Positions 1 through 64,000 of a stretch of DNA of 64,000 bases are shown piece after piece. Position numbers and translations under genes: made by a program. The DNA comes from Fimbriosthenelais zetlandica (lineage: Eukaryota). Numbering within the stretch: position 1 is the first letter of the stretch; each line of letters opens with the position of its first letter. The notes under the pieces were generated by a model that saw only the letters and a program-made list of their open reading frames with translations, was not told where the DNA came from and did no database searches. The DNA is taken from the NCBI GenBank assembly GCA_977030845.1, contig OZ365109.1, forward strand, positions 56,234,001 through 56,298,000. The letters are read 5' to 3'.

Positions 1-399
1 TCCAGTGCCCATTTGTCAATTTAAATCCCCATATATCTAAACCCTTTCTTGCTAGAAAGGGGTCAAAGCCCCTTACCACCCTAACCCGAAGACATGCTTT
101 TCAGGGTTAAAACCCAAACATTATTCCATGGTGGATTTATTTTGCATTTTTCACAATTCAAGGCGGTGCTTTTTATTCATGAAAATCATTGTATTCATGG
201 ACATTTGCCGGATTTGTGTTGGTGTAGGTAGATGGGATTTAGTCACCCCCTGAATCCATGTTTAACCCAGTGTAAGGGACTTCCACTTTTGGTCTCCGAC
301 TAAAGCCCAGGCTGGATCACAGCTGTCTGTAAACACATGCATCAATGTCCTCTTTCATTAAACACCTCATTTTGTGGCCAGGGAAAAGGGACCTTAGAG

Positions 400-860
400 A
401 GGGAAGGAGGTGAAATGGCACCAATACGGTGGCTGGTGTTATATAGGCAGCGAGAGATGGGGAGAGAGGGACTGAAAGAGAGATGGAGTGAGGGAGAAAG
501 AAGGAAGAGATGGAGGGACAGGAGAGAAGGAGACGGAGTAAGGGAGAGAGCTAGGAGATGAAGGGATGGAGAGGGAATATAGGTACCCACATACAAAAGA
601 GCAAGGAGAAAGGGAGAGGTGAAATAGGAAAAATGGAGGAAAGACAGCATTAAAGGTATAGGAATGGAGAAGAGAGACGGCCAAGACTGAGAGACAGGAA
701 CAAAAGGGTCCTGCAAGAAAAGAGAATGAAGATAATCAAAGACAGGTAGGAGGAAGGAAGAGGGAAAGAAGGGAGAATGAGTGAGAGAAGAGAGGAAAGG
801 AAGGGGTGTTTTGGGATGGTTGGAGAAAAAAAGGAAAAGAAAGATATGTTAATGGAAGAC
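400..860 (+). repeat. Purine-rich (GA) low-complexity tract
   Basis: Almost entirely A/G on the plus strand with no fixed period. It accounts for ORFs 337-561, 342-716, 439-684 and 650-874. Confidence 0.9.
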
Positions 861-3388
861 GTCCATAGCAACATCCCTCATGTGTCTACCGACTTTCTGA
901 ATGTAATGCATAATCATGAAAGAGGTGGGTTTAAAATCGATAGAGATGGATGGACTGAAAGCCTCTTACAGGCCCTCTAGGCTTATGTTGTCAAGAAGCA
1001 CAACCCTCTTCCATTAAATAGCGCTCATTTATTTAAAAATATATATTGTATAATATAATATGTATACAATTTGGCATCATATAGATAGGGTGTTAGCTCG
1101 AGTCTCAAAAACAAAATTAAAAAAGCTGGGCTTTGGCTTTTGTATGACATTCTATGACGTCCCTCTTATGAAACAGAAATACATGTATACCATTTGTGTA
1201 TACGGGTAATTTTCATACACTTTTAAACACAAAACTTGACTTCTTATTTTGCTATTTTGGTTCTTTTTTGGCAATAGGGTTTGACTATAAGTTTGCTTCT
1301 AAATGTTCTATATTTCATCCTGTAGATCCTTTCAGAACACCATTGAAACTGATTTGTAAAAGTTGTGACCAATTTTGGTCTATGTTCAGCCATACATGGC
1401 TAGCTATAACCATCAGTCAAATTAAGGAGGGAAAGTCAGCAAGCAACCCTACTAGACATTACCTCATCTCCGAGGTAGAATAAAGCAACAGGAACCATGC
1501 ATTCCAGGACTATAAGTTGGGGAAATGATTCTTCTGGGGAGCATAGCTCCAGCCATACCAATGTACCACCTTCAAAATTGAGATTGGTAACGGCGAATCA
1601 TTTGACCGACACGAAGAGCGAAACAAGCTCTGGGCCGGTTTGAGTCGCGGATGGGGGCCCTTCATTGCCCTTCTGGTGGAAGCAAAACTATTTTTCCTGT
1701 CCTCAAGGCCTCCTCAAACAGGTGATCTGCCAGAGATTCATCTTGGTAAATCTCTGGTGGGGAGGGTGAGTGAAAGGCTGCATGGGCTGATGGAGATGTA
1801 ACATCAGGAAAGGATGTAACATGGGGATGGGTTGGTACACTGCAGTGAACATTGATCACCATCAGATATGTTGTTCTAGCCAGGTGTCGATGTCCATCCA
1901 TATTTCATTTTTTCTTCTCAGCGCTTAAGTATGCTAACCCTGGGACGTGATGAAAGAAGCCGGATATAATAAGACAAAGATTATTACTAAAGAAAATTCA
2001 AGACACTCCCTAAGAGTGTATATCTATTATGGTCACAGACACTTGGTTGAAACAACAAATCTCAAGCAAGCCTAAACTATAGCATAGGCCTAAACTGTGC
2101 TGTACTGAGATGGAGATCGATTTGCTGCAATGGAGATAGATCTGCTGCAATAATGGGAATTGCAGTAAATTAGTTAGACTTGAATGAATCGAAGAGAAAA
2201 TACTTGAATTGTTTCCCAATGACTGACGACAGTTCATTTTCATCCTGTCGGATTCCTCCCAAGGAACTCGTTCTGCATTCACATTTTGTAACTTAGTTGT
2301 CAAAGGTCATCAAAGAAATAGTCAAAGTATTATTCTGCTGAATTGGTAGGAAAATTGAGTGATAATATCATTTAAAGCCAATGTCCGCGCAATAAAATGA
2401 CTTGTCACTTCAGGGAAGATTCCATGTGTTAAATTCACAGCCATTTTGTATCATTTTACCAAGTAAAAGCTCCGACATTCCCCCAATTAGAGTGGGAAAT
2501 TGAGCAATGAGTCAGATAAACGAAATCAGGTTGGTTATTCTCAAGAGCTGATGACAAAAGGCGAGTTCGTTATCAAATAGAGAACTCATTATGGAGTATG
2601 ATGGAAAAGCGGGACGGCAGCGCTTCCAGTCAGAATTATTCAATCATCTCTTCTCTAAAGGACATTTTCCGGCTCTCTTCTCCTCTGGCATAAGGGGCGG
2701 CAGAAGTTGGCATGAGTGAATCACTGGGGGAGGTTTGGATGGGGGTGTTGGAGGAGGGGGGGGGGGGGGGTATGGGAAGATCCGTGGACCAAGTAACAAC
2801 ATGATTCATTACACATGACAATATGTTTCCATGCCATAAATGACCTCGTACACATCGGGCTCATTCGAATATCGATTGGGTATTGATCGGTTCAAAACCT
2901 GGGGTTATCCTGAAAATAATCTGATACGATAAGGACACCGATTGTCATTGACTTTATTGTTGAAAATGAAGACTGTTGGTTGGTTAATTGACAGGCAGTC
3001 GAATGGGAATTGGCTGCGTGATTTAAGCCAAAAGGAGCTGAATAAAAATGGCATAGGTAAAGATCTGTCTTTTGGAGGTCATTAGTGAGAAGTACATGCA
3101 TATACCTCAATGTCATTAATGTGACCACTCGAGAAATCTTATGTTAGAATAAGTTGGGAATAAGGAGAATTCTTGTTTATGTAGATGGCAAAACAATTAA
3201 AAACGTTTCCGCCTGCTTTGTTCTCTGCATAATAAAATGTGGATAATTGAACATAAATCTACATGTATATCCTAAGGACCATGAACCAGACTGATATATC
3301 TGAGCGCTTATTTGCTCTAAACAGCACACCATGGTAAAAGATGGGATCAGCAAAGTGATATATAGAACCATGGTTAAGTATACTGAAC

Positions 3389-3656
3389 TTGAATCTCCTA
3401 CAAGTTGGGCTAGTCTCCTACAGGTTGGTTCTGGTCTTTGCCAATTGGCGGTAGCTGCTTGTTAGAGAGACCTCGCGCAACTTGGGTCCAGTATCCTGCA
3501 GATCGGGTCTGGTCTCCTGGAGTTTAGAGTGTTTTCCTGCACTGCAGGCTGGGTCCAGTATCCGGCAGGTTGGGTCCCTGGTCTATAGTCTCATGGAGCT
3601 TAAATCTGGTCTGGTCTCCTCAAGATCTGATCCAAGTAGTCTCCTACATTTTGGGC
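3389..3656 (+). repeat. Degenerate 21-bp minisatellite (consensus about CAGATTGGGTCCAGTCTCCAG)
   Basis: Units include gggtccagtatcctgcagatc, gggtctggtctcctggagttt and gggtccagtatccggcaggtt. Same family as 24283-24387. Confidence 0.7.
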
Positions 3657-5258
3657 CACATTTTGTGACCACCATGTTCAAGAACAAAGCCTAAAAAATC
3701 GCCGCATATTTTTTAAAAGTAAATCTTTCTGTACATGAATTTTTAACGGAACTTTCAGGTCCCTTAGTCTATAGCTCTTGTGGCTCATCATGTGCAGAAA
3801 AATTCTTGTCAACAGAAATCCTGACAGCTGACTCCAACCCACGCTCCTAAAACCATCACAATTTATTGCTGCATTAAGGGAGGCACATTTTTCTTGCTCA
3901 AAACCACAACCTCTTGTCTTTAACAAAGAACATTGGTGGAATAACTCTCACATAAAAAAGAATCACTCATCACATGCATGTGAATAAGTGACGGTGGTCA
4001 GAGAACAGCGATATAGTGAAGTGGGAGAGAAGAGGAGGGCACTTCAATCACTTCCTGAAAAAACGTTTCGGGCTTGAATTTATGAGAAAATGGACCGATT
4101 TTTACTGTAGAAAGGAGGAGTAACTTTTTGAGAGTAGGCTACAACTTGCCCCAACGAACTGGAACTTTATTTCCCAAAAGCCAATTTCTTTAAACGTTTA
4201 CAATATACTATATATTAATTAATAGTAAATAAACTGAATGAGTGAGTACAACCTACCCAGGACTATGTTATTGAAGGATTATTTATAAACATATATTTTT
4301 TTTTCAGACATGGAAAAGAAAAAGAAGACTTCATATAAGAGTTAGGAATGGAGTGCCCCTGTTATCTTTCCCCCAGGTGTCTGTCTTGAAGCTAGTGCTA
4401 ACCCATTATGCAGTCAGCTTTCCATTATTACTTCCAGAATGAGAAGTTAACTTCTCGTTCTGGAAGAACTATAGTCTACCAGATCCCAGGTCTCTCCCTT
4501 GCAAGAACCTTGAGACCGCCTTTTGGCTAGCCTTACCGTGAACTCAACCGAGGTCCCTAGCTTTACAGTCGGTAGGTGTTTGATACCTTTCTCGTTACAA
4601 AACAGGCAAAATTCGCAAGACTTTTGACGGTTGGTCAGCGAGGGGAGGTCCGTCCAGCCAAATCAGCTCCTTTGCTTCTTGCATTTTTGAGGTGTTTTCT
4701 GTAAGCGAGTCTAAAGTCGCACAGGGCCATTCGATGCTATTGGCCTGAAAGCACTGTGTACAAGCCACTTATATCTCACCTTTACGACTTTAAACTCATT
4801 TAATGAAAACGGGTGACATATTGTTGGATGGAGGCTAGCAAACTTCATCATTGATCACTACATTAGTTTTAGCGCTTGGGCAAGTATACAAGCATACATG
4901 TGCTACAATGAAACACATTTCATTTCCATCACTATCTAAAATTTCTAACAGGGGACTCACCATCTCCATCCTTTTCCTCCTGCTTCCAATCATTCCTATA
5001 ATAATCTCCTCTTTGAATTCTCTCATGCCCTTCTCTGAGTTCTCCCAGTCACCCTGTCTTACTTAGCCACTCTCCCATTCACTATACCACCCTCACCCTC
5101 CCTTATACTTTCTCCTATACCATCTCTCCCATCCCCCATGTTCTCCACTGTCTCTTATATTCTCCCGAGCACACCATTTCCCTTTCCTCCAGCCATCTCT
5201 CCCCTCTGTCCTTAACCCTGTGTCTCATCCCCTCCGAACCTCATCATCTCCTTTCTAA

Positions 5259-5450
5259 TTGGGGTATGTTTCATAAAATATTTTCAATAATTTACTAATT
5301 TCTCGCATACCCTTATTTGGGGCAATTTTCATAAAATATTTCAGAATATTATCTGTCACCCTTTTGGGGACATTCTATCTACAACTATCACTTGCACCAT
5401 CACCATATCTCTTTCTGTGTTTGGGGCATGTTTCATAAAAATATTTCCAT
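5259..5450 (+). repeat. Degenerate internal tandem repeat of the 2.2-kb element (4 units, spacing 47-58 bp)
   Basis: Units begin TTGGGG at 5259, 5317, 5364 and 5421. Three continue as TTGGGG(T/C)A(T/A)(G/T)TTTCATAAAA(A)TATTT. Mirrored in copy 2 near 21165-21355. Confidence 0.7.
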
Positions 5451-5854
5451 ACCTACATACCCGCCCCCACCACACAGACACTCACCTCAGTAATTTCCAA
5501 TACCCATCACCCTATTCGTAGCGTTATTAAATATTTCTACCACTATTTCCCATCTGTCATCTTACACCCTCCAAACAAAATTTAAGTTTAAAATATAAAG
5601 AAATTTTTTTTTTTGGTGAGTTAGTCTTAGTCAACCGGATCCATTCACCCTGGCATATCAACCCTGGCAAGGCTACACACTTGATAACCAACTGATCACT
5701 GTGGCGAATCGCTCCATGGCCGTACACACATATGATCAGTGCAAGTGTTCCACCTCTACGGATTGAACGCGGGCCCACACAAATCATGCTATGATCAGAT
5801 CGTGGGGGACTTCACCAGTCTTTCACTTGAAACTTACAGACGGGACCACTACCA

Positions 5855-5943
5855 TGGCTGTTGTGGGGGTTCGAACCCACGAGTCTGTTAAAACTTACAT
5901 CAGACTACCAGCGCCCTTGACCACTGGGCCAACGAGAACAGCC
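5855..5943 (-). ncRNA. tRNA-Leu-like Pol III cassette, counterpart inside copy 1
   Basis: Reverse complement of 20671-20759 with a few substitutions. The acceptor stem, A box and B box (GGTTCGAACCC) are retained. Confidence 0.65.
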
Positions 5944-6142
5944 ATTAGAGGTAGTAAACCAAATGGTAATATTTCCAGAACCTCCCCAACCGCGGAGGTT
6001 GATTATTCTACTGACCAGACACATTAAGCTGATACATTCGGTAGTTTTTAAAAGTTTTAAATTATGAATTGATATTAAATATATTTTCCTTTTCACCGTC
6101 GCTTCTCATGTACCACAATTTGTTGAACACCAACAGATCCAA

Positions 6143-6217
6143 GCAGTCAGTGGCCGAATGGTTAAAGAGATGAACTCTCAATACGAGGGGCATGTCAAAC
6201 TAGCTTCGAGTCCTGCC
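6143..6217 (+). pseudogene. tRNA-Ser-derived cassette with downstream T-tract (counterpart 20397-20471, minus)
   Basis: GCAGTCAGTGGCCGAATGGTTAAAGAGATGAACT...GGGG...AGCTTCGAGTCCTGCC aligns by eye with animal tRNA-Ser (GTAGTCGTGGCCGAGTGGTTAAGGCGATGGACT...CAGGTTCGAATCCTGCC). The 3' acceptor strand is lost. T4 is at 6228-6231 and T7 at 6235-6241. Confidence 0.55.
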
Positions 6218-7200
6218 ATGTTCCGCGTTTTCGCTTTTTTTCCAACTGCTTATTTATTCTAACTCCCTTACTTGTATATTGTAAGGTGCCATTTAGAGTA
6301 GTACAAGAACATGGGTTCGAATCCCAACAAGGTCATAATTTTTCTCTTTCAAACCAAATCCCCTCTTCTAACTCCCAAGCACGTTTTTTCACCTAAAGTG
6401 AGCCCCAGACCAACATCTAATTCAGGTAATATATTTCGAGAGAAAAAACCTATGTCCTTACGTTTAGGCCTACTATGTTCATCTAGGTTAAAATCTCCTA
6501 TCAACATGATTTTGCTCATTAGTAAATAATTCATCTCCTCCATTAAACTATATATTCATAAGACTATAAAGTTATTCTGGAAGTGTTTGATGGGCCACAT
6601 CATCGGCCTTGTTTGTACATCAGTCTCGTTGACTTTATAGCGTGAAGTGTCAGAGCAGGTGACGATCCGTTGGGATTCCATGCCACTGACATGTTAACAC
6701 CGTAAAAAATGGCACCGCCGAGAGGATATCTGAAATAATTATGTGGGGCGGGTCCCCAGCAAGGCAGAGCCAAGGTCCCAGTTCACAAGGGCAATCCATT
6801 TATGGCGAACAAGCTCGCCAATAAGTGTAACGCCCCCAAGAAAGACACGGATGGAAAAGTGCAAATCTTGTTATCGGAGTGGGCTTTGTGCAGAGGGCTT
6901 TTGGTGAGGACTTTTTAGGGGGAGGAGGGAAATGGAAGATGCGTTATTAAAATTATTGGAGTTTTTCTGGTGATAAATATTGTGGGTAGGTGTGGTGATT
7001 GGAAGGATGTTGTCATATGATCGATCATTTCCGGGTGTAAATCACAAGCTCCCCTCACTAAAAGGTGATCTGTTCTGACCAAGCTGACCCTGGGTACTAC
7101 TTCTAGTGGCAGCATTTTCTATTCATTTATAATTCAATCTTTTATCTCCCTCTTAGATTACTTGTTATGTAGAGAGAGGTATGATCTCTTAATATTTTAA

Positions 7201-7413
7201 AGCGGCTCTATCACCTATCAACCTTTCATTGTAAGCTATACAGAATCAGTTCATCTTTGTTCCACTGCTGATTTTGGCAGCACCTTGCAATGTGAAGTGA
7301 ACTAAGCTGTAGGCATTACTCCCTGATCCTCAAACCAAATCAGGAACTAGGTCTAACTGATATAAGATTTTACTTTGGTGGGACGTTCTTCACAGAAGGG
7401 TGATAGAGTAGCT
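7201..7413. mobile_element. 213-bp MITE with TTAA TSD and AG...CT termini (Kolobok-like)
   Basis: TTAA|AGCGGCTCTATCACC (7197-7215) ... GGTGATAGAGTAGCT|TTAA (7399-7417). The 15-bp TIR has 2 mismatches and is flanked by a TTAA duplication. Confidence 0.7.
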
Positions 7414-9099
7414 TTAAATGAATGCTTTTGTAGAGGGTCAGTTCATGTAAATATACTATAGAGATTGTGGCAAGTCCAAGCGATCTAAAACGATGGACAC
7501 AAACCATGAATATATATTACCTTAGGGTATACTCAGCATATTGCGAGGATCTATAGTAAAATACACTGGATATATACGGTGGATATATTTTCAAATCATA
7601 TCAGTTGCTCCAGCATTATACCTCATCCGTTTATGGAGCATAAAATGTGAGCCACTCCAAAATATTAGAGTAGATCATTATGTACTCTTCTCTAAGGTTT
7701 CTATCAACTAATTACTTTACCTTTTCTTATTATAGGACCGAGTATAAAACCATTAGATAGCGATGCTTACCTTATTAAAAGGCAGACATGTACCCATAAA
7801 CAACTACGTGTATAAAAAATATAGGCTATAATATTAGACGTATACCAAACCAAGCTGTATAAATATGTTGAATAAAAAATAGGCCTATAGCCTATTATAA
7901 TAGGTAATTTTTATCAAATTACAAAACGCACACAAAAGAAATCTATTCACTGCAGGGAATACATGAAACCCGAGTTTTAATAAGAGTTCCCCAAGAACTT
8001 TTTCAAGCAGTAGTCCCTAAATTGGAATGGAAACAGGCCAATGGAAGCGACCACCAGCCTCCTTTCTTGATCCCTTCCTCCCTCCCATACCTAGACCCCT
8101 GAACCTGACCTTGACCCTTGGCCGTCACCATGGTTATGACCTTTATGTTAGTACATCAAGGCAACACCGGAAGTCCCGCCCATTCCATGCTTCCCTGTGC
8201 AAGCTCCCGACTTTCAGAGTCTACAGTTATTGGTGGGCATACAACATACGCTTTTCAATATCATATTGAGCTTATAAATGCCCTAATTATATACGGGCAT
8301 ACAGAATATTCTAGAATATAGGTATAGGTCTATTGCTATTTAGATTCTGTTTAGGCTGCTGGGACAATACATACAATACATGTAGGGAGCTGGGAGCAAA
8401 ATGTATCAACCCACATTGCTCATGAATTGGTTTATTGGGAAAATGTAAAATATAGTAGCCGGTACCGAGTCGTATCAGTGAAGTTCCGATCATTCTGATC
8501 AAGGAGTTCAACAATCAAAAGATGCTGAATAAGCATAGACTAATGATGCTAGTTTAGGCACATTCACTCTGAAAATACTTTTAGACAAGGCTTGCACTTT
8601 CAATTAGAGCTGTGTGATCAGTGTAATCAGCAAGACATATTATGTGTCATTATATTAGACTCAGATAGCACAGAGAGATAAAATAAATTCAGTCATCTCT
8701 CTACTTGCGAGTCTGCCATTCCTATGCATAGGCTATGAGGTAAGACAACTATGATGTAATGTTCATACCCAAGAGACTTGGATACCTGAAGGACATTAGT
8801 CATAACCTACAGGGGCCTGCACCCAATTTACAAGGGACGGAATACAATCTATAGGAGGCTGGGCCCAGTCTACAAGAGACAAATCAAGAGGCAAAAGAGC
8901 CTACAGTATCCTCTAGGAATATTCAATTGTCAACTGTGTCAATTGTCATCCAGTTTCACAAAACATGCAAATCTCTATGAAACATTAAAAGACAGTGTCA
9001 ATAATTAAAATCTCCAAAGTTAAGAGGTAGTGAACATTACAGAATACATTTGGACGTGTATTGATATTGATTATGTATAAATATTGATTGAGGACTTAC

Positions 9100-9205
9100 C
9101 GTGAGTTTTGGGGACCCACACTATTTGTATCGTAAGATGATGAAGCTGTGATGGCCCTGTCTGGAATCTTCCCGGAGTGCATGCCCAGCGACTCCCGGCA
9201 GTGTG
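9100..9205 (-). CDS. DDR: Internal coding exon of a discoidin domain receptor (DDR1/2-like receptor tyrosine kinase); start of the discoidin/F5-8 type C domain
   Basis: The minus strand reads tttcttcattttctctgacag|CA CAC TGC CGG GAG TCG CTG GGC ATG ... GTG GGT CCC CAA AAC TCA CG|gtaag. It has a polypyrimidine tract, AG acceptor (9206-9207) and GTAAG donor (9099-9095). Translation is HCRESLGMHSGKIPDRAITASSSYDTNSVGPQNS(R), matching the C..LGM..G.IPD..ITASS motif that opens discoidin domains. The phase-1/phase-2 boundaries and SVGPQ.xR tail fit DDR as I recall it. The neighbouring coding exons were not found in the window. Confidence 0.85.
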
Positions 9206-12200
9206 CTGTCAGAGAAAATGAAGAAATAGCTATGATTAATAACCCGAGTATAACTCGATTAGTTAGAGCTTCACTTCACTTGTTATTGACACTCATACAT
9301 TAAGCAACTCACGTCCGTCATTCCAGTCATTCGCACTACCAACCAATCACATTAAAACCAAGTAGGAATCCATGGTAACCCTGGGCAGGCCTGAGAGGTC
9401 GAGGAATCTGCACCCATCTACAGACCTTGATCCTCTTCACAGATCAATCATAATTTTTCAACTAATTCTTTTAACACTTTTGAGATATTCCTCTGACAAG
9501 TGACAGATCTATATCTCTTGCTTACACAATATACCTTAGATTATTTCTTGAATAAAATAATATTTTCTTGCATCGTTATTTTCTTGAAGTGATTTTCAAC
9601 AAGTAAAGGCTTTTAGTTAATGTCTGAAGCGCTATATATGTCATCAACTCTGTGTTTCAGTAAATAAGCATTAAACCTCTAACATGGTTTGGGAAAAGAT
9701 AAAACAACAAAATATGCCTATAAATAAAGTAACAATTATGTCATCTAAAAACCTAAGTCTCTCTAAGCCTATAACATATTTCTATTTCTAAATTAAGATG
9801 GGGTGTGGAACACTCCAGTGAATAAATTGGCACTTCACATCGGAAGCGTTAGAATCCAATCACATTTGGGGTTTGAGGGGGAGAGGCTTCTCAAGCAGCC
9901 CATATTTTAGTAGAACCCAGATGATCCACGCACTGCACTATGGGAAGATGGACCGGAAATATTGACCCCGTCACCAAGGTAATGACCTTGTGGGCAGGCC
10001 AAGGTCAGATGAGCGCCCCGGAAGAACAGGCTCGCCTTTGAGCGTTTGCTTTCCAAGTGATATCCCTTTACGCTTACGATACCATATCAATGCTCGGGCC
10101 AAGTGCACCCAAAGGTTGTTTCTACAATGCAGAAAGAATTCAAATTTCACTGGATATTTGTTCACAGATGGTTAACTTGAATGTCTGTGACCCGGAGTCT
10201 GAAGTGAAGACACAGATTTTTAATCTGTGGAGGAGAGGTCATTAATACTTTTCAATTAGGCCTACATGTATTTTATTAATAGGCCTAGTGAAATATTGTC
10301 TTTAACGTTTCTTTCGTTAGATTCACGAGATACCATCAGAACGATTCTGATATTTCTTTTTCATTGAGCCTAATTTAAAAAGAAATGAACGAGTGAAATT
10401 TAAAACTTAAATATTTTGATGGACGTTTCGCTGAGGCTGAAAAATCAGAAGCAAAGAACAGCAAGTCTCTTCCTAATTTAGGACCAGCTTATTACTAAGT
10501 TTCATGGAAATTGAGATTTTCATGCCTTTCAGTGATATCTATGGTGAATAACTGATTTTCTGAGGGGATCTCTTCATTAAGTATCATGAAGATAATCTAG
10601 TTACAGCATCGATTAGGTGAGAGCTGAGTGGAATTATCAGTCTCTGAGGTCACCAGGTTGTGGCAGATGGTCAGGATTAGCAGTTTTTTCAGACCAAAAG
10701 ACATTAGATTGAACAGCGATGACTAACCAAGGCCAATATCCTTCATCTTGAAAGGGTCAGGATCCAGAAAAAATCACTTATAATTGAGCACTTGCCATGT
10801 TTCCGAACCTACTGACCAAATGGACAGCGTTTAGTTTTCTATAGGGGGATGAGATGAGGGCCTCTTTATTCAGTTACACCCCCTCCCTCCCTCTGAAACA
10901 TTTTCATCACATAATTATGCGAAATTGTAAACTTTTTGGTGACATTGAATCCATCATTTTAATGGGCAATCTTAAGAAAGTGTGATCATAATTGCCTTCT
11001 GAGGAAAGTCAAGGATCGAGCACGAAATTAATATTTGGACCCAACAAATCTTATCTGGTGGAATCAGATTCATTTTCTATATTTTATAATGAATTTTTGG
11101 TCTTTAAATGCACAGTATTTATAAGTATACATTTACACACAGAAACCATGAAGTAAATGTACCACACTTGAATCATAATGTCAAATTCACTCACGAAGTG
11201 TATATATCAGTTGGACATGGGTATAATGCCCAACTTGATGTTAGCCACTTAACCGTTTCATGCAGCTCATTATGACTCTTTTACGACTCAATGATGCATT
11301 AGAGATCCGAGATCCAAGCAAACTCCAGCTGTCAGCCCTCTGCCCCCTCTCACGCCTTCCATCCACTCCCTCGCCTCTCCACTCCTTTCAAACTCAGTAA
11401 TGGAATCCCTCAGGACACCAAAACAAATCCAAAAAATTTAATTCGTTTTTTTCACCGTTCCCTCACAGGATTTATCCAGGACTTCAAGTGCACTTAGCTC
11501 ACATTATATATGGCCAAGAGTCGGACAAAATATCTCTTTATAAGTTTTGTCCAGGAGACAATGGGTCGTGTTGGGGGAAATACACATAGAGAAGAGGGTG
11601 TCAGTCATCACCCCCTTCACTGCCCACTTGTGTTATTTCAGTAAGTGAGATACCTGTTGGCATCCCTTGAATACAAGCAACGATTGTGGGAGAAAAATGC
11701 CCTGCGAAAGGCCGGGCCATTTGACAGATTCCAAAAGGGAAAATCCTTTTTATGTCGGATCAACTTTGTCGCCATGGAAACCCGATGTGATGAACTAAAT
11801 CCCTGTGTATAGGTCAGTTCTAAAGGCAAGTTTGGAAAATTCAAACACGAGTAAACTTGTGCTGCATCTGTTTATGTATATGAGACTGGGTTTATTTAAG
11901 GTAGGTAGGAAATCCAAGAAATTTTGCCTTTTAATATAGGCTCAGCACGGTTAAAATATGTAAATATAAATAATCTAATACTAGCCATAAGGGAAATGAT
12001 GCGCATCCTTTTTAGATAATTCTTCTTTCTAATTTCACGATGACAACTCAACTGCATGGTACACAATTGTTAAAAATAGGAAGGTAATAGCCTTTGCCAG
12101 TAGGTTTCCCCCATCGTTGGCCTTCGTTTAGTTAAAGGACTTTGTTTGGTATAATTTAACTGTGCCCTATAATTGCTTTTCCCCAAACAAGGTCTTGGAC

Positions 12201-13639
12201 AATTCCCTGTTAAAATATGCCAGGTTGTTGACAGGATCTACATGACTGGTTCATTCAGTAACAATGGACTCACTTACACAGTGTGACAGGGGACATGTTC
12301 CAGGCAATGTGCATCCCAGTCGGGTTCCATTTGTCTCTTCTCCCCAGGTACCAATTGACAAGTTTTCTGTGAAACATTTCTCTGAAAAACGGGTCACCTT
12401 TGTTGAATTGTCTTTTCATGCATTGACATTGTGCATGAATGTTTCAGAACTTCCTTTAAATGATTAAGAAATTGAGCTTTCTAGAGGTCATAAATATTCT
12501 TAACAATGTAAGACAAAGACAACTTTGAAATCAATAAAAATTTTCACTGAAATCGTTCCCTTCCCTAAGGGCTTGGACATCAGAATGACCTTCTGAAATG
12601 CAAATTAGTACTTATAGGACGGATCAGATGGCTGGACAGCCTTGCCAGTCAGTATAGCCTACGGGTAAAATTAGTTCTCAAGGTTTGCTAATGTCTGGAA
12701 GGCACCCCGAAGCGACCTCCAAATGATAAGGTAAAAAGTGGCATGTGTGTAAGGGAACCCAATGGGTTCATCCCCAACTATCTACGTCTGTTCCCTGAAG
12801 GGCAATGTTGTCCATTGATAAGAAGACTTGTTTACTTCAGCCCAGGTGTGGACAGATAACTTACCGGTCAAGTGGTCAAGTAGCCAGTCATATAACCTGG
12901 CACTGACCTCAGGCATCTGTCCACTCCTGTCCTTGACCCCTATGTTGGAAGGTTTCTGGTCGATTTCCTAAGTCTCAGATTGCATTGGCGGGGAGTACTT
13001 TCAAGTGGGAATAGAATAGTAATTAATACCCAGAATCAATTATGATCAAGCTGATAGGCCTTACCTAGGTAGCTCTCGGTTGGTTGACTGGGACAAAAGG
13101 CTGGGCAATTGGATACTTGTGGATACGCCTAGCGGCCCGCCATGGCATGCATGGTTCAATGCATGTTTCATACGGGTGTTCTCTTTGGCTGGGCATTGTG
13201 TTTCAAGACAGAAAACATGGTAAAGGTTTGTGTGTTGTCTTCCTCAAAGGGAATAATGGTTGAATGAACAATGTATTTACCCTCAGTCCATCCTCAAAGA
13301 AATGAAGATATTACTACCGTATTCAGAAGTTATTTGCTCTGATTTTGATCAAGGGGTATTATATCCAGAACTTCTTCTGAACTTCGCTCAAGTCTTTTCC
13401 AAGGAATATATTCATGTACTCACAAAGAAGGCCGCTATAGTCGACAAACTCGTCAAGCTTTATAGAGATTTTTCTCGAAATAGTCTAAATAAGAATGCTG
13501 TGAGGTTATAGGCCTAATGAATATTTATTCGACAATTTCTATCTTGCGTCTCTCTTCATATTTCCATTTGACGTTTAATCTATTTTAGTCTGTCTGTCTA
13601 TCACGTTGTTTGCCCTGTCTGGTTTCCATTCTTTACCCC

Positions 13640-14040
13640 CATGTCCATCTCTCTCTAATCATTTTTCCACCTTTCACCTTATTCCTGTTAACATCACCCG
13701 ACCCCCCCTGTGGACCGCAGCCTCCAGCATATCCCCGCTACCAAGCCTGACCTCCCTGACATATCCAGAGAGATCAAAAAGGGCAAGCGGTCACTCATTC
13801 CTCCCTCATCTCCCTCCCACAATCACCACGGCTGTCAGCCCGCCCCGCACTATCCATGTCACTTAACTCTCTATTGTCAATCTACGAGTTGCTCGCATCA
13901 GCTCGCCATCTGCTCTCTGTCACCGTTCAACCCTTTCACGCCTCCCCCGCCCCCCTCCGACTGCCAGAGGCAATGCCTCAAGGCCAGTTTGATCCCATGT
14001 ATTATTCAGAAGAGCATTGCATTCGCCCAGACCAATGTTT
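13640..14040 (+). mobile_element. Decayed L2-like RT fragment
   Basis: DISREIKKGKRSLI, then LLSIYELLASARHLLSVTV...ASPAPLRLPEAMPQG (cf. WF.SYL..R...V.V....S.P....GVPQG), with frameshifts. Confidence 0.33.
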
Positions 14041-14764
14041 AATGCTGATTTTTTCCGGTGATAAATATTAGCTTTCTGCCATGGTCGGACGGCTGGGATG
14101 GACACGGCTTTCTCCTGGGCACACAAATATATTCAGTTGGAATCAAAGGGTCGGATGTGATATAGAGATGATCTGATTTCATTTCCCAATTTTCTATTTA
14201 GCTTTGCCCTTTCCCCACAAACTATACAGTGGCCACTGTATATCTCTAAGAAAAGTGGAATACATTTTTTATTATGCATTTTGCGGATATATTGAAGTTT
14301 TACAAACTCCATCAAACTCTATGATTTATAAGATATAAGTTAGAAGCATAAAAATCCTCGTCCTTCTGATAAACTTCACCGATCAATTCCATTGAAACTA
14401 AAATTACTTTGCAGAAACTTGATCAAAAACTTAATCATAGGGTCCAATGTTAAGAATATCTAAATTAAACTAGGAAGAGATCGGAATTAAAGGTTTAGAA
14501 TGGGCGACACCCAATGAGTGTGATATGCGAGCAGGGGATATAGCTGACCTTTAATTCACAAGTCCATGCACCCCAGGCAATGAATTCGATCCCTGCTCAG
14601 AAGGAGAAGATCATAACAATGATTTTGGACATTTTTACCCCCAGGCTGCATTAGCACAAAGGGAAAGGGGCAGTGGGGCCTTTATAAGGTCAATAACCCT
14701 TGACATGGTCAGGCCAAGAATTTTGAGTTGGCTTTTAGTAGGTTCATACAGAGAGGACTGTCTT

Positions 14765-14960
14765 CTGTAGCATGCAGATTGGGTGCAGTCTTCTACACAG
14801 TCTCGACTGAGTTCTGTTCCCAGCAGATCATGTGTCGCGAATACAGAGTCCGACAGATTGGGACCAACCTCATGCAGATTTCGGTCGTTTAATGCACAAT
14901 GTGCCAGATTTTGTCCTGAAGGTTTGGTTCATGCAGTCTCCCGCATACTGGTCCAGTCTC
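14765..14960 (+). repeat. Highly decayed member of the 21-bp minisatellite family
   Basis: Recurring gcagattgggtgcagtct, cagattgggaccaacctcatgcagattt and tggtccagtctc. Confidence 0.45.
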
Positions 14961-15483
14961 TTACTGAATTATCATATCCAATGTCTGCAATACTTTTTAA
15001 TGACATGCTCCAGTCCCCTTATTAAAGACTCAGTCTTTACGTTGTTATTAGTAAAATTCATTTGTTCAGGAATTTCTAGCTCACCTACTCGACAGAAAAA
15101 TGTTGAAAATGAAAGTTAATTTATTCTTGATTTGGTGGGGGGAAACGAGAGAGAAAGTGATGTAAATTACATCTCCCAGGGGGATGAATAATGGATATAT
15201 CATTCATTGTCACCCATTCTTTTTCAACAAGCAGCAATCTGTCTTTTAGAATCAGCTGGAAAAGGATCAAGGAGAAATTCCCCCAGTTCTACTGCATGGA
15301 GCTGCTTATCAATCATATTGATTCATTGGCTTTCTTTCGGCAATACATTTTCTTTTGTTTCTGACTTTGTTTTATTAATGGCTTTCTTCATCAGTTGCTG
15401 TACAAACTGTTGCAGTTCTTACTACATGCATTGTTTAACAATGTATCCACAGTTTATTTGGAAATAAAATTAGATGAATAAAA

Positions 15484-15521
15484 TAGATGAATAATCTACA
15501 CATAGATGAATAATCTACACA
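15484..15521 (+). repeat. Perfect 19-bp tandem duplication
   Basis: tagatgaataatctacaca occurs twice, preceded by a partial tagatgaataa at 15471. Confidence 0.9.
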
Positions 15522-16483
15522 TGAAAAATGTATATCTCTTTAAAATAATTTTAGAATCATTATTACAAACTAAGATCCGGTCGATAGGCCTATATTTGCA
15601 TTTTCCCCAATCAATCCAATGTAAAATGGAAGTATCTGTTTTTCAGTGTATGGTATTTGGTCATATAACACAACAAACTTGTTTTTAAATAGCTAGCAGA
15701 AAGGAAACTCCGCTATTTTCAAAGCCTCACCCCTGGGGACACTGATGGGGATTTCACAAGTGCTAAATTCTGCTGCTTGTTAAATCTCTGACGGCTGTTT
15801 CACCTGTTTGTCTACAAAATCCTCAAAAACAATCAAGGCAAAAACATCCATCACCCTGCCCCTAAGGCGATCAGGACTCAGTTCAAACGACAAACAAGTC
15901 CTACCTCACTCACCGCCCTTCACAATCACTAATCATCTCATTCCAAAGTACTTTTGGTTCCTATCACCTCTCAAAGCCTTCGGGCATATAAAACAACACC
16001 CGAACTGTAACCATTTGACTGATTTTGAGTTGTGTTCTGGTGGTTAAAGCACAAAATGGCTGGAGAATGAGGTGATTTGATTGAGCATGCAGTCCTGAAT
16101 GGAAGACATGCATGGTATTGTTTGATGTGGTAAATTACCGAAAGAAATTGGTGTAGGACTTGTTTTGGTTAATTTATGAAAATACCATGTAGATAGTTAA
16201 CAAATGCGGTTAATGTTTAATCCTAGTCTAATAAGGATACAATAAAATGGTCGACGTTTTTGATAAGAAACTAAGGTGATTGGATATGACGGTCAGTTGA
16301 CACCTTCCATGCGATATTCATCAGTCTTGACAACCTTGAATATTCGGCAGTTTCAAATGTTTCAAATGAAGGGAAACACTTTAGTTGTATTGGGTTCCTG
16401 GCATTCCACCACTTGGTGGTCTTGGTTTGGGTCGTACAAGCTGACAACAGGCCTGTGATAACTCACTCAACACAGACGAGACA

Positions 16484-16700
16484 CTAGTAGCTGGGAGGGT
16501 GGGGCAGGGCGGGGGGAGATGGGTGAATAGAGAAGATACAGACAGAGGGAGTGTGAGAGAGGAATAAGGAGATAAAGAGAGAGAAAGGGGGAGAGTCAGA
16601 TAGGAGAGTGAGTGGGGAGACAGGATAGATGGTGGCGAGAGAGGAGAGACGGGGGGTGAGAGTGGAGAGGGAGGGAGGGAGACTGAGGGAGAGAGATCCA
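16484..16700 (+). repeat. Purine-rich (GA) low-complexity tract
   Basis: Degenerate GGAGA/GAGA tract. Similar tracts occur at 18190-18385, 35570-35700, 55200-55375 and 62260-62530, and on the other strand at 36750-36970, 40480-40650, 47790-47975 and 56230-56460. Confidence 0.85.
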
Positions 16701-19700
16701 GGTGTGATACTATCCATGGTAAGTCCCACCCCACATTTGTCTTTCACACTCAACACAGACTTCACACTTCAAAACTTTCCCCAGACCGCTCCTCACTCAA
16801 ACAAGGTTAGAGGCAATGTCAATTTAATTATCTTTTTATAGCAAGAAAGAGATAACCTTGGAAACTTCCTACCAAGGGCACAAAGGGTACAAACCTACCA
16901 TATGTTTTAGACAGAGGCAGACAAATATTCGGTAACAAAATAAATAACCAACAATTGTGATTTTACATTTTTTTAAAGTACAAATTTACAAATCTTACCT
17001 TGATCTGTTTGTAGGACGGTGAATGGACATCACATGAAAGAAAGAAAAAAGGACATTAGAATATTTTCTCAAGATAAGGGTAACCGTTAACAATCCCCAC
17101 TTTCCTAAACTACTCATAAAAACTCTCCATGCTTTAGAAGGACTATTGAAGGACTTTTTATAGGGTCATGTTAACATGTTTTAATTCCATAGGCGGACCT
17201 TAATAATATAGGGCCATGGAAGGATATTAAGGGTATATGTATGTAGACCCATGTAAGGACTTAAGTGTGAGTATTTCCTATTTAAAGACGCCTCCTCCTA
17301 CATATTCCCCCAACCATTGAGTGTATGTATATTGAGTGTGATTAATGCAGTCGCAGGTCGGTAGAGGGCTTGTGGTTGGATCCCTCTAAACTTCACCTCC
17401 GCTCCTAACATCCCACCAGACCTGTCCTACACCAGGGCACGCTCCCCAGGGCAATGGTAAACATCTCCCGGGTCTACGGGAGGAAAGCAATGCAAACAAT
17501 TACCAATGCCAATCACTATATAGGTGCTCCCCAGCCCGCCAACTACCATTCAATGTCAGGCTTTTTATACGCTTTTGATAGCATTTCAAGCTGGTTGATA
17601 AAAGAATTTTCAAATGTTTTTGTTATTTATTGTCTGTATTTCCAAAACTGTGTTAGCATCTTAGCAAATATTAACATCCAGTAGCTAAGAAAAAATTAAC
17701 ATCCACTAGCTATGATTCCGGTTTTGCAGGCATTTGTGTGAAAATTGGAAGCAAAAATGAATCAAATATCCCATTGCACATTGGCAAAATGTACACATGC
17801 TGCATGTCTTTTACAGCTGTTGGTAATTACCAACAAAAGCATGATTTAAATACATTATTCTAACGGCTGTACTGTCTGTATAGATCAATATTGAATAGAA
17901 AATTGTACATTTCGCCAATAAAGGGCAGTGGGGATTGAATAATTCTGTGGTGGATTAAAGATCTGTTGACGCACATGGGGAAATCACAGATTGACGTGGA
18001 GAGTCTATTACTTATGGGAGGGAGAGAGGGAGAGTGAAGTGCGAAGGAAATCTCTGAGCATCAGGTGGGAGAGTGAAAGGGTAAATTTACAGAGTGTCAG
18101 TAGTGTGTCATGAGGGAGGGTTGGGTCGGGTAAAACAATATGATGACTGACCCAACATGACTCAGGCCCGCGTGGTGGAGCAATTAGAGATGCTTACCTT
18201 CCTTTATATGGTTGGGGTGGGGGATGGGAGGTGGTGGTAGGGAATTAGGGAAGGGTGGCGAAGGGAAGGGTGATTCGGCAGGCATGGGGTGGTGTAGGGG
18301 ATGTGAGGGTTGGAGGAAAGCAGGGAGGGGGTGGATAGTATGGGGATGACTGTGTTGAAGGGTGTAGGGGAGAGGGTGAGGGATCACAAGGTAACTGCTC
18401 CCCCTATACTAAAGGTATAAATATACTTAAAACCCTAATTCTATACCCATTAACAAATAACTGGGGATGGTGCGGATTTATCATCTGAGTACCCAAATCC
18501 AGTAACCTTGGCAACCCTAAGAGGGGTTATGGGATAATGTAGGGGGGGGGGGTGCAGAGCCAAATGAACGACATTAGTTGGCAGAATGCAAAGTGCAAAG
18601 TGGGGGCGTGCATGCAAGGATGTGCTCTGAGCAGGAGCTCGCACATCTGAGGATAATTGGTTTGTTTTGATTGGGATCTTCGTGCACCATCACAAAAGGT
18701 TTAATCTTTTAAAGTGCCCGCTACCTGAGGGTGGTAGGATCGTCCGGATTAGTAGTTAATTAACTGGATATGACCAGATGCTTCATCTAATGAAAGACAC
18801 TCACGAAATGTAAGGGAAAAGATCGGCGTGTTTTATGTGTAAGAACAATGGTAGTTTACACAATGGTATCATCCCACAGAATAAAATACTTCATATTAGG
18901 CATACAGTACATATTTCATATACCCTTTCATTCCTGTACCTTAGGCAGTATTTGTAAACTATTCAAATCATTCAATGTGCATGGAAAATGTCTACATAAA
19001 TTCTGTTTGTGTAATATGGATACCACAAACAACTGCAAAATCTACATTTTTCCAATAAGCCTAATGCTCAATGGGGTTACATAATACTGCATCCAACTCC
19101 AAATGGATTCAAAATTCAATTTAGAAAATGAACACCCTGGGTGGTAGACGGGAATATGGTAATTATTGAAAGTAAATCATCAACAATGTTCGTGTATAAG
19201 TTTCCGTCAGAAGATACAGACATGAAACCATTGTGATGGGTAACTAAATGGTGGATCTAAATCAAGGGAACTCACAATGGTTTGAAAGAAGACGCCAAGA
19301 TGGATGACATAATCCCTATCTTCAGCCAAAACTCCTAAATCAAACTTCATCATTTGCTCTCGTTACAACATCTAATTCAAGGCTGAGAGGAGAGGTAACA
19401 CATTGTAATATATCCCAGGGATGTGAGATGTGAGTAGGGGGTGAAGGAGGCCTGCTTTTATACCAGATAGGCAAGGCTATAATCTCCGCCTCAAGGACCA
19501 CCCCAGGGGCACCTGAGTGTGGAAGAAAATGGTAGGGGCGGATGGATACAACAGTACTTCGGCCCGTCCTCCTCCGCTAATGACAAGGTATGAGAAAAAA
19601 TGGTACAGAGCAAAAGAGTCCCTTTAATTCAGTAACCGACCATGGGAATGCATTCATGCGAGGAGTCTCTATGGAGCAAATATACCCCCAGGTAATACCA

Positions 19701-20231
19701 CCGAGGAAATCCAAGAAAAAATGACATAAAATATCAATATTGCACAGAAAAAATACCGTTAAGTAGTGATTAGGAAATATCATTTGTGAGCGTACCCTGG
19801 ATTGGGTTCCCTTTGGCTTAGAAAAACATTGCAACACAAAAAGTTTTTTCTGTAGACTTGAGTTTCCGATTTCCGGTGTTGATAGGGTGGGATTTTTGTC
19901 CGTGCGAGAAGGCTATTATCAAAGCATTGGAAGTTACCAGCCCCGCTTCTCAGAAACCAAACAAGGCCGATGATGTGGCCCATCAAACACTTCCAGAATA
20001 ACTTTATAGTCTTATGAATATATAGTTTAATGGAGGAGATGAATTATTAACTAATGAGCAAAATCATGTTGATAGGAGATTTTAACCTAGATGAACATAG
20101 TAAACGTAAGGACATAGGTTTTTTCTCTCGAAATACATTACCTGAATTAGATGTTGGTCTGGGGCTCACTTTAGGTGAAAAAACGTGCTTGGGAGTTCGA
20201 AGAGGGGATTTGGTTTGAAAGAGAAAAATCA

Positions 20232-20305
20232 TGACCTTGGTGGGATTCGAACCCATGTTCTTGTACTACTCTAAATGGCACCTTAACCATTTAGGCCACC
20301 GAATC
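20232..20305 (-). pseudogene. tRNA-Leu(UAG)-derived cassette with T5 terminator (5'-truncated counterpart at 6282-6335)
   Basis: The reverse complement is GATTCGG TGGCCTAAATGGTTAAGG TGCC ATTTAG AGTAGTACAAGAAC ATGGG TTCGAAT CCCAC CAAGGTC A tga TTTTT. It has an A box, perfect B box, an ATTTAG loop as in tRNA-Leu(TAG), a partly paired acceptor and a TATA-like tttatata upstream. In copy 1, 50 nt including the A box are replaced by 3 nt. Confidence 0.55.
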
Positions 20306-20670
20306 TGCTATAAGAACACGGGTGTATATAAACGTTATACAAGTAAGGGAGTTAGAATAAATAAGCAGTTGGAAAAAAAGCGAAAACGCGGAACATGGCA
20401 GGAATCGAAGCTAGTTTGACATGCCCCTCGTATTGAGAGTTCATCTCTTTAACCATTCGGCCACTGACTGCTTGGATCTGTTGGTGTTCAACAAATTGTG
20501 GTACATGAGAAGCGACGGTGAAAAGGAAAATACATTTAATATCAATTCACAATTTAAAACTTTTAAAAACTACCGAATGTATCAGCTGAATGTGTCTGGT
20601 CAGTAGAATAATCAACCTCCGTGGTTGGGGAGGTTCTGGAAATATTACCATTTGGTTTACTACCTCTAAC

Positions 20671-20759
20671 GGCTGTTCTCGTTGGCCCAGTGGTCAAGGT
20701 CGCTGGTAGTCTGATGTAAGTTTTAACAGACTCGTGGGTTCGAATCCCCACAACAGCCA
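20671..20759 (+). ncRNA. tRNA-Leu-like Pol III cassette, probable SINE head (body runs to an A-tract near 21000-21010), inside copy 2
   Basis: GGCTGTT ctcgt TGGCCCAGTGGTCAAGG tcgctggt AGTCTG-13 nt-CAGACT c GTGGG TTCGAAT CCCCAC AACAGCC A. It has a perfect 7-bp acceptor stem, A box, B box and a 6-bp central stem. Extra bases after the acceptor and an oversized central loop mean it is not a canonical tRNA. Confidence 0.65.
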
Positions 20760-23700
20760 TGGTAGTGGTCCCGTCTGTAAGTTTCAAGTGAAAGACTGGT
20801 GAAGTCTCCCACGTTCTGATCATAGCTTGATTTGCGTGGGCCCGCGTTCAATCCGTAGAGGTGGAACACTTGCACTGATCATATGTGTGTACGGCCATGG
20901 AGCGATTCGCCACAGTGATCAGTTGGTTATCAAGTGTGTAGCCTTGCCAGGGTTGACATGCCAGGGTGAATGGATCCGGTTGACTAAGACTAACTCACCA
21001 AAAAAAAAATTTATTTATATTTTAAACTTAAATTTTGTTTGGAGGGTGTAAGATGACAGATGGGAAATAGTGGTAGAAATATTTAATAACGCTACGAATA
21101 GGGTGATGGGTATTGGAAATTACTGAGGTGAGTGTGTGTGTGGTGGGGGCAGGTATGTAGGTATGGAAATATTTTTATGAAACATGCCCCAAACACAGAA
21201 AGAGATATGGTGATGGTGCAAGTGATAGTTGTAGTTAAAATGTCCCCAAAAGGGTGACAGATAATATTCTGAAATATTTTATGAAAATTGCCCCAAATAA
21301 GAGTATGCGAGAAATTAGTAAATTATTGAAAATATTTTATGAAACAAACCCCAATTAGAAAGGAGATGATGAGGTCCGGAGGGGATGAGACACAGGGTTA
21401 GGGACAGAGGGGAGAGATGGCTGGAGGAAAGGGAAATGGTGTGCTCGGGAGAATATAAGAGACAGTGGAGAACATGGGGGATGGGAGAGATGGTATAGGA
21501 GAAGGTATAAGGGAGGGTGAGGGTGGTATAGTGAATGGGACAGTGGCTAAGTAAGACAGGGTGACTGGGAGAACTCAGAGAAGGGCATGAGAGAATTCAA
21601 AGAGGAGATTATTATAGGAATGATTGGAAGCAGGAGGAAAAGGATGGGGATGGTGAGTAACCCTGTTAGAAATTTTACATAGTGATGGAAATGAAATGTG
21701 TTTAATTGTAGCACATGCTTGTACTTGCCCAAGCACTAAAACTAATGTAGTGATCAATGATGAAGTTTGCTAGCCTCCATCCAACAATATGTCACCCGTT
21801 TTCATTAAATGAGTTTAAAGTCGTAAAGGTGAGATATAAGTGGCTTGTACACAGTACTTTCAGGCCAATAGCATCGAATGGCCCTGTGCGACTTTAGACT
21901 CGCTTACAGAAAACACCTCAAAAATGCAAGAAGCAAAGGAGCTGATTTGGCTGGACGGACCTCCCCTCGCTGACCAACCGTCAAAAGCCTTGCGAATTTT
22001 ACCTGTTTTGTAACGAGAAAGGTATCAAACACCTACCGACTGTAAAGCTAGGGACCTCGGTTGAGTTCCCGGTTAAAGGCGGTCTCAAGGTTCTTGCAAG
22101 GGAGAGACCTGGGATCTGGTAGACTATAGTTCTTCCAGAACGAGAAGTTAACTTCTCATTCTGGAAGTAATAATTACTGAACTATAGAAAGGGGTAGAAT
22201 CAAAGGGAGATCTAAAGTCAAATCTTTAAAGCTGCACCAGAATCTGACGTTATCAAAGCATGCCTCATGACTTCAACCATGCTAAATAGGAATCCGGACA
22301 AAAATCATTTCCTCATTCATTTTCTCAAATTTCAATCATCTTAATTAAAGTCCTAACCCTTTAATTTAAGTATTTTCAAATCCGAAGTATAATCCAGATC
22401 AAATAAAGGCCTATTTGAATAATATGTTTTTGTGTTGGTGTAATCATGAACAGGTGCAAAATTTGACATTTTGCCGATAAGCATAAATTGTTGTAGGGAT
22501 TGGGGAATTTTGGCACCAACTGCAATCAAATTATCGCTCTGCATCGCTTGGGCAAATCGCCTCAGTGTGGGCCCGGCATAAGGGAAAAAAGCTTTAATTA
22601 GGTGTATTTGAGGGGATTGTGCAGGCAGCACGAGTAGTATCGACCACCTAGTATGAAACTAATTAAATTCCTCTACCTGAGAATTCTCAGAAATCCTCAC
22701 CTAATTCTGACTGAATCAAAGACCTTCAGTAAGATAAGGAAACCAAGTCATTTACAGTAGAATGACCAGGGAATTAGATTTGACGGATGGACTTTGTTTC
22801 GCAGGTCGCCTTTGATCTTTTTGGATGATGGTGGATGTTCACACAGGTGTGAGGATCTGATTAAGCTCACCCTCCTGCCTGTTCCCTCACACCTATACAA
22901 GATCCGAGCTGGGTTTGATCATTTTCAGACTCTGCCCTTTGGTACTGGCCCAAAAACTGATTGGTGAACTTGGCCTCGAGAAGGACTGCACCAAAGATGC
23001 ACCAGAACTGCCCTTAGAATGCCTCAGCTTCCTTCAAATTCAAAGCACAACAATCCAGCTTTAACATAGCTGAAATTAAATTGGTTTTTGTGGCCAAAAG
23101 ATCATTTTATTAATTGTAACTTTGGCTGGATCAACCAGCCCTGACTTTGAAAAGACACTTGACATTATTGCTTCCAAAAAATCAATCTTGTCTCAAACTG
23201 AGCTTTCAAATCAATCTTTTTATCAAAAGGTTTGAAATTCAAAGAACAATGGCAAAAATCTTGACCATTGGTTGATGATTGTCTTTTGGAAGACAGCTGC
23301 TGAAAATACGTCATTTCTTATTTAATGTTGGATATATTTGGATGTCTGTGGTTGGCTTAATGGGATTTCCAGCAGAGCCTGACATTTCAGCCATTGATCC
23401 GAGCAGTCTCAGGGAATTTCAATGGCCATTAATCGAAGGAATGCTCCACCTTGAATGACCTGATAAAGGCGTGAAGTTTCACACACCCACATTTGGATCA
23501 GCCTATTACACAAGATCAATGGTTAACATTTCCCAAATGAAAGCAAGTAAGTTAACCGTGACCATTTACATTATACTCTACAGCCCCTGTTTGCCTTTGA
23601 TGATTCAATATATTAAATTCAATGGGAGGCATACCAAACAGATGGTATTTGTATTTGAATCCAATCCTTCAGATCGGAAACCTAAAAACATCATTAGTAC

Positions 23701-24282
23701 GCCCGCTCAATAGTTGTGATCTGTCTAACTCTTTTAATGATAAAAACCAAGAAGGCATTTATCAACTGCGTGACAAAAGAGGTCCGTTGCATAAAAAGAT
23801 GCCCTCCACGTTGCTTAATTAACTTGGGCTGGGTATAATGACAAAACATAGGCTGGGGGTCTGACCTGGGATTGCCGAGTATGTTCATCATTTTCTCATT
23901 TGGGGTCAGCTATGTGACACGAACGGAAACAATTCATTATTCCCCATGTCCTCGAACAAACTGGAGGCACCTGTGTGTGTTACGTGGTATTTATGGGCTT
24001 ATTAAATGCTTTAAAAAGTGTATTAAATCATATCCGGTAGGGGCATTGAGGGCTTTCTGGAGCGAAGGAGTTTTGTACACATGCGTGTGAATTTTGGGGG
24101 AGGATCCTTGTTAACATTATTCAATGTTTTTATGATGGTAGTTTTTACAAAAGGTAAAGTATTTGAAGGGAAGAATGGATTTGTTCACCTTCAGTGATAA
24201 AAGGAATCGGTAAGAAAGGTAATTTGGTTAAAGCATTGGTGTAAAATAAGCCCCAGGTGCAAAGTATTTGGGACATGAGTGG

Positions 24283-24387
24283 CAGATCGGGTCTAGTCTC
24301 CTGCAGATTGGGTCCAGTCGCCAGCAGATTGGACCCAGTCTCCAACAGATTGGGCTCAGTCTCCAGCAGACTAGGCCCAGTTTGGTT
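24283..24387 (+). repeat. 21-bp minisatellite, 5 units
   Basis: cagatcgggtctagtctcctg / cagattgggtccagtcgccag / cagattggacccagtctccaa / cagattgggctcagtctccag / cagactaggcccagtttggtt. This explains the LETGPNL heptads in ORF 24145-24390. Confidence 0.85.
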
Positions 24388-26120
24388 CAAGTCAGACTGC
24401 AGATGGGGTCATGTCCCTTTAAGATTTGTTACTATCCCTTTGAGTTGAAACAAATATAAATTAATTATCTATATTACAAGCTAGAACCGGACTGAAGTCC
24501 GGCTCTAGCTTGCAATTATAGGGCCTAGTTTTGTAAAAACGAATATTTTTCCTATTAAGTGGTGACAGAGAAAGATGAGATTGGAATATAAAGACAAGCT
24601 TAATAAAAATGGGCCTGTGGTTTTCAATGATTGTGAGGCTTAAGAAGGTAGATCCAGGCCTAGCATTAACAATAAGCCTACCAAAGGCCTAACCCCGTTT
24701 TTTCCAGGGCCAGGGCTTTTGATTTTAAAAATGATGGCCTAAGCACATTTCCAGGTTTCCAAGACAGGTAGACTAGGGCCATGAATCCTGAATTACCAAG
24801 GCTAGGCAAAATATAGTGATCATAATTTCTTGTCCTAGCATAGGCCTATAATTATAGCCTACAGTGGATCTAATTTGAACGTCAATAAACAACACACACC
24901 CACCCAACCCCCCAACTTCTACACACATTTATTCTGTTGATATAGTACATACAAAAAATTGCCCCCCCCCCCCCGACCATCTATACAAATGAACCGCCCC
25001 CCTCCAAGAAAAGGTCAAAACAAATCCCCCCAACCCCTCTGAACCACCAATCCAACCCCGGCCATAAATAATGACTCGTCCATTAAACACTCCTCCCATT
25101 GCGCACCCGGAAACTTATAGGTCGTAATCTTGTTGTTGACAAGCAAACGATGACACAATGTTTTTCATTCAATTTCTTCATAAATAAGATAAAGTAATAA
25201 ATATGAAGAAGCTGAAAGTGTCTACTATCTACTGGTTAAGGTAAATCTGCGTCGAGCATGCAGATAATGTCACAAATTAGGGTCGAGATAATTCAAAATA
25301 CGCCCCCACAGACACAGTGTTTTGACTCGATCATGATGTAAACAATGTCGCGATGTCGATGAATTCAGGAACATATATATCTGAACAAATACCTAGAACT
25401 ATATTTCCTTTCTTACTGACAGTCTTCGAAATATGTTATTTTGTCCAAGTGAGATACTTGATTAAGATGACACAGTGTATTTGTAGCTTTCTATGGGCAA
25501 AGTTTGAGTGGACATTTTGGTGGAAATTTTTTGTTGACATTGAGTAAACCGGAAGTGAACCATAAACTGTAAAACACTAAGCGTTGCAACCCCTTTCGGG
25601 GGGTTTAAATGATGAAAAAACTTACAAAAACACAAAATGGCCCCCTGTAATCGTCCATATCGTGTTCTACAAAGTTGATTTCACTACTGCTAGGATCTCT
25701 AAGAGGTGGATAGAGTTTTTCGAGTTTTTATTAAAGAAAATATTATTATTATATAAGACTTCAGTTAATCAGTTAATAACAGATATGCAGTAAGTACAAA
25801 ATAACTAATAAAATACATTGCAATACATTGCAAGAATTTTTGAAACATTTAACAGAATAATTCAACTAGAATGGGTAAAATAGGAGATAACATTTAAGTC
25901 AATATCCTTCCTTCAGTTAAGGTAAGTTCACCGTAGGATGGACATGTCAAGTCGAGCAAAACAGAAAATCAGGAGGAGTATCTGTATGCTGCAGCTGCTT
26001 GTAAAGGAAAGTTAGGGGCAAGAAAAGGATTGCATGTCGTACAGCAGTTGTCATGAAACCTGCTACACGCCTGCCAGCCCATGATAGCCTACAGCTCCTG
26101 GTGAGGGGGTAGAGGAGGGA

Positions 26121-26159
26121 TCTAAAGCTCCTACTGAGTCTAAAGCTCCAACTGAGTCT
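26121..26159 (+). repeat. 18-bp tandem duplication
   Basis: tctaaagctcctactgag / tctaaagctccaactgag. Confidence 0.85.
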
Positions 26160-29100
26160 CTTATAGCAGGGTCAGGCGACTTAGAACTAGGCTTGGTTAT
26201 CTTAACTAATAACTGTCAAGGGAGGCCTCACAGCTCACTCTTCTACTACTTGTTCTTCTCTGTCAACCCTTGGGAATTTCTCTTGAAATGGAAAGGAAGT
26301 GGGATTGATATTATGAGGGAGATATGGCTGACAGGGGGTTGTGGATTTTAGTATAGTGCTTTATTGGATGGGAGGGGAGGGAGATGCATCATGCTCACAG
26401 GTGGTTGGATTTTTTTCCCGCTCATCAGCTTTTTATCTTTTTTATTGAGCGGGTGGGGTAGTATGTTTTTCCAGATAAAGGTAATTAGAATTTGATAAGG
26501 ATGAACTATGGCGTTTCTGTCAAACGTTGTTGGCTTAAAGGAGATGCTGAATAGCCAGTTTAATTATTGTTTGGGGGAGATAAATATGTACATTATCTAA
26601 ATCTGAAATATTTAAGTATAATTATGAAAAATTTAAAAAAGTAAAATGAGATACATGAAAGATTAAATCATTTATGGACGGATGTGCATGTAACAAAATG
26701 CAATAAATGAAGCATGCGTTGTCTCCTTAAATCAAACTTCGTATATATGCCAAAGGGATCATCCCTCCTCATTCCATCCTTGTCAGTCCCACAATTCACG
26801 AGTATATCCTGTACAAGTAATCATTTACCTAGCAATCAATTACTCCAATTGTACCTCAATTTGCTATCCACGTAACATAGCAATCCCTTAGCACATCCAA
26901 TCTTACAACATATAAAGGCCTTTACAATGTCCAAATTAAGCTTTTGATAGGTCTTACATCATTTAATCCCACAAGTGGTTGAGGGTTGTGGAAAGAATAG
27001 GGACCCATAGTAACTGTACCCGCTTGCAATTTCGTCGAGTACCCTTGGATCTATTGTGGTAAAGGCTTTCACCGTTTCAAATACCTTAGGGGTAAGGGTA
27101 TTGTGAGAGCATAGGGAGATGTATTCATGTATACATGCATTTCCCTACTATACATTTTGGAAGGTAGTATGGAGGGGGTATTATATGGTGAGCAACTGAT
27201 TTGGGAGGAGTACAGGTGGTCATCAAGCAGTGATTACGTAATGCTACATGACAAGTACTCTAGACTCAGCCTAGTCAAGATGTACCCAGATGTTCAGCTC
27301 CAATTTGGGTGAAAGACAACTGCAATCTGGTCCACTACCGTATACTTCAGTCTGAGCATACTGGCATTTATAAATTATTCTTAAATTTAATTCTACTCAA
27401 TGTATGCTTATCGGAGTCTCCAACGTAAAAGAAAAGAATAAGTGTGAAAGTCGCAATTATTTATTATCACAAATTGATTGACTCTTATTTTGAGCCTGGT
27501 GTTTGTTCAGGTTTAAACGGTAAGAGGCAATCTTGGCATAAAGTCAACAAGCCCTTCCTGCCTCTCCTAAGCCCCTTCATATATCCACCCGGCAAAAAAA
27601 AACTACTCTACCTGTCAGAAAAAAACACAATGTAAAACCCGGTAAGAGGTCTCTATGATTAGTGCAATGATTAAAAAAAACTTATAATACTCTCAAGTGG
27701 CACTGTATATTGAGAGAATTAATAGATATTGAGGCAATTCATTTTAAACTCAATTTACTTGGCTTCCTTTCTGTAATGTGAACTAAATGAATGTATACTA
27801 CATGTTGACATGAAGCACATTGGGACACCTGATTGGGGACTTATTTAATGAAAAAATAATAAAAGTCCGCGGATTTAAGATAGCAAAGATTTAGGACACA
27901 TTTCAAGATATATTACCCAGAACCATTTACATTTTCTCACTTTCTCCCTCGTTGTGATGTTTGGTATTTTGTGTGATATTTCATATGGTTACTTTACACA
28001 TGGACCAGTTGTTTATCGAGCAGGAGGAAAGGAATGGGGGTGGGGGTCACATTCAATATTTCAAGTTATGACGGACGAGCCAATGGTAATAAAATCAGAT
28101 ATCATATGACTAAAATTCTTAACTTCCAAAGGTTATTCTTTGACCGCTGATTAGCCAATGTTTTCTAATTCTGCTAAAACAAAATATATTCATGTAGTTA
28201 TGTACAATGAATGAACACTGAATACGAGGTCCTTTCTCAGTAACTAAAAAGATCAGTTAATCGGTTAAAACAGAGAATAAGAGAGACATCCCATCCCATG
28301 GTAAAGGCAGACCTATACATGTAGGTCTATGTTATATGTAGTAGGGTAATGCTTGATTTAAACTCATGGCATGCCGACCATGCAAAACGAGATGAAAGAT
28401 GACAAATGGGGCTATTTCTCTTCCTTGGACCGGACTGTGGGGGCACTCTCAGAGATACTTCTAAACTATATAATATTATATTATTACATACTCAAGATCA
28501 ATTTTCAATTCTTCCCCCTATCTTTTTTGTTGCAATTTTCCTCAAGACATTTGAATTCAAACTGTTCTAACGAATTTTTAACAGAACTAGTGGCTACACT
28601 TTAGGCCTGAAAATTAATCACAAAAGTATGGAGTGCCCCCTGACTACCTTCCCACGAGACAAGATGTTGGCGGATGCAGGCTGACATGTCAGGGCGCTCG
28701 ATCATCACCCTAGATGAAGGCAGTTTTCACTCGACATAAAGTGACCAATTATTTGTAATGACCGTAGAATGTAATTTTTCTCATTTTCCTGTCCAACCCA
28801 ATAACCTTCAGAGAGCCTATACACGCACTTATGTATTTCTTCAAAATCTTAACTGCGCATATACTTCAATACACTAGTGACTTAAGCTGTACTAGGGCTT
28901 CAGGAGATTACTAGACACAAGAAAACTGATTGATTAACTTTTCATCCAAGAAAACATGGTAGGCTAATATACAAATCTCTTAGTTAATTAATAGTTAAAT
29001 ATAATTTGGATTTTTCCCTTAAATTTATGTTCTTTTTATCGAAAAGTGAAGCAAATTAAACCAACTTACTGAGGTACATAATTATAAGCTCATAAGGCGC

Positions 29101-30829
29101 TGCATCTATACCCAAGAACCATTGCATAAGAAAACCACTGATATCCTTCAGAGAAGGTGAGTTATCCCTAAGGCTATATATGTATTATTATGAAGACGCA
29201 TGGCAAGGGTACACAAACATATATTTAAGCAGACATAACATAATGCAGTGCATGTATTATAGAGCTAGAGATCGAGTGGGTTTTCTCAGGAACTACCCAC
29301 TGGCATTGCGAGTTACAGCTCTCAGCAGTGTTCGGTCAATTTCACATGACATGGACGCTCGATCATGCGATCGTTGGTACATATGCCTACAGCCAGGCTA
29401 CTAATTAACTGGAGCTGGTTGCGGGGCAGGAGAAAATGTTCCATCATATTTAGGATAAGGGTAAGTTGTGTCTTCCTTCAGTGAAAGCCTGTGTAATGGT
29501 TGATATGGGCAAAACAAATCTGTGGTTCATAATCAAGAAAATAACTTTATACCTAGAGTTTCAAATCCCTTCGCTTAAGGCAATAACGAAGCCAGACCAC
29601 CAATCAGAAATTTCTCTCTCTGAAACTGTCCGAAAGCCCACATCCAAACCAGAGCCAGAGTTGGATTGTTTGTAATTGCTACGATCAGTTGATAAAGCTG
29701 TCTGGACCAAGATTTTATCCTGGCCAAAGATTTAACTCTGATACAGTTAAATATCGTTAGAATACAAAAACTGAAATGTTGCTGATAACAGCAATCCAGA
29801 GTCTGATCTATTGGGCCTAGGGGAACTTGTTTTAGGAGGCGGAGTGATTTCCGAATTTGGAAGCCAATAAGAGATGGGTCCCAGTGGATGGGTAACTGTG
29901 GGCTGGAAATAGGTGTCTACAAATAGTAGGTGGAGATTCGTCACTCTGAGGCCATCACAGAATCTTTCTTTGTTCCCAAACGTGACGATAATCACGATCA
30001 TATAATGTTGATTTATATCGGGAAAAACTCACTGGTTTCTGGAGGTAAAATTATTCAACACCCATTACACATTAGGTAAAGTGGCAAAATGTAAAAAAAA
30101 CCCAGAAACTATAACTATATACCACTACCTACAGAATAATGATGTAGGCTAACTAAAGTCAGACACGCTTCGATCCAGGGTGAAATGGGGCGAGCTAGAC
30201 CCCAGATCTAAAGTTGATATAAAGAAAATAATAGTTAAACTAAACAAGCTTATGGCTCATACAAAGGTAAAGTTTGTGAGGCTGCAGGTTTAAAATTAAT
30301 TGCATTTTATCACAGCAATCGTATGTTTGACGCCAGTTTATCTGCAAGAAACAAAACGCATACAAAGTCCCATACAAAGCTGTCTGTCCCTGCTCAAAGC
30401 CAGGACTTTATCTTGACATCTGAAGCCCATAGGGACGGGTAAGACACTGACTGTAAACCAAACCGTAACACTTTCAGATTAACTCCTTATAACTATAGAA
30501 ATTCTTCGGCTTATTTTTGCCTGATATTCTGTCATAAATCAGCGGTGGTATTTGTTTTCTGCCGATCGGATTACAAGCAATTGTGAGCTTATGGGCGTAT
30601 GTGTGATGTTTGCCTTTAGATATGTCACGTATTGTTTCTTTGTGTTCATCCTAGTGTAACACGAAGCTTACAAACGTGTTACATGGCTCTAACGTTACCC
30701 CAGACTGCCACATAGACAACCCACCGCATCAATAGCTCAACTTCTTAAATTTCTACCTAATTTCATTTCCACTGCTCTACCTGTCAAAAGAATGATATCA
30801 TCTGGGGACGTGGAGGTGAGAGGGAAACG

Positions 30830-31770
30830 TGAATGGGGAAAACCTACTGAGAATTCTTACAACTTTCCATTGTGTTGTGAAAGGGTGTTAAAAGGAAATC
30901 TCCCAAACCCAAGGCGTGATCTCATTTCCTATTTTGTGGAGAAAGTTGTGAATAATAATCTAATTGATGCTCGTGGACCGTTCGTCAGGAAATGATTATA
31001 TTCCAATAAAAGTACCACATCCCCCTGGGGGTATTTAACACCCTTTTGGCTGAGTGAGAAGGGGGCTTTTAAACTCCTCACACCTTTGGTAGTGGCTAAG
31101 ATTTCTGGAAGGTTTTTGACTAATTTCCTCAGGTGTTTCCGTCGAGGGAACCACGTTTGATGGAGAAAAGATCAGATTAAAGAGCAGGGTCTCAGGCGTT
31201 TGTATGTTCACACCTCCAGTGATTCTTCACTGGTGCAGTGTCTAAATTTCAATCACCGATTTTCTTTGTCAATTATCCAGGTGTTTGGCCAATTAAAATG
31301 ATCCTTTCGAGATGGAAATTATTCATAAATTGCTTTGATTATCAGATTTTCACGACAAGAATTTCCGTGCACGGGTTAAGGTGGAGGTCTTTAAAAATGT
31401 TGCTATTTCGAGTTTTTTTTCGAGTTGTAGATTTTCCTGATTGCGTACCTGTCTAATATCAAGCCCCCTTTATGTGAAAATGATATGTATTTCTCTATTC
31501 TATACCTAACAGATGCTAGGCGATCGATACCCTGCACCTATGAACCGGTATACCACTTGTAAAGATAGGAAAAGAAGATGAGTACAAAGGTATAGGCAGA
31601 GGAGTTGAGAGAGGGACCGCTCCGAGGTAGGCAGGCGATTGTCTAGACCACTTACCTGGGCATAAAGATAAATGAAATTCGGCATATGACCCGAGGTAAC
31701 AGGTGCGGGAGGGCTGAAACGTGAACCGAGGGTGGTGGATGATGAACAGACTGCTTTAGGCAATGGTGGG
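30830..31770 (-). mobile_element. Decayed L2-like RT/3' fragment
   Basis: FSPPAPVTSGH (cf. FSAAFDTVDH), YL-ERSLS, SSSFPIFTSGIP (cf. SS..P.T.GVP) and, further on, EITPW. Very degenerate. Confidence 0.28.
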
Positions 31771-33167
31771 TGTGAAAGGTGTGAAGACAGAGGGGCCGGG
31801 TCAAGAAAAAAAGGTGGACAGATCGTCTGTGTACCTGGTCATAATGAGTGGTAGGGTCAGGTAGGGTGGCTTTGATGGGGTCGGGCTATAATAGAATATC
31901 AAGGAAGCAAATGAGAGGGCAGGCCGGGGGTGTTTGGTTTGTTGAAATAAAACCTCTGGTGACTATGCTGGAGGTCTGACTATATTTGGTTAAGGGAGGC
32001 GGTGGTATTGTCAAGGTGGTTTTTAATGCAGGTGTCGGGCTTGTGCGTTTGCTGTGTGATTATCAAGGGTTTTTACTGTGATTTATGTTCTTACTGGAAT
32101 TATTTAGCATTTTCGGTATATATATGGTCTATAGGTATTTGAAATAAAACAGAATGTTATTTAAAGAAGAATGTTCTGACCTTCTTAAATACAATCATGA
32201 CTGCTTCCAACCTGCACTATGGAAATTGGTCATTAATCTTGGAAATGATTATCTGAATCCGAATAAAACTCAATTGAATGACTGTTCATGTAATTGTATG
32301 ACATGTTAAAGGGGGAGTTATATAATGCAGTCCTTGTAACAGTAACAATGTGGAACAGCCGGTGTTGCACAACATGTGCCATGCGCCTCCTTTACTCCAC
32401 TCCTGAGACAAGAACCATGGATAAATGAATGTCCCCGGTCTGCATGCCACATAAATGTGATAAACGACCCCTTTGTGTTTTAAATCACATGTAAATGGCT
32501 CAAGAGCCTCGCTGATAAACTATTTGTTTCAACTACGAATCACCACCCAATTCACCGAGGTCCCATACACTGATATGGATGCATCGGATCCTCAGGGACG
32601 ACTAGGGTACAAGGAATAGGAAGCAAAACTCATAAATCATACATAGCATCTGCTTGTAGCCTCCCCAGCCCAGAGACAATGGATGCCTCGCTCCCATCAT
32701 TCCCCATTCTCTTTCACAATAAGAATTTATCCCCCAAGCATCTTAGATTTCCATAACTTGGTTAGTGTAATACCTCGGTAGAATTTCCATAATTCAGTTG
32801 GTGCTCTACAGATGAGGAAAGCTCTAGCATTTACGCTGGATTTCCCAGACGATAAGAGCGTTGTAATTGTATTGGGTGGGGCCATTTTGAAATGTTAATC
32901 GCTCGTTATGGATGGAATTGCTGGGGTTCCTCTCTATACATGTGGCTATATCGTTTACAAATGACCGCTATTGATCATATCAGAAGAGGATATAATTATT
33001 TATAATGTATGGCATATTATGGGGCTTAGATGTAAGCTTAGAGCCAGACTAGCCTTCGTCCCAAAAACCTGATTTGGGCTGACGCTGGGAGGGTCGATAT
33101 TATAGTTCAAGTTCATGAGATATACTAGATTTGGAATTTTGTTAAAGGACAAAATGGCAAAAGGAAT

Positions 33168-33240
33168 AGCCCCCAGTGAGGATTGAACTCACGACCCCTG
33201 GTTTACAAGACCAGTGCTCTAGCCACTGAGCTATGGAGGC
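33168..33240 (-). tRNA. tRNA-Thr (anticodon UGU), intact
   Basis: The reverse complement is GCCTCCA TA GCTC AGTGGCTA GAGC A CTGGT CTTGTAA ACCAG GGGTC GTGAG TTCAATC CTCAC TGGGGGC T (73 nt). It forms a full cloverleaf with A and B boxes. A TTTT Pol III terminator lies at 33162-33159 and a TATA-like TTATATA at 33274-33268 (about -30). Confidence 0.96.
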
Positions 33241-34429
33241 AGTCGTTCGGAAAACAATCTCGATAGCTATATAACATGATTAGTAATTTAATTCATGTGA
33301 ATGTACAAAACTTGTATATTGAAATTGTTCAACACATATAGACACATGTATCTAAATTATAAGTTAAAACGCCCCCAATAGGGGAGTAAAAGTTTAAATG
33401 TTTGGTGACAGTTTCATGGGAATTGACCACAGAACTTTGTGCATCATTGGTATTGCTACCAGACCACACAAATCCCCCAGCCATCCCCATACCCTCTCTA
33501 TTCCTAGAGGCAGCAGGAAATCCCTTCACAAAGCTTGGAATTCCAAATGACCGGTTGCACTGTTAACGCCACCCAGCGACAGTGATAACAACTGGCATTA
33601 AGTGATGACATAATGGCTGCAACCTTTGTCACTTCCATCCAGATGTAATTTGTCATCCCCAGACTCCAGACATTGTTTCCCAACAAACAAAGTCCACATC
33701 AATCTAACAAAAAAGGAAAACATCCCTATATCACCATGAAAAGGGGGAAAACATGTCGTTTTTTGTATGACTACAAAGGCACGATGTGAACTCAGGAAGT
33801 CCATTTATATCAGTTACAGGCGGTGAAGGACTTAGATATTACAATGGTCTCTCTCACAGAGTGCCCATGACATTTTCGATTCCCTTTTACCAACTAAATT
33901 CCCTCACCCTGACTCTTCACCCATTTTTTCTCTGACATTTTACTGAATGCTGGCTGAGCAAATTAAGCCTATTTTGCACTTTCATACATTGCTGCCATGC
34001 GGTTAAGCTATGCTACGCTTTTTGAGATTTGAAGGCAAAGCCCCGTCGAAAATATCGCCCGATATTTCACTATTTTAAATTCCCTAAGATTTCTGGGAAT
34101 GTTATAAATTTAGGGAATGCCGCTCCGACTTCTCAGTGTTCAAACTGTAGAAAAACTTTCCAGGTTCTTCAGGGGTTGTGGATACATTGCCCCCACCCCC
34201 TTCCAGATGGGACACATACTTCTACACTCAATCCTTCCCCACTGAACTCCTCCAAATGGTAAAATGACACTGCAGACCTCCCTGTGGGTACAATGGTTTT
34301 CATTGGCAAAAGCTCGTGACACGTACAAGGAGAGCTAATACATTGTGGCGGAGTAATCGTCAAGAGTGACACATTGGCCGGATCTATTTCATCCTAAATT
34401 TAAAATCAAGCCGATTAGTGACTCCCCCA

Positions 34430-34790
34430 TAAGTGTTACCCTTGAAAAAGGGGCTTGATATGTAGAGGCTGTTGTCTGGTAGGGTTGGGGAGAAGTGAGG
34501 AGGATTTATATTGATTCAAAGACAGAATCTGAAATGGAGGAACTAATGGCGCGTACTAATGTAGTCCCTATCGGGCCCGTACCTCCGTGGACCAGCATTC
34601 TTGTTGCATGTATCACGGCTACATCTCCAAGCCTTTCATCACCAGTGCTGATAACAATGCTTAATAGCTTTTTTCTGGAGGTGTTTTATCAAGGCTTCTT
34701 TGCCATTTCCTATCTGGAGCTTGATAAGAAGTGAACCACTCGAACAAATCAAACGCAGCGGTCCTCGTGACGGGCCCAGGGGAGACTGGT
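34430..34790 (-). mobile_element. Decayed non-LTR retrotransposon reverse-transcriptase fragment (L2/CR1-like)
   Basis: Hand translation across frames gives, in order, TAAFDLF-EWFTSYQ..R..Q (cf. SAAFD..WF.SYL..R.Q), GPRRYGP (cf. GVPQGSVLGP) and LPDNSLYIS (cf. YADDTQLYIS). There are many stops and frameshifts. Confidence 0.4.
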
Positions 34791-36229
34791 GCCTGAGACG
34801 AAAGGAAATTTGTTATAGCATAAATGCTTATGTTCCTTTTAGCTTTTTCAAGTGCAAAAAATAAGGGATTTAAACATTAAATGATCCTGTGGATAGATTG
34901 ATAAAGACCAGACTAACTATAGGGAATAATCCAGGATGTCTTCTTGACTTGACATTGAGCTGAACTCATCGTTCAACAAGTGAACTTATTGTGGTGGCTC
35001 TATAGCAGGGACTCGCCCGAGGCAGGACAAGTATACAAGTATTTGTATAGATGGCCACAATGACCAAGTCTGAATAGGTTCTCAATAATGTAATATCTAG
35101 ACGCCCGCTGACCTGAATATTGTATTACATCTTAGGGGGATGTGAGGCAAGTGAAGCACACTTGTTGGAAAGTGGTACATAAACTACAAGGTGCTTGATG
35201 TAGCAAAAGCCAAATGGATGGGACCTATTGACTCTTACTGAAAAAGTCAATGGCTTAAAAGCAACATTGTTCAAAAGTAAAGTTATCAACTGTATCAAAC
35301 ACCACGAACATGTCGCAACGAGGAAACAAGCTGTCGGAGCATTGACTGGTATTGAGATTTAAGACCTTGCATACAGGCTATTTGGTTCCAATACTCTAAT
35401 AGGCATATTGTCTAAAAATAGGCCTAGTTCTAAACACAAAAATAGTTTTGAGTCTGATGCAAAAGTCAAAATGCACCCCTGAGCACTCCAGCCATTAACT
35501 TTCCTTTTTGCTGCAAGTTCTATTTTCAAACACAACCTGTGGGCGAGAGTAGCTCATTACAATAGCCTGAGGGGAAATGAGGGACTGGGGAGGGAGGAGA
35601 GGGAGAGGAGGAAAGTGAAAGAAAAAAGGAGATTCATATAATATAGGAAGGAGAGAGGAACAGGGAGGACATAGTGGGAGGGAGAGAGTGAGGGAATCTG
35701 GGGTCGTGCTATGCAGCCTGATCCCTGCGATTCCTTACCTCTCTCATCGCATCCACCCGCTCACAGAGAGAGCACCTAATCTGGCCAGACTTCGCTCATC
35801 TGGACAATCTCATTAGATCAAATGGACAAGTCATGTCAACGGGCAAGCAACAGTGACTCTGTTCCCACAGTTGCCTGTGCACCGCCACACCCAGTGGTAT
35901 TTTGCTACAAGGCACAAGTCAAATAAGGCAGAGTGGTTTCCCTCCCCTCCTCCCCTTCCCCCACCCACACTCCCCATGCAATTCCTCCCATTGCAATTCC
36001 GTATGTATGGAATCCCTCCCCAGGTGGATGCCTCAAATGAGGGGGAAGGCCTCACGATGGTCGTTTAGGCTGTATTTTGCTCCAGCCAGCAACATTGGGC
36101 TGGAGCTTTGAAAAATATCAATAAATGGTCTTAGATTGGCAGTGTGAATGACAAGAAGGTTTTATTTCAACTGCGAGTGTTGGGCAGAATTGAAAGCAGG
36201 AGAGTTTTAGGAGTTCATCTTCCTGTAAA

Positions 36230-36700
36230 GGATCAACTAATCCCTTTCATTAAGCAAGTGGTGAATTGTACCAGCGGTGGGAGGGAACTTTGGAGGAGGA
36301 GGCAGAATTGGCAATGACCGGGCCCTGACATTCATTCCAAGGCTGTGAAATAAGGGGTGAAATCCGCAGACGTGTTCCGCCTTGGAATGGTGGTATTCGC
36401 AATGAGCATTGCCTCCATGGGAAGGCAGCGATCCTCCGGGCGATGATTCACAAATCTAAGAGATGAAGGCCACTTATTGAAAATATGGCTGTCCAGGGCG
36501 TCTTTCATTCAATATAGCCGACCATTGGAGAAGGCACGAGTATTGTTATAGTTGGAATGCGACCAGCATACAGGCAGATGCTCTTTATTCATTGTAATGA
36601 TTAAACTCTTTTCAATGATAAAGCATGGGATTTTTTCAGGCATTGGTCGTTGGAAGTTTCCATAGATTATGTACAAGCCAACTGGACTAGAAATTGGTAG
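36230..36700 (-). mobile_element. Decayed LINE apurinic-like endonuclease fragment
   Basis: LYIIYGNFQ (cf. II.GDFN) is followed by LLDL*..NHRPEDR/FPWRQ (cf. L.DIWR..HP....FTW). It lies upstream of the RT fragment on the same strand. Confidence 0.35.
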
Positions 36701-39700
36701 CAATAGGCGTTAAAAAATGTTCCATTCACTTACATAAAGGACCCCAACAATTCGTTTTTAGGTACTTCTAAAAAAATTTCTCTCTCTCCATCCCCACCAT
36801 CACAAACACCACCACCCCCACCCCCACCCACTCTTGCTTCTTTTCTCTCCCGCCTGACATTTTCTCTTCGATCTGTCTCCCATTTCTCTCTTTCTATGCA
36901 TTGATGCTGAGCACTATCTATATCGCTCTTTCTCATATTCTTCCCTTCTCTCTATCCCTCTCTATACCCTATATTTTTGTCATTCAATCAGTAAGGTTGG
37001 GCCTTCTGAAGTACACACGAAAATCTTGTATGAAAGGCTCTAGCCTGTCGTTGATAATTTTCAGGCATACCATTATATAGCCTCTCTAGGCTGGGCTTTG
37101 ATTCCTAAAGAGGGGACTTTTTGCCTCGACACAGTGATATTTATCACGAAAGGGCGTGCTATTGGCAAATGAATGTGACGAGGCATTAGATGGGACAATG
37201 CCCTTATACATGGGAGTCTTCAGACAAGAAGTACTGAAATTTCAACTCTATCCTTTCATAATATTGAGATATCCCAATTTTCATATTAAAGCTTTTGACT
37301 CTTTATTAGTTCCAGGAATTCTTTTTTACATTTATACTTTAGCTAGTATTTAAAAAAAAATTATGCATCAGAACTTTGGGCACAGAGCAATTCCAGAATT
37401 TAATGAAACATGATGCCAATATTTACACTGTTTTGCCTGCATTTCCATCCATCAATGGGGCTAAAGGGGAATGGAGTGCAATTGGTTTTCAGCATAAGTA
37501 TATAATTTTTTTTCGCTCAGATTCCTATAAGACCCTTCCCAATTTTAAATTCAATTTTTAATATACTTCTGCCAACTTTTAAAGCCTCATATGGGGATGT
37601 GTGTACCATGCTATTACCATATTATTCCCAATGTAAACTCAATGAGAGCACTTTAAAAAAATACTTTCTAGAAATTTGATGTTCCATGCTATAATCTCAG
37701 TCCTTGTTTGCAAATATGACCTTAGCAGTTCATCCTTTAGGGACAACTTGAACTTAAACTAAAAACCATATTTTGCTCCTCCAGTCATCCCTGCCTTTCA
37801 AGCAGACTAAAGATGTTGGCATAAGGCACATTATGGAGCATATTCTCTGTCCCCTCCGTGTTAATTCCACAATGACTGGGGATCAAGGCAATGCTTGAGG
37901 TGTGAGGGCTTCAATGGCAGCTCCATATTACCCCCACTCCTCACTGAGTGCGTGTTAATACACACACATTCAACGGATCAAATTTATTTGGCCAGACATA
38001 CTCACCCAAACATGTGTGAGAGGGAGCTGTATATATACATATTATCTAGAGGCGTCCAAATCTTTTGCTGGTTATATATGGAGGTTTTTCTACCACTAAA
38101 CTCAAGTACCGACATGGGTAGTATTATATACATAGTGTATTAGAATGTTGACAAAATACCAGGTTCGGCAGGTGCTACAATGTGGCTAATAAATCGGGAA
38201 TATCTTCCCAACATTTTTTAAATGAAGTTAAAACTCATATATATATTATATAGAAAACCCATACATTACAATGTTATCCACATCTGGAAACCATCTGGAA
38301 ATATTTTGCCGAGAAGCACTTGAAATGTGGTATTAAGAGATTCAATTTTAAAAATCCCCTTTTTCGAAGATAAAATACTGGGAGCTAGGAAACCCAAATA
38401 TTTTGAGCAACACTGTAGATAGACTGTAAAAGATATAAAATGTGAGGGATATTTCTTGATGTATTGTGTGATATAGATCAAACGGTCAAGTATTGTTACA
38501 GGTGACAAAATATACTAAGAGTAAATCTATATTTATGTATGTATAAAGTTGACAGTCGCCCAGGTTTATTAGTAAAATGTACAATTTTGCACCTGTTTTG
38601 ATAACCATACCACAGAAGGCATGGATATCACACAAACATAATTTAAATAGATAGAAATATCCGTAGTAGGGTTACCTCAAGCGTAATGGAATCTTTACTA
38701 ATTTTATAAAATCTTCTGTGGAACGGTTATCGCAAATTGTAGAGGCACCTGTCGAGGTGGTGCGTGGGGAGGTGGTCTATGACTAGTGAAGGTGAGTTAA
38801 GTATGTGAAATCACGGTATGGTATATATTAGAATATCTTAAATTACAAGCGATTTACATCAGTAAATATCCCTGTTATTTTATCCTGGGGTCTGTTAAAT
38901 AACCTGCCCAACAATATGGACATAAAATTTGATGCCATTTAATTATCGAATGCAAATATTCCATATTGGAGAAAGTAACGATTTATTTTAGTAATTATTG
39001 CGTGCAAATAGAGTACAAAGACTCATAGAAAGGTAACGTGTTGAGATAATAACTAAAATTCACACAATTACTAGACGATTTCAGAATTCAGTGCCAACCA
39101 AGCATTATGTTTGAAAAAAAGGGATTTTTTTCCAGGAGGAAAGTTTCCAAAGACAACTGAAATGACAAAATGGGGGATGGCATGTGGATGGGAATTAACC
39201 GCAGTACGCCATGTTATCGAGTTTCACAAGCTTGTACATACAGAGTGTAAAATACCAGCCCTTGATTTCTGTTAAAGGGGCGAGGAGGGATCTCCAGCTC
39301 TCCCCCGATTCATCCCTCCCTCGGTAAATGGTGCAAATACACTGAGAACATTCTCAGGCAGAGTGTTAGAGGGTTCTGAAGCCAGCCAGACAGCCGCTTT
39401 GGATGCTTTAATGATTAGCCCAAGAGCCGGGATGGAAAAGGTTTAGGAGAAAGCGGTTCAATAGCTTTTAGTGGGTGTTTTGTGGACACAGTTTCATTAG
39501 AAAGGTCCTCGAGCGATGGCTTCAGACTAGTGGTAGTGGTGGTGGAGAGGGTGGAAAACGAGCTGCCATTACGGGGGCACTACCTTATTTTACGCTAGTT
39601 TATAACTAGGTACAGTATTGAGAAATTTAGAGATTCTTTTCGGAGGTGGAGAGGGATGGGTGGTAGTAATGTTTTGAGCTTCATGCTGCAGTTTATATTT

Positions 39701-42299
39701 AAAAAATGTGTATTTTAAATGGTACCATGCAACCTGAATAAAGTAGTATAAATAATTTTTTGTCAGAATTAAATAGTAATTATTATTAGTGGTTCAAATG
39801 TTGAAATGATGCTCTTTTTTGAGAGGGAAGCCTTTAACTCATGCATTGCCCTTACACAACAGGAGAGTACCCCCTCCGCCTCCCACGATGATAGCAGGTG
39901 GAGGCAGGATGAGCGGTTGGAGGGACCAATCTTTTCTCGCCTTAATGAGAGAATCACTGCTGTTTGATGATGTAAAAACCGTGGTATATACCAAATAAAA
40001 GCCCTTTGTCAATGCCATAACAAAGTGCAATGTATGCATTTCTATACCTCCGGTATTGAGCCCCATAAAGAGTGGGGTGTGTGGGCCTATGCTGTGGCCA
40101 TTCGTTAAAAACTCGCCCTAAGCTACAGGCACATATACATGTATTTAGTTCACTAATGGCCAAACTTCCCTCCCTAAAAATACATCCTCAGGGCTTTCAG
40201 TGTATATGTATGCGCCATGGACAGGAGCAACTTTCCTATACTACTACTTCAGTAGGGACGCTAGGAACATGCATGCCTCCGCAATACTCTGCTTTACAAG
40301 GTCACAGGGTCACGGGCCTTCAGTTATTGCTTTTGGTAGTTTTGGGGAGGGGTGTTGTGTATATCTTTTGTATGAAGTTAATATTGTGTTGGTTTTCTTG
40401 TTTTCTTTCATTTTTGATAAAAACTAATTCCTTCCGTATCAGTACATGTACAGTACCGGTACATGAATTTCTTATTTCTCCTCTCCTACTCTCTTCAAGT
40501 CTCGCTCTCTCAATCTCTTTTTTCCTCTGCTTCCCTTCCCTTCCCCTCTTCTACCTCTTCCCTCCCCCACCCTCCCCTCCATCCATCCATCCCTCCATCC
40601 ACCTTTCTCTTCTCTATCCATCCCTCGTTCACCAACTCCCCATCTCTCTCAGGGTGAGGGTAGGAGGGCTTGGGAAGCCAGCAAACTGTCATCTAATTCA
40701 CTAGGGTCATTTCCCGTCAGTCCATCAGTGTAACCCATTTTAAGGCACTGACTTGATCAGACATTCTGCCCGAGCATTCACAAATCTCCCTGCCTCCTCC
40801 ACGGCGTCCTGCTGATATCTGACTCTGTCTGTGAGCGGACTTTTTACTTACTTTAATTCATTGCTCTACACTAATGGCCTGCACTTTTGTATTGAACGAC
40901 ATTTACCCCCAAGATTCCCCTTTTTAACCTTTCCCAGAACGGACGCAGATGTATTGAGCCAAAGAACAGTAGACTAAGAACATCATTAAATTAAAAAAAA
41001 CCTGGTGATGATATTATGATCCAATGCAAGAGAGAGCTGGCATAATATATACAATTTTAACTTTATTTATAGGAGACATATAGTCTATAGAACTTCTTTG
41101 TTTTTATTAATCATCACTTTGAACATATCTATATAACTTCATAATGATTATAACTAACTCTCAAAAAAGAAACAGTTACTCCTTTTGAAAAGTGAATTAA
41201 TAATATTTCATGTTATTATCTCATAATACATAGAGATTCGACGCCAATATTTTTCAAATCTAGTCATGCATTGCCATGGTTGTGATCTCCATTTTTAATC
41301 AACAGGAAAACTTGAACATTATTGATTTTATTGCCGGTTTCTTCCTTTGCTCTGTTGACAAAAGCAATTAAGTTTGGCAAATATGCATAGAGAGGAACAA
41401 TATTTTGAAGGTTAATGACCCATTCTTAGTAGAATAGGAAAAACAAAGTAAAATTATGGGTTGAAAAATGCCATGCATCAACCTTAATTGAAGGAGGGTT
41501 GACATTTAGCCATTTTAAAACTTCACATTGTGCCAAGGTAGGTTAACGACTGAAACCCTCCAAACTCAATGAACTCTTTTGACATGGTCCATTCATGTGC
41601 CAATATGCATTTATAATAGGCCTATGCTCAAGTAGAATAAAACATTCTGAAAGTTTCATAGATCTTTTCTTCCGTTAAGCATTTCTGGGCTTTTTAGAAA
41701 TATTTGTATATAATGTATGACGACTGAAGTTTCCCACAAAAAAACAAAAAACTTTTCCAGAAATATCTACACAATTATGGGATGATTTTACTAAAATAAT
41801 AGTACCATGAACCTAATAAATGTAATGGGAAATGGGACCCAAAAAGTTAAAAAAACAAAAGGAAATTGGTTTTCACTATCTGTCAAGTCACCCAAAAACA
41901 CTGATATCAGACAATTGCCTGTGAACTGGTCTCTCCGCAATACTAAGAAATAATCAGTAAACAAAATACAGGGAAGTCTTTGATCTCAATGTATGTACAG
42001 GTCATTGTTAATTATTAAGATTGTGTTAGTGGATGGATGGGTTGGCCACAGGTTTTGATTGCTGTGATGTCCAGTTTATGATGATAAACTGTATAGGATG
42101 GTCATATATAACAGGATGGTCATCGAGTTAATGATGGGGAATGACCACTCGGACCTTCACTGACCACAAAGGATTATGTATTTATCGCTGCGGCTATATG
42201 GGACTTGGGCTAACAACATAAGATATATGGCCTTAGTTTGATTATACCTGAGGCAATGGAGAGTGAGCACAAAGGAGAGACTGTGTCAATGAGCATGTT

Positions 42300-42700
42300 C
42301 CTGCCTAGCGATGACCGCTACTGACCAATGGCAATGATGACCAGAGGGCAGTTGTTATACCTGTCAGCGTCCAGCCAGCGCCTGGTGTTGGCATGGTGAT
42401 GGTTGGGACATCAGTTGGCATCCATTTGAAGTGGACAGAGGAGGAGGCAGGGGTCAGTGAATGGTCAAGGTGAGACGTGGGTAATACTGGTGTTGTATGG
42501 ACACCTGCTAAGAAATGGAAGGGCCGATGGACACCGGTTTTCTCATGCATTTCCACTTAAGTGCTCTCGACTTTGTGCTCGACTGTGTTAGTGAAATGAA
42601 AGGAGGCCTCGGGGCGCCTTTATGAGTGCCATGTTTGATGGGAGAGATGAATGGTGGTGTCTCCTCGACCATGTGGAAAATGGTGCTTAAAATCATGGCA
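42300..42700 (-). mobile_element. Decayed L2-like ORF2 C-terminal fragment
   Basis: TTALWSSLPLVSS (cf. AP.LWNSLP..IR), preceded by PPFISPIKHG (cf. HITP.L..LHW). Confidence 0.3.
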
Positions 42701-45700
42701 TAATGTCAAATACAGAGGTGAAGGATTTAACATACCAATCAATGTATTAAGACATGTCCTACCTATGTCAAAGTGTCCAAAGATGGTATGCAAGTATGCA
42801 GAAATAGATTTCAAATATATATCACTAAATGAAAATTAAAAGTCAATATCAGAGAGTAAAAATCCATATTGGCAAAACCTGTTAGAAATTTACATTACAC
42901 TAACCAAATGGACAATCATAGTTGAAATATTCTTAACATTGGGAAGACAGGGTAACCGTTTCCGCTGAATTCATATAAAAAGTGTGAAATATATTACAAA
43001 ATCTTGGAAGTTACTTTAATATTTCCAAGAACGATATAAAGTTTTGTTAATTTGAACAATGCACACATTAAATGACCTATACTTATCTTGACAATATTTC
43101 TCAGGTTTTTACCCATTTTTAGGTCAACTACATGGATGTTACAAAAATATTAGGTCGCATATAGCAGGTTATCAATCACATAGATGTATGACAGGAGGTG
43201 GGGAGGGGCCTGAAGGCTGCTAATACCTACCTACCAATAACTGTGGCCAGTTATATTCATCATACAAGGCCAAGAAAACTTAAAAAATGTTTAATCATCT
43301 ATACAGAGAGTTGGAAGCAAAATTATTCAACCTCCTCTGACTTTAAACTAACTGTTGATAACCATACATTAAGCATTATGGATCAAATCGTTGTACATGT
43401 ATCTATTTTGCTGGTTTCTTAATGGCTTATCACACCAGCTGCAACATTTTATGATATTTTGCCAGTGCAACTATTTTAGCAATATTAAGCACATGACTGT
43501 TGTATAAAACATGGTTCCAGTTTCAAGTACAGTTCTTGATGAATTTCTTCTATTGAGACAAGAAGGAAATTCCAGTGAATTTTGCCTTGAAATTCAATGG
43601 AATCTGAGAAATCAACAGATGTTCAAAACAGGCTTTCGGGGCAGCCTATGTTGCAGCGTTACCAGAAACATATTTTATTAGTCTATATGATTCTGACTGG
43701 AAAATTCAATTTGATACATTCACAAGAAACTTGAAGCCGTTTCAAGTTGTGAAGGGATCTTTATTAATACATAATAATGCAATGCTTGTGTATCGCTAAC
43801 AATACTATAGCCTACTGAAGTTTGCTTCATAATCAATATCCCCCATTCATTGAAGATTTCACTTTGGTATAATTATATATGGTTATATGAATTAGAGGCC
43901 GGATATTATGATGTACGGTGGGTGGGTATTGTATGTTAAAGTACACATAAGAGTAAATTATTGTCGGTTACCGGTATATACCATCAACAGAAATTATTGG
44001 TACACTTTAAAATATATAGCAGTTTTTACATTAATAATGCTTAATGAACTGGTGAAAATGTATTAATTCATAAATCTGGCTCTGTACGAGAAGGTCATAG
44101 TAGGACGGTGTAATATTCAAAGTGGAATCAATTTTTAAAGACTGTACAATAATTATTTTTGGTCATAGTGTACCAATGATGCATGGCTCAATGTTACACC
44201 ACAATAGATGATGGGAAAGCTAGGCGGAGGCAGGTACAGGTGAAATATATTACGTAATTACATTATAATGTCATCCCCACAAAGTCATAAAATTTTATGT
44301 CAGACAGAACAAAAAAGTGGCTCTTCTAAATTGAAATGTTTAGAATGCTGAGGTCATTGATATGATATTATTAAAGTTACCACTTGTCGCTAATTGCTCA
44401 ATTTTATTTTTAATTTAAAACTTAATTTAACTGATAACATATCAAATAAAATCTCTTATATCAAATAAAGATCTTAACGTAATAGCCATGTAGTTGGATA
44501 ACATCCATAATCGGTATACCAGAAACATTTTGAAGGATTTCATCATACATATAATATAAAGACATATCCATTTTTTTGCTTCCATTTTATTGGGGGGCGG
44601 GGGGGGGGAGTGGAGGGCCTATTCCACAAATTGTTATGTTATAATGAAATTTCCCACAACTGTCACCATGCATTGCCCATATAATGTCCTTAAACATCCT
44701 TGAACTTTAGGCAAGGGCAGTATAATATAGATGTGCCTGTGGTATAAGCATCTATTTAGATGTCGTTTTTTGGATCTAAAAGCAGTGCCTTTAGAGGCAC
44801 ATGTAGTAAGTGTTAAGCATCCGTGAGCAGACATTGGATCCATTAGTAAGGTGGGAGACTGAGGGCTGTGTGACATACACTTCACACTATAGCAGCTAAC
44901 CCTGGTCCCCATCAATTCCACCATTCCACCATCCACTTCCTTACCCATTTCTCCCCCATGTTCTCTTCCCAATTCCCCTCCCTATATCCGTGCAGCTTTT
45001 GATGGAACTAGAAGGACAGTAAAGGATATTATAATATGCCAATATATAGTGCCAATAGAATGTTTTAGTATTTTTAGAAAATCTAAGAAAAAAGGCTAGA
45101 AGGCTAAAATATGGGAACTGGTCAGACTTTTCAGAGGTCCGGAGATGATGCAGATAATTATCCGAATTTATCTTCAATTTAATTTGATTAATTAACCTGT
45201 CATAATTATCGAGCTAGTGATCGAATGAAGTGGTGAGTATTTGTTGACCTATGCAATTCTACCCACAAGTCAGTCATACAAATACATGAAAACGCCCAGG
45301 AGAAGGCGATACTAATGATGACCAGCAATGTAAACCTTTCTAGTCTGATTAAGACATGTTTGTAATGTAAATAGACTCCTAACTTGCTAATCTCCCTCTT
45401 CCTTCTTTTTAAAATGTTTTATTTCAATTCCAGGTCCGGCCTACAGTCCTGGTTCACGATCTAGACGATCTGAACCATTCAGGAATGCAGAAATTTGAAG
45501 CTATAATCTAATCTGTGGAGAGTAATTACTTTGAGTATAATCACTAATAAATTCATATGTTCAATTATTCAGATGTTAATAGTTTCTTCCATGGATGACC
45601 TATAATTTGTTTAAATAAATCTGAAAATTTCCGGAAGTAGAAAAAACTGTAAAACAATTCACCAACACCTGCAACACAAACCAGCGAACCCGGAACAGAG

Positions 45701-46730
45701 TAACAAACTAGGTTGACATAAAATACAACGCAACTTGGCCATTTCCCATTTTAATTGCAAAAATGCAAAAATCATGTAGAAAGACTATAGTTTTGAGGGC
45801 GTGTGAAGCTGCACCTGGACCGTGTGTTGTGGAGAGGGAGTGAGAGAAGTTGATGGAGAAGCATGAAGGAGCATCGTGTGATCTCCACATGTAACAGGTC
45901 ACAGACTGGGATCATTGAGAATGACAGATGGATGGGCTCTCCACGGCAACACATTTAACACACCCCATCAACCGATCACAACCTCTCATTTTTTCATCTT
46001 TTTTTTGTGGTCCACAATGAAGAAGAGGTCTTATCTTCTTCTCATTGGGTTGAAATATTGCTATTAAATGTGGTATCTCTTGCCCAGCAGGGGAAATCAA
46101 ACTTGTTGAACTTTTTTGCCCATTACAAGAAAATGTATCTTATCAATAATTTCCGGTCAATAAAGATGTTGTTGGCACTTATCGAATTAAATTATGATTT
46201 TCTTAATCAATAAAAAGTATTCGTTCGGGATTAGTAAATTTGTACTAAAGGAATTTTGTACTAAATACACTTTGGCCGAGAATTTGACAATTCAATGGAA
46301 CTTTTTAATAAGTCACACGTTATCTTTCTCGCATATTGAGATTCCCTTCAATGACGGTACTCTACAAGAAATAATATTAGAAATATTATAATTGAACAAA
46401 AAACAGTTTTCTACGGGGAAGAAAACTGTTCCAACTGAATTTCACATTTGCAAATAGAACTTATAACCCATAGAAAAGTCATTATTTCAGTACGTGCAGA
46501 GCAGGGAGTAAGTATTAAGATTTTTTTCAACCAACTTTTAAGATTGAATTTCCCCTCGATAAATGACTGTATGGGTTTAGACTGTCAGACAGGAGGTGAT
46601 CTATTATTATTTCCTCTGACATAAGATGATAAATTTTCACCATCATGTAGAAAAGCTGACATAAATGGGTCCGACAAGTCATATCATGTACTCCAGCAAC
46701 ACAGACACCCACCTACACACTGACCTTCTA

Positions 46731-47021
46731 CAGTAGATCTCACTTAACGATCATCTCACTTAGGCGACCACCTCTCTAAAGTGACCATCCCATATAGATG
46801 CCCAGAACGAAATGTTTTACCACGACCATTGCAAGACATGCTCACTACATGTAAAGTGACTGATCCGAAATGCGAACCTCAGACAGCATCTCACAGTGCG
46901 ACAACCAAATAGTCAGAACCAAATTCTGGCATTTAAATTAAACTATAGTTCTAAGTATCGTAGATCTACAGTAACACAACGACCACAATTAGGCTAGTCA
47001 CATTATAGTGAGACTCCACTG
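46731..47021. mobile_element. 291-bp Tc1/mariner-superfamily (pogo/Tigger-type) MITE with TA TSD
   Basis: Left end is TA|CAGTAGATCTCACTTAACG. The right end reverse-complemented is TA|CAGTGGAGTCTCACTATAATG. Internal gcgaccacctctctaaagtgaccat subrepeats are typical of such MITEs. Confidence 0.65.
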
Positions 47022-48121
47022 TATTTATCCATGTTTAAATAGCCATCAAGTTAGAATTCATATTTACAGAGGCATAATTTCTTGTGAGCGTGTTGCATAT
47101 GATGTACAGGTACAGGATGTAATGCCAATACATTGGATCAAAGAGAAAGTATGTGGTTTTACTGGGAAATATTTTCATCTGGCCATGAAAAGGCGTAGAG
47201 AGAACAGATGTGATGCGGTCTGGATCTGATTTTAAACGGGAAAATCAATGATGTATGAGGATTTAATGAGGTTTATCTGAAGATTTCATTATATTTGAAA
47301 CTTGGTGAAAGTGGACCTCATTTTTATTCAACACTTTATATAAGTTAACACTTTGGTTAAAAGTTTAAATTGGGTAAGCATTTTCTGCAAATCGATATTG
47401 GCTATATCGCAAATGTAGGCCGATTCGTCCTCCGAACTTTGCATTTTGTTAGCCTTTGCAGATCATTAGTTTTGATCAAAGCTTTGTTATCATTATTGGT
47501 AATGAATATTTTCTTCTCAGGGGAAAATAAACTCATAACGTCAAAAACACTAAAATTCAATGATAATCAGTTAAGAATTTGATAGATGAAGAATACAACC
47601 TTTCACTAGTTATCACGATCTTGACCTTAGGCGGTTTCTCCCTGCAGCCAAACTCCTTCGCTCTTCTCACCTTTTCCCTGCGGGACAGGCTCCCCTCTTG
47701 GCCCTTCCTGGCCCCAAGATTTGCCCTAGCATCCCTCCTCCTATATATAGTGTCTACCTCATCCAATACTTTCTCCAAATTTTCCCAACTTCTACATTTA
47801 TTCTATCCCATCCCTCCCCACCCCCTTTCCCTCCAAACTCGTTCTCTCTCCCTCCTCCCCACTCATCTCCCTCTACAATCTCTCCATCTCCTCCAACCTT
47901 ACTCCCCTCGATCCCCTCTCCCCTTCTCCACAACCTCTCCCACCCTACCCACTCCCCACCCTATAACCCTCACATGTGTAGTTCGATCATGTTGAGCCTC
48001 AGGTGTGAGACAGGTGGATAAATAGATATATACGCCCTGATTATGGACCCCCACCTTTATGTAAATGACCTTTACCTAGTATCCGCGGGACCAATACCTT
48101 TGGTATACTTACAAATCACCT

Positions 48122-48239
48122 ATAGATCTCCGAGCTACTCCTTAACTTTCAATAAAATTGAAAATACCTTAAAAAATCCATAGATCTCCGAGCTACTCCT
48201 TAACTTTCAATAAAATTGAAAATACCTTAAAAAATCCAT
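48122..48239 (+). repeat. Perfect 58-bp tandem duplication
   Basis: tagatctccgagctactccttaactttcaataaaattgaaaataccttaaaaaatcca occurs at 48123-48180 and 48181-48238. Confidence 0.95.
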
Positions 48240-48466
48240 CGATATTCAGGGACATTGTGGCACAGACTTTTTAACATTTTCAATCTATTTTTCTCCCAAA
48301 AAATGTACATGTACTTGGTGGATATATACATTCTATTTTTACTGAAAAATATGTTTAGCCTTTATTATGAAAGGAATTTGAACAGCGAATAAATGGATAC
48401 AGTGGTGCGTGATATTTCTCCAAATCACTAATTCCAAATATCTCTATAATTGAGGCTGCATCACTA

Positions 48467-48780
48467 AGGGACCTTTCATTTGCATAAAATCGCACAAAAT
48501 TAATTTTATGCATAATTCTTGATCAGCTAAGCAAGAATGGTATTATAGTCAAGTGGCAGCATAGGAATGTGGGAGGTAATTTGACATCTCAAAGATGGAC
48601 CACCCCAGATTTGATAGTCCTTTGTGTGGAGCATCATTAGATGGAAAACGCACTTTTTCCCACTTTACCATTCCCTTGATGGACCTTATTAATTGCCTTA
48701 GTTATGCTATGAACTCAACGCTAATCAAGCTCTTCTTTGTAACAAAAAACAACCGGCTTGGGAGGTTCTAAAGGTCCCCT
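48467..48780. mobile_element. Possible ~314-bp MITE with short TIRs and TA TSD
   Basis: TA|AGGGACCTTT (48465-48476) and AAAGGTCCCCT|TA (48770-48782) form an inverted repeat with one indel. Confidence 0.4.
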
Positions 48781-49789
48781 TAGATGTGAGAGTTGAGCTT
48801 AATTTCTTTTCTGAGAACGCTCTAAATGGGGATATTAATAGAGGGAAGAATGTTTGCTGCGCTTTTCATTTCCAGGAGAGAGTGATGCAGTTCTAGGATG
48901 CACTGACTAACCCCAGAACTATAGAGATGGGACAATGTTGATACCAGACCCAGAAAACAAACAATCTGACATCTATTATATATTTAATATTAGGTCAATA
49001 CAGAGCAGACAGGGCATCTAGTCGTTAAAAGGACTGGGTCGACGCAAGACAGAACTATAAAGAAACAAAAGAATTTGACTGGGAATGCCTTGTTTTTGCC
49101 ACACTGGGGGATTGGAGGTTCACTCCTTCAGCTGGCCAGAGCATTTTATAGCAGGTCAAGCTTTGTACAATGGCAAATATTTTGGTCAGGTCTATACGGA
49201 TAAACATGATCAAATGCTTCTGGTAGAACATAAAGAAGTTTTCACTGTCGCAGCATAATGTTGACCAGATGTTTCCCTGAGACCATGGTCTAATACTGCA
49301 TCATTCATATAGATTCTAATGCTTTTGGCTGTCAAAGGCGATATGATCAGAGATAAGTCTTAACAAGTTATCAGATTACATAACATGCAAGCATCTCCAT
49401 TAATCTCTCATAGTAAATAAAATTAGAAAATACAGTTCAAAGCCAAATTATTCAACCGCATCCTGTTTATTTGAAAATGTAAAATGGTGCTCTCATGCAG
49501 TTATTTAAGGCAATGATTCTGGAGAATGACTATTGCAATCAGCTTTAAAATTTTACATTTTGCCAATAAAGCAAAATAACCCTGAGCGTAGTATTTTTTT
49601 CAGAATTCATGGTCAAATTACATTATCTACACATAAGGTAGACCTATATGATAGTTGTCAGTTATATATCAGTCTACTTATATCAGGAGGGTCAAGTAAA
49701 AAGGTGGGAAGATTGCTTGCAATATGAATACATAATACTTCCCTATAATAGCCTGGGCTGTAGAAGTCCTGATGGAATGGATTGCTTTT

Positions 49790-50100
49790 TGAGTGGTAGC
49801 AGGCGTTGCATAATTTGCTGCCTGGTGCTCGCAGCTATGGCTGGCATCTTATGAAATGTGAGCTATATAGTGGTGTTTCTGGTTCTAGAGTTACCTCTGT
49901 AAATCCTCGGTTAAGTGTGGAGGGAGGAGGCGAGGTATTAGTAGGTATGAAAGGTATATCAGTAAGTCAGACACCATCTTCATGTTGCACACCAACATCT
50001 CCTCAGCTCCTCTCTGATGTGGCAAGATTCCACTGCTGGAGCCCAGTCTCCGACAGGTTTCTGTTCCAAACAATTACCTTCTGGCTGGAGGGAATATTTC
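49790..50100 (-). mobile_element. Decayed L2-like ORF2 C-terminal fragment
   Basis: MKMVSDLLIYLSYLLIP (cf. K...GL.P.YLS.LL.P), then APGSKLCNAC (cf. AGP.LWNSL). Confidence 0.28.
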
Positions 50101-52299
50101 CGAGGAACTCCTATAGGAACTTCTATAGCTAAACCATTTACATGCATCTGTTATGACAAGAACACTTTTTTCCTGATAATTTATCGTCAGGAAAAATAAG
50201 GCATTGTATCAATACACGTTCATTGTAATTATACACGTTCAATCGAAATTATTCAACCCCCATTAGGTTTAATTTAGGGGTAACCCCCATTAGGTTTAAG
50301 GGCAAAATCTGGGCCTATAATCTGCAAAGGAGTTGAGTTATTTGGAATAGATGAGAGTTGTGTGTCCAGTGATTAGAGGTGGTAAGAGAATGCATCTGAG
50401 GTGGTGGCATTCCATCTGAAGCATGAAGGCTAGCTTATGAAGCAAGGCCAGGCCTATAGGACCAGAGTAATTGCAGGTGGATAAGGAAAGCATCGTCTTT
50501 CTCTCATCTGTCTTCAATCTGTATTTTTTACCACTGGCTCACTGGGTACCATTCTACATCAGATTCCTCCTTGCAAGCTCAGTACTTTTGTATAGCACAC
50601 GTGTTAGGAATTGTATTAAACAAGGCCCACACAAACACGACCGACCATGAAAGAATCGACCAAATCATCCTATGATATAATCAAGCTGTAGATATTGACA
50701 GATGTACCGACTGCCTAAAATTATCTTATATTATCTAGATTCATCATTATATCTTTTGGACCTAATACAAGCCTGGAAGACATGCAGTTTAAGACGTTCA
50801 AAAGTTTAAAAACTTTACAAGTCTAGGAGGATGGGACTTTCATGTCAAATTCCCAGGAACCCTCTATATACAATCAAGCAATATGACTGCAAATCAGATG
50901 CATAAATTGGCATGTAATAAGAATCATCGTCAGTCTATGTTTTCTGCCAAAGGAAGAAAAACATTTCCATATTTATTTACAACTGACTGCTCTGGCCATC
51001 TCTGATCATTACGCGGCTATGATTGCTTAGTTATCAGCCAGAGGTGAGCCGTGGAAGACGCCCAACTTTTTCTCTGGACCATCGTTGTCTTCTCTCTCAG
51101 GAGAATGATAAGAGATAGTGATCACCGGCCAAGCAAACAAGCTGAACGCTCCAGCAGAGCTCGCTTATCAGATACAGTCTAGCTGACTTGCCACTGACAA
51201 AGACTACAAGTATAATCATATTTTCCCTTTTCTAAAAGACACCTCTGTTGAATATTGCATAGGCGACGGAAGATTGCTCGTCTATATAGAAATTTCATGA
51301 ATAAAACAGGAGGGGCTAGGTACAGGAGGAAGAGAAATCTTTCCTAAATATATACACTTCTTTCTCTTCGTGCATTTATGAATATTTAATAAGGAAGGTG
51401 TCACAAAAAGATCATCCATTGTTGCCATGACTTTTTTATTTTTGACTCTAGTACACTAAGTGAAATAGATCCCTTATGTGTTCATAGATAAACCATTCAG
51501 TTGAACCTCTGTATAAGAACTATAGGCCTACACCATTCAATTGAAAAAAGTATATTGTAAGTTAGTGCCTTAAAGTGTTTGCTGAGGAAATATGCCATAT
51601 AAGTGACATTTACTTCCCAAGAAGCTATGATTGTTCTCCACTAGTGGCACAAGAGTGACTATTCTTCATGATATAAGTATTATATACTCCAGAGCCATAT
51701 AGCCTGAGTTTATGTAATGTCAGACCAAGCTGCAGGCTAGCCAGATGGTGCATAATGTATAGTGTACAGATCGTATCTATATACCAGCTATTCTCAATTT
51801 AAGCCAGTAATTTATGACTTGTGACATTATTATTAAAGGCCCCATACTCACAACAGTTACATAGCTTAGAGTAAAATGATTATTAACTACTTAGGAGCAG
51901 TAGTAATAATATAGATGCACTGTTAAACGTGGATTATATTGAAACGTAACGTGCGACTATAGGAAGTAAGAAGCCTTTGATCAAATTTTCTTCTTTTTAG
52001 AAAAAAATGTAGATTTACAATGAGTCCATTATTATCAATGCAATAATTCTGACCGGAATTTTTTTATCAAATTTTCTAATAGGACAAGGCAAGGTGCAAA
52101 CAAGGACTGTGTATGTACGTACAGGGAGAGGTTAGAGAAGAGGGAGTTAGAAATGTGCATGTGGTAGAAATGTGAATGTATCTATGCTTCTGTCATTGGT
52201 ATAAACAGTTCCCTCTGAGGTCGTATTTGCTCCAGGGTGGCGCACCATTCCAACAGTATCATACTTCTCCGTGGCTCTGGTGGAGGTGGCTTTAGTTGT

Positions 52300-52930
52300 T
52301 CTTATCTTTTAGTAGGTGGTGGGATAGAAGGTGAGGAACTGGTATAGGAAGAGCTAGAGAGATACAGGGGGTGACATAGAGGGAAAGGAGATGTAGTGAG
52401 GGACTGGGGAGAGGGAAGGAGAGGAGGAGAATATAGTGTGGCGACTGAAAGAGAGGGAAGACAGCAAGGGAGGAAACCGAAATTAAAGAGGGTGGGGATA
52501 GAACACAGAAGTGAAGTGAGAGGCAGGTGAGCGGATGGGAAGTATGGAAGAGATGGGAGAGCCATGCCATGAGAGAGAAGAGAGGGAGTGAGTGATAGGC
52601 AGGACGGAGAAGAAAGGATTTGGAAGAGAGGAGAGGAAAAGAGCAGACAGAAAACCCCAGAAAGAATACAGAGAAAGAATGGAGGAAGAGCAAGAGAGAA
52701 CGAAGGAGAGAGAGAGAGAGGAGTGTATGAGAGGTGGGATAGCCGTTGATGGAGCAGTAGGGTGAAGCTGGCTATGAGTTGAGTGATAGGGAGATAGTAG
52801 TAGACTGGCAGGAAGACGCAAGGCAGACGCCACCGTTAGAGCCTCAGGTAACTTCCTCCATGGTCCATAGATCCCAGGAGGAAGGTACTGGAGGAAAGGA
52901 AGCAGTAGACGGAGGAGGGAGGGAGCCACA
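52300..52930 (+). repeat. Purine-rich (GA) low-complexity tract
   Basis: About 630 bp of degenerate GA-rich sequence. It accounts for the Leu/Ser/Pro-rich ORFs 52292-52929. Confidence 0.9.
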
Positions 52931-53989
52931 CTATCACCGAGCTCTACTGTATTTGTACACTTAAAAAATGCACTTTATTGAACAAAGTAACAACTTTCAC
53001 TTTGCAAAACAACATCCTATATACTATCATGGGAACCTTTCTTGCCCAACCAAATCCGTTTATGAATTAGACCCTTTAAACCAGTTTATGCAATTATGGT
53101 AACAAATTATCACTTTTTCATTTGGCACATATTTTTTTTTTTATTTTTTTTTTTGGGGGGGGGGGGGGGGTTGAACTTCCATTTCATTTCATGTCAAAAA
53201 CATACAGCCTTGATAAGAGTAGCCTTCAATTCATTATGATTAGATGCTTGCTGCATAGGCCTATATATAAAGATTGACAATAAATCCTGAATGGCATATT
53301 CTAAAAACTGGGTGGTGGAATCTGGACCTCTGGAGATGAAAGTGAGTGAGGGGGCGGATATTTGTAGTTTCTTACATAACATATGAGTGGCATTATCTTG
53401 TAGAACTGGCGGTTCCCCAAAAAGGTCCTGAGATAACCCACCCAGAGAAACGCCAACACTGCCAGTGATAATCTAATATACACAGCCTATTTTTTAATAC
53501 TTTATATAGAAAGGGATAAGCTTTCTGCATATCATATTTCTTAAATTGGTTGGAGGTTGGTGCACCGTAAGCAATAGCTAAACACACTGAAATTTAGACA
53601 GATATTTACAATAAGATTTGGGAATATAATATCAGTGGCTTACATTGTCCTATACATCTATATTATGTAGAAGCAAGCAACCGAGGGTTGAAATTCAACA
53701 GATAACGAAAAAAAAGATACCACATATATAGTGTATCATGGGTCAAATGGATCAGTATTCTAAATATGCTTCTGGGGTCTAGAAATCTTAAATTGCTGAA
53801 AAAATAAACCTAATATGAAATGGAGGTTGTTGGGTATTTTGCTTCCAGCCGTAGAGGCCTATAGTCTACTTAATTAGTTCCACTTTCAGCCTTAATCCCC
53901 ATGATAAAACAAGGCAAGACTGGAGCTAACCATCGCCTCCTCTAAGCTTTATACATTACAGAAACCAACTGCTTATGTATAATAAATGA

Positions 53990-54250
53990 GTGGAGTTTTC
54001 ATATTAATGATTAGGACCCTCAAATTGCTGTTGACAAGCATTTCCAGAGCAGTGCTGTTTAATCCCGTTAGGAGGCCGGTGGTGGCCGCGAGGCGTGTCG
54101 TGTGGGATCCGCGTGTCCCTTTGGTGGAAGCAAACATGCCAATAAATGTAGAGAATCGCATCTTTCATCAGCTTCTCCCGCCTTTTGTGTTGGGATGTGT
54201 CAGTGGACAGGGCATGGACCTGTCGCCCGCAATAAAGCATGCTATACCCC
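53990..54250 (-). mobile_element. Decayed L2/CR1-like ORF2 C-terminal fragment
   Basis: HDTPRGH and TALLWKCLSTAI* (cf. AP.LWN.LP.AIR). Confidence 0.28.
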
Positions 54251-57200
54251 CGTCACATGTGGCAGGCTTTCTTATGGAAATGATTCATGGGGGAGACTTC
54301 AGGGTGGGCATATGAACAGCAGTGTGTATATGTTACCAGAGAGTCTCTCTGATGTTACCTAGTACACCTAGTGGGTGAAGTGAGCGAGGGAGTATTTGTT
54401 CAACGCCCAGTTAGTCTAATGACGGTAAGGAAACACGTTGTCGACAGATAATGGTCTGCTCTTCTCGAAAAACAGCAATGTTTCTGTTACATGCCCCTCA
54501 CGCTGCCCAGGTATTGAGTGGCTGACCATTGATACCCAAGCTTTTCGAAGTGTTCCTAAATAATTACCATTTACATAGACTGTAAAATAGTTAATAACAA
54601 TTTTTAATATTCAATTAATTAAGAAACAATCATATTCATTAAAGAATTGTCTTATTGAAAAGAAATATTAACAAATTTTATAATTTTGTATTTGCATCCT
54701 ATTTTCTCTGCATAGTCATTTACCAACTGTTCAGAAATTGTATTCTTTCGGGCTAAAATGGTGGTACCAAAAAGATTGAAATGTTCCACTGGTTTGCGTG
54801 ACAGGATTAATAAAAGAATTAATTCCTTCTCTCACTTACTCCTCTAAAACAAAGATAATGGTTCCCATAGTAACAAAAAACTTCAAAGAGAAGTGGATGC
54901 CCACAAATGGTCCCAATTTTATGCTTGACCATCAAGGAGGTCTGTCGGAAATAAAAGAGTTTCCAGTGCCTCTTCTCGTGGACCTATCCCCTCGTGTACC
55001 CCCATCCAATTTGTCAGAATGTTTTGTGCGGGGGAGCAGGGTTATTTTCGCAAACACTGGGGTTAGCCCCGAACATCAGTGAGAGTCGAAAGAAGGGGGA
55101 GGGTAAAAGAGGAAGGTTTATCTTTTTAGGCAGGGTGACCTTAAGGTAAGGACCTAGGCCCAGTGTAATCAATAAAAGCTGAATACACTGAACTGCTTCT
55201 TGCATGGGAGGGAAGAAAGGGAGAAAGAGAGTATAGGAAATGACTTGGTATGGCCGAGAAGTGTGGGAGAGGGAGAGAGGGAATAGGGGAGCGATAGGGC
55301 GATGAGGGAAGAGAGAAGAGAGGGAGACAAGGAATTTAAGGGGGGATGAGGAGCGAGGGAATGAGGGAGTCTGCAGAGGCCGAAAGTAGCGATGCATGTA
55401 TGGAGAAAAGACATTTCTAGGTTTTGGTCCACTTGTAGCCTATAAACTATCATGGCTCCAGAGCATTACAGCATTCATTTCACTTATCTAACCATGCTAA
55501 GATGGTGTTAGTTTAGCACTTGGTACGTGATGTATCACTATTATACTCAAGTGTCGTCGTAGATCTATTATCCAACGGTATAATAATAGGATCAAAAGTC
55601 CCATATACCACATAAACAGTACAAACAAATCCCATTAATGTAGGCCTAAGCAATAATTTTATAAACAATTCGCAATTAGACAATGTAATAAAGTAATTAT
55701 TGCCCAAAATATATTTCCAAGAAATTCATAATTATACGACAGAAATCCTAAAAAATAGTCAGAAAATATTTCTCATGTACATTATATGATATTTAAAAAC
55801 AACGTAATTTATAAGGTTGCATAAGGGTTATCTAGCCCGCCCCAAATGTCTGAGGAAACTGATGGGAAGAGTATTTAAATATGACATATCAATGAAACAT
55901 TACTTAGATAGGCCATGTGAACAGGTCAATTTTCACTCAGATGTAAACTCTAAGAAATATTAGATACACGACGTTCATTTTCAACTGTGGAATGGCTACA
56001 GTACGTAATAGCGGGAGAGGTATTGGGAATCCATACTGGGAATGGAAATGGAAAGATAAACTGTTTGGGTTCAGAAAATCCAGGGTTATCAATGAGCAAA
56101 TGATCTCTCATGAAAGTGACTTATAGTACTGTTCTTACTCTCTTCCCACAACTCCCATTCCTCCAATTAATTTCTGGTCCTGCCCAAGAAAAACTACTTT
56201 CCCCAGTTTTACCTTTCGGTTTCACTTCTGTGTCGCTCCCCTCCCCTCTCCCTATCTTCTGTCCCACCCTCTCCCTTCCCCTCATGCACTAAATATACCG
56301 AGCTGCTCTCTCCTGCTCTCTCTCTCTCCTGCATACCCTTTTCCTTTCCTACCCATCTCTTAACAATACCCCAACCCTGTTTCTATTCACCTTCCCTCTC
56401 CTCCTACCTCCATTCTCAACACCTCCCCCTGTCCCAGCCCTCTATCCCTCACTCGTCCAGTATCTCTGTCGCCCCTGCCCACATCAGGGTGATGAGTGAG
56501 TGTGCTTTGCTCACTGTTGGTAAAACACTCTCCTCGCCTTGTCAAGCCTCGCCATGCTCAGTGTCAGGAGCCAGTTTATTCAAACCTCTCTTTTATTTAC
56601 ACTCAGTTTGATGTTTCCCAGTCAATCCTTAGGCCTTAACAAGAATAATGTGTTTCTGGTGATCTATCTCTCCGAACCAACAAATTTAATGAGAAGAGGG
56701 ACGATTTAACTACAGTAGCATTTTCCAGATAGAGTGGGGGAAAAATCGTGACTTTATTAAAGGATATTATTACCTATCCACTTCCAATATTTCAATATAA
56801 TTAATATCAAATACAGTTGGCAGCACATTTATTAAGCCCCCATTGTGTATTCGCTTGACTGGCGAAATTTTGCAGCTGTTTGTGTTAACCATACCAGACA
56901 AGCCAAATTTAAGTATATCAATATTTAAATTCTTCAGTGGTATAGTTACAGCGAACAGCTGCAAGACTGTACTTTTGCCAATATCCAACTATGCAATGAG
57001 AATGAAATAGAAATGAAATAATGCAGTGTGGAGAAACAGATCATTAAATGAATTTGGTCTTATGATTAGCGCCAATAGGAACAAACCAGCTGCGGACTAA
57101 TAGGCCTGGCCTAGGCTTATTTATTTGCTGTTAAATGTATGCCTACCACTGTACACCTTCTGTTTGTTGTCCTCTCACCTCCTCATAATTTCCTGCTGGT

Positions 57201-60200
57201 TTGAATGAGTTTCCCCACATTTTAGACATGTTTACAAGGTTTGACTAGTTTGACATGGAAAATTATTTGCTTTTAATATGTCGCATCATTTTATTTATAT
57301 TTATGTCATATTAGGTTTAAAGCTACATTATATTGGCCATACAGAATGTGAGGTACTAATGTGCTACTAAAGAAATCAAGGAAGATGAAATATTCTAAAT
57401 AAATTTCATCTACATGAACAAAATTAAGGTCATCGAAAATTTCAAGGACATGTATTCAAACTATGTCAGACAGGCCTACTATACGTCAGATATCTGGATC
57501 GTAGAATAAGAATACAAAGAGGAAAATTGATAGGGTACAGAGAAAATTTGCATTTTCCACCAAATTTGAAAGTCGAAATCCTTCGATTTTCCGATCGTTT
57601 GTAAGGGGGTACTCTACATAAAAAGATGCATGAGTAAGGAAATGGTTTGGAATGCAAGTGTTCAAGTCCCATAATGGAAAAACTATGCATTCCAAGTACT
57701 CATCTCAATATTGGGTTCAATGTTCCCCATCCCCTGTTACTTGAAGCTTCTGTTACAAATCAATTCTTAATTTGCATACTTGTTTAGAAACCAATCAATA
57801 CGGCTGCCATTCTGGCGCCAATGCACTCGCCGTCTCTCTTCACATAAAAAGGTGCGGCCCATTAGGAATACTGATCTATGGATATTGATACCCACTGTTA
57901 CATGTATTTAGTCCACATTATAGATTCACATTGTTTCTGATCATGAAACAATTTGTTCTGCTAATGTTCAGACTGTGGTAATGTGTCTTTTTCTTTTGGT
58001 ACCGAGCTTCGGTATTGATCGGAAAGAAAAGTCCTGCCTACTATCAATCTAACAGGCGAGGATTGCATTGGGAGGAGGTCCGATAATAGTGCAAGTTATT
58101 ATAAGGAAACAGCTAGGTTTGTAATATAATATCATGGGCCTTATTTATTAGGAGTATATAGGCCCTACACGGATAAATATCTTTAGAACTTTAATCTAGA
58201 ATTCTAAACAAGGAATTGACATCTTATGTACGTCTAAATACATGTATGAATAATTCCTTTAAAATCATCTTTAGTTGGTAGTTTTTTCTATGTCAATTAT
58301 ATACCGTTAAAATGTTATACTTGTAGTTCCCGAACAATTAGTCAGGGTGTGTGGATTAGAAGTATTCATGAACGATTATGTGCGTAAAGTCTGGCAACAT
58401 GCAGACTTTTTTATATCCTTTTTTATTGTTTTTCTGTTTTTGTCTTCGATCTTCTCCCTTCTGCCTCCCACACATTATTAAGGGCCAGTGGCAGTGCATA
58501 ATGCCTCAGCTCCATTTCCTGGGGCCATCAATTAATCAATTAAACAAAAAACAAACCAGACAACGACTTCCAGCCGTCTGATGGAGCTTCTAGACAAATG
58601 TGCATGCCAGCATAGCCATGGATTCACCCATACAAAGTCACACACATCTATACACCATACCACCAATTACTCGGTGAAAAACACATGATAGGTTGGGCAT
58701 GGATAGCCTTTGATGTGTCATAAATGAACCCAAGTTGGCATGGAGTATACCAGCCAAGGCAAATTAGAAGGGAGGAAAAATGAAGTGATTAAAGAAGCGG
58801 TGGTTGACAAACAAGTGAGGAAGAGAAAAAAATGACAAAAGTGACGCACAACTGGAAATTAATGAAGCAAAACAGTTGGTTGGAGAGAGGAGCAGGCGGC
58901 CAAACCTCAGGTCCTGCCCCACCCATCCGTCCATGTGGTTTTCTCCCAACTGGCCGAGTGGTTTGATTACATTTAGTCTGTCCTATTCATTTAGGGGGCA
59001 ATTTTTCCCTTCTCTTTCATCGTTCAGAACGTGCTGATTGGGGCCAGAGGAGAGGCACGTCTCAATCATCCGTTTCAATCACTGGGGTCCCTCTGTGGTT
59101 GCATAATACCATTGACTACCCCCCACCAAGCGGGGAATATGCAATTATTGCCAGGGAGGTGGCCATTTTTCCTGCCCAGTTACGCTCATGCTAGGGGGTC
59201 TGGGGGTGTGCTCAGCCCCCCCATGGTGCCACGAGGAGCAGCAGTCTTTTAGCCCCCCTTAACAAATCATTTAAAGTTCACTGAATTCAGATGGCCCTTC
59301 AATACAATGCCAGCAATTGTCAAATTCTGTGAATTTTCACAAAATAACAGGGGGTTTCTTAGAAATTTTTACCAAATGAAAATGTAAATTGCGCAGCTGG
59401 ACCAGGGAGTGGGTAAATTACTAACTGTGCAAATCATAGCCCTGACGGCCCTTTTGATATGTTTTCCAAGGGTGACAAATAAGTTTTTTCTATGGGGTAC
59501 AAAAGGGCGCAGACTGGGATGTCCACGGGGGTCCTTCTTGCCCGGGGTGAGGGGTGGAAGTGGGCATTATCATTAGTATCATAATCTGAATCACACGCTT
59601 TGGGGAGTTTCAGGGGCCTTGCACAACAGGCTAAAAGAACGTGCTCCCTCAATATATTGTGGTGGCCAAGCCGAGTCTAGGAAACAATTGGTGCCTTTTT
59701 TCACTCGTGCCTTTCTTTTTCGTTATTTGTACGTTGCACCACAGGTTAAAAAGCATAATAGTCTGACAGGTGGGGGATGTGTTTCTGTGAATGAGCGACT
59801 TGTAGCAATTTTCTCTGCGCCATGAAAAGTCCCATGCTTATCTGTATTCTAACAGAATGATTCCAAACCTCCCAGAGGGCAGAGATGGGGGTTAGGACAC
59901 AGATCATCTAGTGCAGAAAACGTTATGCTTTTCTGACAGATTTTAGGAGAAAAGATTGCTCATTAAGAGAAAGGAACATTATTTGTCCACAAACAATTGA
60001 TTCAACTGCCATTGCACAATAGCTTTACAGACAAAATGTAAAATTCCGCAATTATTTGTCGCCATACCACAGAAGCATAACAGGACTTTGTTCCAGCCTA
60101 TGATGAACATAATTATATCAGAGCTTATTTATTACGATTTAATGATAATTAAATATCTACAGTGACCGAAAGATCTTATATCTAGGGTAACACTGGTATT

Positions 60201-63200
60201 TTCCAACCTATATACAGGTTTTTGGTGATGGACCATAGCACTTCCCAAAATACGCAGTAATTTGGAGCATAGCGATAGAACCCAAATGAGAGAGTTCTAA
60301 TGGTTGGGTGTAGCAGGGGCAGACACACACCCAACACACACACTCATATTCTATGCTCCAGCACCAGCCGCCCATTAATAGTTCAGGACCTTTTATGCTG
60401 GTAATGTACTTGCCAGGCCCTGATTTGTGCCTAAAACTGGCTGAGAGAGTGGCGGAAATGGTGGACCTGTGGCATCTTGGGAGGAGAGTGGGAGAAGGAG
60501 GAGGATGGGAGAAAAGGAGATGCTCACGACCACTCCATGTCAGGGAGCTACTCTTGTTGGAGAGGGTGGTCTAAGGAGGAGGAGAGAGTGTCTTTTTCTT
60601 CCACCTTTTACCTTGATTTTATCCCAAAATACTTTCTTCACATTGGATCTATTTAAATTGCCATATCGTCGGCAAATTTTGCATTTTACCAAGAAAACTA
60701 ATGTGCATGCCATGAAATGGAATGGGGGGTTAAATCTCTATCTTTTACCTCTCTCACCCTATCGTCTCTCTCCTCTCACTCGATCACTCCCCTCTTTCCC
60801 GTTCCCTCTAAATAACTCCCATTCTAGTTCATATCAATCTTGGCTCCTTTTGAAGTCTTCCACTGCACTTTTTATTCTGAATTTGGAAGTGTTTGTTTTA
60901 ACGGTAATGGCATTGCATTGAGTGAAATGGGAAGAGGGGACAACAAAAAGAAGAACTTCTGAATTTGGCTCGGTCCATTAGCAAAATGCCGAGCGAGTTC
61001 TCCTCAGAAAGTTTACTGAAGAATACCATCAATATCCATTATGTGACTTGGAATATTTGACAGCAAATCAATTTTTTTAATACGAAACCCAAGTTAAAAA
61101 TGTAAAGACTATGAATAGATCCATTCCCTGAATTTAAATTGTCGAAATGAACAAATTAATGTCTCTATAAAGATATCTCAAGGTATCAAAATTGGTGATT
61201 TTCCCTTTAGTGAATTACATGTACATGTACACTCATTTTCTGTTATTACATATTATATATACTGTATTTCTTATTCGGAATTACTGAATTTGGGAAAAGG
61301 AACTTTTATTTTAGATTTGTAAATTGGTATTTGTTAAGAAATATCTGAGTATTTCATCGGGTATACGGATATTATTTGAATAGAGCACACGCCAAGTGGA
61401 AAATGCATGGGTGGCCAAAATGGTGGGTCAAAAGACAAAAGTCCCTCATTGTAAGTCAGTTTTTTCAGTTTATCCCCTGGATTTTCTTCTGGATTGAAGA
61501 CAAGTAGGCATGATGGAGTGGGGGATAGTGCATGTGGATAGCATGCTTTATGATTGAGTCCCACCCCCATCCATCCATACTACATGAATGGGTTGGTGGG
61601 ATCATGGGCACTTCACACTCCTGTACCTCTGGGGCAGCCTCGGTAAGCCTCGGAGAACCCCCGAGGTGAAATTGGTATTGTCATGTGTTGTGGTAAACTG
61701 TTTTACCATGTTCCCACTGTGCCGGGCCACTCCCCACAGGCTTGAGAAGTGATCAAGTTACCAAATCCACGGCCAGGCCCGAGACAAGAGGCGAAGCCTT
61801 GCCACACACACACCTAAACAGTTGTGTGTTCTTCCTAACTTCTTCACCCCACGTGTTTATACTTGAGTCAATACACTGAACTCCCAGAGACGGACCGCTG
61901 GTATACTGGGGGAGGCTTCAGTGGGGTTATAATGAAGAAAAGAGGAGAGAAATGGGAGAAAAATTGCCACTGTATAAGGGTCCAATACATGAGGGGCCAG
62001 AAGCAATCTGTCAACTGAGTTATAAGCCTTGGGTGGCCATATGTATGTAGTGTGGTATTGATTTGACAGGAGCTGTCATACACTGCCCTCTCTGTAGCCC
62101 AATGATAGGGCACAAAATCAATGCCTTTTAATCCCACCAACAGATCCCGCTTAGATCCGTTATATTATGAAGGCGAGCTGGTGAAGGGAGCGGGCTTTTA
62201 AGCAATGCCATTATGAAACATTGATCAATGTAGGTCCTCCATAATATGCCTGCGGAGAGGGATGAGTGGGAGGTGAGGAACAGAGAGAAGGGTATAGAAA
62301 GAGAGGTATACAGAGAGAAGGTGGGGGGGGGGGGAGGGAGATGAGAGGGAGAAACAGAGGGCAAAGGGGGCAGAGGATGGACAGCGATGAGGGGAAAATT
62401 TAAGGGCGAAATAGAGGGACAGGCTGCGGGAGGGACACAGAAAGTGGGAGAGCAGAAAAGGGAGACGGGGAGACAGTGAGAGGGAGGGAAGAGAGAAGGG
62501 AGAGAAAGAGAGAGAGAGAGAAGGGGAGAGCTTAATTACTGGGAACCATTAGTGCTTGTGTGGGTACATGTATTTCCTCACACAAGAAGAGTGAGTGGGG
62601 GCAATGTCAGGCGGTGATATGAATCTAATGGCATTGAATACCATTAGAAGTTTTCCCTGTGAGTTTGCATAACTAAATGGACGCAAAGCATTCACATATC
62701 ACTGCCTATTACGCATTAGATAGTAGAAAAATATGATTAAAATCCTAAGATGATTTTGGTTAAATGTGAACCAATTGCATCTTACATGAATTGATCTGGT
62801 TTAATAATGGAAAAGTATGGAATTACGAGAAAGTGTTCTGTATTTATTGAAATGGTTATGTATTTCCATTTATCAATGTGAATTGATAGGGAGTTCCTTA
62901 CATTTACTATCTATGAAAATGAATAGGTTTCATCAATGGGAGAAACATGGTATTTAGCAGCTGGCCGTGGTATGGCTTGGAGTCAGTGAACAGTGAATTC
63001 CTATAGTATCGTGTCCAAGACCAACATCAAGATGTATTTGCGGTATGACATATATTTCCTGGTTCATTTAGGTGCGCCATTTAGTTATAACAGCCAAGTC
63101 TGACTATGAAAATATTAACTTGTCTGAGAATATTAATCAATGTATTTTATAGGGGGGAATACTAAGGGATTCTTTTATAATGGCATTCATAAAATACAAA

Positions 63201-64000
63201 TGTAAGAAATGAGTGAATGATGATGTAGCCTAATGGTTATAAATGACCAGGACATTGCATTGAGCCATTATTGTGGACATAAACTGTCCACCAGGATGGA
63301 CACCTCTATCAACATGTACAGTAACTGAGGACACTGACTAATGGACTTTTCCCACCAGTTCTGACAGTTTGGCATGAGTCACTGAACCAACATTTTGAGA
63401 TGGAACCCTACCGAAATTAGCTCAAATATCAATGTAATTTCAATAAATTGTCCTGAAATCTCCACTAAAACAATAGTAAATCAAAGCTTACGGTCATAAA
63501 TTGTACTGACACTTGCATTAAATAAAATAAAAAGTAATCTGGGGACCGTTTCATAAAAATAGCAACAGGACAAAAGGCCCGTTGAATGGGAATATATCAA
63601 CGTTTTTTAATGAAATGTCCCCCGAATGATATAGCCTTGGAAATACCCTTCTCAGCCCAACCTTGAAAATGAAGACCAGAGGGGGGAATCAGTTGGGGTG
63701 AGGATATCTGATGAATATAGGAAACATCCCCGCCCCTTATTTCCATAGGTAAACAGGAGGAGTGTGATAGAGGGCTAACTACGTGCAGATTCCTAATGCA
63801 ACAATAACACACATGGAACCACTACACGACGATAAGTGATAAGACGTCCAGAACACACCCACCAGCATTTGGAAACAGGCAGGGCAAAGGAGATTGCTAT
63901 TACAGGCAACACACGATCTGAAATAGATCAGAGAATCTTCCTTTTTTCTCCATGCTTGTTGAAATCTTCCAACATTTTGCTTTCCAGTTAGCTGGCCATT

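What the first reader, a model, noticed from the sequence alone, without database searches (positions are those of the whole stretch)
4424..6615. Rolling-circle (Helentron/HINE-type) element of 2.2 kb with complete terminal architecture
Seen in sequence: both copies start ATTATT plus a 36-bp palindrome (CTTCCAGAATGAGAAGTT|AACTTCTCGTTCTGGAAG). They carry an 11-bp subterminal inverted repeat near the far end, then a GGCC-loop-GGCC hairpin, and end CTTGTTT. They contain central degenerate tandem repeats and have no TSD. Established knowledge: this asymmetric layout (5' subTIR with its own inverted copy, 3' subTIR, 3' stem-loop, T-rich ends, no TSD) defines Helentrons/Helitron2 and their non-autonomous DINE-1/HINE derivatives. 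Inference: this is a recently active non-autonomous family, unusually long because of captured cargo. One discrepancy is that the reconstructed empty sites are not clean TT targets.
Basis: partly seen in the sequence, partly recalled or inferred. Interest (0 to 1): 0.7.

Follow-up and report, generated by a model that had tools for sequence, protein, structure and literature searches.

The report
Young non-coding rolling-circle transposon family
This is one copy of a young family of about 350-400 copies of a 2.2-kb non-coding rolling-circle (Helitron2/Helentron-type) transposon that inserts next to the five letters TTATT without duplicating its target; it is an ordinary new member of a known kind, and its protein-coding partner was not found.

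Summary
The window carries two inverted copies, 4425-6613 (+) and 19960-22173 (-). The same genome (447 Mb) holds 336 exact and 374 near-exact 5' ends and 409 near-exact 3' ends. The 30 best-matching copies are 97.5-100% alike pairwise (median 99.6%).

Two independent empty sites and four head-to-tail junctions show that the mobile unit is ACTTCC...CTTGTT (4430-6613, 2184 bp). The TTATT before it is pre-existing target. Nothing is duplicated.

The layout fits the published Helitron2/Helentron design:
- an 11-nt inverted repeat exactly at the 5' end, forming a strong hairpin;
- its partner 29 nt from the 3' end;
- a conserved but thermodynamically weak GGCC hairpin;
- a T-rich target and no target-site duplication.

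The genome encodes intact Helentron proteins (Rep, Pif1 helicase, endonuclease). No coding element with these ends was found, and the one Helentron I examined is surrounded by a different family. Whether the interior is captured cargo was not tested, and the central repeats are three loose direct repeats, not a tandem array.

Verdict: a real, recently active, non-autonomous Helitron2/Helentron-type family, and a new member of a known kind. The same scan had already noted related families in this genome.

The parts
4425..4429 (+). TTATT target pentanucleotide at the 5' side of copy A (host sequence, not part of the mobile unit)
   Evidence: Empty sites keep exactly one TTATT. Head-to-tail junctions read CTTGTT|ACTTCC with no TTATT between. 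Of 26 independent copies, 25 have TTATT and 1 has TTGTT.
4430..6613 (+). Mobile unit, copy A (2184 bp, A-type subfamily), non-coding
   Evidence: This is the filled-minus-empty difference. It is 100% identical over its length to many other copies.
4430..4440 (+). 5' asymmetric terminal inverted repeat, ACTTCCAGAAT
   Evidence: It lies 0 nt from the unit's 5' end.
4431..4466 (+). 5' hairpin (18+18 nt palindrome made by the 5' repeat and its downstream inverted copy)
   Evidence: The fold is -14.7 kcal/mol, z = -6.6.
5259..5451 (+). Three loose 31-nt direct repeats (TTGGGG.ATGTTTCATAAAATATTT...)
   Evidence: They are not tandem by Tandem Repeats Finder.
5855..6335 (.). tRNA-like relics (T-arm-like GGTTCGAA motifs at 5861-5879 and 6312-6330, in inverted orientation)
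Evidence: inverted pair I3. ARAGORN finds no tRNA. In copy B, the matching parts of this region score 22.9-27.5 bits, below the Rfam thresholds.
6574..6584 (+). 3' asymmetric inverted repeat, ATTCTGGAAGT, 29 nt from the 3' end
6593..6608 (+). Short 3' hairpin, GGCC-8 nt-GGCC
   Evidence: -3.3 kcal/mol, z = -0.8. The 40-mer that contains it occurs 409 times with at most 2 mismatches.
6609..6613 (+). 3' terminal TTGTT
19960..22168 (-). Mobile unit, copy B (2209 bp). It resembles the B-type subfamily at several diagnostic sites, carries its own 10-bp deletion at the subfamily's indel site, and keeps a 47-bp segment that copy A lacks.
22169..22173 (-). TTATT target pentanucleotide of copy B
22158..22168 (-). 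5' terminal inverted repeat of copy B
19989..19999 (-). 3' inverted repeat of copy B (ATTCTGGAAGT on the element strand)

Best explanation
The stretch is a non-autonomous Helitron2/Helentron-type rolling-circle transposon (a HINE). The mobile unit is ACTTCC...CTTGTT, 2184 bp in copy A, and it codes for nothing.

Shown:
- The unit is present in roughly 350-400 copies.
- Every insertion examined lies directly 3' of a TT[A>>G,T]TT pentanucleotide. The cut may equally lie one or two T's inside that pentanucleotide.
- Nothing is duplicated or lost at the target.
- The unit's own 3' end, TTGTT, can itself serve as a target, which gives head-to-tail pairs.

Inferred, by analogy with Helitron/Helraiser, IS91 and IS200/IS605:
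- A Rep (HUH, two-tyrosine) nuclease-helicase supplied in trans nicks one strand after TTATT at the left boundary.
- It unwinds and copies the strand, then cuts again after the terminal TTGTT.
- The 5' hairpin marks the start. Pairing of the 3' repeat with the 5' repeat, together with the small GGCC hairpin, marks the stop.
- The single strand or circle is then pasted after another TTRTT.

The enzyme source is presumed to be one of the intact Rep-helicase(-endonuclease) genes of this genome. It has not been identified.
For: Copy number and ends:
- At least 40 full-length hits at 97-100% identity.
- 374 5' ends with up to 2 mismatches and 336 exact.
- 409 3' ends.
- Identical ends in 30 + 6 copies with unrelated flanks.

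Empty sites:
- Site 1: seven paralogues of a host transposon read TTTAC-TTATT-GAATATC, against filled TTTAC-TTATT[ACTTCC..CTTGTT]GAATATC.
- Site 2: a neighbouring duplicated LINE segment reads CAACCA-TTATT-ATTTATT, against the filled version.

Junctions and target variation:
- Four head-to-tail junctions read CTTGTT|ACTTCC.
- Target variants are 6 TTGTT, 5 TTTTT and 0 TTCTT.

Structure and age:
- The 5' hairpin folds with z = -6.6.
- The 3' repeat lies 29 nt from the end.
- The 30 best-matching copies have median pairwise identity 99.6%.

Possible enzyme source: an intact 3149-aa ORF in the genome carries Helitron_like_N, PIF1 and Exo_endo_phos domains, and the Rep domain gives 30 hits genome-wide.

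Published definitions: PMC3627910 (5' repeat 0-2 bp from the end, 3' repeat about 20-30 bp from the end, 5' hairpin, insertion after TTTT, no duplication) and PMC4067079 (subterminal repeats, T-rich target, no target modification).
Against: - No coding element with these ends was found. Of 336 exact 5' ends, all but 12 carry the family sequence for at least 293 bp, and none of those 12 lies within 50 kb of a Rep hit.
- On contig C1, all paired ends are 2.0-4.6 kb apart, except one 13.4-kb pair with no Rep hit.
- The one Helentron gene examined closely is flanked by an array of a different family with another hairpin.
- The 3' hairpin is no more stable than shuffled sequence.
- There is no direct evidence of movement: no reads from the source organism were available.
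- The mechanism is inferred by analogy, not observed.
Confidence: 0.85

Rival explanations
1. It is a segmental duplication or other non-mobile repeat. The two window copies would then be a local inverted duplication with no transposition behind it.
For: Within the window there are only two copies, and they are inverted. Five copies on contig C30 do share flanks.
Against: There are hundreds of copies on many contigs, with unrelated flanks and the same ends to the base. The five C30 copies are one insertion carried inside another transposon, and that transposon has many empty paralogues.
Confidence: 0.01
2. It is a cut-and-paste (DDE transposase) miniature element, with the inverted 11-mers acting as terminal inverted repeats.
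For: An inverted 11-mer sits near both ends. HINE-like elements have been misannotated as MITEs in the past (PMC4067079).
Against: The repeats are asymmetric: 0 nt from one end and 29 nt from the other. There is no duplication at two independent empty/filled pairs. Head-to-tail junctions are exact. Variants whose 3' terminus is lost run on into further sequence, which is typical of rolling-circle elements.
Confidence: 0.03
3. It is a tRNA-derived SINE-like retroposon, because the interior holds tRNA-like pieces.
For: There are T-arm-like motifs, and sub-threshold tRNA matches in copy B.
Against: It has no poly(A) or simple-repeat tail and no duplication. The tRNA-like parts are internal and lie in both orientations. 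The 5' end is a hairpin, not a tRNA. ARAGORN finds no tRNA.
Confidence: 0.02
4. It is a rolling-circle element moved by a canonical Helitron (Helitron1) or proto-Helentron enzyme, not a Helentron. Read in the register TTA^TT, the insertion lies between A and T, as for Helitrons.
For: The sequence allows three cut registers, one of them A^T. Rep-helicase ORFs with no detectable endonuclease domain exist in the genome. Proto-Helentrons with 5'-TT ends and A^T insertion are described in PMC4067079.
Against: The ends are not 5'-TC...CTRR-3'. A 5' hairpin and asymmetric inverted repeats are absent from Helitron1 (PMC3627910). The targets TTGTT and TTTTT have no A at that position.
Confidence: 0.08

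Closest known systems
Helitron2 non-autonomous elements (for example Helitron-1N1_CRe of Chlamydomonas; Bao and Jurka 2013, PMC3627910)
   Same: The 5' inverted repeat lies at the very end and forms a 5' hairpin. [quoted passage not shown] Insertion is directly after a T-rich oligonucleotide (TTTT there, TTATT here). There is no target-site duplication.
   Different: The target here is a pentanucleotide with a central A (rarely G or T). The sequence, host and length (2.2 kb against about 0.66 kb) differ. The partner is unknown.
HINEs / DINE-1 and Cg_HINE, non-autonomous Helentrons (Thomas et al. 2014, PMC4067079; Vojvoda Zeljko et al. 2020, PMC7492417)
   Same: Both have 11-13-nt subterminal inverted repeats, an inverted copy just inside the 5' repeat, a 3' palindrome, T's at both boundaries, no target modification, high copy number, internal repeats and tandem or composite derivatives.
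   Different: There is no microsatellite and no real tandem array in the centre, only three loose repeats and tRNA-like relics. The DINE-1 core was not tested. No Helentron with the same ends was found, whereas HINEs are defined together with their partner.
IS200/IS605 (IS608) and IS91 bacterial single-strand and rolling-circle elements
   Same: Insertion occurs 3' of a short specific oligonucleotide that stays outside the element. The ends are hairpins. Nothing is duplicated. The motif at the element's own 3' end resembles the target motif.
   Different: Those are bacterial elements with other enzymes (Y1 or Y2 HUH without a helicase fusion). The resemblance is in how they work, not in membership.
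Canonical Helitron (Helitron1)
   Same: Rolling-circle logic, a 3' subterminal hairpin, no duplication, and loss of the 3' terminus followed by run-on into further sequence.
   Different: The ends are not 5'-TC...CTRR-3', a 5' hairpin is present, and the target is not a plain A^T.

Membership tests
Helitron2 / Helentron-type terminal architecture (PMC3627910) | 5' inverted repeat 0-2 bp from the 5' end | tested here: met
   ACTTCCAGAAT begins at the first base of the unit as defined by empty sites and junctions.
Helitron2 / Helentron-type terminal architecture (PMC3627910) | 5' hairpin formed by the 5' repeat with downstream bases | tested here: met
   A 16-bp stem at -14.7 kcal/mol, z = -6.6; no shuffle of 200 folds as well.
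Helitron2 / Helentron-type terminal architecture (PMC3627910) | 3' inverted repeat about 20-30 bp from the 3' end | tested here: met
   ATTCTGGAAGT at 6574-6584, 29 nt before the end at 6613.
Helitron2 / Helentron-type terminal architecture (PMC3627910) | Hairpin between the 3' repeat and the 3' end | tested here: inconclusive
   GGCC-8 nt-GGCC folds at only -3.3 kcal/mol, z = -0.8. The sequence is nevertheless kept in 409 ends and in a related family, L060.
Helitron2 / Helentron-type terminal architecture (PMC3627910) | Insertion at a T-rich oligonucleotide, without target-site duplication | tested here: met
   Two independent empty/filled pairs. Of 26 independent copies, 25 follow TTATT. Variants are TTGTT and TTTTT.
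HINE, non-autonomous Helentron (PMC4067079) | Shares its subterminal repeats and 3' end with an element that encodes Rep-helicase-endonuclease | tested here: not met
   No Rep hit lies near any listed family end. The Helentron ORF at C30:1898214-1907661 has no such end within 13 kb upstream or 7 kb downstream.
HINE, non-autonomous Helentron (PMC4067079) | Helentron proteins present in the same genome | tested here: met
   An uninterrupted 3149-aa ORF carries DUF6570, Helitron_like_N, PIF1 and Exo_endo_phos.
HINE, non-autonomous Helentron (PMC4067079) | No coding capacity | tested here: met
   No ORF of 90 aa or more lies inside either copy.
DINE-1 (Drosophila) | Conserved DINE-1 core sequence and microsatellite | not tested
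   No DINE-1 reference sequence was at hand. Tandem Repeats Finder reports no microsatellite in the element.
Canonical Helitron (Helitron1) | 5'-TC ... CTRR-3' ends, insertion between A and T, no 5' hairpin | tested here: not met
   The ends are ACTTCC...CTTGTT, or TTAC...CTTG in the shifted register. A strong 5' hairpin is present.

The most novel reading that the evidence does not exclude
The family may be an orphan: a very young family of about 350-400 copies whose terminal repeat (ACTTCCAGAAT) is carried by no coding element in the genome. It would then be moved by a Helentron or Helitron2 enzyme whose own ends differ. In that reading the enzyme recognises little more than the pentanucleotide TTRTT, followed by a hairpin on the left and preceded by one on the right. 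The same motif would serve as left cleavage site, right cleavage site and target, as in IS608. That would make target choice and end recognition of animal Helentrons directly testable with short oligonucleotides.
Probability: 0.2. Interest if true: 0.5.

Novelty: new member of a known kind. Interest (0 to 1): 0.25.

Why it matters
For annotation: this is a clean, well-bounded, high-copy family that should be masked as Helitron2/Helentron-type, and several of its relatives share its ends.

For biology: it gives an unusually sharp picture of the insertion rule in this poorly studied group. The rule is a single TTATT kept at the 5' side, no duplication, and the element's own TTGTT reused as a target. 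It also shows typical by-products: head-to-tail pairs, units that lost their 3' terminus and run on into further sequence, and a copy carried along inside another transposon.

In the window, the two inverted copies lie 13.3 kb apart. Such a pair is a potential substrate for inversion or hairpin formation in the DNA between them.

None of this is surprising to a transposon specialist.

Tried and rejected
1. Search for the autonomous partner:
- The Rep domain (PF14214) gives 30 hits in the genome.
- None of the 12 fetched loci, nor 30 kb around the C30 Helentron gene, holds the family's ends or the 11-mer.
- 'Anchor plus one forbidden base' pattern searches at +50, +260 and +293 from the 5' end and at -100 from the 3' end turned up only indel variants, a B-type subfamily, old copies (L059), a non-coding family that shares the last 85 bp (L060) and composite units. 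One search was a mistyped version of this trick and served only as a count.
- A search for the same terminal repeat with a different hairpin found a point mutant, two other non-coding relatives (L066, L067) and one probable chance hit.
- A copy lying 534 bp from a 2430-aa Rep-helicase ORF on C13 looked like a parent. It proved to be a truncated 'long variant' beside a single-copy gene.
- The ends of the C30 Helentron could not be defined. Its flanks are arrays of another family and nested transposons.

2. Sequencing reads. Only one public run, a marine plankton metagenome, holds two short interior pieces. It gave no empty allele and no expression data.

3. tRNA genes and Rfam families in the element. 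Nothing reaches threshold.

4. Tandem Repeats Finder on the 'central repeats'. It reports nothing.

5. Gene context. ORFs of 90 aa or more around the copies have no Pfam match.

Full report
**What is there.** The window holds two copies of a 2.2-kb sequence in inverted orientation, at 4424-6615 and 19958-22174. Similarity stops abruptly at both ends.
- The 36-nt palindrome is at 4431-4466 (none in 100 shuffles).
- The 11-mer ACTTCCAGAAT is at 4430-4440, with its inverted copy at 6574-6584.
- A GGCC-loop-GGCC motif follows, and then CTTGTT.

As single-stranded DNA the 5' palindrome folds at -14.7 kcal/mol (z = -6.6). The 3' GGCC hairpin is no better than shuffled sequence (-3.3 kcal/mol, z = -0.8). 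The 'central tandem repeats' are three loose 31-nt direct repeats at 5259, 5317 and 5421, which Tandem Repeats Finder does not report.

**It is a large, young family.** The window is C1:56234001-56298000 of a 447-Mb assembly.
- A search with the element returned 40 scored places, 36 of them essentially full-length, at 97-100% identity, on many contigs.
- A 29-nt 5' end pattern occurs 374 times with up to 2 mismatches, and a 26-nt core occurs 336 times exactly.
- A 40-nt 3' end pattern occurs 409 times.
- Controls with the reversed pattern gave zero.
- Thirty fetched copies, the best matches to copy A and so a biased sample, are 97.5-100% identical pairwise (median 99.6%) and 99.4-99.95% identical to their majority-rule consensus. 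Copy B is 98.1%.

There are two main subfamilies. A-type units give end-to-end spans of about 2178-2189 bp. B-type units carry an 11-bp and a 6-bp deletion and span about 2168 bp, or about 2210 bp when a 47-bp tRNA-like segment is kept. About 146 of the 336 exact 5' ends differ from A-type at +260, and the six of these I sampled are all B-type. Copy A is A-type. Copy B resembles B-type at several diagnostic sites but has its own 10-bp deletion at that spot. Pairing the listed ends on contig C1 gives these size classes, plus rarer 2.8-4.6-kb forms and one 13.4-kb pair.

**True ends and target.** Across 30 + 6 copies with unrelated flanks, the constant sequence is TTATTACTTCC...CGGCCTTGTT. Two independent empty sites then show that TTATT is not part of the element.

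*Empty site 1.* Five copies on contig C30 share 141 bp of left flank and more than 1.5 kb of right flank, because one insertion sits inside another transposon that begins CAGGGCTGGATC. Seven paralogues of that transposon lack the insert. They read ...GCATTTAC-TTATT-GAATATC..., and the filled form reads ...GCATTTAC-TTATT[ACTTCC...GGCCTTGTT]GAATATC....

*Empty site 2.* The copy at C21:3949961 lies in a duplicated LINE reverse-transcriptase segment. The neighbouring unit reads ...GTCAACCA-TTATT-ATTTATTTAAG..., and the filled one reads ...GTCAACCA-TTATT[ACTTCC...CTTGTT]ATTTATTTAAG....

In both cases the difference is exactly the unit ACTTCC...CTTGTT (window 4430-6613, 2184 bp), and nothing is duplicated or lost. 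Because TTATT and TTGTT both end in TT, the sequence cannot tell whether the cut lies after the last T, or one or two bases to its left (TTAT^T, TTA^TT).

Other evidence agrees:
- Four head-to-tail junctions in the genome read CATCGGCCTTGTT|ACTTCCAGAATGAG, with no TTATT between. Two of them follow the 3' end of a diverged related family. The element's own TTGTT therefore serves as a target, or read-through joins units.
- Among exact 5' ends, the middle base of the pentanucleotide is G six times, T five times and C never. Of 26 independent sampled copies, 25 have TTATT and one has TTGTT.
- No further flank preference is evident.

**Classification.** With the corrected boundary:
- The 5' inverted repeat is exactly terminal and forms the 5' hairpin.
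- Insertion is next to a T-rich oligonucleotide, with no duplication.

This is the published definition of the Helitron2 group: 5' repeat 0-2 bp from the end, 3' repeat about 20-30 bp from the end, a 5' hairpin, and insertion after TTTT without duplication (PMC3627910). [quoted passage not shown] The element has no ORF of 90 aa or more.

Canonical Helitron ends (5'-TC...CTRR-3') are not present. A cut-and-paste MITE, a SINE and a segmental duplication are each contradicted by the evidence above.

**By-products typical of rolling-circle elements:**
- Head-to-tail pairs.
- A 'long variant' in at least three places (C13:8073204, C10:29538108, C13:39505362). Its 3' terminus is lost after GATGGGCCA, and the unit runs on for about 770 bp into a second partial unit.
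- An older copy at 86-92% identity with a nested insert (L059).
- A non-coding family that shares only the last 85 bp (L060).
- Two further families with the same TTATT plus ACTTCCAGAAT start but other interiors (L066, L067).

**The partner.** The genome has 30 matches to the Helitron Rep domain, many inside uninterrupted frames of 2200-4260 codons.
- The ORF at C30:1898214-1907661 (3149 aa) carries DUF6570, Helitron_like_N, PIF1 helicase and a C-terminal Exo_endo_phos endonuclease. That is the Helentron architecture. It also has an N-terminal region that resembles a cysteine protease by eye, which I did not test.
- Another ORF, at C13:8062425-8069714 (2430 aa), has a Herpes_teg_N protease domain, DUF6570, Rep and PIF1. 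No endonuclease was detected.

I found no coding element with this family's ends:
- The fetched Rep loci and 30 kb around the C30 gene lack them.
- All but 12 of the 336 exact 5' ends carry family sequence for at least 293 bp.
- None of the outliers at either end lies near a Rep hit.
- The DNA upstream of the C30 gene is an array of another very abundant HINE-like family, with the hairpin AATCCCATTTTCCCC...GGGGAAATGGGATT.
- The family copy next to the C13 gene is a truncated long variant beside a single-copy gene, not a parent.

The search was not exhaustive. The partner is therefore unidentified, not shown to be absent. Earlier notes of this scan report 23-24-kb coding parents for other HINE families of this genome (s1-210712, s1-203921). 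I checked only that a Helentron gene with long repeat arrays upstream exists.

**Mechanism.** Shown: precise, duplication-free insertion of a fixed unit next to TTRTT; recent amplification; and reuse of the element's own 3' TTGTT as a target. Inferred from Helitron, IS91 and IS608 biology: a Rep nuclease-helicase supplied in trans nicks after TTATT at the left, peels off or copies one strand, cuts after TTGTT at the right, and joins the strand after another TTRTT. In this model the 5' hairpin and the pairing of the two 11-mers mark start and stop, as proposed for Helitron2 in PMC3627910.

**Other data.**
- No sequencing run of the source organism was available. One marine plankton metagenome holds two short interior pieces at 99-100% identity.
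- The interior has tRNA-like relics. In copy B these score 22.9 bits against the tRNA model and 27.5 bits against tRNA-Sec, both below threshold, and they lie in opposite orientations. ARAGORN finds none.
- Whether any of this is 'captured cargo' was not tested.
- I did not verify the gene context. ORFs around the copies have no Pfam match.

**Verdict.** This is a real, recently active, non-autonomous Helitron2/Helentron-type family, and a new member of a known kind. The added value is the exact unit, the pentanucleotide target rule and the negative partner search.

Noticed in passing
L013:1360-1500 and flanks (C30:1954220-1954360); empty paralogues L044-L050: A host transposon beginning CAGGGCTGGATCTAGG (possibly hAT-like; at least 40 scored matches to its left end, among them the five C30 copies that carry a 2.2-kb unit 141 bp from that end). 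A rolling-circle element is being carried along by a cut-and-paste element.
   Followed up: partly
L058:765-800, 3568-3601, 5315-5348 (C30:1885000-1894999): Arrays of another, very abundant HINE-like family lie upstream of a 3149-aa Helentron ORF. Its hairpin is AATCCCATTTTCCCC...GGGGAAATGGGATT, its unit is about 1.3 kb, and the first look found more than 3000 candidates. This is probably the family that earlier notes of the scan describe.
   Followed up: partly
L069:6926 to L070:4215 (C13:8062425-8069714): An intact 2430-aa ORF with a Herpes_teg_N (deubiquitinase-like protease) domain, DUF6570, Helitron Rep and PIF1 helicase, and no detectable endonuclease. Its nearest relatives in the genome are only about 70% identical at the DNA level.
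   Followed up: partly
window 6465-6472; also C11:23935652: Six-base AGGCCT/TAGGCC differences between copies at TA sites, seen at two different positions of the family. I did not test this.
   Followed up: no
window 20232-20305 (-) and 20671-20758 (+): Sub-threshold tRNA-like matches inside copy B: 22.9 bits to the tRNA model and 27.5 bits to tRNA-Sec. One lies in sense and one in antisense to the element. Copy A lacks 47 bp of the first.
   Followed up: partly
L061:4291-5437 (C30:1909290-1910436): A 1.15-kb terminal-inverted-repeat element (CAGGGTTGG...CCAACCCTG) is nested downstream of the Helentron ORF. It has many copies at 85-97% identity, and one paralogue (C29:15460047) lacks it.
   Followed up: no
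C1:10038959-10052355: A family 5' end and 3' end lie 13.4 kb apart on the same strand, with no Rep-domain hit between them. This is probably a copy with large nested inserts.
   Followed up: no
window 4424-22174: The two near-identical copies are inverted and 13.3 kb apart, a possible substrate for inversion of the DNA between them. I found no Pfam match in the long ORFs there.
   Followed up: partly

What the first reader, a model, noticed from the sequence alone, without database searches (positions are those of the whole stretch)
5855..6335. Element carries a mini-cluster of three class-II tRNA-derived Pol III cassettes (Leu-like, Ser-like, Leu(UAG)-like)
Seen in sequence: within about 480 bp there are three A-box/B-box units. 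One is divergent (5855-5943, minus) and two are in tandem (6143-6217 and 6282-6335, plus). The tandem pair are each followed directly by oligo-T terminators like true tRNA genes. The divergent one has no T4 for about 270 nt after the head and runs into an A-tract like a SINE. It keeps a perfect 7-bp acceptor stem (GGCTGTT/AACAGCC) with an A discriminator and a 6-bp central stem, despite non-canonical spacing. Inference: a DNA rolling-circle element is spreading a package of Pol III promoters/TFIIIC sites. It could make short tRNA-like RNAs, act as a portable chromatin boundary, or seed new SINEs. I know of gene-fragment capture by Helitrons but not of this specific multi-tRNA cargo, so novelty is unverified.
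Basis: partly seen in the sequence, partly recalled or inferred. Interest (0 to 1): 0.8.

Follow-up and report, generated by a model that had tools for sequence, protein, structure and literature searches.

The report
Decayed tRNA-derived modules inside a repeated element
A 2.2-kb mobile-element-like repeat, present twice in the window, carries three worn-down tRNA-derived pieces that keep Pol III promoter motifs but no longer pass as tRNA genes and show no sign of being protected by selection.

Summary
The stretch lies in a 2,192-bp unit (4424-6615) that recurs inverted at 22174-19958, with 2.0% substitutions. The ends are sharp and there is no target-site duplication. An 11-nt perfect subterminal inverted repeat and a strong 5' palindrome give a HINE/Helentron-like build, not a canonical Helitron one.

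All three tRNA-like units exist, but none is a tRNA gene by ARAGORN or by Rfam thresholds.
- U1 (5855-5943, minus) folds as a cloverleaf-like four-way junction with A and B boxes. It has a T4 run inside its central loop.
- U2 has an A box, a one-mismatch B box and T4/T7 runs, but no cloverleaf.
- U3 in this copy is a 3' half without an A box, because a 47-bp gap separates it from the fuller version in the other copy.

U2 and U3 are diverged tandem monomers with a 163-bp period, like the central repeats of HINEs. The tRNA-like parts diverge between the copies as fast as the rest of the element.

Best reading: passive, decaying tRNA-derived cargo or central repeats of a non-autonomous rolling-circle-type element. 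Spread beyond these two copies, Pol III activity and boundary function are all untested. Unchecked first-reader notes report similar tRNA-Ser-bearing Helentron-like elements elsewhere in this genome.

The parts
4424..6615 (+). Element copy A (2,192 bp) that holds the three tRNA-derived units
   Evidence: Self-BLAST gives 4424-6615 = 22174-19958, with sharp boundaries and unrelated flanks. The copies differ by 43 substitutions and 6 indels.
19958..22174 (-). Element copy B (inverted), with the fuller version of U3
4430..4440 (+). 5' subterminal inverted repeat ACTTCCAGAAT, lying within a 36-bp palindrome (4431-4466)
   Evidence: The inverted pair I8 is 11 nt and 100% complementary; pair I2 is the palindrome. 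The DNA fold gives -14.7 kcal/mol, z -7.0.
6574..6584 (+). 3' subterminal inverted repeat ATTCTGGAAGT, 31 nt from the 3' end
   Evidence: I8. A weak 4-bp GGCC hairpin follows at 6593-6608, z -0.3.
5855..5943 (-). U1: an 89-nt tRNA-shaped module with a class-II-type D arm, an A box at 5931-5921, a B box at 5877-5867 and an internal T4 at 5893-5890
   Evidence: cmscan against tRNA-Sec gives 23.8 bits (copy B 27.5; gathering score 47). RNAfold gives a four-way junction, z -2.2 and -3.2.
5604..5854 (-). About 240 nt downstream of U1, ending in an A11 tract (A10 in copy B): a SINE-like body and tail
   Evidence: Sequence view and T-run scan. No flanking direct repeat of 7 nt or more was found.
6143..6241 (+). 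U2: tRNA-Ser-like relic (A box 6151-6161, B-box-like 6203-6213) plus T4 and T7 runs; the first tandem monomer
   Evidence: There is no covariance-model hit, and the fold has z about -1 with no cloverleaf.
6282..6343 (+). U3: the 3' half of a tRNA-like unit (B box 6314-6324) plus T5; the second tandem monomer, 5'-truncated in this copy
   Evidence: The alignment of the copies shows a 47-bp gap at 6281/6282. The full form at 20232-20305 (minus) scores 22.9 bits against tRNA.
20286..20332 (-). 47 bp present only in copy B, supplying U3's 5' half and its A-box-like TGGCCTAAATGG
6257..6267 (+). TTCTAACTCCC, repeated at 6366-6376. It lies 43 nt after U2's B box and 41 nt after U3's B box (53-54 and 52 nt from their starts), and marks the two units as tandem monomers.
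   Evidence: Direct-repeat family D14. The monomer alignment gives 65% identity, z about 4.3 against shuffles.

Best explanation
The three units are decayed, tRNA-derived modules carried passively inside a 2.2-kb non-autonomous element with a Helentron-associated (HINE-like) build.

Shown:
- The element occurs twice, inverted, with precise ends, an 11-nt subterminal inverted repeat, a 5' palindrome and no target-site duplication.
- U2 and U3 are two diverged tandem monomers with a period of 163 bp. Each consists of a class-II-type (Ser/Leu-like) tRNA-derived segment, an oligo-T run and a shared spacer motif. This matches the position and size of HINE central repeats.
- U1 is a separate, oppositely oriented 89-nt cloverleaf-like module followed by about 240 nt and an A tract.

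Inferred:
- A tRNA gene with its terminator and 3' flank was taken into the element, or arose as filler DNA, and was duplicated in tandem before the two copies separated.
- Since then the modules have drifted neutrally.
- Some still carry near-consensus A and B boxes, so TFIIIC binding or short Pol III transcripts are possible. In U1 the internal T4 would tend to stop transcription after about 50 nt.
- Nothing indicates a present function.
For: - Two copies with sharp ends.
- Perfect 11-nt subTIR and a 5' palindrome with z -7.
- The build matches the published HINE description: subTIRs, a 5' inverted repeat, a 3' stem-loop, no TSD and central repeats (PMC4067079; PMC7492417).
- B-box matches are confined to the element: 5 against 0.5 expected.
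- In a whole-window cmscan at E<=10, the only sub-threshold tRNA-clan hits are in the element.
- U2 and U3 align as monomers at 65% identity, z about 4.3, and share an 11-mer at the same offset.
- All units fall below tRNA thresholds.
- Divergence is equal inside and outside the units, p=1.0, and 47 bp of U3 are missing in one copy.
Against: - Only two copies were seen, 13.3 kb apart and inverted, so mobility is inferred from architecture alone.
- The 3' hairpin is weak (z -0.3).
- The termini are neither the canonical TC...CTRR nor clearly flanked by TT.
- The subTIR offsets (6 nt from the 5' end, 31 nt from the 3' end) are close to, but not within, the published ranges.
- Between the U2 and U3 monomers the promoter blocks are better kept than the rest: 73% against 45%, p=6e-4. 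This could mean past selection on Pol III elements rather than pure passivity. The result is biased by motif-anchored alignment and by what any two tRNAs share.
Confidence: 0.6

Rival explanations
1. This is a local inverted segmental duplication of an old, decayed tRNA gene cluster. No transposon is involved, and the tRNA relics are ordinary pseudogenes of a tRNA-rich genome.
For: There are only two copies, close together and inverted. There is no TSD. No other copy turned up anywhere I could search. Unchecked notes say this genome is full of tRNA arrays.
Against: The duplicated segment starts 6 nt before, and ends 31 nt after, a perfect 11-nt inverted repeat, and its first 48 nt form a palindrome with z -7. 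That is very unlikely for arbitrary duplication breakpoints; my rough estimate is below 1e-4.
Confidence: 0.15
2. U1 with its 240-nt body and A tract (5604-5943, minus) is a nested tRNA-derived SINE. It retroposed into an ancestor of the element and is unrelated to the U2/U3 monomers.
For: It has a tRNA-shaped head with A and B boxes, no T4 between the head's end and the A11/A10 tract, and T-runs right after the tract. It runs opposite to U2 and U3.
Against: No flanking direct repeat of 7 nt or more was found. A T4 inside the head, at 5893-5890, would curb full-length Pol III transcripts where T4 terminates. No second copy exists outside the element in the window. The U1 head is significantly similar to U3 (z 5.6), though mainly at tRNA motifs.
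Confidence: 0.15
3. The cassettes are functional Pol III units or TFIIIC sites under selection, acting as tRNA-like RNAs or mobile chromatin boundaries.
For: The A and B boxes are at or near consensus, with 41-43-nt spacing in U1 and U2, and oligo-T runs are present. The promoter blocks are better conserved between the U2 and U3 monomers. The U1 cloverleaf-like fold has z -2.2 and -3.2.
Against: There is no excess conservation between the copies. U3's A box is missing in one copy. The one U2 substitution falls in its B box (6210 G>T). U2 has no tRNA fold. All units are below tRNA thresholds.
Confidence: 0.08

Closest known systems
HINEs (Helentron-associated interspersed elements, including DINE-1) with central tandem repeats, e.g. 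Cg_HINE and Pearl of oysters (PMC4067079, PMC7492417)
   Same: Non-coding and 2.2 kb long. It has subterminal inverted repeats, a 5' inverted repeat or palindrome, asymmetric ends and no TSD. Its internal tandem monomers are about 160 bp, against 140-180 bp in the oyster elements.
   Different: Here the monomers are tRNA-derived, with A box, B box and oligo-T. There are only two monomers, and an extra inverted tRNA-shaped module is present. The 3' hairpin is weak, the TT target is not evident, and no autonomous partner or copy number is known. The two papers I read do not mention tRNA-derived central repeats.
tRNA-derived SINEs
   Same: U1 has a tRNA-like head with internal Pol III promoter boxes, a body of about 240 nt and an A-rich tail.
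   Different: There is no TSD, there is a T4 inside the head, and no independent copies were seen. U2 and U3 lack a body and tail and end in terminators, like genes.
tRNA pseudogenes and tRNA gene clusters associated with Helitron annotations (Arabidopsis tRNA-Cys cluster, PMC10701932)
   Same: tRNA-type units with flanks repeated in tandem inside or alongside rolling-circle-type element sequence.
   Different: In Arabidopsis the genes are intact and expressed, and the Helitron link is uncertain. [quoted passage not shown] Here the units are decayed, and the carrier is Helentron-like and not plant.
tRNA-Sec (Rfam RF01852)
   Same: U1 has a 6-bp D stem with a 4-nt loop, is 89 nt long, and gets its best covariance-model hit from this family.
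   Different: The scores, 23.8 and 27.5 bits, are far below the gathering score of 47. There is no UCA anticodon loop. It is not a member.

Membership tests
tRNA gene (Rfam RF00005 / ARAGORN) | Cloverleaf scoring at or above the curated threshold | tested here: not met
   ARAGORN at default settings finds 0 genes in either copy. There is no hit at Rfam gathering scores. U3 in copy B scores 22.9 bits against a gathering score of 29, and U2 has no hit at E<=10.
tRNA gene (Rfam RF00005 / ARAGORN) | Internal A and B boxes with an oligo-T terminator just downstream | tested here: inconclusive
   U1 has both boxes, but a T4 lies between them. U2 has an A box, a one-mismatch B box and T4/T7 runs. U3 has a B box and T5 in copy A; its A box is present only in copy B.
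tRNA-Sec (RF01852) | Score at or above the gathering score of 47, and a UCA anticodon | tested here: not met
   Scores are 23.8 and 27.5 bits, and there is no UCA loop.
tRNA-derived SINE | tRNA-related head, body and A-rich or simple-repeat tail | tested here: met
   This applies to U1 only: head 5855-5943, body, and an A11/A10 tract.
tRNA-derived SINE | Target-site duplications and many dispersed copies | tested here: not met
   No flanking repeat of 7 nt or more was found. No copies exist outside the element in the window. The genome-wide count could not be tested.
HINE / Helentron-associated non-autonomous element | 12-15-bp subTIRs a few nt from the 5' end and tens of nt from the 3' end | tested here: met
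   An 11-nt perfect pair at 4430-4440 and 6574-6584, which is 6 nt from the 5' end and 31 nt from the 3' end. It is slightly outside the published 2-4 nt and 38-60 nt ranges.
HINE / Helentron-associated non-autonomous element | Short inverted repeat or palindrome at the 5' subTIR | tested here: met
   Palindrome 4431-4466, -14.7 kcal/mol, z -7.0.
HINE / Helentron-associated non-autonomous element | 5-10-bp palindrome 8-35 bp from the 3' terminus | tested here: inconclusive
   Only a 4-bp GGCC/GGCC stem at 6593-6608, 7 nt from the end, z -0.3.
HINE / Helentron-associated non-autonomous element | No TSD; insertion into TT or T-rich sequence | tested here: inconclusive
   There is no TSD at either copy. 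The flanks are cc|ATTATT...GTTTG|t and ta|ATTATT...GTTTG|g, so the TT preference is not evident from two sites.
HINE / Helentron-associated non-autonomous element | Multiple copies, and an autonomous Rep/helicase/endonuclease partner sharing the termini | not testable with these tools
   The host genome is not searchable here, and only two copies lie in the window. Unchecked notes report Helentron-like elements elsewhere in the genome.
Canonical Helitron | 5' TC, 3' CTRR, a 16-20-nt hairpin about 11 bp from the 3' end, and insertion between A and T | tested here: not met
   The element begins ATTATTAC and ends CCTTGTTTG.

The most novel reading that the evidence does not exclude
A family of Helentron-type non-autonomous elements in this genome uses tRNA-gene-derived monomers, with working A and B boxes and terminators, as its central repeats. 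It thereby disperses Pol III/TFIIIC sites by rolling-circle transposition. This would be a DNA-transposon route to mobile Pol III promoters or insulators, and a possible source of new SINE heads. The promoter-block conservation between the U2 and U3 monomers and the unchecked notes of tRNA-Ser-bearing Helentron-like elements on other chromosomes are compatible with it.
Probability: 0.15. Interest if true: 0.7.

Novelty: new variant of a known kind. Interest (0 to 1): 0.35.

Why it matters
Rolling-circle elements are known to capture gene fragments, and HINEs are known to spread satellite-like central repeats. tRNA-derived cargo is barely documented: a 2023 paper says tRNA capture by a Helitron-family element would be the first example of captured non-coding RNA (PMC10701932). 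If the pattern holds genome-wide, it would link tRNA gene arrays, satellite-like repeats and DNA transposons, and offer a way to scatter TFIIIC sites. As it stands in this window, the units are decaying relics with no sign of constraint, so the immediate significance is modest.

Tried and rejected
- **Chance.** Rejected: there are 5 strict B-box hits against 0.5 expected, all in the element. The other A-box hits at 23353, 58951 and 63226 have no tRNA context.
- **Real tRNA genes.** Rejected by ARAGORN and Rfam. Lowering ARAGORN to 60-80% of its thresholds gives inconsistent, overlapping calls that are no better than noise.
- **tRNA-Sec.** Rejected, because the scores are below the gathering score and there is no UCA anticodon.
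- **More copies within the window.** A sensitive BLAST of each segment against the window found none.
- **More copies through predicted proteins.** I searched the spurious 78-aa ORF spanning U1 against the large protein collection and found nothing.
- **More copies through exact DNA matches.** Scans of U1's 18-mer in metagenome and viral contigs gave 21 metagenome hits. All were chance matches or unrelated tRNA/SINE sequences sharing only the A-box region.
- **More copies through the scan's own notes.** Look-ups by sequence and by relatives came back blank.
- **Giant composite element.** I considered 4424-22174 as an element with 2.2-kb terminal inverted repeats, such as a Polinton. There are no long ORFs between the arms and no TSD.
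- **Species identification.** Pfam scans of 20 ORFs gave nothing. A discoidin-motif scan found nothing. The host remains unidentified.
- **Literature.** Searches for tRNA-derived HINE central repeats found no direct precedent in the library.

Full report
**Setting.** The window is eukaryotic-looking DNA at about 40% GC, with no N and almost no long ORFs. I could not identify the host. Self-comparison shows exactly one long repeat: 4424-6615 recurs as an inverted copy at 22174-19958. A global alignment gives 43 substitutions (2.0%) and six indels. The similarity starts and stops abruptly, the flanks are unrelated, and no target-site duplication is seen at either copy. The finding's stretch (5855-6335) lies in the 3' third of this unit.

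**The carrier.**
- The unit begins ATTATT, then ACTTCCAGAAT. A perfect 11-nt inverted partner, ATTCTGGAAGT, lies at 6574-6584, 31 nt before the 3' end (pair I8).
- The first 48 nt form a near-perfect palindrome. The DNA fold gives -14.7 kcal/mol, z -7.0.
- The 3' end has only a weak 4-bp GGCC hairpin, z -0.3.
- This combination of subterminal inverted repeats, a 5' inverted repeat, asymmetric ends, no TSD and no coding capacity matches the published description of Helentron-associated non-autonomous elements, the HINEs or DINE-1-like elements (PMC4067079).
- It does not match canonical Helitrons, which have 5' TC, 3' CTRR and insert between A and T. The element starts ATTATTAC and ends GTTTG.
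- A perfect 11-nt inverted repeat placed this way at the edges of an arbitrary duplicated segment is very unlikely. I therefore favour a mobile element over a simple inverted duplication. With two copies only, mobility is inferred, not shown.

**The three units.**
- Neither ARAGORN at default settings nor Rfam at gathering thresholds calls a tRNA in either copy. The only real tRNA in the window is tRNA-Thr(UGU) at 33168-33240.
- U1 (5855-5943, minus) has a perfect 7-bp acceptor stem, an A discriminator, a D arm of 6 bp with a 4-nt loop, a 6-bp central stem with a 13-nt loop, and a 5-bp T stem with an 8-nt loop.
  - RNAfold returns this four-way junction as the minimum-energy structure for copy A (z -2.2). 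Copy B (z -3.2) keeps the acceptor, central and T stems but forms a different 7-bp helix in place of the D arm.
  - Its best covariance-model match is tRNA-Sec, at 23.8 bits in copy A and 27.5 in copy B, far below the gathering score of 47.
  - Its A box (5931-5921) and B box (5877-5867) fit the consensus.
  - A T4 run at 5893-5890 lies between the two boxes in both copies. Where four T's terminate Pol III, transcripts would stop after about 50 nt.
I found no flanking direct repeat of 7 nt or more that would mark a retroposed SINE.
- U2 (6143-6227) has a consensus A box, a B box with one mismatch, and T4 plus T7 runs. It has no covariance-model hit even when 126 nt are searched alone at E<=10, and it does not fold as a cloverleaf (z about -1). 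From my own recollection of eukaryotic tRNA-Ser, its 5' half and its ...TCCTGCC T arm look Ser-derived. That is a lead, not a test.
- U3 as given (6282-6335) is only a 3' half with a B box and a T5 run. Copy B has 47 further bases that supply an acceptor-like 5' end and TGGCCTAAATGG. That fuller version scores 22.9 bits against the tRNA model (gathering score 29), with a mostly unpaired acceptor stem.

**Relation between the units.**
- In copy B, U2 and U3 start 163 bp apart.
- The two 163-bp segments align at 65% identity. The score is 99 against 66.7 +/- 7.6 for shuffles, with a maximum of 88 in 300 shuffles.
- They share the 11-mer TTCTAACTCCC, which starts 52-54 nt after the start of each B box (family D14).
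- They are therefore diverged tandem copies of one monomer, made of a tRNA-derived part, an oligo-T run and a spacer. They are not independent Ser and Leu genes.
- This size and placement resemble the 140-180-bp central repeats described for oyster HINEs (PMC7492417).
- Between the monomers, the A-box, B-box and T-run blocks are 73% identical against 45% elsewhere, Fisher p=6e-4. This hints at past constraint on Pol III signals. It is inflated by motif-anchored alignment and by what any two tRNAs have in common.
- The U1 head resembles U3 (z 5.6) but not U2 (z 0.0), mostly at tRNA motifs.

**Constraint now.**
- Between the two element copies, the tRNA-like parts carry 4 substitutions in 228 nt. 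The rest of the element carries 39 in 1,964 nt (p=1.0).
- The single U2 change falls in its B box.
- U3's 5' half is absent from one copy.
- Both U1 changes fall at positions that are unpaired in the centroid structure, which is uninformative with only two events.
- There is no evidence of selection on the units since the copies separated.

**Beyond the window.**
- No other copy of any module occurs in the remaining 59.6 kb or so.
- In a whole-window cmscan at E<=10, the only sub-threshold tRNA-clan hits are in the element.
- Attempts to reach other copies failed: through a spurious ORF in the protein collection, through exact 18-mer scans of metagenome and viral contigs, and through the scan's own index by sequence and by relatives.
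- Unchecked first-reader notes list several 'Helentron-type elements whose internal array is tRNA-Ser-derived' on other pieces of this genome. I treat this as a lead only.

**Comparison with the known, and verdict.**
- HINEs that carry and spread tandem repeats are established.
- I found no paper in the library describing tRNA-derived central repeats. A 2023 Arabidopsis study says tRNA capture by a Helitron-family element would be the first captured non-coding RNA (PMC10701932).
- The most likely reading (about 0.6) is a HINE-like element with passive, decaying tRNA-derived modules. If the carrier's identity holds, this is a new variant of a known kind.
- The rivals are a plain inverted duplication of an old tRNA cluster (0.15), a nested SINE for the U1 part (0.15, not exclusive of the main reading), and functional Pol III/TFIIIC units (0.08).
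- Interest is moderate to low for this locus alone. It would rise if a genome-wide survey showed a family that systematically disperses Pol III-competent tRNA-derived monomers.

Noticed in passing
window 33168-33240 (-): A genuine tRNA-Thr(UGU) gene at 68.8 bits, the only real tRNA in the window.
   Followed up: no
window 5967-6000 (+): TAATATTTCCAGAA resembles the element's own 5' end (TATTACTTCCAGAA, 4426-4439) and is followed by a 7-bp hairpin. This may be a second 'left end', which would make 5967-6615 an inner short element and the 2.2-kb unit a composite. The hairpin is weak (z -1.65).
   Followed up: partly
window 57501-57600 (+): A weak U6 snRNA-like match, 23 bits against a gathering score of 44. 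It may be a U6 pseudogene or chance.
   Followed up: no
window 5259-5451 (+): Three copies of a 31-nt motif, TTGGGGYATGTTTCATAAAATATTT..., at spacings of 58 and 104 nt, inside the element's CT-rich left part.
   Followed up: no
window 6465-6470 and 4523-4532: Indels between the two element copies: GGCCTA is present only in copy A, and a 10-bp stretch within a TTGGCTAGCC palindrome-like site is present only in copy A.
   Followed up: no
window 48122-48243; 24282-24381: A 58-bp unit duplicated in tandem at 98% identity, and a 21-bp repeat of 4.8 copies. Neither is related to the element.
   Followed up: no
L019:803-900 (-), metagenome contig Ga0123352_10049752: A tRNA-derived, SINE-like sequence that shares only the A-box 18-mer with U1. 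It probably comes from an unrelated eukaryote in that sample.
   Followed up: no
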